Shown: positions 1 through 64,000 of the stretch, piece by piece
Position numbering within the stretch: the stretch's first letter is position 1
Layout of the letters: each line of letters opens with the position of its first letter
Source of the DNA: Selaginella moellendorffii
Lineage: Eukaryota > Plantae > Lycopodiophyta
Assembly (NCBI RefSeq): GCF_000143415.4
Contig: NW_003314330.1
Span: forward strand, 558,001-622,000
DNA length: 64,000 nt
Direction: 5' to 3'
Translations under genes and position numbers: made by a program
Notes under the pieces: model-generated
Seen by the model: the letters and a program-made list of their open reading frames with translations, nothing else
What the model was told of the DNA's origin: nothing
Databases searched by the model: none

Positions 1-261
1 AAGCAATATAAGGCGTAAATGATAAAGTTCAGTATTAGATGGGGAAACAAAATACATTTGTGAAATAATACTTCATTGATGTCTAATTTGCCAATGATGA
101 GTGCGTTTATTAAATGTATAATGTAGAGGAATTTCAAGATATGTATATTGCCTTGCATTTGGATCATGTCTATTTAATTCAAACCATTTTGTTAACATAG
201 TACCATTTTGAGTAGCTCTTTGAAGTTCAATTAGCTCATTACCTTCGATGAAATAAACATT

Positions 262-2457
262 TTAGAAATTTTCTAGATGAATAGGAAGACGAATTATAGG
301 TGTTGAATGGCCATGCATTTTAAATTGAAAAAGTCTCCATATAGCTTCTGGAGCAAAAACATAACGGGTATTTAAAAAACTTGAAATTTCATCCCAGTTT
401 AAGTTATTATCATGTTGTTGAGTTGCTAAATGGATTTCAATAGTGGCACAGTCATAACCTTTGTAAACATATTGAAATAGATATTTAATACTTTTATAGT
501 TGCACATATTTCAATATTTATATGAGCTTTATATTTTTTACAAAGGTATTTGTTATAAGGTACAACCCAACAGTTATCCATATGACAACCATTTTTAAAA
601 ACTGTACGTCTGTTGTCTGGTCTATAATAATCTAGATATCCATTAACAGAAAATGTTGTTTCATTATTAAATGTTTTTGGAAAACCCTTCGAGCAAGAAT
701 CATTTTCCATGCAAGGACTATTAGGATAAAAAAAGTCCACATGGTCCATGTATCATATATGATGTAACTATTTCAAAGAGTTCAGGCTTGTCATGAGGAT
801 CGGGTAATCCAGCCATGATATATTGATTAATTGCATCACGGTCTCTAATTTTATTTTCATGGGCTAGAATTCCTAGAAAATGACAATGTGGGAGACCTCG
901 TTTTTGGAACTCAATTACATATATATATGCTATACATTTTCCAAATTTATGTCTTTTTGTTATATCTTTCAAAAATTCTTTAAGCTTAATATGGAAAACT
1001 CTAAAAACCAAATCAGGACGGTCTTTAGGGCTTTCATTTGGATGTAGATTTCCTATAATTTCTGGCCATTTAGGGTTGCAAGTGAAAGTAATGAAAATAT
1101 CTGGTTTTGAGTAATGAGCAACAATTGCCATTGCATCTTGATAATTTTGTTGCATTGCTCTGGGGCCACCACCAAAACTTGAAGGTAGTATAACAATTTT
1201 ACCAAGGTTCATATTTTCATTGAAAGCACGATTTGCAATATAATCCATAAGACCAGTATACATTTCTACTCGTAATTGTTTTTGGTGGGTACGATAATAA
1301 TACAGGTTATTACTCTCAACTTTGACATAAGCATCAACAATGTATTGTTGAGTAAGCTTGCCAGCATGTAAGATTTGGTCAAAACCTAATTGTAGTGTGT
1401 CTCTTTTAGATAAACGGTATGCATAATATAGAAGTAATGTAATTCGACGTCTTTGTGTATTCAAAATATTAGTATGCCATCCTTTATCACCAAAAGGAAA
1501 TATCAAAGGATAAACCATAGGATCACAATTAATATCAAGTGTTGAAATCGTTCTAGAAAGATTTGCCGTAGGATGTATACAAATTTCACGTCCATGTGGG
1601 GGTTCTCCATTCTCACTAACAAAAACAACAGCAACTTCATTTGTTTGTGGTATATTATAATGTCGAAGATCAGTTTCTTCATTCCTTAGTAACATATAAA
1701 CACCACGTAAAGGCCGGCCTGTAACTACTACTTCATGAAGTTCTTTTTGTTCCATTTCATACATCATTCTATAAGCCTGTGCATATGGATTAATATGACG
1801 AAGGAGTGTATCAAGATGTAATAATAAATCTCACTCGCAACTTGTATTAAATGGGTTTTGATGCCTTATATCTGTGGCTTCTTGTGTATCTAGCATATAA
1901 AGTTGACCATAAGATGGACTTTGATCGCTAGAAGAATGTGATGACATGACACTATGATAAATCTGTCCATGAATTCTAAAGCAATAAGGACCGTTACCCC
2001 TTAAAGCATCAATGTTAGCACCCATTGATACAAATGCAAGAGCACTATTATAATGTCTAATATTAGTTCGGAAATTAGAGTTTTTGTTTTGCTTATAAAG
2101 CGTAAGTAAAGTATTTGGCAAAGGTAATACAGGTGGCAATATCACTTGACCATGTTGACAACACATAGCAATGTTCTCATCTTTAAAATGTAATGCATTA
2201 CAAAAAACACAAATAGATGATAAAAAACCAATTTCAAAAGTTGAAATTTGTGAATCTTTGTAAATAGTGTGACTTGCTAGTGTGGTTTGTGAAGGTGGAG
2301 ATGGTCTACTGAATATTGCTTGATGTGTATATATTTCATTTTGATCTGAAGTAATTTGAAGTGGCTTAGAGTGTTTATCAAAATTATTTGTATCGAAATT
2401 CTTATCAAAATGATTGGTATTTCTTATAGTTCTAAGAAGATGACAAAGGCGAGGCAT
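262..2457 (-). pseudogene. Helitron Rep (HUH replication initiator) region of RepHel, disrupted
   Basis: Motifs CVFCNALHF..CCQHG, VILPSSFGGGPRAMQQNYQDAMA, PDIFITFTCNPKW, EFQKRGLPHCH (HUH), WVVPYN..HINIEIC and KYLFQYVYKG (Y2). An in-frame TGA at 1831-1833 reads through in frame into ORF 721-1767; frameshifts near 735 and 495. Confidence 0.93.
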
Positions 2458-2977
2458 AATTTAAAATTTCTTAATACAAAGCTAGAGAACTATAGCTTAT
2501 GCAGGTTTGTGTTTGTAAACAAACTCGAATTTGCAAAAGAAATATGAAATAGTATTTACTATGTGGTGGAGGTTAGGGATATAAATAAACATGAACCTAC
2601 TGTGTGCTTGGTTCTGTGTGCTTGTCTAGGATTTTCCAATTACTTGCCAAAGAAGGGTGTGCCACAAACTAAGAAGAAAAACTGACCTTTTGCTGCAAGT
2701 TGTTGTGATTCTTGGTCGTGCCCTCAAGCGCAAAACCTAATTGTGAGATTTAGGGTTATCGTGAGATTTAGCAAAAAAAGTGTGACGGATTGGATCTGGC
2801 GCTTTTGGGCGAGCGGGATTTCTAGGGCATTGCGAGGTGTCGAGGTTTGTCACCGCCCTAGCTACAGCGGTGTCAGGCTTGTCGCCATAGCTCAAGAATC
2901 TGGAGTTTGAGGCCGCGGCTCGAATCGCTGTGCACATAAAGGAGAGTGGACGCACTGCTGCTGGAAAAGACCGATGG

Positions 2978-3750
2978 TGTAACGCATGTGATCATGGGAT
3001 GAGATTTGGATATACTGTCACCATGGATCCTTGGAACCTTAGGGATAAATGGGGATAAAATAGCCACTAAAGGCTCTCTCATCAAACAATTGCCCCTTTT
3101 CCAGTTGGCTTAAGGGGAGAGAGATAAGGTGTGCGGTATCAGAGCAAATGGCACGGGTTTGATTCCCATTGATTAGTGGCTACTTAAAATATAATATACC
3201 CTTGAGCAAGATATATTCTTACCCTTAAATTTGAAATCGTATGTATTAAGCATCCATGCGTACGTCCTTCCTCTTGTGTAGAGTATCCACGGACGAAGGT
3301 ATCCACCGTGGGACTGCGGTACGGGTGGATGACTAGTTGCCTCACATGGAATAGTTGACATCTCTAAAAGAGGGGTGTTAGTCAATAGTCAATGAGGACA
3401 TTGACATCTCTAAAGGGGGGGTGAGTGTAACACATGTGATCATGCTTGGAACCTTGGGGATAAATGGGGATTGTGTAGAGTATCCACGGACGAAGGTATC
3501 CACCGTGGGACTGCAGTACGGGTGGATGACTAGTTGCCTCACATGGAATAGTTGACATCTCTAAAAGAAGGGTGTTAGTCAATAGTCAATGAGGACATTG
3601 ACATCTCTAAAGGGGGGGTGAGTGTAACACATGTGATCATGCTTGGAACCTTGGGGATAAATGGGGATAAAATAGCCACTAAGGGCTCTCTCATCAAGCA
3701 ATTGCCCCTTTTCCAGGTGGCTTAAGGGGAGAGAGATAAGGTGCGCTACA
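2978..3750 (+). mobile_element. TRIM (miniature LTR retrotransposon) with internal tandem duplication
   Basis: TGTAAC...CTACA ends and perfect 5-bp TSD GATGG (2973-2977 / 3751-3755). PBS-like GGTATCAGAGC at ~3136. PPT AAGGGGGGGTGAG precedes LTR copies at 3426 (truncated) and 3623-3750. The empty site is visible in the paralogous sequence at ~7765. Confidence 0.88.
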
Positions 3751-4169
3751 GATGGCTTCTAGTGTGGTAAGAAAAAATTCCATGTAACTGATTCGGGTCA
3801 AGCTTGATACTAAACTGCACCTCCAGGCCCTCGCTGCCGCTGTCGCCTAGGAGTGGGATTTCACTGCCAGCCTCGTCCGTGTGGAGAATCCACAAGGAGC
3901 CGCAAGTGAAGCCAATTCTGCCGGCTCTTAGCTTCAATCATGGCGTCTATAGCAAGTGTAGCTCTTGCTCCGCCCATGTCATCTTCTTCAAGACCAAGTG
4001 CCAGGTACTGCAAGAAAACAGGTAAATCGCCACAGCAATGTAGTTCTACACCAAGTACTCTTCTCCAACTTCCTTATGCTTTAGTTTGATGTCGTAAGTG
4101 TAGGAATGCATTTTAGCTACATTTGGGAATGACGTTTCATTTGCTATATCGTAAAAACCTTTCTAAAAA

Positions 4170-5531
4170 ACATGAGAGTTTGGTGGGATTTCCAGTATTA
4201 TGAGACTTCTTTGCGTTTGTAGATTTTGGATTCTTATTCTGAAGATTCTGAAGAAAACTATACCAAGGCCACTTCCCTTCGCTAAAGGATTTGTTAAATC
4301 ACTTAGGGTAAACTTTTTTTTGTTGCTGTCAATTTGAACTTAGATGCTAATGCTTATAAAATATAGGACTGACGAAACCAGCACTATGGAGTTTTTTTTC
4401 AAATTGAAGAATGGTGAAGCTTATAGAAAGGAAGCATTTGGAAGCAACTGGTATCCATGTCTCCTCATGAACGGTCTCATTTGTAGAGAAAGTTAGGTAT
4501 ACTGTCATTTATCAGATCTTAGGGACATCTCTAATGTGTCACTTGAATGTAGCCACAATTTTCAGTGATGGCAGCTCTTGAGCTTTATAAATAACTTGTG
4601 CTGCATGCAAATAGTTTTTTTTTGATCGAGCAAGTGGATTTTTTCTTGGAATGCAGTGCAGGCACTCTGGTGCGTTGACAACTGGGAGTCCCAAGCGAGG
4701 AGATCACAGGTGACTTTGTTTTTGTGTTCGCCATGGAAGATTTTTATTTTTATTTTTTCTTTCCAGATGCCACATATCTGCTCGAACACATTCATCTCTT
4801 TGGAGATATGACCTCACTCTTTACAAGGTCTTGTGTATTTACAGCAACGAATTTAATCGATTGTTTTTCTCATCTCCAGGGATATAGAGATTGTTTTGGA
4901 GAGGATTGTCTATCCAGTCAGCTCCTGATCAAGGTTATGATTTTTATGACCAGGCTTTTCAGTTCGCCCAAACTTTTGATTTATGTCCAGGCTATGGCTG
5001 ATGTTTGTGAGATTGGAAATACGGTATCTGGAGAATTGAGGAGCCCTGAGGAAGAAATTCAAGACTCTAGGCTGAATTACACAAAGGACGAAGAGCTCGA
5101 GCAGCTAATACATGGAAATGTCTGCATGGTCCATTATCCTGGTGAAGGTATTTCGAAATTTGCTCAGTGGTTAGTTTTTTCATAAGTTGTGATACAGGTA
5201 GCAAAGACTGTAGAACCAGCAGAAGGGTCGTTCTTTCTGGTGATTTTAATCCATTGCATGAAGGTCATCTTACACTGATGAGCACAGCATGCACGTAAGT
5301 TTCTTGAAAAAAAATGTTTTTGTTGGTCTAATGCAAGTTACAGCCTTGTGCAAGGCGGCAATCCAGGAAGCTCTGGACGTGGTGGACGATGCCTTTCAAG
5401 CCCAGCTTCGTGACATGGATGACGTTGCTGGCCTACTGCAACAAGTGGAGCAATGCAGCGATTGGGAAGCTCACATTCTAGAGAGTCTTGCAAGAGACTT
5501 TGAGGTTGTAATAATACAATGGATCCCATAA
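4170..5531 (+). other. Multi-exon gene remnant of unknown function inside the Helitron
   Basis: Short ORFs (4724-5185, 5289-5531) with intron-like pyrimidine tracts/AG and GT sites; no family recognised. Confidence 0.3.
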
Positions 5532-5642
5532 ACAACTATGCAGCAAGCTTATAGACAATACATTGTACAAATAGAAAATAAAAGCACACAGGAACAGGAA
5601 ATGAAAGCACACTGGAACAGGAAATAAAAGTGCACAGTACTC

Positions 5643-6784
5643 TAATCAGCCTTGAATGCAATAACTTTTGGTGAGCTTTGATCGGCACCAGTCGAAAATA
5701 AGAAGTGGCCTATTGGTGGCTTCTTTGTCTCCAAAAGTTTGATTGCCTCAAGCATTCAAGTAGAAGTGAACATTCTTAGAAACTGGCCAAGAGTGAAACC
5801 ATATGCTTGGTCTATATAAGTGTCCTCCATGCAAACATCTTGGGGGTGACCAGTATCTAGATAGAATTTGCCATGGACCCGCAAAGTTTGAAAAAACGTT
5901 CGTTCGTTCTTGCAATGGTGGCACCAACCAATATCTCGTGTTTGTTTCTCGACCCTAAACTTTTTGCAAACATGGCAGCCGCAACAAACAGAGATTGCTT
6001 GAGGTTTTCAGGGATGAAATAGCCATGCACCTATTGACAAAACATGTGTTTTGAATGGCTGGTATAAATCAAGAGAGACGTACCCCAAAGAAGTTCTTTC
6101 CGTATATGAATGAGACAGAGTGCAACTGCTTCTATATATGGTCCCAAGGCGTATCGTCAGGAATTTTCAAGACAATAGTCAAGGGTGCAATCCTAAACAC
6201 ATTTTTATCTTTAGTTCCTTGTAGATTGTAAAAAATATGACTTGGCATGTCCCCAGCAAACCATGATGATTTGAGCTCATGATAGATATGGTCCATATCA
6301 CCTAGCACATGCACCTATGTTTGAAGTTCACCAAAAAATCCAGTCAGAATATTACAAATACCTTATAGGTGATTTCAGCTTCAAGATCATCAGCAATGAA
6401 TATGATGTTTGTAGTGTTAGGTGTTTGATCTACACTAGTGATTGCCTCAGCAACCGTTGAAAAAGTATAAGCAGAAGCATCCACTGCAAACTTACTTAGT
6501 GGAACAATGTCTGATGGTCTGACAAAATCAAGCATTGGAGGAGCCTTCTCTAGCCATGCTCGAACATGTGTGGCCATAGAAATATCTACTGAGAGACGAT
6601 GGAGCCCCAAATGATATTTTAGATTTTTAGCTCTGACTTTGTAGTGTTGAATACACAGCCAGTTAGATGGCTTGAAAAGGTGGCTGTATTTATCAACAGC
6701 GTTGGCTGCCATTGAAGCTGTCGCAAGGTGCATACCGTAGTTGTCAGTGAAATCGATATTAAGGAACCTTGATGTTGATGCCAT
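5643..6784 (-). pseudogene. RPA70-like OB-fold ssDNA-binding gene of the Helitron
   Basis: ORF 6344-6784 (FLNIDFTDNYG..VDKYSHLFKPSNWLCIQHYKV) resembles OB-fold 1. Downstream minus strand gives CHVCKK...WCHHC, like the RPA1 C-terminal Zn finger. RPA-like genes are typical plant Helitron cargo. Confidence 0.65.
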
Positions 6785-7629
6785 GCTTGTTGAGTGGATC
6801 TCATGTTGGAAATCATAACTGCCGTACCGAGATAATACATATATAAGAAGCGGCTCACTACCTGAATAGAGCTGTAGATCCGCAATATGAACATATGCAT
6901 ATTGTGTTTCCTTAGAAGAAGCAATCAGATTCTATATGCCAGGGTCTAGAATGCTATATAATTTGCACTTAGCTAAAAAAGCCCGTTACAAACCCATAAC
7001 TAAAAAAAAAATTCTAAAATTGAGTAGTACCTCCTATAATCCCACAGGGCACTTGGCTGGAAGTTTGTGTCTGAGCACCTGGATCAGGCCACAGAGAAGG
7101 TTTATAAAGCAAAAAAGCCAAGTGCTAGTACCTGCTAAAATAGCAAAGGGACTTTGGAAATGTAACGGCTGTAATGGCTGTTTGAAGTCTTCTTGTACAC
7201 TTATTTGTCAAGCTGTAAAGCACTATATTGGAATAGACTAAGTACCTGAAGCACTAAGCTCTGTAAGGTGCTCAGATCCTGGAAAGAAAAGTGATTAAAT
7301 TCTGGTTTATCAAGATAAACACAAACCTGTTCACTGTTCTCTCCACCCATTTCTACATCACCTAGAACTTGTTGCTGCTGTGAAGAAACATCATCTGGCG
7401 ATGGCTGGTAATTGTAATCTACATGATCTTGAGACCCCACATCAGAATCACTAGCTGCCGCTGCCATCAGAGAGGGCAATCCTGAATGAAGCAATTGATT
7501 AACTTTGGGTTAATCACAACCGTTGGCCCAAAGGCCTGCTTAATTATTGCCACGTCATTAGGCACATGCAAAACTCACAATAACTATTTCGCTCGATGAA
7601 GGCGTCCAAAATATATTCCAGCTTCTTAT

Positions 7630-7770
7630 CTTCAGTGGGAGCATCAGTAGATGATGACAATGAGAGGCAGATGATCGTCGTGGATGGCTGGCTGGAGTTT
7701 GAGGCCGCAGCTCGAATTGCTGTGCACATCAAGGAGAGTGGACGCACTGCTGCTGGAAAAGACCGATGGC
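7630..7770 (+). pseudogene. Captured fragment resembling the C-terminal region of a DExH-box RNA helicase
   Basis: GASVDDDNERQMIVVDGWLEFEAAARIAVHIKE resembles the 'DGW.xF.A....AVL.KELR' segment of DHX57/DHX36-like helicases; partial second copy at ~2899-2977. Confidence 0.5.
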
Positions 7771-7774
7771 TTCT

Positions 7775-8584
7775 AGAAAAAGTTCCATATAACTGATTTG
7801 GGTCAGGCTTGATACTAAACTGTACTCCCAAGAATTCTTTGATGGTCGGGAACAGCAACCCCTGTATGGCAAACAGGAAAGTTTGTGAGATCGCCTTCTC
7901 TCCTTTCCAGCTTCACAGATAAATACTTGGTGAGTTGAATTGACAACTCCTCCCAGCTTTATCTCCTGTAGCAAGGACATGGCTGCTTGCGTCCCCAGGT
8001 CCTCTGGAAGCTGGAGCTTGGATGCTCCTGAATGCGTAGCCGCGCACTCGGAGCTTAAAATGCAGCCAGTGGTCGTTTCTGCCACCAATGAGATCCCATA
8101 TCCCGGAGATCTGTGCCATGACAAAGGAAGCAAGATGAAAAAAGTTTACTTTGCAGCACAAAATCATGGAACTTACTTCCCGGACTCCGAACCAGTGTAG
8201 TGATCAGTAAAGATGTACATGTCAGGGAGCAAGCGATTTAGCATGCCACATTCGATTGGCCATATGAGGTGAGACGCATGTGGAGTAACTCACTCCTCAA
8301 ATACGTTTCACCACACCCATGTAGCAGCCTGGCGAAGGATTCTTAGCGAGGAGAGAAAGAAAAGAAGAGGAGTTTGGAGAAATTGACCATGAGGCTCTTG
8401 GGGACAATGGGAACTTTGAGGACGACTTCCTGCCACCCAAGGGAGGAGCTCCGCGGGCAACAACCTTGAGTTCTAGGCCTTTGATTGGAACACCAAAGTG
8501 CTTAAGCATTGGCAGTGTTGCTGTGCCAAAGGTGTCGACGCAGGGATCCCTGCTGTCATTCGTAATGCCTGTCAAAGGCCACAA
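7775..8584 (-). pseudogene. RCL1: Captured RNA 3'-terminal phosphate cyclase-like (RCL1) gene fragments with introns
   Basis: LTGITNDSRDPCVDTF..LKHFGVP..LELKVVARGAPPLGG, SPGYGISLVAETTTGC, LPEDLG..LLQEIKLGGVVNSTHQ and IKEFLGVQFSIKPDP; stops and frameshifts present. Confidence 0.85.
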
Positions 8585-8593
8585 AGAATCCTT

Positions 8594-8830
8594 CTAGGAG
8601 CAAAATCTTGCTACTATTGCTGTCCAGGCCACCACATCTTTCTTCTTCATCCCTTGGAACACACGGATCGCGCCTCGCAAGCTGCCACACGCGGCATACA
8701 TGTCAATCACCGCAGTAGACACGATCAAGCTCGAATCCCAGCCAGCAGCAACCATTTGGGAGTGGATTTGCTTACCCATCGGAAGAAATCGTGATCCACA
8801 GCATGCTCCAAGGGCTGTGACCTACTTGAT
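8594..8830 (-). pseudogene. Captured PLS-class pentatricopeptide repeat gene fragment
   Basis: GKQIHSQMVAAGWDSSLIVSTAVIDMYAACGSLRGAIRVFQGMKKKDVVAWTAIV is a canonical PLS-PPR stretch; truncated and abutting the RCL1 fragment. Confidence 0.85.
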
Positions 8831-9447
8831 CCTGCCCGGAGTGACACCCTGGAGCAGCAATCTCCGGTCAACACTTTGCATGTGCCACGCGTCACTGTGC
8901 CTTCCTCTCCCGCCCCACATGACTTGGCCACCTCCCATTGGCCGGGAGCAAACATCAACGCGATTATTCACTAAGACATGGTTAAAGAAATAACCCCTTT
9001 ACAGTTACCCCCCATCGGACGGCTGCGATTGGCTGGATCCGGCGGCCCAGAAAGTTTGGCAACTCCTTATTGTGATAGATTAAGGTTTTTAGGCTAATTG
9101 TTCTATATTCTCTTTCCCTCATATATTTATAAATTATAAACATGTTTATAATATAAACTGGAATAACATTACTATTAAATAAACTAAACATTGTTACATG
9201 CAACACTTAGCAAAATTATTTTCTTTTATTATTTAGGATTAATAAAGATAAATAAAAAAATTAGTTAATTTCAAGAATTCACTAAAAGGGTAAATGCAAG
9301 AATTTTCTCAAATTAGGCTTGCTTTGAGGTAACAAACTCCGCAGAGCTAAGATAATGGTCTGATCAATCAGGAAGAAGAAATCACGTTACCTGAGAGATT
9401 CGAACGCCCCCAGTAACGAGCCGTAAGTTTTAGGGTTTCAAGCTCAA

Positions 9448-10384
9448 ATGGCTGGGTATGGAGGAGGGCGGGATTATGGCTACTACGGCTACACTGCCCA
9501 TGCCACATCGAGCTGGTCGGGGTTGAGCGCCGCATTCTTCTCCTCAATCTCGGCATTCACTGGAATCTTTCTCATTCTCTCCTTCTTGTCACTCGGAATA
9601 GGTGAGGAGTCGCTCTCGCAGCTCACTTTTCTTTCTCACGAAGCTATTCAGCCGCCGGATTGTTCTACCTTGCGGAGGTTGCGGAAGAACACACGCAGCT
9701 AACAAGAAAGATCATCGGCATCTCGATTAAGGTGAGACGAATTCGAGCTAGAGAAACACTGAAGATTGCTGTTTGTTTCAGGGAATTCTAGCTATCTACG
9801 TTCTACTCTTTGTTGTGGATGGCCTCCCGTTTTTTTGCGTTCTTTCTGGAATTGGAGCTCACGTACTATACCTTCAGCTTCTAAAGACGTATCCGATTGT
9901 TGATCCAACTTCAAATATTTTTCTCGGGAGCTCGGGTGAGCCGCGTCATGCTCAGAAAGCTCGTTGCTCAAACAACTTTGTTTTCGTGTATGTTTTCCAG
10001 GTGCTGGCGCTCTAAGTGTAATAATGTGGAGTCGGTTTTTCCTGCAACATCCACGATGTGCATATGTTACTCTCGGCTGGGCGATCGGTTTCATGGCCGT
10101 CACCGTCTTTTTTGTGCCGTTTCTCTTTCTCATCTCCCTGACGACTTCTTCGCAATCGTTGCCTCACGTATCAAGCTCCAGTGGTGCGTATCCTTACTTC
10201 TCTTAGCTTGCACGGTGCAAGGTTAATGTTTTCTTTTCTTTTTTTTTCTCCAGATTCTCAAGCGTCCTCATCAGGCTTCCTTGGAAAGAAAAGAACCACC
10301 GCTGTTTCGTCGTTATTTAGATTTCTGACTGATAGACGAGATCAGGTGCTACCAACGGCCTTACCTCGGCCGAGACAGGCTTAA
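9448..10384 (+). CDS. TEX261/Svp26 (Erv26)-like ER-Golgi cargo adaptor membrane protein, ~5 exons
   Basis: Spliced reading ..FLILSFLSLGI|AAGLFYLAEVAEEHTQLTRKII..|GILAIYVLLFVVDGLPF..LLKTYP..|VPFLFLISLT..LP matches TEX261-family motifs; GT-AG introns; telo-box upstream at ~9431. Confidence 0.8.
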
Positions 10385-10867
10385 GCAACAAAAGACTGCA
10401 GTGTACAGATACTGTAACTCTCTCGTTTTTTTCCTTTCACAGATCATTTGTGTTTTTGTGTGTTCTTTTCGAGGAAGACAAAGGTTGCAAGTTCTATTCT
10501 TAATTCGAAAGCGACTGTTGGAAGCTCGGTATTTGCCATGGTTTCGGCGAGCATTCATTGTCCCGTATAGCGGTGACCACTAGTCTACTAACTTTTCTTT
10601 TCTTTCAGCTCAGCTAGCTATCAGCTGGTTGGTCTAAGAGGTTTTTCAATCCAGGGTCCCAGAACACATTGATTCTCAGTTTGAAGTTTTCAGCTAAGCA
10701 GCCTCACACGCGGTGTTTGGCTTGGAGAGTTATGACCCTGAAGACTTCGTGCTGTAAGTCTTTAAATTCAATGCTGCTGCGCTACTAATATCTCTGTAGG
10801 TTCATGGCTTTCTCGACGACACCAGAGATATGTTTGTGCTCTCCTCCAAGCTAAACAGGCAGCAGCG

Positions 10868-12091
10868 ATGGTGGCGGTAAGCTCTTTCTTTTTCGGGGTT
10901 CTTACGTGTAGTATCGGAGCCGCAGAAGCTCAGCAGCAGGCTAGAAAGCACGGGCCTGGTAGTAACTCTACGCAAGTTCCCAATGGTGACAAGGATGGCC
11001 TCCCGGCAGCCAGCATTGCTGCCGGAGTGCTGTCCCTGATCGTTGTGGGAGGTCTCTTACTGGTGGCAGCTCTAATCTTCATAAAGCAGCGCTTTCTCGA
11101 TCCAAGAGCCAAGGCTTCGACGACAGCAGCTTCGATCATCTCTGCAGCAGGATCACCTCAGCTTGTCCAGTTTTCCTTCAAAGCCATCGTTGCCACCACC
11201 CGGAACTTCAGCGACAAGATCGGAGCTGGAATTCTCGGCTCCGTCTACAAAGGAGTTTTTCCGGACAGCGAGACGGTGGTCGCCGTGAAGAAGCTCGAGA
11301 TAAACACAAGCGACAGGGACTTCCGCAACTGCGTCTCCGAGATCGGTTTCTTGTCTCACGACAGCCTCGTCCAGCTCCACGGCTTCTGTGCGGACTGTGG
11401 CCCCGACAACAAAATGCTCGTCTACGAGTTTCTTTCAAATGGTTCGCTGGACAAGTTGCTCTTCGAAGACTCGGAGGACAACCGGCTCGACTGGAAGTTC
11501 CGGTTTGACACAGCTCTCTCAGTCGCTCGGGGCGTCGCATATCTCCACCAGCAGCAGGTTCCAGTGATCCACGGCAATCTCAAAACAGAAAACATCCTCC
11601 TGGACAAGAACTTCCAGCCGAAAATCTCCGACACCGGCCTGGGCTTGCTCGTCGACAGGAGAAAAATCAAGACGGCTCTGAGCAGCGGCCGAGTTCACGG
11701 ATACTTCTCCCCAGAGTGGATTGCCGACTCGCCTCTCACGACCAAGACCGACGTCTACGGCTTTGGGATGATCCTTCTCGAGATAATTGGTGGCCGGAGG
11801 ATCCTCGACTTGAGCCAGAAGTCGGAGCAGTGGAACTTCGTGGACTGGGTTTCCAAGCAGGTAAAAGCCGGCAACTACGTCGGGGTCGCGGATCCCCGGC
11901 TGAGTAGCATCGATCTCGAGCAGCTCCGGAGAGGGATTGACGTTGCGGTGTGGTGCATCCAAGACGACGCAAAGTCGAGGCCGTCCATGGCTAAAGTTGT
12001 CGAGGAGCTGGAGAAAGTTTTGGTGATTGAGGCTACTCCTGCGAGAAAGAAGAGGTCCTACGGGCAGCTGCAAGAGATAGAAGCATCGTGA
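10868..12091 (+). CDS. Intronless receptor-like kinase (S-domain/SD2-type kinase domain) with minimal ectodomain; probable pseudokinase
   Basis: 407 aa: signal peptide, ~25 aa ectodomain, TM, then kinase with GAGILG, VAVKKL and LVYEFL. Catalytic HRD reads HGN, DFG reads DTG, APE reads SPE. Confidence 0.88.
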   Translation: MVAVSSFFFGVLTCSIGAAEAQQQARKHGPGSNSTQVPNGDKDGLPAASIAAGVLSLIVVGGLLLVAALIFIKQRFLDPRAKASTTAASIISAAGSPQLVQFSFKAIVATTRNFSDKIGAGILGSVYKGVFPDSETVVAVKKLEINTSDRDFRNCVSEIGFLSHDSLVQLHGFCADCGPDNKMLVYEFLSNGSLDKLLFEDSEDNRLDWKFRFDTALSVARGVAYLHQQQVPVIHGNLKTENILLDKNFQPKISDTGLGLLVDRRKIKTALSSGRVHGYFSPEWIADSPLTTKTDVYGFGMILLEIIGGRRILDLSQKSEQWNFVDWVSKQVKAGNYVGVADPRLSSIDLEQLRRGIDVAVWCIQDDAKSRPSMAKVVEELEKVLVIEATPARKKRSYGQLQEIEAS

Positions 12092-12238
12092 AAAAACGAT
12101 GCGAAGAGAAAGAATGTTTCTTTGCTTTCCTTTGTGGTGTTTCTTTCTACATGAAGATATAAATCAGCCATCGTTTTTCTTGCTCTTGTCCATGAAAGTG
12201 TAAATGAATGAATGGAGAGAGACTCGTCTTTGTTCTCG

Positions 12239-13609
12239 TCAGTCTTTGTGTAACGCCTCCAGGAAAGCGTCCTGGAGGTGTGAATTCGTGGCCGCGATTC
12301 TCTGGGACATGAGCTCCAATGGCCCTCCCGACCTGCATTAAAACCAATCACGTTAGCGAAAAAAAAAAAAACCGACAGCTTTTCTCTTTTCTTTTTCCAC
12401 TTACGGATCAAACACACGCCCTCCGGCTTCTTGCAAAATCACAACTCCTGCCGTGATATCCCTGCAAGGAAGAACGATCGTATCAAGCAAGTGATCGAGA
12501 AAACGTTTTCTTTGCACTCACCAAGGGCCTCCGAATCCCAGCTCGTAGAAGATATCCAGCCTTCCACAAGCGACACCGCACAGGTTGAGCGCACAAGATC
12601 CGGTCATGCGCAGGGAGCGAATCTGCGAGACACGAGAACTCATCCTTTAAGACCAGTGGAAAGAAAACGAGGAAAAGACGTAAACTTCGCAGTCACCTTA
12701 TAAAGAAGGTTGTTGATCCTGTCAGTGGTTTCGTCCACAGTCGCTTTGTCTCGCTTCGTTCCAACCTGTAAAAGCAAGGCAAAGATTAGAAGAAAAAAAA
12801 GTAAGAAGGAGCAAATCAAACCTCTGTGGCAAGCAAAGCCTTATAAATCTCGTCCTGAGATGATGCAGTGATTTTGCTGCCATTGAGAAAGGCACCTCTT
12901 CCTTTGACAGCGGTGAAGAGCTACGGAAAAAACCAAAGAAGAAATGAGAGAGATACTTTGTAGTTTCTGTGCGTACCTCGTTCAGTATGGGATTGTATAC
13001 AACTCCGACCGAAGGTACCTTCCCAATCGTGAGGCCGATCGAAACGCAGACAAAAGGAAATCCATGCACAAAGTTTGTGGTGCCATCCAGCGGATCAACA
13101 ATCCACGTTGGCTCGTCGGTTAGCTCCGCGGTTCCATTCAAAGCCGAGGTTTCTTCGCCGATAAACTGTGAAGAACTCGTGAGAATTTTTCCATGGAACA
13201 AAGGGAAGTTGTAAAGTCGAGAGAGCTTGCCTTGTGATCCGGGAAATGCTTTTGCAAGAGCTCAAAAATAAGCTTCTCGCAAGCTTTATCCGTCTCTGTT
13301 ACCAGATCCACCTTTCCTTTATGCTCTACATTCTTGTGGCTGTGAAAGCTACCAGCGATTATCTGCAAGAAAAAAAACTTTTTCAGTGAGAAAAAGAGGA
13401 ACTTTACAAAGGATGAATCGACCTGGCCGGCTTGCTTTGCGGCATCCACAGCGATCTCCAAGAAACCATCCAATTCATCTAGAAAGACCACAAAATCAAA
13501 GCACTATTCGATCAGCCAAGAAGGAGAAGCGATCTAAAAGTCATCTAGAATCGAAGGAAACGAAGAAATGATCTAGAGAAACGAGCAAACCTTCTCGAAC
13601 AACGCCCAT
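12239..13609 (-). CDS. VTC4: Myo-inositol monophosphatase / L-galactose-1-phosphate phosphatase (IMP/VTC4-like), multi-exon
   Basis: [51 protein letters not shown], and last exon [21 protein letters not shown]; ATG at 13609, stop at 12239. Confidence 0.92.
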
Positions 13610-13838
13610 TGCGCCTTTCGTCCCAGTTACAAATGAAAAACCTGTGAATAAACCCTAATATATGTATTAAACCCCCTTTTCAAAATAACCTTTATGTGGT
13701 GGAGGCATATCCAAGGATCTGGTTATTGGGGATACCTTTCCCAAATAGCGATTCGAACCAAGGACCGGTTACTTTTTGGCGGTTTTTTTGAAAAACCCTA
13801 AAAGCTTTTGGGGGAGAAGCAAATTTAGATCCGAGGCC
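13610..13838. promoter_or_regulatory. ~230 bp divergent promoter between IMP and ATI-like genes with telo-boxes
   Basis: Head-to-head ATGs at 13609 and 13839; AAACCCTAA at ~13650 and ~13793. Confidence 0.5.
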
Positions 13839-14276
13839 ATGGCGGATGAATCGTGCCGCGATTGGGAAGTTCTCACCATGTCCACCGCCTCGATCGATCC
13901 CAAGAGCTCGGCCGCTGCAACTAATTCCAGTGATTCCAAGCAGCAGCTGGGAGAATCGGAGGACAAGAACAAGGTGAGCAAGGAAAAGGAGGAGCTTACA
14001 GTGGGTATGGCTGCCTGGTTGCAGCGGCAATCCTCAGAGATTGTCTTGCGCGCTCGCCAATCCAATCCGCTACTGTCTCTAGCAGTCGCGGCCGCCGCAG
14101 TGGTGGGTCTCGTGATTTTGGGGCGGGGATGGCATCGCGAGCGCTGTGAGAATCGGCTGCTAAGATCACAGCTCGGCACGGTAAGAACTCTTTGCAAAAG
14201 CCTTCTTTTTTGGTTTCTCAGTCTCTTTTCCCTCTATTTGCAGAGAGTTATAACCATTGAACTCTCGGACTTCTAG
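13839..14276 (+). CDS. ATG8-interacting protein ATI1/ATI2-like, compact (~125 aa), 2 exons (13839-14180, 14244-14276)
   Basis: N-terminal DWEVLTMSTAS (AIM W-x-x-L, cf. ATI 'DWEVVSLTAS'); WLQRQ..RQSN..AVAAAAVVGLVILGRGWHRER matches the ATI TM region. Confidence 0.7.
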   Translation: MADESCRDWEVLTMSTASIDPKSSAAATNSSDSKQQLGESEDKNKVSKEKEELTVGMAAWLQRQSSEIVLRARQSNPLLSLAVAAAAVVGLVILGRGWHRERCENRLLRSQLGTVRTLCKSLLFWFLSLFSLYLQRVITIELSDF

Positions 14277-14343
14277 GAGCTTTTCTTCTCTTTCTCGCTC
14301 TTTTCTCTCCGAGCATGAATCAGGAAAGTTTCTCAAAGTTTTC

Positions 14344-15710
14344 TCACCAAAACCACTGCAAGTTTGCGTCCACGGCTTTGACATTGCTTGCCACGAGCGG
14401 CATGTAGCCGTAGCGAGCTGCTAGAAAATTCACGCACACCGTGCGATGGACATCGTGGCCTTTCAAGCTGCTGATCCCGCTCGACCCAATCTCGTAGAGT
14501 TTTCCTGGAAAGAAAGAGAGAAAAAAACATTTTTTCTCACAGCTGAATTTGCGAGAAGCAAAACCTTACCTTTCACCCAGATCGGAGGAGCGTTTGTCAA
14601 GTTCGCGACCATGAAAGACATGGCAATGTCCTCGCAGTTCCTGGAAGTGAAGAACATCAAGTAAAAGACCGTTTCTTTTCGTTCGCTTACCTCTGGTTTG
14701 CGACATACTCCCGTATGGAAGCGGGCATTTGGAGCGTGTAGTACTCGAGATACTTGTGATGGAGAAATGCCGCTTTCGTAAGAACCATGCTGTAGGTCCC
14801 CATCCACCAAACGGACCACCAGCCTCCATACGTAAAAGTCGGCTGCTCCGGCCGGAAAGTTGGCGAGATTTGCTTCCAGTTGTTCTGCAAGATCAAGGAG
14901 CACGCAAATTGAAACTTCCATCAGAAGCGCCAAAGAAAAATCACATCTTTGGATGTGAGAGAGAAGCGAAAAAGCAGGACAATAAAATCAGCGGTTTCGA
15001 GTAAGAAGTCACCTTCAATCGTGCCCAGTGCATCCGTGGCACGAAACCGACCATGCTATCAGGAGCGCTCAGCCACACCCGGAAAGAAAACTCCAGAGTC
15101 GTGCAAGGGACCAGAACGTCGTCGTCGATGGAGAAGATCCCGTCGGTGGTGACGCCGTCGAGCGGCTTGAATCTGTTGTTGAGGTTGTCCTCGTCGTTGA
15201 TGTCAATACGGAGCTCCAGCTCGGGGTTGTTCTCGGCGGCGCGGATGGATTTTTCCAGCGCCGCCAGCAGCGACTCCGAGGGCGGCTCGCTCTCGCTCCA
15301 CACCACCCGGATCGCATCGACACCGCGGCACGATGCGTAGTGGGCCACGGACTTTCGCAAGAGATCGTAGCGCTTCCATGTGTTGACGAGAACCGTGTAG
15401 CGATGGTGCCTGGAAATCAAAAGTGAGTCATAGGCAACAGTGAAGAACCAAAGTTTGAAAAGGAAAAGACGAGCTTTTTTTCGTACCTCGAGACGAGAAG
15501 AAAATTCGCCTCGTCTTGGTTCCATCTCACAATCGCTGCCGAAACCAAGAAGATAAAAATCAGCATCGAGATCCCGAGAAGAAGCCTGGATCTCCAAGAG
15601 GAAATGCGGTAGAACCAGGCGAGAGGGGATCTCCAGCAACGAGAAGAGGAGGAAGATGGTCTTCCAGCTTTCACCAGCACCTTGTGATCTCTCGCCACCA
15701 AGGAACTCAT
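14344..15710 (-). CDS. EPC1: Glycosyltransferase family 64 (EPC1/GMT1-like), multi-exon type II membrane protein
   Basis: YTVLVNTWKRYDLL, LNNRFKP, FSIDDD (DxD), MVGFVPRMHW, YSMVLTKAAFLH, RNCEDIAMSF, GISSLKGH..R..C; stop at 14344. Confidence 0.9.
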
Positions 15711-16528
15711 CCTGCTGCCACTGGCGGCAATGGCGGAGGTGGCGGCGATGGTGGTGGCGACGGTGGTGGTGGAGCAAAACAAAAACTCCGTCCCATACAG
15801 ACTGGCCAGAGGAGTGTGCCACTGAGCCAGCCAGTGGCGACAAGTCACATTAGACTTCCTTGTACGAAAGAGCAGTGGATCAAAAACTTCGGTCCATGCA
15901 CGGACGCCAAGAACACAAGACACCAGCAAAGAAAAGAAAGATTAGAAGCGAGAAAGGCACAGAGAAAGAAGAAGAACTATTCGCTCAAACTCCCTCGCTC
16001 GCTACAGTCGGGGAATCCCTCATTGGAACACTAGACAGCACTAAAAGGGAAAAACCCTCCCCCGCCTCCTCTAGATTCTTTGTGGGATGGATCGATTAGA
16101 TCGATTAGAAACACATAAAGAAATCAAGGTCTACCTCAATGACCTCACCGCGGTCGCATTCATCGCGAAAGAGAGGAAAAGCACTGATCCCCGGGAAACT
16201 GACAAACAGCAGCTCCTCCACTGGGACTCTCGCTCCAATTCGTCAGACGCACAATCGAGCAGCCGATGGCGATCTGGCGATGGCGACACAAAATCGCGAG
16301 AAAAATCCACCTGGGGTTTGTGCTTATCGGCCAAATAGCCCTAAAAACTGCCTTAGGGTTTATAGAAGAATTGCGGATTTAGGCGCTGTAACGGATGGAC
16401 GCCTGCGCTTCCCGCTTCTTTCCATTTTCAAATTCCAGCCTGCATTTTAGGGTTCTTGTGGTCACTGGTTTCTAGCGTTTTCCTTTCTTTCTTTTGCCTA
16501 TTAAGATCCGGGCGCTCGCGAAAGATCA

Positions 16529-18012
16529 ATGATCAACGTAAGGCGGAGAGATCATCAGCAGCAGCACCATGTTTCTGGCGTAAGCTATCACTTCTTTTAA
16601 CGTTTCTATTGGAAGATTGTATGATGGATCCTTTTTTATGCAGCGAGCGGTGCTCAATGCAGTAGCCCTCCAAGATCACTTCACGAGGTCCTTAAGCTTT
16701 GGCATGGCAAGTTTCCTCTCGATCGTCTCTTTCTCTCTTTTTTATTCTCATTTTTTCGTTTGCACAGATTCGCTATCATCAAGGACTACAGCAGCAGCAA
16801 CAGCAAATCTTGTCTCATCTAAGTCTTGGTTTGTAGAAACTCTTTGTTTTCTCATATGATTTTCACGAGCTTTCCTTGCTTTGCTTTTCTTTTCTTCTTT
16901 GTGTATAGCACAACAATGTGGACTTGTTACGAAGCCCAGAGGGGAGTTGACGGAAGAAGAGTGGCGAATCGCTCGCGAGCAGTCGATGGCGAGGAGGGAC
17001 GCACTGCATGGCTGTCCAATTTGTCACGAAATTTTTATTCGTGGAGACCAGGTAAGTGAGTGGTCTCTTGCAAAATGGCCACAATCTTTAGTTTTCTTTT
17101 TTTTTTTCTTTCTTTGCAGCTTTTACTCAGCTGCTCTCATGTCTTTCACAAGGTTTGGAGCTCTTCACGGATGGTCTTTTAGTGCCACGGAAATCACATC
17201 AGGGTGCCAATATTTGCAGCAATGCTTGAAACGTTTTGAGAAGTTCTCAAGGCAACGCTGCTGCCCGGTGTGCCGGACTGAGCACTATCAAACCATGGCC
17301 GTGAGGATACCATCGACTTTGTACAAGAACTTCTTTGCAACAAGGCATGGAAATTCCAAGCTTTTATCATCAAAGCGAAGTGTTTGTCTTTCCATTGCTT
17401 TCGTGAAGGATACAGACGGCGTACAGGGCTTACAAGTGTCGGAGAGATTACGCTGAGTACAAATGGAGACATCCACCTGAAGATCCAGGCAAACGAAAGG
17501 AATGGTTTGCAAAAAAGGTTGGTTCTTTTCTTTTTGCATATTTCTCTAAACCTGTGGGAGCATCAGCTTGAATCGGCTTCAAACCGACTGCTGGATCAAA
17601 TGGCTGTAGACGAAGACAATGTGAAGCTCCTCTTGGCCAGCATCGACAATACTCTGGCCAGCAGTAAGCAGATTTACGATGTTCTTGGCAGCAGAGATCA
17701 AACGAAGGAGGTGGACAATTTAAATCTTAATGAAGAAAGCGATCTTAATTGGCACCAGGTGATCGAAAAGGTACGTTCTTTCTTGCATCTATCTCAAGCT
17801 TATCATTATTTTTCCAGGCTATTGAGAGATATGACATTGATTGTTCCATTTGCATAATGCCGCTGCAAAAGGATGGAGGATCCAACCTTAGCCTGCTCAG
17901 CTGCAGCCACTTATTCCATAGCCATTGCATCTCGGAGTTTGAGGCGTTCCATGCATCGGCAGAGCTCTTATGCCCGATTTGTAGAACCATGTACAAGAGG
18001 TTCGACTTGTAG
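16529..18012 (+). CDS. RNF32: RNF32-like protein (RING-H2, IQ motif, RING-H2), 9 exons
   Basis: AVALQDHF, HLSLAQQCGL..LTEEEW, CPIC..LLLSCSHVFHKQC..CPVC, RIQTAYRAYKCR (IQ), HPPEDP, CSIC..LLSCSHLFHSHC..CPIC; two GC-AG donors (16707, ~17346). Confidence 0.85.
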
Positions 18013-18118
18013 CATTGCTGTAGGATTCGATACTCAGAAAGAAAACACTTCTTTTGACATTTAAGAATGAGAAATCACATGACTTCACAGGAACTTCAAA
18101 CTTGGTTGACAACCAAAT

Positions 18119-18601
18119 TTAATTCTGGCTTGGAACGTGAAAAGGTGATCCTGGGATGTGAAATGGTGGAAAACTGGAAGGAGGGAAATGGGAACCAGGG
18201 TGAAATGGTGGAAGATGGCCACTAGGTGGTCCTGGAATGAAAGGGGGAAAATTGATTGGTGGGAACTGGCCACCTGGTCTTGGAATAGAAGGGGGAAAAT
18301 GAAATGGGGGGAAATGACCAGAAGGGGGAATCTGAAATGGTGCTGAATTAGCAAAAGGTGAAGGTGGCCTGGGAATAAAAGGAGGAGCTTGATGGAATGG
18401 TGGAATGTGGCTTGACGGTGGCCAAGCATATCCTGGAAGGTGAGGAGATGCAGCATGAGGAACCTGAGTTTGTAAGCTTTTTCCTGCTGAATCAAGTAGA
18501 AGAGCATGCTCCTTCAGCAACGTTCGTCTGCCACTCACTTGCAATGCATTGAGAAAGATAAACACTTCAAAGATAAGCATTGAAATGATTTGAAAAGCCA
18601 T
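18119..18601 (-). CDS. Secreted Pro/Phe/His-rich repetitive peptide precursor (copy A)
   Basis: Signal peptide MAFQIISMLIFEVFIFLNALQVSG-R, spacer, then repeats HIPPFH / PPFIPRPP / HFPPFHFPP / QFPPINFPPFIPGPP / HLPPFHPG; intronless open frame. Confidence 0.75.
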   Translation of the reverse strand: MAFQIISMLIFEVFIFLNALQVSGRRTLLKEHALLLDSAGKSLQTQVPHAASPHLPGYAWPPSSHIPPFHQAPPFIPRPPSPFANSAPFQIPPSGHFPPFHFPPSIPRPGGQFPPINFPPFIPGPPSGHLPPFHPGSHFPPSSFPPFHIPGSPFHVPSQN

Positions 18602-20115
18602 CACAACTCAAATGCTTTTATCTAATCACTGAATTTATATTAGAGTCCAATGACTTTAGACCACTAACTTATTTTGGCTATTATTATTTGATTATTTGGT
18701 TGTTCCAAATGTTAAGTTCTTTTCTTTTTACTCTTTATTGATCCTGTTTTACTGCTGGTGGGTGTTAGTGGCAGCATGGATCCATTGGGCTTTATTGGAT
18801 CGACACCACGTGATTGGTTTGCATTTATAGAGACAACTCCGATGCCAATACAAATTTTTTCGAGCATTGGGGAAGTGATGAGTACACAAATGGACAACAC
18901 TAGGACAACAATGGATGCCGAAGTTATGGAAGAAATTCCACAATTTAGATTATAGAGTCCAACACATAGTGTGCCTACAAATGTTGCAAAACCATCAACC
19001 AATGAGGTGAGTTTAGGCCAAGAAAATTAGGGTCAAGAAACTTAATGGGACAAAGAGGAGAATATTTAAATGAACCAAAGGAGTATGGGCTAAGTTTTCT
19101 TCAATCCACCTATACATCTGACAGTGACACACCTTTGGTCAATTAGTTTAGTGAGATGAGGTAACCATAGTAGTAGTAAACACCACAACAACATTACAAG
19201 GTCAAGGCTAGTCACACCTTCGCTCACAAGACCACAAGTTAGTCAAGTGAGCTAGCAGTCCAAAGCTTTATGGAGTAACTTGCTCAACACATCAAAGGAG
19301 CAGGCAAGCAGCCAATTGACAAGCTGATGCAACCAGTAAAAGGCAAAGAAACACTAAAATACCATGTGCAGATCTTAATTTACCTCAAAACAATCACCAA
19401 GAAAGTGGATGGTGTCATGGGCGAGTAGAATCATCAATGCCACATAATTCAAGAACTCAAGACTGCAATCCCGGCTTCCACATCCACCGATGTAGAGTGC
19501 ATCAACCACCAAGACCAGTATATTGCAATACTCAACCAGAAAAATCAAATTATGCATTAGGAACTCGACAATCAACGCCAAAGTGTTGAACTTATCATTA
19601 TAAAGACTAAGCTTAGCAACTTGAAGTAGGATTTGGAAAATTTGACTACATGAGGATAGACAATAGTTTTGTCGTGGGGGAGTGAAGAAGAAATAAATGT
19701 TTTATTTTACATATCATCCTAAGCAGAGCAAAAGAAAAAAACTTAAGCAAAATAGAGTTGTGCTTAAGGTTAAGCATCTAAAGAAAAAAGACCTAACCTA
19801 GACAACACTTGTCATAGACAAACATGAAGCAGTTAAGAATGGTTATAAAATTATGTAGTATATAAATAGCACTTAGAAATGCTAGAAAACAACCTTAATT
19901 CAATGTTATATGTATTTATATTGAATTAACTATCTTTTCTCCTACTTATGTTGTTTGTGCAAAGTAGAGTTGAAAAAGTAATATATGCTTATCTTTACTC
20001 ATGCCTTTGGGGTTTGAGGCTGAATTCTCTTTTTTTTTTTCTTCTTTACATTCTTTGTTTGTCACTATTTTGCAAGTAGGGGCAAACATGGAAGTATAGG
20101 TAAAAAAAGCTTTAC

Positions 20116-20483
20116 TCAATAGGAGGCTACCAAATTTAAATTAATATCAGTGTGAACCATAGTTCCATTTTTCTTCTTGCAATCTGTATTGAGCACTATT
20201 CTAGACATGGAAGGATTGGAATATGAGTGGAGTAAGTTGCCATCTCTAAATCTGTATCCATCATCATTTGTAATGCATTCAATTGAATCTATAAACATCA
20301 CCTTTCCATCACACTTTGCCGCTATCTTCTAGGTGGGCTTAACAAACTTAAAATTGGATCATTTCTCACATCCCTGTAAAACTTTTGTTACCACTGCATT
20401 AAATAGCAAAGTGAGAACCATATGTGAAGTCCCATGGCAGTGAAGCTGTAGAGTAGCAGAAAAGTTACAAAGAGTATAAACAT
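20116..20483 (-). pseudogene. Cyanovirin-N homolog (CVNH) lectin pseudogene
   Basis: Signal peptide MFILFVTFLLLYSFTAM, then FIDSIECITNDDG..HSYSNPSMSRIVLNTDCKKKNGTMVHTDINLN, matching the CVNH repeat (L.A.C...G.....IDLN..I.N.dG); frameshifted. Confidence 0.7.
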
Positions 20484-20716
20484 TTTTCCTGGGCCACAAC
20501 AAAGAAACTTAGGAATGATCAGGTAAGTCACAAGGTTATAAGCATTACCATCTAGGCAAATTTGCAATAGTTTGATACATGTTATAAAATCAATTGTTAT
20601 AAGAAATAGTAACTCTTAATAGTCATTTCAATGGAGAAACATATATTGAAGAGCCAATTTATATTACTTTAAGAGTGAAACAAAAATCTGGAACTCCAAA
20701 TAATGGCTGAAGAAAA

Positions 20717-21010
20717 TTAATTCTGGCCTGGAATATGAAAAGGTGGTGGACAAAAGAATGGTGGAATATAGCTAGGTCCTGGGATGTGAAATGGAGCACC
20801 ATGACATAAAAGGAGCGAGAAATGCCATGAGGTGGTACTAGAATAACAGAGGGAAAATGGAATAGTAGAAAATGGCTACCAGGAATGTGAAATGGTTCAA
20901 ATGAGAGATTGGGGAATATGGTTTGAATATGGCATGGGAAAAAATAGTGGAATGGTGGAATATGGCTTGAGAGAGGTCAATTATATCTTGTAGTGTGAGG
21001 AAATAGTGTG
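20717..21010 (-). pseudogene. Degenerate paralog of the Pro/Phe-rich secreted peptide gene
   Basis: Clear nucleotide similarity to 18119-18460 (e.g. aattctggcctggaatatgaaaaggtg, tggaatggtggaatatggcttga) with many C>T/G>A changes. Confidence 0.6.
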
Positions 21011-21746
21011 TAACTTGAGCTTCCTATGCACCTTGATGATGGTCTATCAACTTTTTTCTTAAATTTAATGCTTTTATTCTTTTGTGGGTATAGAGTCAAT
21101 ACTACTTGACATGTATCTCACTTTTTCTTTCTCTTTACCACAATTTTAATTATCATAGATGGTTTGGAAAAGGAAAAACCATTACAAAGGTTAAGAAAAA
21201 TCAGAAAGATGTTATGAAATGTCTTTATTTTAAATCCACTTCTGCTCTCATTTCCACCCATGAACCCAAAAATATGTAATAATAAGTAACTTTTATTCCC
21301 ACATGCACTCAACTCTTAGGGACATTTATAATTGAATTAGAAGTAACACTTTATATGATATATTGATAGTTATTTTAATTTACAAAGATGCTTTATTCTA
21401 AATTTGAGATGGACTATCCCATAACTTTTTCTCGATAGTTAAATTAATATACTTGGAGTGAAGATCATTAAACTTTATGGTCAAGCCATTGAATTGCTAG
21501 ATTTTTTTTAGATACTTCAAGATCTCCATTTAAACAATTTTCTGAATTAAGATTAATTAAGAATTTTAATTTTGGAACCAAACCCTAGACAAGCCTCCCT
21601 AAGGTATACCAGCTAAATCCCTTAGGCCATAAAATATTTTTGAAATATTCTAATAGTTCATGTCATTAGGCCCAAATAATTCTATCATAAACTAGTTCTG
21701 AGACCTTTAAGCCCTCACTAAATTGCCATTTTTTTCTAGTTATTCA

Positions 21747-23209
21747 TGTAGTGCACTTGAATTTAGAACTAAACTCCAAGCCTATTGTGTTACAAAATGA
21801 GGGTCTGATACAATCCCACAAGCACCAACTCCTCATATCGAACACCTACACACTTAGATGGTATTTGGCACAATTTTGGCATACTAGTGGCCTAATATGA
21901 AGATGGTGCCCCACTGACTAGAGCAATGTGGAGCTTGGGTTTAGACCCAAACCAGATGCAAAATAAAGAGTGATACAGCTCAGTGGGAACAAAACTAACA
22001 TCTCAGATGGTTGGACATGCATTCCAACCATTATCCCTACTATACATTTGGAACCCTTGATACGCCCCCCTAAGGAACACATGCTTTGGGATTTCACCTT
22101 TAGCCTCCCTTAATATTAGGAGTTAGTCTCTGGGACAAGCTCAAAACTTATTAAATATAGAATGTCCCTAGATTGTAAATTTGGACACGGAATAAACACC
22201 ATTGTGTTTAAGACAATCTTTACATTCCATAGATATGCCAAATGAGCAAATCTAAACACTTTTTATAAATAGCATTTGGGACTAGAATGAGACTAACACA
22301 AAGGGCATGATAGCGAAAGTGTTTAGCAAACACAATAAGCTATCATGTAGTGATATTGAGGGACTAAACTCAATATGTGCCAAACTAGTGCAAGATAGAG
22401 CAAAAAAGAACTAACAAGCTGGGCGAAGTATGTTTAGCTAAATAAACATTTAAGAATTCATTCCTTATGCTCATTCAACTAAGTACAGATGCTAAATCTA
22501 ATTTACTAACACTTGGACAAAAGGGGCTAATAAAGGGAACTAATAGTATTGAACTCCTGTCGTCATAGAAGTAAAGAGAGAGTGTTTGTAAGAATTGGCT
22601 GACAAGTTGTAAACTCATGAATTTGGACTTCCTGGGAAGTCACCTAGCCCCATATTATTCAAACCCAAGGACACTTAACCTTAAATATCCCAAAACCCTT
22701 AATCAATTGAAAAAAAGGGTAATTAATTGAAAACTCTTGTTCATGGGTTGTTTCCCTTATATTTGAACCCCATGGATCGTCTTTCAAGTCATTCTCTTTG
22801 ATTATTTACAATTCATCACACTTCTTTATAAGTTCACGCCCTTGTGAATGGAAGCTGAGAGTCACAGCTCTCCCAAGAGCCTCGCTCTCAGCAAACTAAA
22901 CCTACCAAATATCAATTAACATATGGCATAATTCCCTTAAGCCAACTAATAGAGTTGGACCTAGACCCGCTCTAATACCAAATGTAAACTCTTGAGTTTG
23001 GAGTTCCTGGGAGGTCACCCAGTAGTACTATTTAAACCTAAGGATGCTTAACTTTAAATATCCCGACTCTTAATTGATTGAAAAAGCGGGTATACTCTTG
23101 TTTTTGGTCATTTTTCCTTTATATTTAAACCCTATGGATCATTTCTTAAATTGTTCTCTTTGGTTGCTTACATAAGTATCTTTCGATACCCAAAGTCACA
23201 TTTGCGACA
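21747..23209 (-). mobile_element. Solo LTR of the chromovirus family seen at 27432-28300, interrupted by a Cassandra element
   Basis: TGTAGTGCAC...GCGACA ends shared with 27432-28300; flanks ATTCA/ATTCT (near-TSD). Confidence 0.8.
22608..23172 (-). mobile_element. Cassandra TRIM (5S rRNA-derived LTR segment), nested in solo LTR
   Basis: Reverse complement of 23465-24059; two LTRs (22608-~22810, ~22983-23172); PBS complement CTCTAATACCA at ~22970; TSD CAAGT/TAAGT. Confidence 0.82.
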
Positions 23210-23464
23210 ATTCTAATCTAAAGAATTTACCATAATCCTTAAGTTAGTTTTAATTAGTACAAAAGTGGAAATTTGTCCCAATATGGCTTGAGAGCTAAAT
23301 TGCTCTAAAGGTGCCCTAGTTATTCCAACAATGTGTCTTATAAAGTTTTTTTTACCAAATAACAAATCTATTCTAAACACTTAATCTAGAAAATAATTAC
23401 AGATTAGCCCTAATAACCACATTTATACTTTTAATATCTAATTGCTCTAACCCAAGGATCTAAG

Positions 23465-24059
23465 TGTAAGCAACCAAAGGGAACGACTTGAGAGACAATC
23501 CATAGGGGTTCAAATATAGAAGGAAAGGGCCCATGAATAAGAGTGCACCCCCTTTTCCAATCGGTTAAGGGTCTTGGGATAATTGGAGTTAAGTGTCCTT
23601 GGGTTTGAATAGTACTGGGCTGGGCGACCTCCCAGGAAATCTAAACTTAGGAGTTTACATTTAGTATCAGAGGGGTTTCGAGTTTGACTCTGTTGGTTGG
23701 CTAGGGGAATCATACCACATGTTGATTGACATCTGGCTGGTCCAGTTTGCTCCCGCTGGGCTCAACTCAAGGGGTAGGGTGTCAAGAGAGCAGGGCTCTC
23801 GGGAGAGCTGCGGCTCTCAGCTTCTATTCACAAGGGCGTGAACTTGCAGGGAAGCATGGTGGATTGTAAGCAACCAAAGGGAACGACTTAAGAGACGATC
23901 CATAGGGATTCAAATATAAAGGGAAAAGGCCCATGAATAAAAGTGCACCCCCTTTTCCAATCGATTAAGGGTCTTGAGATAGTTGGACTTAAGCGTCCTT
24001 GGGTTTGAATAGTACTGGGCAGGGTGACCTCCCGGGAAGTCCAAATTTAGGAGTTTACA
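23465..24059 (+). mobile_element. Cassandra TRIM, intact
   Basis: 195-bp LTRs 23465-23659 and 23865-24059 (TG...CA); perfect TSD CTAAG; PBS-like TAGTATCAGAG. LTRs contain TTAAGCGTCCTTGGG..TAGTACTGGGCAGGGTGACCTCCCGGGAAGTCC, the 5S rRNA box A-IE-box C region. Confidence 0.9.
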
Positions 24060-24389
24060 CTAAGGCTTCAAAAGTGATTATGTGTTCTTTACACTCTAAA
24101 TTTGAGTGTTAAAAATCATGATTTTCTAGAAAAACAGTAGCCCTTTTTGTATCCTTCATCTTTCCTTAATTGGCTCTCAAGAATGCTTAAGTTACTTTCT
24201 TTTGTTAACAATCAAAGTTGTTCTTTAACTTCTCTGATTTTGATGCTACATACTCCTTTGCAAAAGAAGTAATATTAAAAATGCTAAATAAATCATACTT
24301 AAAAAATTGTGGATACCACATTTGTAAAAATAGTTTACCACTAGATTTTCAACATCTACTCACTTAGTTAGGTTTTAAATATCACTCAA

Positions 24390-24865
24390 TGTAACATATG
24401 TGATCATAGGATAAGATTTGGATACATTGTCATTGTGTGTTACATAGTATCAAAGCAATAACACATGTTTAATTCTTATTAATTAGTGGCTACTTAAGGT
24501 ATATAAAATAAAGTTTATTTCTACCCATAAAAATTAGGTATCCATGAGTATGTGTAAGGCATCCATAAACAAAAGGGTTCAATATGGGACTATGGTAGAA
24601 GTAGATAATTAGTTGACTCACATTAAATAGCTAGTTTTTATGATAAAAAGATTGGTAAATTTAGTGTGGAAATAGAGTTATTGGTTGCCCTTGGCTCTAT
24701 AAGAATAGTGAGTTAACGGACATTGAAGGGGGGTAAATATAGTGCATATGATCATGGGATAAAATTCAAATATATAATTATTATAAATTTTAAAACCTAG
24801 GGATATATATAACAAATAATTGCCCTTTTCATTGGTTTAAAAGAAAAAAGATAAATTATATTACA
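24390..24865 (+). mobile_element. Degenerate TRIM, same family as 2978-3750
   Basis: Starts TGTAACATATGTGATCAT, PBS-like TAGTATCAAAGC, PPT GAAGGGGGGG at ~24725, ends TTACA; perfect TSD CTCAA. Confidence 0.78.
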
Positions 24866-27431
24866 CTCAAAATTATTTTCTCTTTGGAATTTTGTACTAT
24901 TATTTTGTCATTAAAATACTTATTAAGTTTATTTCTTCAAAAATCATACTCTTCTTTAATTCTTAGAGCTCTTTCCTTTGCTAAGTGGGATTTTGAAGCA
25001 AAAAAACACATCCAACTAGGAATATCTAGAAGATGACCCTTAACTCTAGTTTAATGTCCTACCCACTAATTCATGTAAAATGCATAAACTTACCTCTTTT
25101 GCCAGTGATTAACTCCTTGCTCTAGTGTTATAAATTTCCAATTTTTTCTTGTTCCTATTCATATAAAAATGTGGTAAAATTTGACCAATCATGGTAATAC
25201 TAATGACATGTGATGATGATGTCATGTGACACCTTATACTTTCTTGGCATATTTATTAGATAATTGTTATTAGGTACTTAAAAGACTAGAGGCTCTTTAG
25301 TCCTATATTGAACCCATACTAGAAATAAGATAGTGAGTAATATTTCCTTATTCTTTCTCTTTTTTTAATTCGTTCTTAAAGGAAATGAAGCTTTTGCATT
25401 TGAGTGTGTTGTAAATAGCCCCAAAATTTAGTTCCCACCATGTTCCAAAAGTAAACCTGATTAATATCAATGCCCAAGTAACAAAGAAACTACTTGATCA
25501 TAGTCACTTGAACAGTTAAAAAAGAAATTTGGAGAAAACTTGGTAGGAGATACATTTTATGGTTTGCTTAATTAAACCTGTAGAGTGGTAGTGGATATAT
25601 CTAGAATATACTTAGAAATTCCTTAGAATTTTACTATCTAATAGTTTTTATTCATTTAGATTAATCTTGCATTTGAAATTTATAAAAAAAATTATAATTT
25701 ATAAAATTTCGTAAACCCTTTCTAGTAAAATTTTTTTTTGTTCTACTATCTAATAGTTTACATGATTTTATGTTATAAATTATAAACATATTTATAATTA
25801 TAAACTTCCATGTGATCAATTGGATTAGTAAATAATAATAACACTACTATAAGCAAACCAAGTGTTGCTGTAAGCAAATTATTAGTAACTAGCACTTGCC
25901 TAGCATATGCTGTGTATGTAGCAAAATACTGTTTTGATTTTTCTAATATATTAATAACTAAGTTGGAATTGTATCAAAAAAGCAAATATTGTGTTCCACT
26001 TTAATTGATGAAATTATGCCTACAAAATGTTATATTGAATACAAAAATTAATTATAGTAAACTTCATAATATAAATATTTAGAAAAACAATATACTCCTA
26101 GGCATAAATAATAATAAATATTCATTAATAGAAATATTAAATACAAATTGTATTTAGAAATATGAATATATCTAGAAAAATACCTGATAAAGAAAAAACT
26201 AAAAATAAAATTTCTATTATTAAAAATATGTTATATGTAAATTATATTTTTACTTGGGATAAACTTATCATGATTTTATCAAATAAAAGAGAATAATTAC
26301 TGCAAGACATTAATTAGCTATACGTTTTACTTAGAATATAAAAAAATAAGTTTTTAGAAACATTAGTATATTACTACCCAAATCTAATCAAGAAAATTAT
26401 TTGTAAATATATATGTTATAGAAGCTATAAATGCAAATCTTATATTCCATAGTATTATGTACTAATAAACTATATTTGCAGTTGTGAGTGCTTGGAATAT
26501 GGAAGGGAATACAAAAAATGTGCATATCAATTAGCCCAAAAACCTTAGCTTATATATAGAAGCGAGTGGTCCGGATTGAAACCAATCCGACGGCTACCAA
26601 AATCCCACTACGCTAATATTAATATACAGCATCGTAGCCGTACACTTGGCCCTCACATCATCCCTTCCTCTCAGAATAATGAAAGACTATCAGGGTTCTC
26701 TTGTAGACGGGCTGGGATCTGGAGGAACATCAGGAGGAGGCATCGGTGGATCTATAGATGGTATTAACTGCTCCTGATCCCTTTGTAAGAAGCATTTCAA
26801 CCGCTGCACATGCACAATCTCTGGAGGATGAACTTGTTGGACGTTATGCTGAACTTCATAAACTTGTGGTTCAACTTGCCGCAACATGCGATATAGTCCT
26901 TTCCACCGCGCAAGGAGCCCTTTAGATAAACCACGTACCGTAAGTAGCAAAAACGGACTAACACCAAATCATCCATTTTGTACTCCGTAGGTGGACGATG
27001 ATGGGAGTTGTAGCGTCATTGTTGTTCCACTTGTACGCGGCCTAAGTGTTTGGCAGATTATGCTCGGACAAGTGAAAGAATGCTTGTTGAATACTGATCT
27101 TACAACCTAGTATTGACAGCTCATGGTAATTGTGAAGGTAAACCTAGCTCCGTTGGTAATATTGGATCATGACTATATAGGAGTTTATATGGTGAAGCAC
27201 CAACAGAACTCTACACTCCTGTGACATACACATATCGAAGAGACGACAAATAACCATCCCAATCCAAATGCTGAAAGTTCACATACTTCGCAATCATCCT
27301 TTTGAATGTCCGAACAAGCTGTTTCACTAGACCGTCTAATTGTAGATGATAAGCACTTGTGAAAGTGTGGCTTATCCCCAACTGAGACATCAAAACATGA
27401 AATGCCTCAGCCATAAATACGGGACTATTAA

Positions 27432-30400
27432 TGTAGTGCACCTGAATTTAGAGCCGAACACCAAGCCTGTTGTGCTACGAAACGAGGGTCCGGTAAAATC
27501 CCACGAGCACCAGCTCTCTGTATCTAGCACCTGCATGCAAAATGGTGTCAGACAGAGTCTGGCACAATTTTGGCATACCGGTGGCCTAACGTGAGGAGGA
27601 GGGTACCCCACCGACTAAAGTAGTGTGGAGCTTGAGCTTAGACCCAAGCCGGATGCAAAACAAGAAGCAACACAACCCAACAGGAGCTAAACTAATATCT
27701 TAGGTGGTCAGACATGCATTCCAACCACTATCCCTACTATATATTTGGAACCCTCCATAGCCCCCTCCCTTAGTATCAGGAGTTAATCTCTAGGACAAGC
27801 TCAAAACTTACTAAATATGGAATGGCGCTAGATTGCAAATTTACGAACACCATTGTGTTCAGGCCAATCTCTACATTCCGTAGAAATGCCAAATGAGCGA
27901 ATTTAGACACTTCCCATAATTAGTATTTAGGATGAAAATGAGACTAACACAAAGGGCATGATAGCGAGGGTGTTTGGCAGACATGATAAGCTATCATCCA
28001 ATGATATTGAGGGACTAGTCTTAACATGCGAGGGTTCTTGCCAAGTTAATGCAAGACAGAGCAAAAGAGAACTAACAAGCCGGGCCAAGTATGCTTGGCT
28101 AAATAGACACTTAAGAATTCCTTCCTTATGCTCATCTGGCCAAGTATAGATGTTAAGTCTAATTTACTAACACTTGGACAAGAGGAGCTAATAAAGGGAA
28201 CTAACAGTACCGACCTCCTGCCGTCATGGTAGTAAGGAAAGAGTGTCCGTAAGGATTGGCTAACAAGTATCTTTCAATACCCGAAGTCACATTCGCGACA
28301 CTCTCCCCCCCTTGGGGAAGATCAATGTCCTCGTCGATGCATACCCAAGTCTAGCAAACCGTCAAGGAAACAACTCCGAAAGTTAACAGAAAGCACACTA
28401 TGTGGGAAACACACCGACTTAAATGAGTGATGGAATGACCTCTCCTCTACGTCCAAAGACGTTAAGACTCAGACACCCTTCGGCCGTCATCGATAAGGAA
28501 ATGACTAACAGAGTTAGCCACCCTTGCTGCTTTAAGTACCACTCGGCTTACAAAGGAATGATACATCCCTGCCCGCAAGGACATAGGGAGAAGGCTAGAG
28601 GCTCAACTTCCCCTGAGCAACAAAGCAACCTCGTCGAGAAGATTTAGACAACTAGTATAAACTAGCAGATTAAGTTGTTTACATGACCATGCCCCTTTTC
28701 AAAAGTGAGTTATCGAGAGAGAGGCAGGGACTTGTGATCAGTCTATAATAGTTATCCCCATGGTTATGGATTGGACCCATGCGTCAAAGTGCCGATGTCA
28801 ACCTGCCAAAACTAACCTAAGTATTAATGAATGAGAGAAACGACACTTTGATTTATAGAAAGATATTACTTTATTAATTTGCAAGGTTTATTACAATATT
28901 TACAAAAGCTAATCTTTATTACGATTCTCATACTTCGTGACAAGCTCATGAGCATATGTAAGATTCCTAAGAGGCTCCCAAGTTGATTCACAAGATGGGT
29001 AACCTTTCCACTTAACTAGATACTCTCGACGTTTGGCACGTTTAAGCCAACACGTACCCAAAATAGCTTCCACTTCATATTCAGGTTCACCATCCACAAC
29101 TTCTGGTGGGGGACAGATCTCCGCTTGACGTGCATCATCCATAGTGTATGGAGCCAAGAGATTGGAAATACATCATGAACATTAGACATCTCTGCAAGAA
29201 AATCCAACTGATAGGATACATTACCGATGTGCCTCAACACCTGATAGGGTCTAACATATCTCAATAACAGCTTCTGAGATAAAGATCCCTTAATGTTCAA
29301 GTTCCAGGAAGATAGCCACACCTGATCTCCCACTTGATAGGATACATCCCGACATGCTGATCCTTATCATGTCGATACCTATCATGAGCTTTGCCCATCG
29401 CCTCAGTAGCCCTTGGGATGATGCATGTCAAGCAGAGCACCAACCTTGGCATAGCTACTCCGCATAAGTCTTAACAGCCAGGACCAACACTTCGGTCATT
29501 GGTTTCGGTACAACAATCTGTTGAGGAACCCCACGAGCATTCCCTTGCAGCATCTCCCATGGAGAACAGCTTATAGCGCTGTGAAATATGTTGTTATAAC
29601 AGATTTCTATTGTATCCAAATGCTCAACCCAGTCGCGTTAGTCTGCAGCGATATAGTACCGTAGATAATCGTCAACTTGAGCAGTCATGCATTCGGTCTA
29701 CCCATTAGTTTGAGGATGATAAGCTGTACTAAATTTCAACTTGGTACCAAACAGCTGGAACAATGTGCCCCAAAACTTCCCCGTAAACCTCAAATCTCTA
29801 TCCGAAATCATCTCTTCAAGGAGACCACAAACCCATACTACTTCATGGAAAAAGAGCTTTGCTGCTTGTTTTGCATTTACTGTTTCCATAGTTGGAATGA
29901 AGTGTGCAATCTTTGACAACCGATTCACAACCACCATCAAAGTATCATAACCCTTCAACTTCGGCAAGCAAATGACAAAATCAAGTGTCACACTCTAAAA
30001 TGGCCATGCCGGTGCTGGAATGCACTACAACTTCCCAACCTACTTCTTAATTCTATGCATACATTGCTAGCATATAGGGTAGGAACGGACATAGTTTGCT
30101 ACATCACCTTCCATACCAAACCAGAAAAATCCCTTTTTCAATGAAGCCAGAGTCTTCTGCTTTCCACCATGTCCCACTGCTAGAACATCATGATGTTCCC
30201 GCAAAAACAACTGCTACAGACCCTTAGAGGGAAGATACAATCTTTCTTGCTTATAGAATATAAGCCCATCCCAAACTGAGAAATGAAGCTTCACATTGGT
30301 TCGACTAGCAACTTTTGTCACTTCACTACCAACGTCTTGCTTCAACAACTCTGCACGGTGCAAGATTGCCTTCGCCAATGGATCACTTCCATATGAAGCT

Positions 30401-30640
30401 CGAACATCCTCTAACCATTCTGAACTGATTGCCAATATTGCCCGGAATTGAGCTTGATGACTCAATGCATCCGGGACAATATTGTCTTTACTAGGTTTAT
30501 ATATGATTTCAATATCATATCTAACAAGCTTCTCTTGCCAAAGAGCTTGCTTCGGCGTAAGCTTAAGCTGCATAGCAAAGTAGCTTAGTGTGTTACTATC
30601 TGTATAAACCTTGGTGTGTCCACCCAAGTAGTGTCTAATC
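27432..30640 (-). mobile_element. Chromovirus (Ty3/gypsy) 3' half: RNase H, integrase, chromodomain, PPT, 3' LTR
   Basis: LTR 27432-28300 followed by CTCTCCCCCCCTT (PPT complement). RNase H HYLGG..VYTD..KQALW; integrase TLDFV..MISDRD..STAYHPQTNG; chromodomain EYEVEAIL..YLVKWKGY..STWEP (28909-29157). 5' half missing. Confidence 0.88.
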
Positions 30641-32499
30641 ATGATCAGAATACTCCTTCATGAGTCGGTCAATAGATGCAACACAAAGATCGTTGGAGGG
30701 ATCGGAAAAGGGAAGAGCAGAACAAGATGGAAACATAGGAGGAAATAGTGGGGGAACAAAAATAATGGAAGCAAAGGTAGAAGTAGAAGGATGAAGAGGT
30801 ATAGAAATGAGAGGAATGGATGAAATATAAAGAAGTATGAGACAAGGGGGAGAAGCCTCAAAGTCACACTTGGCATGATTGTGCTGCAACCAATCCATAC
30901 AAAGAATGAGGTTAAAAGCTTGACTCGGCACCACCTGTAATGACTGCAACTCAAGCTCAAGATCACCCACACGCACAACCAAGTCCGCCTCATCTTGTGC
31001 ACATGCATGTGTACGGCCGTTGCCATAAAGAATGAAAACTAGTTCTTCCGCACGACGCAAGTGTAGACGGCAACATGTGGCAACAGGTCAAGCAATAGAA
31101 AATAAACTCAAACTTGTATCAACCAACATGGAGAGAATAATAGGAGACCTCTTGTTATAAAAATGAGCTTGGAAAGTAAACACTGGATGAACTGGTGCCG
31201 AGTGAACCCCTTGATGATACTCCCGAAAGAAAGATGGAGGGGTCACTAACTTATTCGTGCAAGGTCCCTCTGTTACTCACGTGACTCCTTGTTTCCTGGA
31301 TGCATCTCAGTGTCCAAACCTTCCACTACAACAGCACCAACAAGACATTGCTGACACTAAGGTCTCCACCCAAGAAATGGAGGTTGCCAATCCGGAAAAT
31401 GCCGACAGCGCCGATAAGTATGACCAACTTCATCACACGCTCAGCAGCGAACATCATAGCCACGACCACATCCTCGCCCTTGTCATTGGACTCGAGCAGC
31501 AGCAACATCAACCTCTATTGGAACAGGACCTTCACCCATAGGAAGGGGAGCTGAAGGACGGGCAGCGAGAAGTGAAAGAGGTGACGTCTCATAACGTTGT
31601 GCCAAGCGAAGAGCATTGTCAAGGGTGGCAAGAGCAAGTGCATGCACAAGTCTGACAAGATCTTGACGAAGTGTTGGCCACAACATTCCTAGCTTGATCC
31701 GCTCCGACATATTTGGCTCCGCACGAAACAAAAGACTTTGGAAACGAACACAAAATTGCATCACCGACTTAGATAGCCCTTGGCAAAGACAATGCAATTG
31801 TTGGAAGGCATCATCACAGTCGTCGACATGTTCAAATGCACGTTTGAAGACATTCGGGAGAACACTCCAATCCCCACGAGTGGCTGTGCCTAGACCATTG
31901 TACCATTGCAACGCCGTCCCTTGGAGACACGTGGGAAACTCACACAAATATTGAGCATCATCCCAAGAATTATATATGGCAATCACTGTAAAGTGATTGA
32001 ACCAATAGTACAGATCATCCCCAGATTCCTGCCAAAGAACGCCGGCCGAACGAGAGGATTAGCACCAAGAGCAAGAGGAGTTGTACCACATGTCGTGAAT
32101 GCCGCCATCAACTGAGTTTGGTTGTTCAATTGCAAGTGCATAGCATCAAGCAATTGTACCAACTACCGCTCTAGAGTCAAAGGAGGAGATTGCTGATCTG
32201 CCATGAAGATGGACAAAGAAAAAGCAAAAGAAGAGAAACGACAAAAAGCAAGAAGGAAATGGGAGTGTGAGACAAAAAATCCCTAGGCCCCAAAGTGGAG
32301 CTAAAAGGGTGCCATGTGGTAGTGGTCGAAGCGAAAGCCAAATGAGCATAACACGTTTGGACTAAACATTCCGACTTGAAAGGTCGAAAGTGGGAGTGGA
32401 ACTCCCAATGAAGTGCTCGAGGAACAGGCATGAAGCGAGTAATGAGTGAGTCTTTAGAAAAGGGACACAAGAGAACCAAAACATGACACAAGGAAGAGT

Positions 32500-32945
32500 T
32501 CGAGACAGACCCGAGATGGAGTCCAAGATGGACCCGAGATGGAGTCCGAGAAGGACCCGAGATGGACCCGTGATTGAGTCCGAGACGGACCCGAGATGGA
32601 GTCTGAGATGGACCCGAGATAGACCCGAGATTGAGTCTAAGACGGACCCGAGATGGAGTCCGAGATGGACCTGAGATGGACCCGAGATGGAGTCCAAAAC
32701 AGAGTCCGAGATGGAGTCCAAGATGGACCCGAGATGGAGTACGAGATGGACCCGAGATGGAGTCCGAGATGGACCCGAGATGGAGTCTGAGATGGAGTCC
32801 GAGATGGACCCGAGATGGAGTTCGAAGTCGAGATCGAGACTGAGACCGAGACCGAGACCGAGACCAGAATTGAGACCGAGACCAAGGCCGAGGCCGAGAC
32901 TGAGCCCAAGCCCACGTCCGAGTCCGAGTCCGAGTTCGAGTCTGA
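32500..32945. repeat. Minisatellite/microsatellite inside LTR (CCGAGATGGA[C/GT] 11-12-mers plus GAGACC hexamers)
   Basis: Direct tandem repeats visible in sequence; a paralogous array of different length lies at 38480-38962. Confidence 0.9.
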
Positions 32946-35900
32946 GAGGGTGAAAGCCCAAAGCATTCGTCTCCCAGACTCTGGGGGGTTTGGTGAGTTC
33001 CAAAAGTATAGTAAGGGGGAGGACTGCAGTGGAGCCAGTTTGGCTAGGAAAGGCCAATTTGGCCCAGGAAGGCTATACCCAGGTGTTAGGTGATGAGTTG
33101 ACCACTGGGAAGTCCAAGACTAAAGTGAATACAGACCGACAAGTGGGGTAGCTTGGTAAAGTATTCAAGAGCCAGCTCTAGTTCCCCTGAGAGATCGACT
33201 GGTCGATGCTCCCAATCCAAGTGTGGGTGGCACTACCTACTTGGATACCTGGCGTGGCTCAACGGAACCTCGCTCTAAGCCCATGGCTAAAGCACCCAAA
33301 GGCGGAAGGCAAGGAAAGTACCCATGAGGCCCGCATAAAGCCACGGTGTTCTGAAATATTGTCCCAAAGTCCCAGACTATGGAAAGAAATAGGAGTAGCC
33401 CTTTGGTATGGCGACCAAGGACATAGTCACATAGTGAAGAAGTCCCAAAGGACAACGGGACTTAGTGGTCGGGCCTGTGGGTCTTGATCCATTGGCAGTG
33501 TTGGCAAACACAGCCATAGACAGAAAGGGACTTGGTGGGGACTGGAAAAGGGGTATTGGAAAAGGCTAATCCCTATGTTTGTGGGCATCCTAAGGATGCT
33601 AAGGAGTGGATCTGGGATGATCACTCATGGATGGATGGCCCAGTCCTTGAGAGACGAGACTATGATGCAAGTGGTGTTAGACCACCGGTGCAACCAAGGT
33701 GAAGGGGTATGGCCTTAGTGTAACAGGTTGATATGTTGATGGTACCTTGGGGTGTCGGTCATAGGATCGGACACGTGGAGCACTTGGACCAAGTGCAATG
33801 GTTGAGTGGCATGGATGCCATTCCTGGGGCTAGCAAGTCCCTAAGTCCAGAATAAGACTTACGGAGGTTATGAGTGAAACTCCTCCAATTAGTCGGAGGT
33901 GTGGTTAAATGACTAAAGTAGAATAGAAAATTTAGTCGCTTACAACTTGGTATCGGAGTTGTTCCTTAGTCAGACTCTTATTGGTGGCTAAATATATCAC
34001 CACTTGTATTGAAATTGGAAGGTCCTAGGTGTGGACCTATCCTCGAGGAGGAGCATGTTGAGAGGACATGGCTCTCCACTCAAGTTCATGTGTGAACTTG
34101 TGCATAATGTGTTGGATGGAAAAAGGCCAGTAAGGGAATGACTTTGGGATCTTGGGAACAGTATAAAGTTTCCTCAGAGAGCTGAGGATGTGATTCAGAT
34201 GAGCGTTTAACAAAGCAAACGTGTTAATGTAGTTGTGGTAAACAACTATAGTTGGGATCACGGGAAAGATGCAAACTCTAAAACAATAAAGGAGTCACAA
34301 GATTACCTTCATATAGTTGAGGTTGGTGCTCATAAAGTTGAGACCAGAATTGATGACCATGGGAGGTCAAATACAGAAGAGGACATAAGTCCTTGAAATG
34401 GTAGCCGGGGCTACCTCTAATAAATGCTGGAACAACCCAAGGAGTTGGGGGTGTACTTAAAGGATGAGCTGATATTCTCATCACATGGACAAGTGGTCAT
34501 AAAGGGCAAAAAGTTGCCTCAAGAGAACAAATCAAGTGTCGGAGTAACACTTGCAAAGATGGTCCTTGTGAGTAGGACATAAATGCATGAAGTTGTATTC
34601 TAGCGAGCTGACACTTCAAAAATAAGACCTTACGGGTCATTGGTTTACGAAAGTCCAAAAATGTTGGATGACTCAAGAAGAGTCAAAGAATGGTCCTAAG
34701 GAATTGAGAAAAACATTTAGATTGAGGTGTATGGTGCCCCACGAAGGATGGGGAGGATCGTAAGATCCAAGTATAAAAACAGTAGGTATCTCATGGGTGG
34801 CAGAATGTACCATAATAAAGTCGTGGGAAAGGTGTTCTTAGAAGAAACAACTTTGGCGCAGAGTTGTATGCAAACACTATGGTGCAGTGCTAATGAATAG
34901 TTGGTATGAGAAATGACTGGATTGGTCTTGGCAAAGACCTAGACACAAGTAAGAAGTGTCGTAGATGTAAGCTCGTGGAGCCAATGGTGTAGAAACACCG
35001 AATGTGCTAAGGCATGTTGCCTTGAGATCAAGTTGGTGAGTTCATGGGAACCCCTTTCAAAGGAATCCCAATGGAAATGGGAATGGCATAACTTAAGCTG
35101 GAAAACATACAATTAAAGTGTGGTGACCCAAATAATGATAGAGGTGTGGAAGCACCAACAATGAGTTGTAGGACTTGATAACTATGAGGCAACTAAGCAA
35201 AAGGTGCAAAATAATTGGTTAAACTAGTAAAAGGACCTAAAACTTTTTATTGGGATAAGGAAGTTAGATATACCCTTATAGGGGATGAATTGCTTATGTT
35301 GCGATATAGTAAATCAATATCATAAAGGGAATGTTCATTGTTAGAGAGGCCATCATTGGGACACCCAAACACTCTAAAACACTAGGAGGTGGTGTTTGGT
35401 GTCATGAGGGCAAAAGATAAGGCCTAAGGGACAAAGTCCCTAACGACTGATGGATAGAAGATGCTATCCAAACATCCAAGGTTGCAGAGATGGGAAAAGA
35501 CTATCTACTCGAATTGGACAAAGCCAAAATGGAATTTTGGGAAGGCTAATAATGGGCATATAGAGGCCCATAAGTAGCAACATGAATCCTGGTGTGTGGG
35601 ATTATAAGGTGAGCATGCCCAGATTGAGGAATCACTCCCTAAATTCTATTCACTCGAGCTCATGATATACCATTGGTCTCACTTGGGATTCTCATATGTT
35701 GCCTTGCATGCCATCTGTTCACAGTCACTCACCCACACACTATCTGATTTTCGTCCGATCAGATATTAGGTAGGTTCATCCCTATAAATACTTGTTAAGG
35801 CATGGTAGAAGGTGCAAAGTTATCCTCTTATTTTGGAGGAGAATAACCAAAGGAAGCATATGAGGCCAAAAGGCAAGTAGTATTGGGATGAAACTAAACC

Positions 35901-38479
35901 ATAGAAATCGAAGGGCATAACTAACAGTGGTTATACAAATCGGGAGTGGAGAATCAAGAGAGTGCTCAAGGATGTTGTTGCTAGCAACTGCGATGCTATG
36001 GAGAGTCTAAAATGTGGAATTATCCATGTTAGACCATATGGTGAGTAGGGAGCTTGCAAAAGAGAAGCCTTAACAAGTTAAGGAACAGAGTTCCTTAAAA
36101 GTTCCCAAAGACAATTCTAGGTGGATAAGTACCTAGAAAGCCAAGTGTAAATGGTTCCTAGAGCGTGCAAAATCAGAGTGGCACAACAGAACCGTGGTCT
36201 TGAATCTGGCCATGAGGCGAGGCTATTAAGGTTGGGGAAGTAGTTCCCAAGTGTTCAAAGAGAGGGTTTTGAACGAAAGTCGATGGTTAAGGACTTTCAC
36301 GCTTATGCATGAACCATGTTACGGTGGCCGGATAATTTGCTAAGTGAGATTGGCAAGTCAGGGGAACAAATCCCCTAGTCAAAGGTGCTAACTTCAAAAG
36401 GGGGCGGCCCATGAGGCTGAGCATGGAGGAGTCCATGCATGATCACAAACTTGCCAAGTGAGAGGACTTGGCAGTGCGGAGGAACTAGGTTCCTAAGCTG
36501 TGATCTATAACGCGCTTTAAATACATGTTGGTGCACCAGCGTGGGGAGTCATGCCAGGCATCTTGTGTGATGCCTTCCGTAGATGCATATACAGAGGTTG
36601 GGTTCGAGTCCCGACCCTCAAGTGCTTGGGTTCGAGTCCCAAATCACTAAGGCGTGGTGATGGTTTGGAATATGAGGACACTCATTTTTCGGTGGTCATG
36701 GACTCTCAGTGAGGAGACTAGTTTAGACACACTGCCAAGCGAGGGATGCCTCGGAATCGTGATGCATGGTTAAATTGCTTAGTGCGAAAGCTTGGCATAT
36801 CTAACTTGAATACTTTGGTGCAAGTGGCACCAAGGATGTGATGAGTGAGATGGGGACACTTAATCTCAGTTGCCATGGACCCTTGGCCGTAAGGGCTGAC
36901 TTGGGTGCACCGCCAAGTGTGGGGGATGCCCTCGGGGTCATGCTCAACAACTTAAAGGTCTAGAAGACCAAGTACCTCTTGGCAACTCTGTTAAGGTGCC
37001 AAAGTGTGATTACTAGGTAATCTTGTGGCTAAATAAGGATAAGGTCCTTGGTTGGGTAAGGAATGAAGTTCCTTGTTCAAAGTGTTAATTTGAACTGTTT
37101 ATGATAGTGTGGCTTGGTCAAGATGACCAAGTGGGAAGAGCACCTAAGGGAAATAAGCTGTGTCCATATGATGGCATAGTGAGTCTGAGGAAAGTAGTCT
37201 TTATAAAAGACCCATGGCATAAAACAAAGCTATAGCAGAAAATGATAAAGAGACATACTAGGGGTAAACACCCTTTAGCCTTGGCAAAGCAAAGTCTTTG
37301 CTATGGAACCGAAAGGATTCCTTGAGAATGGAGGTAGTGATCTGATGTTGCTGGGTGCAACAATCAAGGATAGGAGCAAAAGACTAGTGGCTAAGAAAAG
37401 AGTTATGGGAATCATGGGAAAGAATCCAAAAGGCAAAGTTAGGCCAAAAACACTAATGTGTTGTGTGCTAACGAATTGTGAGAAAGGCAATGTGTTTCCA
37501 AGGATGGATTCCCAATTGCTCTGATTTGCCGAAAGTGGAAGCTCCAAAGGAAGGAGCGGTAAGGTAGCCAAATAATAGGGCCATGGACAGGCCTAGCACA
37601 AATTATAATAACTAGAACTTAGTGCCCAAGATGGCACTAAATAAAGAGAGGATGATAATGCCCTCAAGTAGAGAACTTTTTAGGATGAGGAAGTGGAGTT
37701 GCACAATATGTGCAATGCAAGGTGTTGGAGACATCTAGGAAATTGACTTCGAGAAGTCAAAAGCAAAAGTTCCAAAGTGCAAAGGTTATATCGATGCAAA
37801 AATCACTTGTGAATTCCAAACATGCCTAGCACTAGGAATCACAAATAGATCTTTTTAATGATTGTAGAGGCTTTGAGCCTAAACAATACTGAATGAAGAA
37901 GCTCTTTTTGCAATTGCAATGGCTTAATGCCTAGACAATGCAAAAAAGTTTTTTAACCGTTTTTTAACCGTTACTGAGAAGGAGTAGTGGGATTGAGATA
38001 GAGACGGTGTTTCTAACAAATTAGCGAGAACTAAATTAAGAGCCACTAAAAGTGGTCCAACCAGTCTTTAAGTTGGAGAGACTATGCTCCTTAAAGGATG
38101 GGCAAGGCATGGTGAGCCTTTGGTATCAAACCAATGATGAATATTGGTGAAGTGCCAAGAATGGAAAGGGTAATACATGTTGGTATTACTTTATAAAATA
38201 GTTTATCATTTGATGAGGACATCAAACTTCGTTTATGGGTGGTGGAGTTGTGAGACACAAAATCCCTAGGCCCCAAAGTGGAGCCGAAAGGGTGCCACAT
38301 GGTAGTGGCCGAAGCGAAAGCCAAATGAGCGTAACACGTGTGGACTAAAAGCTCCGACTTGAAAGGTCGAGAGCTAGAGTGGAACTCCTAATGAAGTGCT
38401 CAAGGAATAAGTATGAAGTGAGCAATGAGTGAGTCTCTAGAAAAGGGACACAAGAGGACCAAAACATGACACGAGGAAG

Positions 38480-38962
38480 AGTCCGAGACGGACCCGAGAT
38501 GGAGTTTGAGATGGACCCGAGATGGACCCGAGATGGACCCGAGATTGAGTCCGAGACAAACCCGAGATGGAATCCGAGATGGACCCGAGATGGACCCGAG
38601 ATGGAGTCCAAGATGGAGTCCGAGATGGACCCGAGATGGACCCAAGATTAAGTCCGAGACAGACCTGAGATGGAGTCCGAGATGGACCCAAGATGGACCC
38701 GAGATGGAGTCCGAGATGGACCTGAGATGGAGTCCGAGATGGACCCAAGATGGAGTCCAAAGTCGAGACTGAGACCGAGACTGGAACCGAGACCGAGACC
38801 GAGACTGGAACCGAGACCGAGACCAAGGCTGAGGCTGAGACCGAGACCAAGGCCGAGGCCGAGACTGAGACCAAGGCCGAAGCTGAGACCGAGACCAAGG
38901 CCGAGGCCGAGACCGAGCCCAAGCTTGAGTCCGAGTCCAAGTCCGAGTCTGAGTTCGAGTCT
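38480..38962. repeat. Minisatellite/microsatellite inside the 3' LTR
   Basis: Same units as 32500-32945 with extra 24-bp GAGACC/AAGGCC blocks. Confidence 0.9.
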
Positions 38963-40770
38963 GAGAGGGTGAAAGCCCAAAGCGTTCGTCTCCCAGACCC
39001 TGAGGGGTTTGGTGAGCTCCAAAAGTATAGTAAGGGGGAGGACTGCAGTGGAGCTAATTTGGCTAGGAAAGGTCAGTTTGGCCCAGGAAGGCTGTACCTA
39101 GGTGTTGGGTGATGAGCTGACTACTGGGAAGTCCAAGACTAGAGTGAATACAGACCGACAAGTGGGGTAGTTTAGTGAAGTATTCAAGAGCCGGCTCTAG
39201 TTCCCCCAGGAGATCAACTGGCCAATGCTCCCAGTCTAAGTGTGGGTGGCACTACCTACTTGGATACCTAGCGTGGCTCAATAGAACCTCGCTCTAAGCC
39301 CATGGTTAGAGCACCCAAAGGCGGAAGGCGGGGAGAGTACCCATGAGGCCCGCGTAGGGCCACGGTGTTCCAAAATGTTGTCCCAAAGTCTCAGACTGTG
39401 GAAAGGAAGTGGAGTAGCCCTCTGGTATGGCGACCAAGGACATAGTTACATAGTGAAGAAGTCCCAAAAGATAGCAAGACTTAATGGTTGGGCCTGTGGG
39501 CCTTGATCCATTGGCAGTGTTGGCAAACACGGCCATGGACAGAGAGGGACTTGGTGGGGACTGGAAAAAGGGTATTGGAAAGGGCTAATCCCCATGTTTG
39601 TGTGCATCCTAAGGATGCTAAGGAGTGGATCTGGGATGATCACTCATAGATGGATGGCCCAGTCCTTGAGAGACGAGACTGTGATATAGATGGTGTTAGA
39701 CCACCGGTGCAACCAAGGTGAAGGGGCATAGCCTTAGTGTAACAGGCTGATATATTAATGGTACCTTGGGGTGTCAGTCATAGGATCGGACACATGGAGC
39801 ACTTGGACCAAGCGCAATGGTTGAGTGGCATGGATGCCATTCCTGGGGCTAGCAAGTCCCTCGGTTCAAAACAGGACTTACGGAGGTTGTGAGTGAGACT
39901 CCTCTAAATGGTTGGAAGTGTGGTTAAGTAACTAAAGTAGAATGGAAAATTTAATTGCTTATAGCGAGATCTAGACAATGCAAAAAACTAAATTTAAACC
40001 AAAATCCTTAAGGGAAGAACAAAAGAAAAGAAATGGAAAAAGCTAAATCTAAACCAAAATCCCAAATTCAACCACTCTTCAGGGACAATCAAAGGTCTCA
40101 CCTCCACCAATGTGAGTGCTTGGAATATGGAAAGGAATATAGAAAATGTGCATATCAATTAGCCTAAAAACCTTAGCTTATATACAAGAGCGAGTGGTCC
40201 GGATTGAAACCAATTCGACGGCTACCAAAATTCCATTACGCTAATATTAGTATACAGCATCGTAGCCGTACACTTGGCCCTCACATGGTTAGTAAACTAT
40301 TTTTTAAAATACTATTGTTTAATCAAATACTGCATATATTATCATAGTTTTTCTGATAATGAGTTAAATTGTAAATAGCTAAGGCTATATATAAAAATAT
40401 AATATGTACTTTATTGTTAAAGTTGTTTAATGTTTTTGTATTAACACTTGAAGCTTTAATTATGGTTTTACACATTTATAAAATTAAATCAACCCACATT
40501 TGATATACCATCACCTAGTGTTGAGTTTTATATATTTTAATGATATTTAGATAGGTCATCTGTACAGAATATAATCTTCTTATTATATTTGTAAATAATG
40601 TAAAAATTAAATTATAAAAGTTAATTTTGACATAAACTATTCAAATATTATAATAATTTATAGAAAAGAATATTTTTATGTAAATTTGATTATTTTATTC
40701 TTAAATAATTAAAAATAAAGTTATTCACATAAAAAATATTCACTCTCTTGGGTAACCGGTTAAACAAAAT

Positions 40771-41230
40771 TTAAATCTCTACTAGTTTAGGATTTTGATT
40801 TGATGATGCCACTAAAAGACATCCATAATCTATCAACTCAACGAAATGGGTTTTGGGATTGTAAATCACTCCATTCCATTCACTAAAGAGTGAAGCACAA
40901 AAAACTACATTGCATACATTCACTAGGCTAGCTAGCAAAGCAACAGCACCACTCTTCGTTAAAATTACATTGCCTTCGTCCACTACAATCATAACTCTTA
41001 CTTTAGAACGTATCAGAAAGGCCACACATTTAGAAATCATTGAAAGGCTGGCTGTGGCAGGGAATTCTTGTGCAAGTCTCCATAACAAAGTTGCTTCCAA
41101 ATTCTCACAGGGCTTTTGAGCATCAAGGAAAATCATGTGGCGGCCTTCCTGAGAAAGGTATCTCACAGCGGCATGGTGGACTTTCCAGTGCCGGCTGGTC
41201 CGAAGATATACATGCCTTGCCTCTCATCGC
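40771..41230 (-). pseudogene. P-loop NTPase fragment (Walker A plus Walker B), frameshifted
   Basis: Minus strand 41213-41170 reads GMYIFGPAGTGKST; the next frame (ORF 40771-41166) has RVMIVVDEGN. Confidence 0.6.
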
Positions 41231-42299
41231 AACTCAGAAATTACACCCTCTTCCGGTGCTACTTCTGGGTATCCGCAGATGAAATCGATCAGCCTTCCTT
41301 GCCCATACAATGGCAAGGGATCAAGTACAGGCCAATCTTAAGGATCCTAGCAAAGAAATCTAGAAAAAAATCACTTTTTATTTTCCATGCTAGAACTCTT
41401 CTCTTACCTTGGAGGTGAGGATTGTGGCGTCCTGTTCCAAGAAGAGAGTCATGTGGCTTGTGAGATTGAAGCATCTGGTGAGCTGATTGTTGTGCCTCCC
41501 AGCTCGCCAAAGCTGCCAATGTGATCGATCGCCTTCTGGAATGCCTTGGTGTTAAGTGTGATCCCATCAATCAGTCCCCAAAAATCAACAATGGAGAAAA
41601 TGTGTGGCTGTGCCATACCAGCCTGCTCTCCTCGCTGTTGCATCCCTAGATAGCCAGCAAGCAATCACCGAGCAGGAATAGCAATGGCGATGCATTCTTC
41701 ATAATGCTTTCTTTGCTCAATGGTCAATACATTTGCATGTGACATGTGTCGCAACACCTTCTTCCCTCGCCCCAAGCAGCTTGGCTGCCTCCCATTAGCC
41801 GAGAGCATTAGCATGATTATTTGCTAAGATGTGGTTAAAAAAATAACCCTTTTACAGTTACCTCTATCTGACGCTTGCCATTGGCTAGATCTGGCAGCCC
41901 AGAAAGTTCGGCACTCCCTCATTATGATAGATTGAGGGAACCCCTCCAAATAGTAATATTCTTAAAATATTCTTAAACACTCCCACTTATAACAGCTGTC
42001 TAAATTGGTTAGAGCGATTTTTTATCATAAAATATAAAGAATTCTGTAACTCACTCACTTAAACAGATTTTAAAAATTAGAAATTAGTGAAAATGTAAGT
42101 TACAACCATCCTGGATTAGAAAATTCCACATCTAACCTAAATAAAGTTATAATACTAACAATAATTAAAGGCTCAATGTTTCAACATCTCAAGCCTTTTT
42201 ATCAATCCAAGTTTTTTTTCTTCTTTATCTTAGGCAAGTTGGACAAGATTGAGGCATTGGCAGAGTCGTATTGGTAGATTTTGTAAGATTAGTAAGGGA

Positions 42300-42362
42300 A
42301 ACATACTTAAAGCTGGAATCAAACAATGACAGCCCAAGTTTAGATTAATATCAGCATGAACC
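42300..42362 (-). pseudogene. 3' end of second CVNH-like gene, split by a 2.35 kb insertion; continues at 44712-44748
   Basis: VHADINLNLGCHCLIPA here and LTADCKKTNGAM at 44712-44748 are contiguous in the duplicate at 50670-50760. Confidence 0.65.
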
Positions 42363-42566
42363 GAATTCACCCACCTGCAAATCCAGAGCTCTTTCAGAAA
42401 AAAAGAAATTTGGGAAAGAAGAGCCAGCAAACAAACTAACTTGAAAGATGTCTTGAACCAGTGGAGCAATTGAATGAGAAAAAAATGCTTCTCTTCTTCT
42501 TTGGTTGGCTGGATCTTCCCTTCCTTGAGAAGAACAAAGAAAATCAAGGAAGAGGAAGAAACAAGC

Positions 42567-42755
42567 GGCCTCGAGCTCGCCCATCCCGACGTCCTGGGAG
42601 TTCACGAGCTCCACATATGGTCCGTGACCATGGGCAAAGTTTTGCTGTCGTGCCATGTCGCTGTGAAGCACGACGCTGATGCCGACTTGGTTCTCCAGAG
42701 ACTGGTCGAGTACTGCGACCGGGATGTCGAGAGAATGGATGTGGATCATGTGTAG
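42567..42755 (+). pseudogene. C-terminal fragment of a CDF/MTP (MTP1-type) metal transporter
   Basis: DVLGVHELHIWSVTMGKVLLSCHVAV..DADLVLQRLVEYC; no upstream TM domains. Confidence 0.75.
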
Positions 42756-43017
42756 AAAAATCTCTTTTTTTCACTTTTTCTTGAGCGATATGACACTGAG
42801 GTGAGGAGTAAGAAATGCAAGACTACTATGTAGCCAAAATTTATATGATTGTGCTGGTTAAGGTGGTTATAATAAGCGTTGATTGGGTTATCAGAAACCA
42901 TTTTTACCGAACATGGCCATGCCATACATGGCTATTCCATACAAGGAAATCTATTCCATATTATAAAACCGGAGAATACCACAATCGTAGAAGTAAGATA
43001 GAAGTTCTAGTTGAGAG

Positions 43018-44326
43018 ATGGAAGCATTCAGGGTTCTTGTCATTGTTTTGGTTGCATGCATCTCGATATCCCAAGCTGCTAGCACGAATCCTCCAGTACA
43101 AGGCCTGTTTGTTTTTGGGGACTCAGCGTTAGATGGAGGACAGAACACGTACATCCCGGGCTCCAAGATTGTTAGCGCAATTCCACCATATGGAAAGACG
43201 TACTTCAGCAAGCCAACAGGGCGTTGGACGGATGGTAGAACGATTGCTGATTTCCTGGCTCAAGCACTAGGCCTTCCATTGTTGCCACCTTTCCTCGAGC
43301 CTGGCGCCAACTTTTCCAGTGGTGTGAACTTTGCATCTGCCGGTGCAGGCTTGTTAGATGAAACGAATGCCCATCAAGTACGTATACTCCTGTATTCCCC
43401 TCAGAATTAGTTGATTTTGATTCATTCTTTTTATCAGGGAGTTATTTCAATGAAGCAGCAGCTGCGCCAGTTTCGCAACGTCACAAATGAGTACAAAAAA
43501 GGGAAGGGTGTGGAGTTTACGAACCAGCTCTTGCGCAATTCAGTGGCATTGTTTAGCATGGGAGCTAATGATATTGCTAATGCTGTTCCCAGCTCATTCT
43601 TGTTCCAGGAGATGATACAAGCATATTCAAGTGCTATTCAGGTACTCAAGTATTACATTCACTAACTTCAAAACCTTTGGATTTCTCTTTTGATTTATAG
43701 GAAATTTACAATTATGGCATTAAGCATATCATAATTCTGCTAGCACCACCAATTGGGTGTACTCCTAACTTGAGAGCAGTATCAGCACAAAGCAGGAATA
43801 CCAATTTAACTCCAGAGGGCTGCATAGGAATTATTAACAATCTTGTGGATTCATATAACACTAAACTCTTGAATCTTGCTGTCAAGTTACACAATGACTA
43901 TCGTGACTTGAACATTGCAACATTAAATCCATCTCCAATTATAATGAACGTGCTAAGGAATCCTGAAAAATACGGTAAGAAACACTAATTATCTCTCCAT
44001 TCTATTCATTAATATTTGTGTGTGTTCATCTAGGTTTCAAAGAAGCAGAAAAGGCATGTTGCGGTGGGGGGCCATTTAATGCAGCAGAATTTTGTGGGGA
44101 TGCTGATAAACATGATTGGAAGCCAGATCACAAAAATAAATACATTAAATTCATATGCAACAATCCTAAGGATTACTTATACTTTGATAGCAACCATTTC
44201 ACTGAAGCTGGTTATTGGTTTGTGATGAAGAATTTTTGGCATGGATCTTACAATATTGCAAGACCCAGCAACCTCAACTTCTTTTTTCAGGGGTTTAACA
44301 TTCCAAACCCACCCTCAGCACCTTAA
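43018..44326 (+). CDS. GDSL esterase/lipase, secreted, 4 exons (~43018-43377, 43438-43641, 43701-43974, 44034-44326)
   Basis: Signal peptide; FVFGDSALDGG, PTGRWTDGR, GVNFASAGAG, MGAND, PPIGC, ACCG and FDSNHFTE (DxxH); GT-AG introns in phase. Confidence 0.93.
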
Positions 44327-45215
44327 AAGTTTGTAATTTTTTTCTTATAAAACATTTCTTTTAGATGAAGCTTACCACATGTATCAATGTCCTTAACATT
44401 AACAACCTCATGCAGTGGAAGGTTGAAAGGATTTTAAAATCAATCTTTTAGATTAAGAAAAAGAACAAAGCTGAGGCACTGGATTAAGGTTTTACTCCGA
44501 AGGGGGTTCTAATCCCACTCTCAACACTAGTTCGTGATGATAAATAGTTTTGATCGTAAAAGTTGTAGGCAATGGTAGGTAAAACAAATGCTGTTGTTAA
44601 TTGTGAATGTAAAAGTCTATGGAGGAAAGGTGGAACCTCGACGTTTTTACAGTCTCTCTTACGGCCGCAAATTGGAGCCTGCGTCAATGAGAGAGTTTGA
44701 GGGTAAACACGCATGGCTCCATTTGTTTTCTTGCAATCTGCAGTGAGTGGAGCGTCGCAGGAGTCCCTCCTCAAGATTGAGAGCAATGGTTTTTGTGGGG
44801 AGAGCTGGACAAAGCAACATGGATAAGCTATGGAGCACGGATAGGGGGCAATTAAGATGCTGAAGAACCTCTCAGGTGATGATAGGGCAGATGATCATCC
44901 AAGCGGCAAAACACAGGCTGCTCCATCAGAGGAGCAGACCCCTTCACGACAAAGGCATATTCCACCCTATTCATTTGTGCTGGGATAGGGGAGCGAAGTT
45001 GGCATTGGAGTGCTTCTATTCTCATGCACATAATCCATAAAGGTCATGGAATATAGGTCAAAGTGTCTTTTTCATGGTTTACATTTACCCTTATTAACAG
45101 ATAATTAGATCTTTTTCTTACGCGGAATCGAACCTGGACCAAGTCCCTCCTAGGGTGGAGGGAGCTATGGGAGCTGCCACAGGGGCAAGAGCAGGCGCAG
45201 GGCTGGGGCGCCGCG

Positions 45216-47355
45216 ATGGCGAATTCTCGCAGCGCTACCCGGCGGCGGCGGGAGAGCGGCGCATTGGCGTGTATGATCTCCGCCGAGGTAGGCGCAGTGC
45301 TGGCCACAATGCGGCGCAACAGCCGCTGGGCCGGGAGGTATGAAGAGCAGCTGGATCACTCCCTGATCTATTCCCTCAAGCTCCTGAGGCGATCTATCTT
45401 CAGCTGGACGAAAAAGCCCTGGAATTCCATCAATCCCTGCCTCTACCTCGCGCCTTTCCTGGATGTGGTGAGATCGGACGAGACAGGCGCCCCAATCACT
45501 GGCACGGCTCTCAGCGCGGTCTACAAGATCCTCACCTCGGATGTGTTTGATCTCCGGACCAGCCATGTCGACGAGGCGATGCATGCGATCGTCGAGTCCG
45601 TGACGAGCTGCCGGTTTGAGGTCACGGATCCGGCGTCCGAGGAGGCTGTGCTCATGAAGATCTTGCAAGTTCTTCTGGCTTGCATTGGCGGTGATATGGG
45701 GGCAGTGCTCGGGCACAGGGATGTTTGCAACGTTGTCAACACGACCTTTCGGGTGGTTCATCAGGCCGGGAACAAGAGTGAGCTCCTCCAGCGCGTGGCC
45801 AGGCACACCATGCACGAGCTCGTGAGAGCCATCTTTGGGCATCTCTCCAGCATGGATCCTCTCGCCGGGAACAATGGTTTGCTTGTTCCATGGAGCAACG
45901 TCGAGAACAATGTCGGTGTTGTAAGTTCCTCGTTCTCCTCTTTTTTTTCTTTGCTTGGTTTGTTTCGTTTGTTTTCTTCCTCTTGTCCGCTGTGAATTCT
46001 TCTTTCTCTTTTTGCTGAATTTCTAAGACCGTCCCTTTCTTCTTTGCTCATTTCCAATTGACTTTTACAGTTTCCTCTCGATCGTCTCTTTCTCTCTTTT
46101 TTATTCTCATTTTTTCGTTTGCACAGATTCGCTATCATCAAGGACTACAGCAGCAGCAACAGCAAATCTTGTCTCATCTAAGTCTTGGTTTGTAGAAACT
46201 CTTTGTTTTCTCGTATGATTTTCACGAGCTTTTCTTGCTTTGCTTTTCTTTTCTTCTTTGTGTATAGCGCAACAATGTGGACTTGTTAAGAAGCCCAGAG
46301 GGGAGTTGACGGAAGAAGAGTGGCGAATCGCTCGCGAGCAGTCGATGGCGAGGAGGGACGCACTGCATGGCTGTCCAATTTGTCACGAAATTTTTATTCG
46401 TGGAGACCAGGTAAGTAAGTGGTCTCTTGCAAAATGGCCACAATCTTTAGTTTTCTTTTATTTTCTTTCTTTCTTTGCAGCTTTTACTCAGCTGCTCTCA
46501 TATCTTTCACAAGGTTTGGAGCTCTTCACGGATGGTCTTTTAGTGCCACGGAAATCACATCAGGGTGCCAATATTTGCAGCAATGCTTGAAACGTTTTGA
46601 GAAGTTCTCAAGGCAACGCTGCTGCCCGGTGTGCCGGACCGAGCACTATCAAACCATGGCCGTGAGGATACCATCGACTTTGTACAAGAACTTCTTTGCA
46701 ACAAGGCATGGAAATTCCTTGTTGCTTTTATGATCAAAGCGAAGTGTTTTTTTTTTTTTCCGAAGGATACAGACGGCGTACAGGGCTTACAAGTGTCGGA
46801 GAGACTACGCTGAGTACAAATGGAGACATCCACCTGAAGATCCAGGCAAACGAAAGGAATGGTTTGCAAAAAAGGTAGTTTTTTTCTTTTTGCATATTTC
46901 TTTTCTCTCTAACCTGTGTGAGCATCAGCTTGAATCGGCTTCAAACAGACTGCTGGATCAAATGGCTGTAGACGAAGACAATGTGAAGCTCCTCTTGGCC
47001 AGCATCGACAACACTCTGGCCAGTAGTAAGCAGATTTACGATGTTCTTGGCAGCAGAGATCAAACGAAGGAGGTGGACAGTTTAAATCTTACTGAAGAAA
47101 GCGATCTTAATTGGCACCAAGTGATCGAAAAGGTACGTTCTTTCTTGCATCTATCTCAAGCTTATCATTATTTTCCAGGCTATTGAGAGATATGACATTG
47201 ATCGTTCCATTTGCATAATGCCGCTGCAAAAGGATGGAGGATCCAACCTTAGCCTGCTCAGCTGCAGCCACTTATTCCATAGCCATTGCATCTCGGAGTT
47301 TGAGGCGTTCCATGCATCGGCAGAGCTCTTATGCCCGATTTGTAGAACCATGTAA
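45216..47355 (+). CDS. Putative chimeric gene: GNOM exon 1 (DCB domain) spliced to RNF32 exons 3-9, predicted 518 aa
   Basis: Exons 45216-45920, 46127-46187, 46268-46410, 46481-46513, 46581-46705, 46766-46874, 46929-47132 and 47179-47355 total 1557 nt, open to TAA. A phase-0 donor meets a phase-0 acceptor. Expression unknown. Confidence 0.55.
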
Positions 47356-47841
47356 AAGAGGTTCGACTTGTAGCAATTCGATACTCAGAAAGAAAACACT
47401 CCTTTTGACATTTAAGAATGAGAAATTACATGACTTAACAGGAACTTCAAACTTGGCTGATAACCAAAATTTAATTCAGGATTGGTTGACAAGCAAATTT
47501 AATTCTGGCTTGGAACGTGAAAAGGTGGTCCTGGGATGTGAAATGGTGGAAAACTGGAAGGAGGGAAATGGGAACCAGGGTGAAATGGTGGAAGATGGCC
47601 GGTCCTGGAATGAAAGGGGGAAAATTGAATGGTGGGAACTGGCCACCAGGTGCTCTTGGAATAGAAGGGGGAAAATGAAATGGAGAAAATATGTAAATGG
47701 CAACATTAATGTTATAATAAACAACCATGAAAGAAAGAAAGTAATATAGCTTTCTTGCATGATAATATAGTTATAAAAATAAAAGAATGAAAATGCAACT
47801 TAAATCATATCAATATAGTTATAAAACTTAATTTTGAAGCT

Positions 47842-48136
47842 TGAGAGATGGGATTGTGATGCAAGTGGTGTTAGACCACCGGTGTGACCAAGGTAAAGGG
47901 GCATGGCCTTAGTGTAACGGGCTGATATGTCGGTGGTACCTTAGGGTGTCAGTCATGGGATCGGACACGTGAAGCACTTGGATCAAGTGCAAAGGTTGAG
48001 TGGTGGGGACGCCATTCTCGGGGCTAGCAAGCCCAAGTCTGAAATAGGACTTATGGAGGTTGTGAGTAAGACTCCTCCAAGTGGTTAGAGGTGTGGTTAA
48101 GTGACTAAAGTAGAATGGAAAATTTAGTCGCTTACA
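47842..48136 (+). mobile_element. 3' fragment of the 1.7-kb LTR family (cf. 33647-33944)
   Basis: GATGCAAGTGGTGTTAGACCACCGG...AATTTAGTCGCTTACA. Confidence 0.85.
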
Positions 48137-48519
48137 ACATAGTTTTTACCTATAGTGATTTACTATAGGATAACCATGAAATAAAATTTAAACCTTCTAT
48201 GTGCCATGTGTCATATGCCACATGTCTAAGGACAATAGTGTGGAACCTAAGTTTCAAAGCCTTGGGCTACTAAATGAAGGAATGGAGCCAAACTCCTAAG
48301 CATGTAACAAAGGAGCGAAGGTACTAAAGCACATAATGACTCTCGAGCATATAGCCCAAGGAGTGAAAAGACAAAAGCACAAAGTGATTTAGAATAGTCT
48401 TAGAACATCCAACATCCTAATGTTAGAATCAACATGTCAAACGGAGCTAAATAAAATCTCCCCCCCCCCAATTTGAACATATCAATGGTCTGAGGATAGG
48501 GGTATTCCATTAACTAACA

Positions 48520-49238
48520 TAGTGTGGAGCTTGGGTTTAAACCCAAGCTAAACATAGAACAAAGATATACATATAAGTAAAAGTTAAATTATACTTTAGA
48601 TTAGTTAATCATGCCTGATATACCCACTATCCCTATTATACATTTGGAAAGCACCCCCCCACCATCCCTTTAGGAACACGTTTGGGCCTTCACCTTTAGC
48701 CACCTTTAATACCAGGAGTTAGTCTTTGGGACTAATTCGAAACTTACTAAATATGGAATTGCATTAATTTGTGAATTTTGGCATGGGATGAACACCATTG
48801 TGTTTAGGACAATTTTTACATTCCGTAGATATGCCAAATTAGCAAATCTAAACACTTTCCATAAATAGCAATTAAAACCAAATAGTACTAACACAATGTG
48901 CATAATAGCAAGGGTGTTTGGCAAATACAGTAAGCTATCATCCAATAATATTAAGGGACTAGTCTCAATATGAAAGGGTTTTTGTCAAGCTAGTGCAAGA
49001 TAGAACAAAAGAGAACTAAGAGCTAGGCCAAATATGCTCAGTAAGAAAACATAAAAATTCTTACCTGATGTTCATTTGGCTAAATATAGGTGATAAGCCT
49101 AGTTTATTAACACTTAAACAAAAGGAACTAATAAAAGGTCCAGTAATACTAAATTCCTACCGTTGTAGCAGTAAAGAAAGAATATTCAAAAGGACTAACC
49201 GATAAGTAACTTTTAATACCTACAGTCACATTTGCAAC
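48520..49238 (-). mobile_element. Degenerate fragment of the chromovirus LTR (cf. 27622-28300)
   Basis: AGTGTGGAGCTTG..., GAACACCATTGTG, GGTGTTTGGCA, ending GTCACATTTGCAACA. Confidence 0.8.
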
Positions 49239-49954
49239 AAAGATAAAAAGTTAACTAATGAATATCATTGTTATTAGATATTGCTTACACTTTGGACTTG
49301 CTAACTAGTTTAAAAATTCATTTAATGTTCCATATAAACAAGTGTAACATGTTTACACTCTTGTGATATCGTAGATAAATTAATCATCCAAATCTTAGAG
49401 ATTGATGTTAAGAATGTTAGTCTAGCCAATATATTTGCTTTAAGGTTAGTGAAAATACATTGCAAAAAAAATTAGAAATTATACATAGATGAGGCTATAA
49501 TGGGAAAATATGTAACACGTTTGGATTAAGAGCTCTTGATGGAATGGTGGAATGTGGCTTGAGGGTGGCCAAGCATATCCTGGATGGTGAGGAGATGCAG
49601 CATGAGGAACCTGAGTTTGTAAGCTTTTTCCTGCTGAATCAAGTAGAAGAGCATGCTCCTTCAGCAACGTTCGGCTGCCACTCACTTGCAATGCATTGAG
49701 AAAGATAAACACTTTAAAGATAAGCATTGAAATGATTTGAAAAGCCATCACAACTCAAATGCTTTCATCTAATCACTCAATTTATATTGGAGTCCAATGA
49801 GTTTAGACCACTAACTTAATTTGGCTATTATTATTTGATTATTTGGTTGTTCCAAATTCTACTCTTTATTGATCCTGTTTTATTATTCTAGATATGATAT
49901 TGATTATAATTCCCCTACTAAAGGATGGAGCTAGATATATCACTAGAGATATAC

Positions 49955-50356
49955 TTAAACTGGGATCAAACAATGACAATAATCTATCCTCCAGCCAGAG
50001 TAGAAGTTTAGATCAATATCAGAGTGAACCATGGTTCCATGTTTCTTCTTGCAATCCTCATTGAGCACTGTTTCAGACATGGAAGGATTGGAACGTGAGT
50101 GGAGTTCTTTGAATCCTTCTGTAAGGTGTCCATCATCGTTTGTAATGCATTAGTTTGAATCTATAAACGTCGCCTTTCCCTTTGCCGCTATCTTCTGGGT
50201 GGGCTTAACAAACTTAAAATCGGAGCATTTCTCCAGCCCACCACATCCCTGTAAGAATTTTGTTACCACTGGATTAAATAGCGAAGTGAGAACCACGTGA
50301 AGTGCCATGGCAGTGAAGCTATGGAGCACCAGCAGAGTTACAAAGAGTAGAAACAT
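49955..50356 (-). pseudogene. CVNH lectin gene with a single in-frame stop
   Basis: MFLLFVTLLVLHSFTAMALH..GCGGLEKCSDFKF..ATFIDSN*CITNDDGHL..HSRSNPSMSETVLNEDCKKKHGTMVHSDIDLN; TAA at 50150-50152 where the paralog at ~20280 has GAA. Confidence 0.72.
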
Positions 50357-50669
50357 TTTTCCTGGGCGACGACAAAGAAACTTAAGAATGATCAGGTAAG
50401 TCACCAGGTTATAAGCATTACCATCTAGGCAAATTTGCAATAGTTTGACACATGGTACAAAAATCAATAGTTAGAACCATCCTGGATTAGAAAATTCCAA
50501 ATCTAACCTAAATAAAACTATAATACTAAAAATAATTAAAGGCTCAATGTCTTGATCTCAAGCCTTTTTATGAATCCAAGTTTTTTTTTTCTTTATTTTA
50601 GGCAACTTGGACAAGATTGAGGCATTAGCAGAGCGGTAGATTTTGTAAGATTAGTAAGAGAAACATACT

Positions 50670-50880
50670 TAAGCTGGAATCAAACAATGATAGCCCAAGT
50701 TTAGATTAATATCAGCGTGAACCATGGCTCCATTTGTTTTCTTGCAATCCGCAGTGAGCACTGTTCCAGACATGGAAGGATTGGCATGAGTGGAGTAAAC
50801 TGTCTTTGAATCCTCATCATTTGTGAGGCAATTGTTTGGATCTGCAAACGTGCCATCCCGTGAATTGCACTGCTATGGAA
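50670..50880 (-). pseudogene. Second CVNH-like pseudogene
   Basis: QCNSRDGTFADPNNCLTNDED..SGTVLTADCKKTNGAMVHADINLNLG; no intact 5' part found. Confidence 0.68.
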
Positions 50881-51635
50881 TACGCAACTTTACCTCCAGA
50901 TAAAGTTCGAGATAATAGCCGCCATTGAAATATAAGCAAAGGTGTGCTGCTGCCGTGGTTTGCAAGGGTTTATTGGGTGAAGGCGGTGGAGGCACTCTGC
51001 CAAGTTCTTGTCTTTAGGCATTGTGTTGGATTGAATCGGTAGGCTCCCGGATACATAGAAAAGGTCAGCGGGTCATTTCAAAGACGCCCAGCTTCTTGTT
51101 TTTTTTTTTTTTTTCTTTCTTTTTTCCGAGATGGCAATGACACTCAGCTCGATTCAAGGAGCTGTTCGGCAGGCCTTTGCATGACTATATTTTGTGCGTT
51201 TGTGACTGGAGCGTCGCAGGACTTCATCCTCAAGATCGAGAACCTCTTGGAGCTGGACAAAGCAACATGGATAAGCTATGGGGGTTAATTAAGACTCCGA
51301 AGAACCTCTCAGCAACAGGTGATGATAGGGCAGATGATGGCTGCTCCATCAGCCCAAAGGCGTAAACCACCCAGTTCATTTGTGCTCGGATAGGAGTAAC
51401 TAGAGGAGCAAGAAGATGGCATATGTAAGACTATCCGTACAGGAGATTAGCATATGATCCATAAAGGTCGTTTTATAATATAGGTCAAAGTTAGGTCTTT
51501 CGTGGTTTACATTTACCCTTATTAACAAGATTTTCTCTTACGCGGAATCGAACCTGGACCAAGTCCCTCCTAGGGTGGAGGGAGCTGTGGGAGCTGCCAC
51601 AGGGGCAAGAGCAGGCGCAGGGCTGGGGCGCCGCG

Positions 51636-54600
51636 ATGGCGAATTCTCGCAGCGCTGCCCGGCGGCGGCGGGAGAGCGGCGCATTGGCGTGTATGATCTC
51701 CGCCGAGGTAGGCGCAGTGCTGGCCACAATGCGGCGCAACAGCCGCTGGGCCGGGAGGTATGAAGAGCAGCTGGATCACTCCCTGATCTATTCCCTCAAG
51801 CTCCTGAGGCGATCTATCTTCAGCTGGACGAAAAAGCCCTGGAATTCCATCAATCCCTGCCTCTACCTCGCGCCTTTCCTGGATGTGGTGAGATCGGACG
51901 AGACAGGCGCCCCAATCACTGGCACGGCTCTCAGCGCGGTCTACAAGATCCTCACCTCGGATGTGTTTGATCTCCGGACCAGCCATGTCGACGAGGCGAT
52001 GCATGCGATCGTCGAGTCCGTGACGAGCTGCCGGTTTGAGGTCACGGATCCGGCGTCCGAGGAGGCTGTGCTCATGAAGATCTTGCAAGTTCTTCTGGCT
52101 TGCATTGGCGGTGATATGGGGGCAGTGCTCGGGCACAGGGATGTTTGCAACGTTGTCAACACGACCTTTCGGGTGGTTCATCAGGCCGGGAACAAGAGTG
52201 AGCTCCTCCAGCGCGTGGCCAGGCACACCATGCACGAGCTCGTGAGAGCCATCTTTGGGCATCTCTCCAGCATGGATCCTCTCGCCGGGAACAATGGTTT
52301 GCTTGTTCCATGGAGCAACGTCGAGAACAATGTCGGTGTTGTAAGTTCCTCGTTCTCCTCTTTTTTTTCTTTGCTTGGTTTGTTTCGTTTGTTTCTTCCT
52401 CTTGTCCGCTGTGAATTCTTCTTTCTCTTTTTGCTGAATTTCTAAGACCGTCCCTTTCTTCTTTGCTCATTTCCAATTGCCTTTCAGGCGAGGTCTCTCT
52501 TTTTTACGTTCCTTGCGTGACTAAACATTCTGTTTCTTCCTTTTGGACAGGAAGCTGATATTGACGCGCCCGACTTAAGCATTGTCGGTGTAGACTACCT
52601 TGGAAACGGGAATGCCGAGCTAGCTACAGGCCTGCTGGTGAAAGTTAGCGAGGAAGGGAAGCTGAGAAACGGAGAAGAGGAGCAGAGGACAATAGAGCCA
52701 TACGGAGTTCCATGCATGGTGGAGATATTTCACTTCCTGTGTTCTCTCTTGAACATGGTCGGGCCGTATGGTCTCGGCGAAAGTCTTGGTGGCACCGACG
52801 AGGATGTTCCACAGTTTGCTCTCGCGCTTATCAACTCGGCCATCGAGTTTGGTGGTCCGTCGTTTGGAAAGCACCAGAGGCTAATAAGTTTGGTTCGAGA
52901 CGAGCTCTTCCGGAACCTCATGCAAATGGGACTGTCGAGCAATCCCATCATCCTCTCGATGGTCTGCAGCATTGTGCTCAACCTCTACCACCACCTTCGC
53001 AGCTACATCAAGCTCCAGCTCGAGGCGTTTTTCAGCTTTATCATCATGCGGCTGGCACAGGGAAAGTTTGGGGCCTCGTACCAGCAGCAGGAGGTGGCTA
53101 TGGAGACACTGGTTGATTTCTGCCGCCAGCCAAACTTCATGCCCGAGATGTATGCGAACTTCGACTGCGACATTACGTGCAGCAATACTTTCGAAGAGCT
53201 CGCAAACTTGCTCTCCAAGAGTGCTTTTCCCGTCAACTGTCCGCTGTCGGCAATGCACGTTTTGGCCTTGGAGGGACTTTTGGCCATCATACACAGCATG
53301 GCGGACAGGGTAGACTCGGTTCCAGGTTCTCCACTGGAGCCCCCGACGTTCCTCGAGATACAGGCGTACGTTCCATTCTGGAACATGCGTTGCGACGATT
53401 ACAAAGAACCAAGCTCCTGGGTGGAATTCGTTCGGAAGCAGAAGTATATCAAGAGAAGGCTGATGATAGGAGCTGATCACTTCAACAGGGATCCGAAGAA
53501 GGGGCTGGAGTTTCTGCAAGGAATCCACTTGCTTCCCGAGAAACTGGACCCCCAGAGCGTAGCAAGCTTTTTCAGGTACACGACTGGGCTTGACAAAAAC
53601 CTGCTGGGGGATTTCTTGGGTGACAGAGACGACTTTTGTCTTCAAGTTCTAGCGGAATTCACTCGGACGTTCGACTTTAGCAGCACCAGTCTAGATGCGG
53701 CACTTCGGACTTTCTTGGAGAGCTTCCGGCTACCTGGGGAAGCGCAGAAAATCGAGAGGGTCATGGATGCATTCTCTCAGAGGTACTGCGAGCAGTGCGT
53801 CAATGTTTTTGCGAACAAGGACGCTGCTTTCGTGCTCGCATACTCGGTGATAATGCTCAACACAGACCAGCACAAGCCCCAAGTAAAGAAGAAGATGAGC
53901 GAAGACGACTTTATCAGAAACCTCCGTGCTGCAAACGGTGGAGTGGATTTTCCTCGGGAGATGCTGAGCGAACTCTATCAGTCAGTGGCGAAGAACGAGA
54001 TCCGAATTTCATATGATCTCGGGGCGGGCATTCCCGAAATGACACACAGCAGATGGCTCGACTTGATACGAAGGTCCAGGAAGACAAGTCCTTACATCGT
54101 CTGCGACTCCCGGCCTTTCCTAGATCACGACATGTTTGCGATCATGTCGGGTCCGACGATAGCCGCAATCTCAGTCGTCTTCGATCACGCGGAGGACGAG
54201 GAAGTTTTGCGAGGATGCCTGGATGGATTCCTCGCTGTCGCAAAGATATCCGCCAGCCACCACCTTGAGGACATCCTCGACGATCTCGTGGTTTCGCTGT
54301 GCAAGTTTACCACGCTCTTGAACCCGACTGCCTCGATGGAAGAACCAGTCCTGGCTTTCGGGGAGGATAGCAAGGCAAGGATGGCTGCAGTGACAGTGTT
54401 TACTATTGCCAACAAGTACGGCGACTTCATCCGTAATGGCTGGCGAAACATACTCGACTGCATACTCCGACTTCACAAGCTCGGGTTGCTTCCTTCTCGT
54501 GTCACGAGCGATGCAGCGGATGATACAGACGCGGCGAGTGAGTCTCAGGGGAAGATGATAGCCGGCGGACTTTCAGTGCCGCCTCTAGTCTCGGCTGGAG

Positions 54601-56156
54601 TTCGACGACGTTCTTCCGGACTGATGAGTAGATTCAGCCAGCTCCTGTCTCTGGAGGCCGACGAACCGAGGTCTCAACCGTCGGAGCAGCAGGTTGCAGC
54701 TCACCAGAGAATTCTCCAGACGATCGAGGCATGCCACATTGACAACATCTTCTCCGAGAGCAAGTTCCTGCAAGCCGAGTCGCTCTTGCACCTCGCGAAG
54801 GCGCTCATCTGGGCAGCAGGAAGGCCACAGAAAGGTACTAGCTCTCCCGAGGACGAGGACACCGCCGTATTCTGCCTCGAGCTTCTCATCGCGATCACCT
54901 TGAACAACCGGGACCGTATACTCCTCCTCTGGCAAGGTGTTTACGAACACATGGCTGGGATCGTCCAGACGACAGTCGTTCCATGCCTTCTCGTGGAAAA
55001 GGCGGTGTTTGGCCTGCTGAGGATCTGCCAAAGGCTGCTGCCTTACAAGGAGAACCTGGCGGAAGAACTCCTGCGGTCACTGCAGCTGATACTGAAGCTG
55101 GACGCGAGAGTAGCCGACGCTTTCTGCGAGCGCATCACGCAAGAGGTCATGCAGCTCGTGAGAGCAAACGCTGGACACATCAAGTCTCCCATGGGGTGGC
55201 GGACGATATCGTCGCTCCTGTCGATCACAGCTCGCCACCCAGATGCTTCGGAGTCCGGTTTCGAGGCACTGTACTTCATCATGCACGACGGTGCGCACTT
55301 AACTCCGGCAAACTACGTTCTTTGCCTCGATGCTGCTCGAGCTTTCGCTGAGACTCGCGTCGGCGGCGTCGAGAGATCCCTGAAGGCTCTGGACCTGCTG
55401 TCTGAATCAGTGAACTCGCTCATCAAGTGGTCTCAAGTGGCGACTGGGGAATCGGACGAGAACAAGGAAGACAGCGTGAGAGCCTCGCAGGAACTGGCGG
55501 AGATGTGGATCCGGCTGGCTCAGGGGCTGCGAAGAGTTTGCGGGGAGCAGCGGGAGGAAGTGAGGAACTGTGCCATCCTTTCGCTGCAGAGATGCCTGAC
55601 AGCGGCGGAGAGCTTGCACTTGCCAGCCATGGTTTGGATCCAGTGCTTCGACCAGGTGATCTTCGTGATGCTGGACGACCTCCTGGACATCGCTCTTAGG
55701 AACTCTCCGAAGGAGTACAGGGGGATGGAAGGCACGCTCCACCACGCCATGAAGTTTTTGTCCAAGATCTTTCTCCAGTTTCTGGATCAGCTCGCGCTGC
55801 TACCAAACTTCCGGGCCTTGTGGCTGGCGGTGCTGAGCCGGATGGAGATGTACATGAAGGCCCGGCTGCGAGGCAAAGGCAGCGACAAGCTCCAGGAGCT
55901 CGTCCCGGAGCTGCTGAGAAACATACTGCTGATAATGCACGCTCGCGGTGTGCTGGTCCAAGGCAGTACGTTGGGAGGAGACAGCTTGTGGGAGCTCACT
56001 TGGCATCACGTCCAGACGATATCTCCGGCGCTCCAGCCAGATATCTTCCCGGATGAGAAAGCTTCTTCCACACCATCACCAGCACCAGTGACACCAGCGG
56101 TCTCGCAGGCAGTGGATGATCCAGCAGAGCAGCAACCAGCGGAGCAAGTCGAGTAA
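51636..56156 (+). CDS. GNOM: ARF guanine-nucleotide exchange factor GNOM (GBF1 class), exons 51636-52340 and 52551-56156
   Basis: DCB (MRRNSRW, APFLDVVRSDETGAPIT, CRFEVTDPASEE), HUS (YANFDCD), Sec7 (FRLPGEAQKI, YSVIMLNTD) and HDS domains; intron in phase 0. Confidence 0.97.
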
Positions 56157-56612
56157 ACAAAGAGGTACACTCGATGTTTTTTTTTTCTACTTTGAGGGAG
56201 ATAGATCTTCTTTTGACTTTGTTGGTGAGTTTGCAGTGAAGCGGGGAGTTTGTAGAGAAAACGGCGCGAAGTGTTGTACGGAATTCGCTTGCGCGGCAAA
56301 CTGGTCAGTGATATTTGCTCTTTGTTTTAGAGTCCTGGACTGATCTGTAAATCTTCCAGCTACGCACATCCAAACTTCATATAGAAAATCCAGCCTCGGC
56401 TTTAAACTTTTTCGTGTTTGACTGTTTGTATAGTATCAAACAAAGCAAACAATTCTACTTCTGAAAAAATGCAGCTTTGAGATCCAAAATATTGGCTAAT
56501 CGCATTATTGCCATTAAAAATAAAATCTAAGAATACAACAAGGCTAAAAATTGTAATTTTGGATTTGCTCCATAGCTTAAAAAGACTCATTTAGTTGAAA
56601 ATCTTAGGTGAG

Positions 56613-56958
56613 ATGGCTTTTAAAATGTTTGCCATGTTTATGCTTGTGCTTCAAGTACTTCTACTCTTCAGTGCGTTGCAAGTGAGCTGCAGCCGGGTAT
56701 TGCCGAATGAAGATACAGCAGGTAATAATTTAATTGTCACAGCTTATGGTTTTTAATGCTCCACCACCTTTTATTCCAGGTGCTCCATTCCATCTGCCTC
56801 CTTTCGTTCCAAGACCTCCATTCCAGCTGCCGCCTTTCAATCCAAGACCCTTGCCACCTTTCAATCCAAGACCACCATTCCACTTGCCACCTTTCAATCC
56901 AAGGCCCCTTCCACCTTTCTTCCGTCCGCCACCTTTCTCTCCACCTCAAAAGGATTAA
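56613..56958 (+). CDS. Secreted Pro/Phe/Arg-rich repetitive peptide precursor (LPPFNPRP repeats), exons 56613-56721 and 56780-56958
   Basis: Signal peptide MAFKMFAMFMLVLQVLLLFSALQVSCSR is homologous to copy A; a 58-nt GT-AG intron restores the frame into GAPFHLPPFVPRPPFQLPPFNPRPLPPFNPRPPFHLPPFNPRPLPPFFRPPPF. Confidence 0.7.
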
Positions 56959-57157
56959 AAGGATTAAATTTATCATCGAGTTCTATGTTGGGAGTTTGCT
57001 ACAAGCTCTTTTAATTTGATCAAAGCTTTTTGCCTTGTTTCTATGTCGTAGGTAATTACTTAGAAAAAGTCTCGAGTTCGATTCTGGTGTAGCCAACTAT
57101 ATTTTAAAACTAGTGTGTTGGAAATTACACACGTCTAGCTAGGGTTAAAGACCAAGA

Positions 57158-59077
57158 ATGGAGTGCTCTGAGAGCTATGGAATGCTGCCGTGTTCCACGC
57201 GAGTGGTCGGCAATGTCTACCTCTTGGCGACGTATGGATTCGTCATGCTCAAGGCGGCGCAGCTCTTGTCCGATGGGAGCGAGCTGCTGCTCACGGTGCT
57301 CAACCCGGGGATCATCGGCGGCCTGCTGCTCCCGATTCTTGGATCCCTACCGGATGCGCTCCTCATTCTCGGTGAGTTCTCGCGGATTCTCTGGATTAGA
57401 TCTTCTGCTGTCCGGGAGCTCATTCGATTTGCGTCTTTGCAGTGTCGGGACTGGGAGGGAATCAAGAGACCGCGCAGTCGCAGGTTTCAGTTGGAATGGG
57501 ATTGCTTGCCGGATCGACGATAATGCTGCTGACGCTCTTGTGGGGAAGCTGTCTCTTTGTTGGCCGCTGTGACTTATACCCCGTTAATGCCGATTTGGTC
57601 GCCAAGGACGGCACGCTCACAAGAGGTTTCAGCTTGACTGGTATGAATTTTTATCTGGGTTTGAAACGGCTGACCAAAAATGTGGTTTCGATTCGATTCT
57701 TCTTCTTGTTTTTTGTTCTTGTTTTCTTCCTAGGAACTGGAATCACAACTGATTCGCAGACCACTGTTTCGGCGTGGATAATGATCGCCACTGTTTTTCC
57801 TTACGTTCTGGCGCAGCTCCCGCATTTGCTACACCGGCCGTCGTATGGACATCCGTTTGCGGTGGTGAGCTGCGTGATCTCGTTCTGTGCCCTCTTCATC
57901 TACTGCGGCTACCAGGTTTGTTTGATCTTTTTGTCCCGAAGCCTGATACTCAGTGACATGGTTGACTCTCAGGTTGTGTCGCCATGGATTCAACAGAGGA
58001 GGATTTACTTCGCAAGGCATCGATACCGCCAGTCGCATGCTCTGCACAGAGTTCACGTCTACTCTACTCAGCAAGCTTGGGGAGGTCTGTTTCTCGAGGA
58101 TGGGGTCACTCCAAACAAAGATGTTCTTCTCAAGTAAGGAAATTTTCCACAGTTTTTTACTGAAAAGCCCCGATGTGTTTGCAGAATTTTTGGATACTTC
58201 GATGAAAATGATGATGGTCATCTCTCGGAGAGGGAGCTGAGGGGTTTTATCGTAGGCCTGGGTATAACGCACGAGACGCATCTTCCCGAGGAGGAAGAGG
58301 TCCAAAGCTGGCTCAGAGAGTTCGACACCTCCAGGGATGATAAGGTGTCGCGGGAAGAGTTCGTTGCCGCCATCACCAAGTGGATGAGAAGCTTTCGTGC
58401 CAAGGATTCCCATAGAGACAATCCCGAGTACTGGCACTCACAGGCCAAGGACGCTCGCTCATCTCTGGATGCTTTGCTAGAGCAGCAGCCAGATGACGAC
58501 CAAGACGATGACGAGCAGGATAAGCAGGCTCCAAAGCAGGTGATCTTGAAAGCATCGGCATTCATCCTCGCTGGGGCAGTCATCGCCGGAGTGTTCGCGG
58601 ACCCTTTGGTCGACGCGATTGACAACTTCTCCAAAGCAAGCAAGATTCCATCCTTCTTCGTCGCTTTCGTAGCAACTCCACTGGCGACCAACTCGAGCGA
58701 AGCGGTGTCATCTCTTATGTTCGCTGCGAGGAAGAAGAAGCGGAACATCTCCATGACTTACTCGCAGGTATGCAAAACTTCGTAAGCTTTTTGTTTCCCG
58801 AGGCTCACGACTTTTATCATACGCACAGATATACGGTGCTGTTACACTCAACAACACGCTCTGCCTCGGAGTTTTCCTGGCCATTGTCTGTGCCAGACGA
58901 CTTGTATGGGACTTCTCCTCGGAGGTAACTGTGATAGCAGTAGTCACCTTTCTGGTGGGACTGCTCGGGGGAAGGAGGACTACGTTTCGGCTGTACATGG
59001 CATTGGCTGTACTCTCGTTGTATCCGCTATCCATTGCTTTGGTAGCGGGTCTGGACTACGGGCTTGGATGGCACTGA
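57158..59077 (+). CDS. NCL: Na+/Ca2+ exchanger-like protein with EF hands (NCL/EFCAX), multi-exon
   Basis: CSESYGMLPCS, GGLLLPILGSLPDA, VGMGLLAGST, EF hands DENDDGHLSEGEL and DTSRDDKVSREEF, PLATNSSEAVS, IYGAVTLNN, WDFSSEV, LGWH*. Confidence 0.92.
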
Positions 59078-59714
59078 GGCCAACTGATGGATTCTCCAGT
59101 CCGGGTACAGTGCTTTTGTTGTTTTCAACACGCTAATCAATCAATCGCGCTCTTTCTCGTGCCGAGCAACAACGAGGGTCATGTGAAAGGATAGGAATTT
59201 GTAAGTAAAGCAGGCAACAGGGACAGGGTTGACTTGTTGGATTCTGGAGACGACGTGTTGCACGACGACCGCGATCTTTTGCTGGAGAACAAGTGGCTTT
59301 CAGTGTACGTTTTATGTTTTTATTGAGAACTTCTCAGCTGCTGAAGTCCGTCAAGATATCTGGGTACGTCCGGTTTGATTTTTCCAGGGGCTGCGCCAAA
59401 AGTTGGGACAAGCAAGCAACTTTTGTTTGATGGGAGTTAACTGTGAGTGGACTTTCACATTGTAAAGTGACTCTTGCTTCATTGCCCAAAATGTCATTGC
59501 GCACTGATTTTTCTGTTTGTCACAACATATTAATATCAGTAATTGGTTTGGCTATCTTCATAGTTTCTTGCCTGCATAGTTTCTTGCGTATCGCCGATAG
59601 TAGTCATCAAAGGCATCTGATACATTTGCTTGTATCAAAACCAGTGAGATCAAGCAACTTTTATTTGATTGTGGTAGTGAACTCTTTTTGATAGAAAAAA
59701 AAACGAAAAAACAC

Positions 59715-59788
59715 TGGCTTCATCCAGGTTCGAACTGGAGACCTTCAGTGTGTTAGACTGACGTGATGACCAACTACACCATGAAACC
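59715..59788 (-). tRNA. tRNA-Val(AAC)
   Basis: Reverse complement GGTTTCATGGTGTAGTTGGTCATCACGTCAGTCTAACACACTGAAGGTCTCCAGTTCGAACCTGGATGAAGCCA folds as a cloverleaf with anticodon AAC; oligo-T Pol III terminator downstream. Confidence 0.95.
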
Positions 59789-60120
59789 CTTACAAGGTTT
59801 GTCTGGAGTTACTAATTAACTACGCTGAACTCTTAATAAACTGAAGTTCTCGGGTTCGAATCTCTGTAGAACATTGAGAATCTTTAAAGCGACCTTATAA
59901 TGGAAAATTTTCTCCTTCCCCTTTCATTCAATCATGAGGAAAGCGCACTGCCATCCCTTCTTGGAGTAGACGTCTTAGGGTTTTCTGGATCGTCGCTGTG
60001 GAGATCGGTCAGGGGATGTAGGCGATCGTCGTCGCGAGCGCGCAGCAGCTCAGATGTGCTGCGATTGCTCTAGATCTCCTGAAATTCTGGTTTGGATCAG
60101 GGTACGGTGAAAGCCTAGCA

Positions 60121-62223
60121 ATGGGAGGCTGTGTGTCGCTGCAAAAGGAAAAGGATCATCCTCGCGGGAGGAAGCGCGATCGGAGGCAGGGATTTCGGAC
60201 GCGATTCAAGGGCCTCCCTTTGGAGGAAGAAGCGATTGATGGGAATTTGAATGGAGATCATGGGCAGTCCGGGAGAAGGACTCTGGGATTCATACTCAAC
60301 GAGAAAGAGCCTTCTCATCAACATCAAAAGTCGCTTGGTACGTTTTTCCTTTTTGTCGTCCATTCAATCGACCGACCATTTTAGGAAGCACCGAGGAGAA
60401 TTGGTATGACGCGGAAGCAAGATTTACCTCGGATTCGGATGACGAATTCATGAGCGTGTGTGGGGGTAAGTCATAAAGGTCGATTTTTTTCCTTCGTTTG
60501 TGTGTCCCACTTTTCCAACTCGTGAGTCGTGACATTGTTTAGATTTTTCGTCCGCGGCGAATTCCTTGAATCCCCCTAGTGTGCCGACAACGCCTCGTCC
60601 AACACTCGCCAATTTAAAGGAGGAGATGTTGAGAGTCGACACAGTAGTGTCTCCGAAAACCGCCAATGGTTTCGCCGTAGCCGACGAGCATCTTCTCAGC
60701 AGTAAAATCCATCCGGAAGAGGACAAGAAGAGCTCTGTGTCCCTCGGAAGGAGGTTGATCGATGCCACTCCCAGGAATTCCAGCGTCAGTGTTGCTCCGG
60801 TCAGTGATGCTTCCACTGATTTCGAGATGGGAAAGCACGCAAGCCAGCACCAGCAGCAGGCAAAGGAATTCGACGGCTGCTTGCCATGCCTGCTAACAAG
60901 CGTCTCGTTCGAGAAGAAGAGTCCTCAGCGGCGACGATCGTTTCGACTGTTCTCGTTCAAGAGACGCTCGGATGTTAACGACAGTTTCGAGCTGCGTAAG
61001 TGTTTTGTATCTCCAACGTTTTCGTGTGACTTATGCTTGCGATCTGGTAAGTGCAGATGATATGTCCAAAGTTCTTCACAGGCCCATTGCAGCTACTCAA
61101 GTTCCTATGTCGGACGGCTCGGTCGAAGGCAGCTGGTCTAGAATATGTCCGTCGACCTTCAAACTAAGATCCCGTAACTACATGAAGTGTGTTGTTTCTC
61201 GTTTTGATGTTGGCATTGCTTGCTAACTAGTTTTTCCTCACAGGGATAAGAAAAAGCAAGCTGCGTCCAAGTTTTCAATCTTCGAGGCTGCTGGTGTGGA
61301 TGTTTTCCTGTCGCCAAAGAAAATCGATCATGTCGCTCGGTTTGTGGATCTATCGCAGATTGTAGACGGAAATCCAGACGACAAGTCCCCCTCTTTGTTT
61401 ATTTTCAACATTCAGGTTTGTATCTATCTTCCTTTTCTATGGGTTTGATGACGTTTACTTTAGGTGCCTATGTACTCTGCCTCAATGTTTCCAGCTGAAA
61501 ACAATGGGGAAGGTTTGAACCTGGTTTTCTATTACAGAATGTCGGAAGAGTTCAAGAGGAACGGCCCTCCGTATCTAAAAGACATGCTATCTGTGAGTCT
61601 CTTGTTTTATAATCGCGTGTGAAGAATTCATTGTTTTGTTCCAGAAATTACTCGACGACGAACAGGAGAAGGTCAGAGGCCTTGTTGGAGAGACAACTGT
61701 TTCGTTCAGGGAGAGGCTAAAGATTGTGGCCAGAGTTTTGAATCCTGATGAGATACATCTCAGTGCTACGGAGAAGAGGCTGGTCGTGACTTCAAATGAG
61801 AAGCCCATTCTTTCTCGTCCACAGCACTCGTTTCACAAGGTCCGTTTTAGTTTTTTTAGCTAGATCGCATTGTTCTCATGGATGAATTCCATGATCCAGG
61901 GTCCCGGCTACCTCGAAGTGGATTTGGACGTTCATCGCTTTAACTTCATTGCACGAAAGGCAGTGGAATCTTTCCGAGAGAGGCTGAAGCTGTGTGTTTT
62001 AGACATTGGCCTTACAATCCAGGTGAGTGGTAGTAGTCATTCACAAGTTTTCTTCCTTCGTCGTGACTGTTCTTTGTTTTCTTCCTTCCAGGGAAACAAA
62101 GCGGAAGAGCTGCCAGAGCAAATGCTCTGTTGTGCTCGAATAAATAGATTAAACGTTGGTAGCTACAAGTATTTGAGCTGTGAAGACGACGCTGCTGGAA
62201 CGCCTCGAAGCACACGGGGTTAA
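60121..62223 (+). CDS. DUF1336 / EDR2 C-terminal domain protein with N-terminal MGxC acylation motif, multi-exon
   Basis: MGGCVS, EENWYDA..SDSDDEFMSV, WSRICPSTFKLRSRNY, FIFNIQVPMY, FRERLKIV, NEKPILSRPQH, YLEVDLDVHRF, GNKAEELPEQMLC. Confidence 0.88.
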
Positions 62224-62322
62224 TTAAGAGTTTGCGATGTAAATAATTTGCTCTGAATTAAAATTTCGTGAGGGGATTCGAACCGCGACGTTTCCAGTCA
62301 CTCTTTATTTTTAGGGCTCTTA

Positions 62323-63744
62323 ATGTCGGTACCATTCGAGCTCGTGGACGAAGAGGAAATGCAAGCGATCGAGGCCGCGCTGCGGCAGGCTAGCGCTTTC
62401 CATCGCAGCAGGATGCTGGCGGCAGCGGCACGAGCTCAATCGAGCCTGGTTCTGGTGGGTGCGAGCGAAATATTTTCGATTGTTTCGTGTTTTGAGCGTT
62501 TCGGGCATAGAATGTGTCATCGGAGGTGAGAGACATTGAGGATTCGGCGCCATTGCCAGCGGCATTGCGATTTCCATTGAAGAAGAGCCTGTGTGTGACC
62601 GACATGACGGCATTGGTGAGCAAAGCAATGCTAGTTTTTAAGATTTGTTGCTGAGTTGATTGACAGGAATGGTGTGAGAAACAAGTGGAGTTTTCTTTCT
62701 TGCGTGGGAAGCCTCCGAAAACTTCCGCAATGCAAGCCGGGAGCGCCCGGCACGTAGAGCTCGAATCAGAGGTAGCATTTTTTTCTTCGGCTTTCCTTCG
62801 TTTACTTCCTTTCGTTTCCAAAGCAGGTTGTTAAGAGAGTGGATGTTGATATACGAACGAGAGAAGATTTCTGGGCTGTTCGATTCATCAATTATTTGGT
62901 TGGCACTAGGCAGCTTCTAGCCGAAGGCCTCACGAGAGAACTTCCCATGTAAGCTAGAACAAAAGACTAGAACATGAGCTTGCTTCTTACAATCTTTGTT
63001 TTTGCAGAGTAGCATTTGTGGAAGGCAACTGGTGGACTGGTATCATTGACGAGTTGATGCTACCCGAAGGTAGTGCCGGACCTCGCCTAATTGATACGAA
63101 AACACGCTTACGTCAGTCTCTTCCATCCGACGCTCAAAAACGAAATGGAAGGTGCTCGTCTGTGTGTCTTTGCACGCTGATAGTATTCTTTGTGGCTTTA
63201 CAGGTTGCAGCTAATGTGCTACAAACTTCTGTGGGACACATTGTGCGAGCAAGCTATCCCTTTGGATGAGTTTTTCTCAAACTTTGAGCTCGATCCTCTA
63301 CAGGAGCTGTCCCTTAGCATAAGGTCGCATATTGTTGACATAAAGCTCAGCTCTAAAGTAAGTGCATGCTATGTGACTCGTTTTCTGATAAATAGCTGGT
63401 TTTGAAAAGGTGGATTGTTTGAAGGAATTACTCGGCGTTCTTCAAGAAAGTTGTACTGTCCTTCCTCTTGCTGACCAGCTATTGAAGCTAAGGTATGACT
63501 CGTTTGGAAATTCACCTCTATAGAAAAAACCTTTTGGTCTGCCAGATACGAGTGGCAAGTTGATCGCTCTTTAATTGGCGAGGAGGAGTTTATGTTTGAC
63601 CCCGACTGGTTGAAACAGAGAATCCAGTTCCATCTGCAGTTTTGGAATGGTAGGAGGGAGTCACATCTTGTGTCGCAGAGCGACGAGTGGAAGTGCAGAT
63701 TTTGTGCATTTGCTGACCGATGCAAAAGTGAAAATCAACGCTGA
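62323..63744 (+). CDS. EXO5: Exonuclease V (EXO5/DEM1 family, 4Fe-4S), multi-exon
   Basis: VPFELVDEEEM, LCVTD..EWCEKQ, TRELP, GIIDEL, LIDTKTR, LQLMCYK, FWNGRRE..WKCRFCAFADRC. Confidence 0.9.
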
Positions 63745-64000
63745 TTCATGCTGCGTGGCTTGCATGACTCTCACGGCAAGCTCAAGGTCCGTGTATGTTT
63801 GGAACTGCTCCTTCTAAGTGTGCTTCACCATATAGGTGGAGGAACTTCGATCTCGTTTGAATTCATGTAGACGTTCTACCGTTTAGACAATTTTGGAGTC
63901 AAAGGCGAGGTAAACTTTTGATGCATTTTTGCGTCTACGGTCTTAACGAAGCATTCAGTCCGTGACGAGCTTACCAACGACTAGAGCAGATCAATCGTTC

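Follow-up and report, generated by a model that had tools for sequence, protein, structure and literature searches.

The window examined in this study is the whole 64-kb stretch of DNA, which belongs to Selaginella moellendorffii scaffold GL377634.1 and contains no Ns. Self-BLAST of the window identified five collinear same-strand blocks: 45026-46065 matching 51450-52484 (97.4% identity), 46069-47683 matching 16710-18307, 49535-49857 matching 18388-18710, 50004-50473 matching 20132-20599, and 50469-50723 matching 42098-42362. Across these blocks the gene order is RNF32-like gene, fusion gene and GNOM, with both parental genes on the same strand. The fusion gene consists of a copy of the GNOM upstream region, GNOM exon 1 and about 140-150 nt of GNOM intron 1, followed by the RNF32-like gene from its intron 2 to its 3' end, so that the downstream gene contributes the 5' part and the upstream gene the 3' part. 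The initial annotation had described a chimeric gene at a tandem-duplication junction with a switch to RNF32 intron 2 from 16710 onward; the self-BLAST blocks place the switch exactly there, and the collinear arrangement, the junction alignment and RNA bear out its origin.

Both parental genes are present in cis. The RNF32-like parent (16529-18012, plus strand) has 9 exons encoding 327 aa with an N-terminal NAVALQDH motif, a RING-H2 domain, an IQ motif and a second RING-H2 domain, and was aligned with 9 family members. Since the names of these family members are uninformative (mostly unnamed protist and sponge proteins), membership was assigned from the architecture, the motifs and the published description of RNF32, a double RING-H2 protein with a central IQ motif whose mammalian gene is testis-enriched (PMC12317687). 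The parental gene has this full architecture together with the conserved N-terminal and LSLAQ motifs. On this scaffold it is annotated only as a 104-aa model, and a search for an annotated full-length parental protein with residues 236-314 of the RefSeq fusion protein matched only the fusion itself. An RNF32 orthologue with complete double-RING/IQ architecture is therefore present in a lycophyte and is essentially unannotated. The other parent, full-length GNOM (51636-56156, plus strand; exon 1 51636-52340, exon 2 52551-56156), encodes 1436 aa with Pfam HUS, Sec7 and TPR_28 domains and is a 100% match to XP_024515281.1.

The region upstream of the fusion gene (44216-45215, plus strand) lies 3' of a GDSL-lipase gene and is the ancestral GNOM upstream context: it aligns over its full length, at 89%, with the 1 kb upstream of GNOM on the alternate haplotype, while near-identity to full-length GNOM sets in only at 45112, the start of repeat family D1. 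As initially proposed, the fusion is transcribed with a GNOM upstream region in front of it, and this region is in fact the ancestral one. The full-length GNOM copy that follows the fusion now lacks most of it. Fusion exon 1 (45216-45920, plus strand; 705 nt) is a copy of GNOM exon 1 encoding the complete DCB domain. As previously described, its 235 codons end in GTT|gtaagt, and the RNF32 exon 3 acceptor (cag|ATT at 46127) is in phase 0. Exon 1 is 99.7% identical to that of full-length GNOM with a single codon change (A8T); exon 1, the start of the intron and the 5' flank are equally near-identical between the two copies, with 0.32% substitutions within 45112-46060.

The DNA junction itself lies at 46069-46070, within a chimeric intron (45921-46126, plus strand; 206 nt) that begins as GNOM intron 1 and ends as RNF32 intron 2 in a three-way alignment. 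The GNOM intron allele in DNA run X13, an independent sample, reads ...TTGACTTACAGGCGAGG, with a loose end at 46064; X13 has a second loose end at 46069. By this allele, GNOM homology extends to ...ACAG at 46070 and RNF32 homology begins at the AG at 46069. The 8 nt ACTTTTAC at the junction, first taken for filler, are therefore probably GNOM intron sequence sharing a 2-nt AG microhomology with RNF32. On the parental side, the breakpoint at 16710 is located 4 nt into the GC-AG intron 2 (ATG|gcaagt). The conserved N-terminal NA(V/A)ALQDH motif is encoded by parental exon 2, upstream of this breakpoint, and is absent from the fusion.

Downstream of the junction, the fusion carries copies of RNF32 exons 3-9 on the plus strand. 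Exon 3 (46127-46187) was defined from the RefSeq protein, a joint at 46186>46267 in contigs of RNA runs X1, X2 and X6, and the orthologue alignment. Its donor at 46187 yields the conserved LSLAQxxGLV motif; a donor at 46181, giving a 516-aa frame, was rejected on the basis of that motif and the RefSeq protein. Exon 4 (46268-46410) carries the start of RING1 (CPIC), and at 46417 G>A has produced a tandem donor, GTAAGTAAGT, used by RefSeq isoform X1 (distinct from RNA run X1). Exon 5 (46481-46513) encodes LLLSCSHIFHK with RING1 ligands 3-5 and is followed by intron 5 (46514-46580; 67 nt), which contains an in-frame TAG at 46541-46543. Exons 6-9 (46581-47355) comprise 46581-46705, 46766-46874 with the IQ motif, 46929-47132, and 47179-47355 with RING2. 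The 3' UTR (47356-47451, plus strand) reaches to the ends of the RNA contigs at 47413-47451 in X1, X2 and X6; the transcript uses the RNF32 3' end. RING2 has lost its first Cys through TGT>CGT at 47203, a Cys1 to Arg change at a residue that 10 of 10 aligned family members share, and TAC>TAA at 47353-47355 removes the last 6 residues, replacing with a stop the conserved Tyr that follows the last RING2 Cys pair. Both lesions had been noted previously; without Cys1, the fusion has no second RING-H2 with eight ligands.

Transcription was examined in assembled contigs from three independent RNA runs (X1, X2 and X6), of which X2 and X6 come from different studies. The joint 45920>46127 (GT..AG), whose detection the initial annotation had proposed as a check, is present in X2 (depth 51.8) and X6 (depth 179). 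At all diagnostic coding sites these contigs have the fusion allele, and parental alleles are at depth zero. Record 16 of X2, a single 1045-nt contig, begins with the final 30 nt of exon 1 and extends to 47451, demonstrating one transcript that joins exons of both parents, in agreement with XP_024515282.1. An ordinary RNF32 allele that happens to carry the fusion variants was also considered as the source of these contigs and was ruled out, as the X2 contig is unbranched from GNOM exon 1 to exon 9 and both X13 haplotypes carry the parental alleles. The depth of RNF32-derived exons relative to exon 1 was 51.8/234.6 in X2, 179-226/781 in X6 and 8-13/69 in X1, so that the fusion accounts for roughly one fifth to one quarter of GNOM-exon-1-containing RNA by contig depth, a poor measure of expression.

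The fusion was absent from the other chromosomes sampled. Assembly GCA_000143415.2 keeps both haplotypes as separate scaffolds, and on the alternate haplotype (GL377589.1) the lipase gene runs straight into GNOM, with no insert and no Ns; positions 6137-10850 of the stretch compared from this scaffold correspond to 41354-46065 of the window. At the contig level, X13 contains only parental junctions and alleles, at about diploid depth. The fusion is therefore a derived state. It is also possible to read the locus as an assembly artefact in which the two haplotypes of the heterozygous reference were mis-joined, mimicking a tandem duplication, as both haplotypes are included in the assembly, the copies differ by 0.3-2.8%, which is within the between-haplotype range here, and the junction is missing from X13. 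However, the junction is gap-free, and a contig from RNA run X1 (45892-46187) spans it unspliced with 0 mismatches, indicating that the fusion is not an artefact of assembly. In addition, spliced GNOM exon 1-RNF32 exon 3 RNA with fusion alleles occurs in X2 and X6, and the same join was made in the RefSeq models. On the RNA evidence a haplotype mis-assembly was rejected, and an artefact is extremely improbable.

Splicing of the transcript departs from the conceptual model at a single intron. The 46479-46702 block is contiguous in contigs of X1, X2 and X6, and the joint 46513>46581, which would mark removal of intron 5, occurs in none of the contigs of the three RNA runs and in none of the three RefSeq isoforms. 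Every other fusion intron is spliced, including a GC-AG intron; the downstream joints in RNA contigs are 46702>46763 (GC-AG once shifted within a 4-nt ambiguity), 46872>46927 and 47130>47177. Intron 5 of the fusion shows 100% identity with its parental counterpart, with no lesion that would account for its retention. Since intron 5 is retained in the dominant mRNA and contains the stop at 46541, the main product would be about 323 aa, likely with a complete DCB domain followed by a tail of 88 aa that retains five of the eight RING1 ligands. The stop follows C-x2-C...C-x-H-x2-H, so translation ends within RING1, and the IQ motif (IQTAYRAYKCRR), although intact in the DNA and in spliced exon 7, lies 3' of the stop with RING2 and is untranslated. 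A comparable transcript, reading through a donor and truncated inside RING1, is also known from mammalian RNF32 (PMC12317687). Because the stop lies 5' of three exon junctions, the fusion mRNA has features that would make it a target of NMD.

These results bear directly on the product originally envisaged, a DCB::RING-IQ-RING protein of 518 aa that docks on GNOM through its DCB and acts as a ubiquitin ligase or dominant negative. Conceptual splicing with the donor at 46187 reproduces the open 1557-nt frame exactly, RING1 with its eight ligands and the IQ motif are intact in that frame when compared with family members, the remaining introns are all spliced, and non-synonymous changes on the fusion branch are somewhat fewer, relative to synonymous ones, than neutrality would predict. 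However, all RNA contigs and all three RefSeq isoforms read through intron 5 into a stop, so the earlier statement that RING1 and the IQ motif are intact holds for the conceptual frame and fails for the product of the dominant mRNA. The gene is also hemizygous, another sample lacks it, the N-terminal motif conserved in RNF32 has been replaced, and RING2 lacks both its invariant Cys1 and the residues after its last Cys pair. As assembled contigs lose minor variants, a minority of fully spliced mRNA encoding 518 aa may exist; a functional 518-aa protein nevertheless appears very unlikely. With RING1 cut short and RING2 missing a zinc ligand, the sequence argues against E3 ligase activity, and the proposed GNOM-directed ubiquitin ligase is unlikely.

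Pfam scores the DCB domain of the fusion at 21.8 bits, below the 25.6 cut-off, and its identity is supported by PDB sequence matches to Gea2 and by a structure model, in which residues 11-215 have pLDDT >90 and match both the Gea2 N-terminus and the isolated BIG1 DCB (5ee5), while the tail has pLDDT <50. As in large ARF-GEFs of the GNOM/GBF1 type (Arabidopsis GNOM; yeast Gea2, PDB 7URO/8EZJ), the N-terminal 235 aa form a complete DCB, which differs at one residue (A8T) from that of the neighbouring SmGNOM, and it is predicted to fold on its own, as the crystallised BIG1 DCB does. Unlike those proteins, the fusion lacks HUS, Sec7 and HDS and would have no exchange activity; HUS and Sec7 are encoded by GNOM exon 2 (52551-56156), outside the fusion transcript contigs, and the product is not a GEF. 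Exon 1 corresponds to the DCB fragment that, in Arabidopsis assays, interacts with itself and with the rest of GNOM, and among plant GNOM-type GEFs the DCB-DCB interaction is of ancient origin (10.1101/2025.06.03.657657; 10.1101/2021.09.14.460214). By analogy with that work, binding of a free DCB to GNOM is plausible, and if the fusion protein accumulates, this binding, not ubiquitin ligation, would be its sole plausible activity.

A decoy effect on GNOM is possible, in which a stable 323-aa protein maintained by selection competes for DCB-DCB and DCB-deltaDCB contacts and so alters how GNOM dimerises or associates with membranes. In addition to the interaction assays and the predicted autonomous fold, this idea draws on the contig depth, by which the transcript is fairly abundant, and on the 99.7% identity of the two exon 1 copies. 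That near-identity, however, reaches equally into the intron and 5' flank, a pattern that fits gene conversion better than selection on protein, the mRNA carries NMD features, and the gene is hemizygous and missing from the alternate haplotype and X13; a selected DCB-only decoy is thus unlikely. A related proposal, that the hemizygous fusion, driven by GNOM's own ancestral upstream region, yields a stable free DCB with a half-RING tail that titrates these GNOM contacts, is quite improbable. If true, a lycophyte would naturally possess an allele-specific modulator of how ARF-GEFs dimerise and are recruited to membranes, and the locus would offer a natural experiment, already in place, on what the DCB domain does. 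In functional terms the stakes are modest, as the ligase idea fails and the decoy effect is at most a possibility.

Sequence evolution of the RNF32-derived exons offers limited guidance. The fusion and parental exons differ by 7 synonymous and 6 non-synonymous changes (pN/pS 0.22, borderline p); this is the dN/dS comparison that had been suggested for the duplicate exons, and it does not decide the matter. Alleles of the parental gene include G at 17141, equivalent to 46502 in the fusion, and T at 17841. X13 carries the parental allele at 10 of 11 scorable coding differences, indicating that the changes, including the Cys to Arg substitution and the stop, sit on the fusion copy. On the fusion branch the ratio of non-synonymous to synonymous changes is about 6:5, compared to a neutral expectation of about 4:1 (binomial p = 0.02-0.05), which leaves room for some constraint on these exons, unexpected if they serve purely as 3' UTR.

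Taken as a whole, the fusion is real and belongs to a known kind of chimeric gene; it is young and hemizygous. Chimeric genes at tandem-duplication breakpoints have been surveyed in populations of Drosophila yakuba and D. simulans (PMC4069613, PMC5460883). As in those cases, the duplication begins within one gene and stops within the next, its junction links the upstream region and 5' part of the downstream gene with the 3' part of the upstream one, the variant is hemizygous or segregating, and a new expression pattern is gained by the exons it captures. Unlike the Drosophila chimeras, the Selaginella gene resides in a lycophyte and its frame is cut short by intron retention, the second copy is smaller than the first by at least ~20 kb, and the divergence of its two halves is very uneven. 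Unlike RNF32 itself, the fusion has no RNF32 N-terminus, its main mRNA stops in RING1, and its RING2 lacks Cys1 and the C-terminal tail. The remainder of the second copy (47683-51531, no strand assigned) consists of a repeat-derived insert (47683-49535) and what is left, collinear but reduced in size, of the RNF32-GNOM intergenic region. It lacks the lipase gene, a high-copy repeat at 47803-47900 reaches a depth of 6444 in X13, and no large transposon ORFs were found between the two copies. Literature searches found no published description of the GNOM-RNF32 fusion locus.

The likely explanation for these observations is an expressed, hemizygous tandem-duplication fusion with a truncated 323-aa main product. 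The segment between intron 2 of the RNF32-like gene and intron 1 of GNOM, which lies downstream, would have been duplicated in tandem on one haplotype of the reference clone, with the second copy later shortened and invaded by repeats. At the junction, RNF32 exons 3-9 and the RNF32 3' end now follow the first ~150 nt of GNOM intron 1, which is preceded by exon 1 and the ancestral GNOM upstream region. The unit is transcribed, its hybrid intron is spliced precisely, and RING1 intron 5 is retained, which would end the frame at 323 aa, leaving IQ and RING2 as 3' UTR in which decay appears to have begun. The fusion is most likely a young, segregating and largely neutral by-product of a structural variant. 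It provides a clean plant case of exon shuffling through tandem duplication at a stage when the variant is still hemizygous, with both parents in cis, the pre-duplication state kept on the other haplotype, and RNA showing precise use of the hybrid intron.

The locus is already present in RefSeq under another identity. It is modelled as "GNOM isoforms X1-X3" (XP_002985642.2, XP_024515282.1 and XP_024515283.1; 340, 323 and 312 aa), which have T8 and the V235|IRYHQ join in common and terminate within or past the retained intron 5. This name is misleading, as the three proteins are products of the GNOM::RNF32 fusion and not isoforms of GNOM, and it would distort counts of ARF-GEF genes or of GNOM isoforms in Selaginella.

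Self-BLAST of the window and a repeat finder identified five pairs of duplicated blocks, all on the same strand and collinear: 16710-18307 with 46069-47683, 18388-18710 with 49535-49857, 20132-20599 with 50004-50473, 42098-42362 with 50469-50723, and 45026-46065 with 51450-52484. This layout is the one expected of a tandem duplication spanning RNF32 intron 2 to GNOM intron 1, and the genes lie in the order full RNF32-like gene (16529-18012), fusion (45216-47355), full GNOM (51636-56156). Duplicate copy 1 now measures 29 kb and copy 2, which has lost the lipase gene, 6.4 kb. The switch from GNOM intron 1 to RNF32 intron 2 described in the initial annotation was recovered, but the 8-nt "filler" placed between them was not. 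In contigs of X13, a 2024 DNA run whose alleles point to a different genotype, the GNOM intron allele reads ...TTGACTTACAGG...; therefore, the ...TTGACTTTTACAG preceding the fusion junction is probably GNOM intron sequence. In the alignment, the two letters AG at the join are common to the GNOM side and to AGTTTCC of RNF32 intron 2.

Exon 1, used as query in a length-tuned protein search, retrieved RefSeq XP_024515282.1 ("GNOM isoform X2", 323 aa). This protein has the fusion-specific T8, and its join of ...NNVGV to IRYHQGL... falls exactly at the predicted splice; the same locus also accounts for two sister RefSeq isoforms (340 and 312 aa). Three RNA runs, each from a separate study (X1, X2 and X6), and the DNA run were compared as Logan contigs over 44700-47900. 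The predicted joint 45920>46127 (GT..AG) was seen in runs X2 and X6, an unspliced contig of run X1 (45892-46187) spans the DNA junction with 0 mismatches, and all diagnostic coding sites in the RNA contigs show the fusion allele, with a parental-allele depth of zero. With the contig and depth results that follow, this evidence essentially excludes an assembly artefact. In run X2, an unbranched contig of 1045 nt takes in the final 30 letters of exon 1 and continues to 47451; therefore, this RNA derives from the fusion and not from an ordinary RNF32 allele. Relative to total exon-1 depth, the RNF32-derived exons stand at ~0.12-0.29, a rough figure taken from contig depth. No parental-allele RNF32 transcripts occurred among the contigs of the three RNA runs, which shows that fusion RNA is commoner than parental RNF32 RNA in these samples; contigs drop minor variants, so the parental gene may still be expressed at a low level. 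Run X6, which is filed under another organism label (organism B), carries the fusion transcript with 0 mismatches and is probably the same clone under a different name or a mislabelled sample.

Fusion exon 1 (45216-45920; 235 codons, ending GTT followed by gtaagt) differs from GNOM exon 1 in translation by a single codon, A8T, and the conceptual spliced frame of 1557 nt (518 aa) using acceptor 46127 was reproduced. The RNF32-derived coding part differs from its parent at 13 codons (7 synonymous, 6 non-synonymous), including the previously noted TGT>CGT at 47203 in RING2 and a TAC>TAA at 47353-47355. At 10 of the 11 coding sites that could be scored, X13 has the parental state, so the changes lie on the fusion copy. 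The RNA does not support the DCB::RING-IQ-RING product initially proposed: block 46479-46702 is contiguous in all three RNA runs, keeping at full depth the 67-nt intron 46514-46580 between the halves of RING1, and the frame stops at TAG 46541-46543. Joint 46513>46581 was not reported in the contigs of these runs, while the remaining fusion introns, including the GC-AG intron 46706-46765, are all spliced. RefSeq isoform X2 enters the retained intron directly, isoform X3 via an acceptor at 46514, and isoform X1 after a +4 shift at a tandem donor. That donor (intron 4, 46411-46420) is made tandem, GTAAGTAAGT, by G>A at 46417, and use of its +4 site shifts the frame.

As read from the sequence, the dominant predicted product is the 235-aa DCB followed by an 88-aa tail that comprises the RNF32 linker, C-x2-C...C-x-H-x2-H and nine residues encoded by the intron. 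RING1 would lack its last three ligands, and neither the IQ motif nor RING2 would be translated. Three exon junctions lie 3' of the stop, a classical configuration for substrates of NMD, making the fusion mRNA a putative NMD substrate. The retained intron (parental 17153-17219) cuts RING1 after ...SCSH(V/I)FHK. Mammalian RNF32 is reported to produce a transcript in which donor read-through cuts the protein short within the first RING-H2 (PMC12317687); going by that description, intron retention in RING1 may be conserved and regulated. The GNOM-directed ubiquitin ligase initially suggested would require a minority, fully spliced mRNA and one functional RING, and is improbable.

The Pfam DCB match in exon 1 fell below threshold, HUS, Sec7 and the GBF1-type TPR were matched in GNOM exon 2, and RING was identified in the final exon of each RNF32 copy. 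In an AlphaFold model built from 41 aligned sequences, pLDDT exceeds 90 over residues 11-215 and stays under 50 in most of the tail. The well-predicted region can be superposed on the N-terminus of yeast Gea2, also a PDB sequence match (rmsd 2.2-3.1 Å across about 200 columns), and likewise on 5ee5, the isolated DCB domain of BIG1; together these argue that exon 1, as modelled, encodes a whole DCB domain able to stand alone. In Arabidopsis, a DCB fragment interacts with a second DCB as well as with the remainder of GNOM; contact with the remainder aids membrane association, and DCB-DCB interaction is ancient across the plant lineage (10.1101/2025.06.03.657657; 10.1101/2021.09.14.460214). Because of this binding, a decoy effect on GNOM is mechanistically possible, though it seems unlikely. 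The locus is probably a hemizygous fusion gene that is expressed and yields a truncated DCB protein, its RNF32-derived 3' part being a decaying 3' UTR, and the fusion would most likely be a near-neutral by-product. Without HUS and Sec7 it is excluded from the ARF-GEFs, and as translated it does not qualify as an RNF32-type double-RING protein.

The 104-aa gene model P0124 and the full-length GNOM protein both locate the window on scaffold GL377634.1 of Selaginella moellendorffii assembly GCA_000143415.2, at about 558001-622000. This assembly assigns the two haplotypes of a heterozygous clone to separate scaffolds, and the other GNOM allele (XP_024535027.1) lies on GL377589.1. Around that allele, a 24.5-kb stretch without Ns (L002) holds a GDSL-lipase gene and then GNOM directly, with 6137-10850 matching window 41354-46065 and 9717-14816 matching 51355-56452. 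The RNF32 3' copy has no counterpart in these 24.5 kb; therefore, the fusion is hemizygous in the reference clone. At 46064 and 46069, X13 contigs continue solely into the two parental sequences, and every allele is parental; the depth (17-21) is what the heterozygous bubbles of this run add up to, and by contig evidence X13 is without the duplication.

Over 45116-46060, a three-copy comparison groups the two copies in the window as sisters, with 2 and 1 private changes, and leaves the alternate haplotype as outgroup, with 8 changes and an indel. Divergence from the partner copy is 0.32% in the GNOM 5' block (45112-46060) versus 2.42% in the RNF32 block (46071-47450; p = 2e-5), an eightfold contrast between halves of one duplicated unit that is suggestive of gene conversion across GNOM exon 1 or of crossing-over between haplotypes that had diverged. 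Three histories are possible: an older duplication followed by gene conversion of 45112-46060, unequal crossing-over between diverged haplotypes, and template switching at the birth of the duplication. The fusion keeps the ancestral 1-kb upstream region (44216-45215), 89% identical throughout to the alternate haplotype (L002 9001-10000), whereas the region upstream of full-length GNOM (50636-51635) is a patchy 78%, near-identical for ~104 nt before the ATG and 78% identical over the next ~280 nt. Full-length GNOM on this haplotype has thus lost most of the ancestral upstream region that the fusion kept, and for this reason the two GNOM alleles may be unequally expressed.

The downstream parent is SmGNOM (1436 aa, XP_024515281.1; 51636-56156). 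The upstream parent, rebuilt from gene model and alignment, has 9 exons, two GC-AG introns and 327 aa. Aligned with nine relatives from an exhaustive profile search, it shows a conserved N-terminal NAVALQDH motif, an LSLAQxxGLV motif, RING-H2, an IQ motif, a helical spacer and a second RING-H2. This is the architecture of mammalian RNF32 (362 aa, two RING-H2 flanking an IQ motif; PMC12317687), and 16529-18012 appears to hold an intact RNF32 orthologue in a lycophyte. Its annotation on this scaffold is only a 104-aa fragment (P0124). Selaginella has motile sperm. Since mammalian RNF32 is testis-enriched (PMC12317687), a putative sperm-specific role for the parental gene is worth testing.

Work on Drosophila populations has documented well how chimeric genes arise at tandem-duplication boundaries, where they often segregate and show new expression patterns (PMC4069613, PMC5460883); the fusion is of the same kind, here in a lycophyte. 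No literature description of this locus was found, and databases call its products GNOM isoforms, entries that could usefully be corrected to fusion products. The locus offers a well-evidenced gene birth, with the before and after states both in one genome. Elsewhere in the window, a 13.8-kb stretch (26483-40288) has no counterpart on the alternate haplotype; it has 176-nt direct repeats at its borders (26483-26658 and 40111-40286, 94%), holds a 1.7-kb direct repeat pair (32262-33942 and 38244-39961, 87%), has no long ORFs left and looks like nested or decayed LTR elements. X13 depth rises to about 6400 at 47803-47900, identifying a very high-copy repeat; this region also corresponds to the ends of the 1.7-kb repeats (33646-33946 and 39665-39961). 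In addition, 3274-3668 is a perfect-register tandem pair of 198-nt units (3274-3471 and 3471-3668) with 99% identity.
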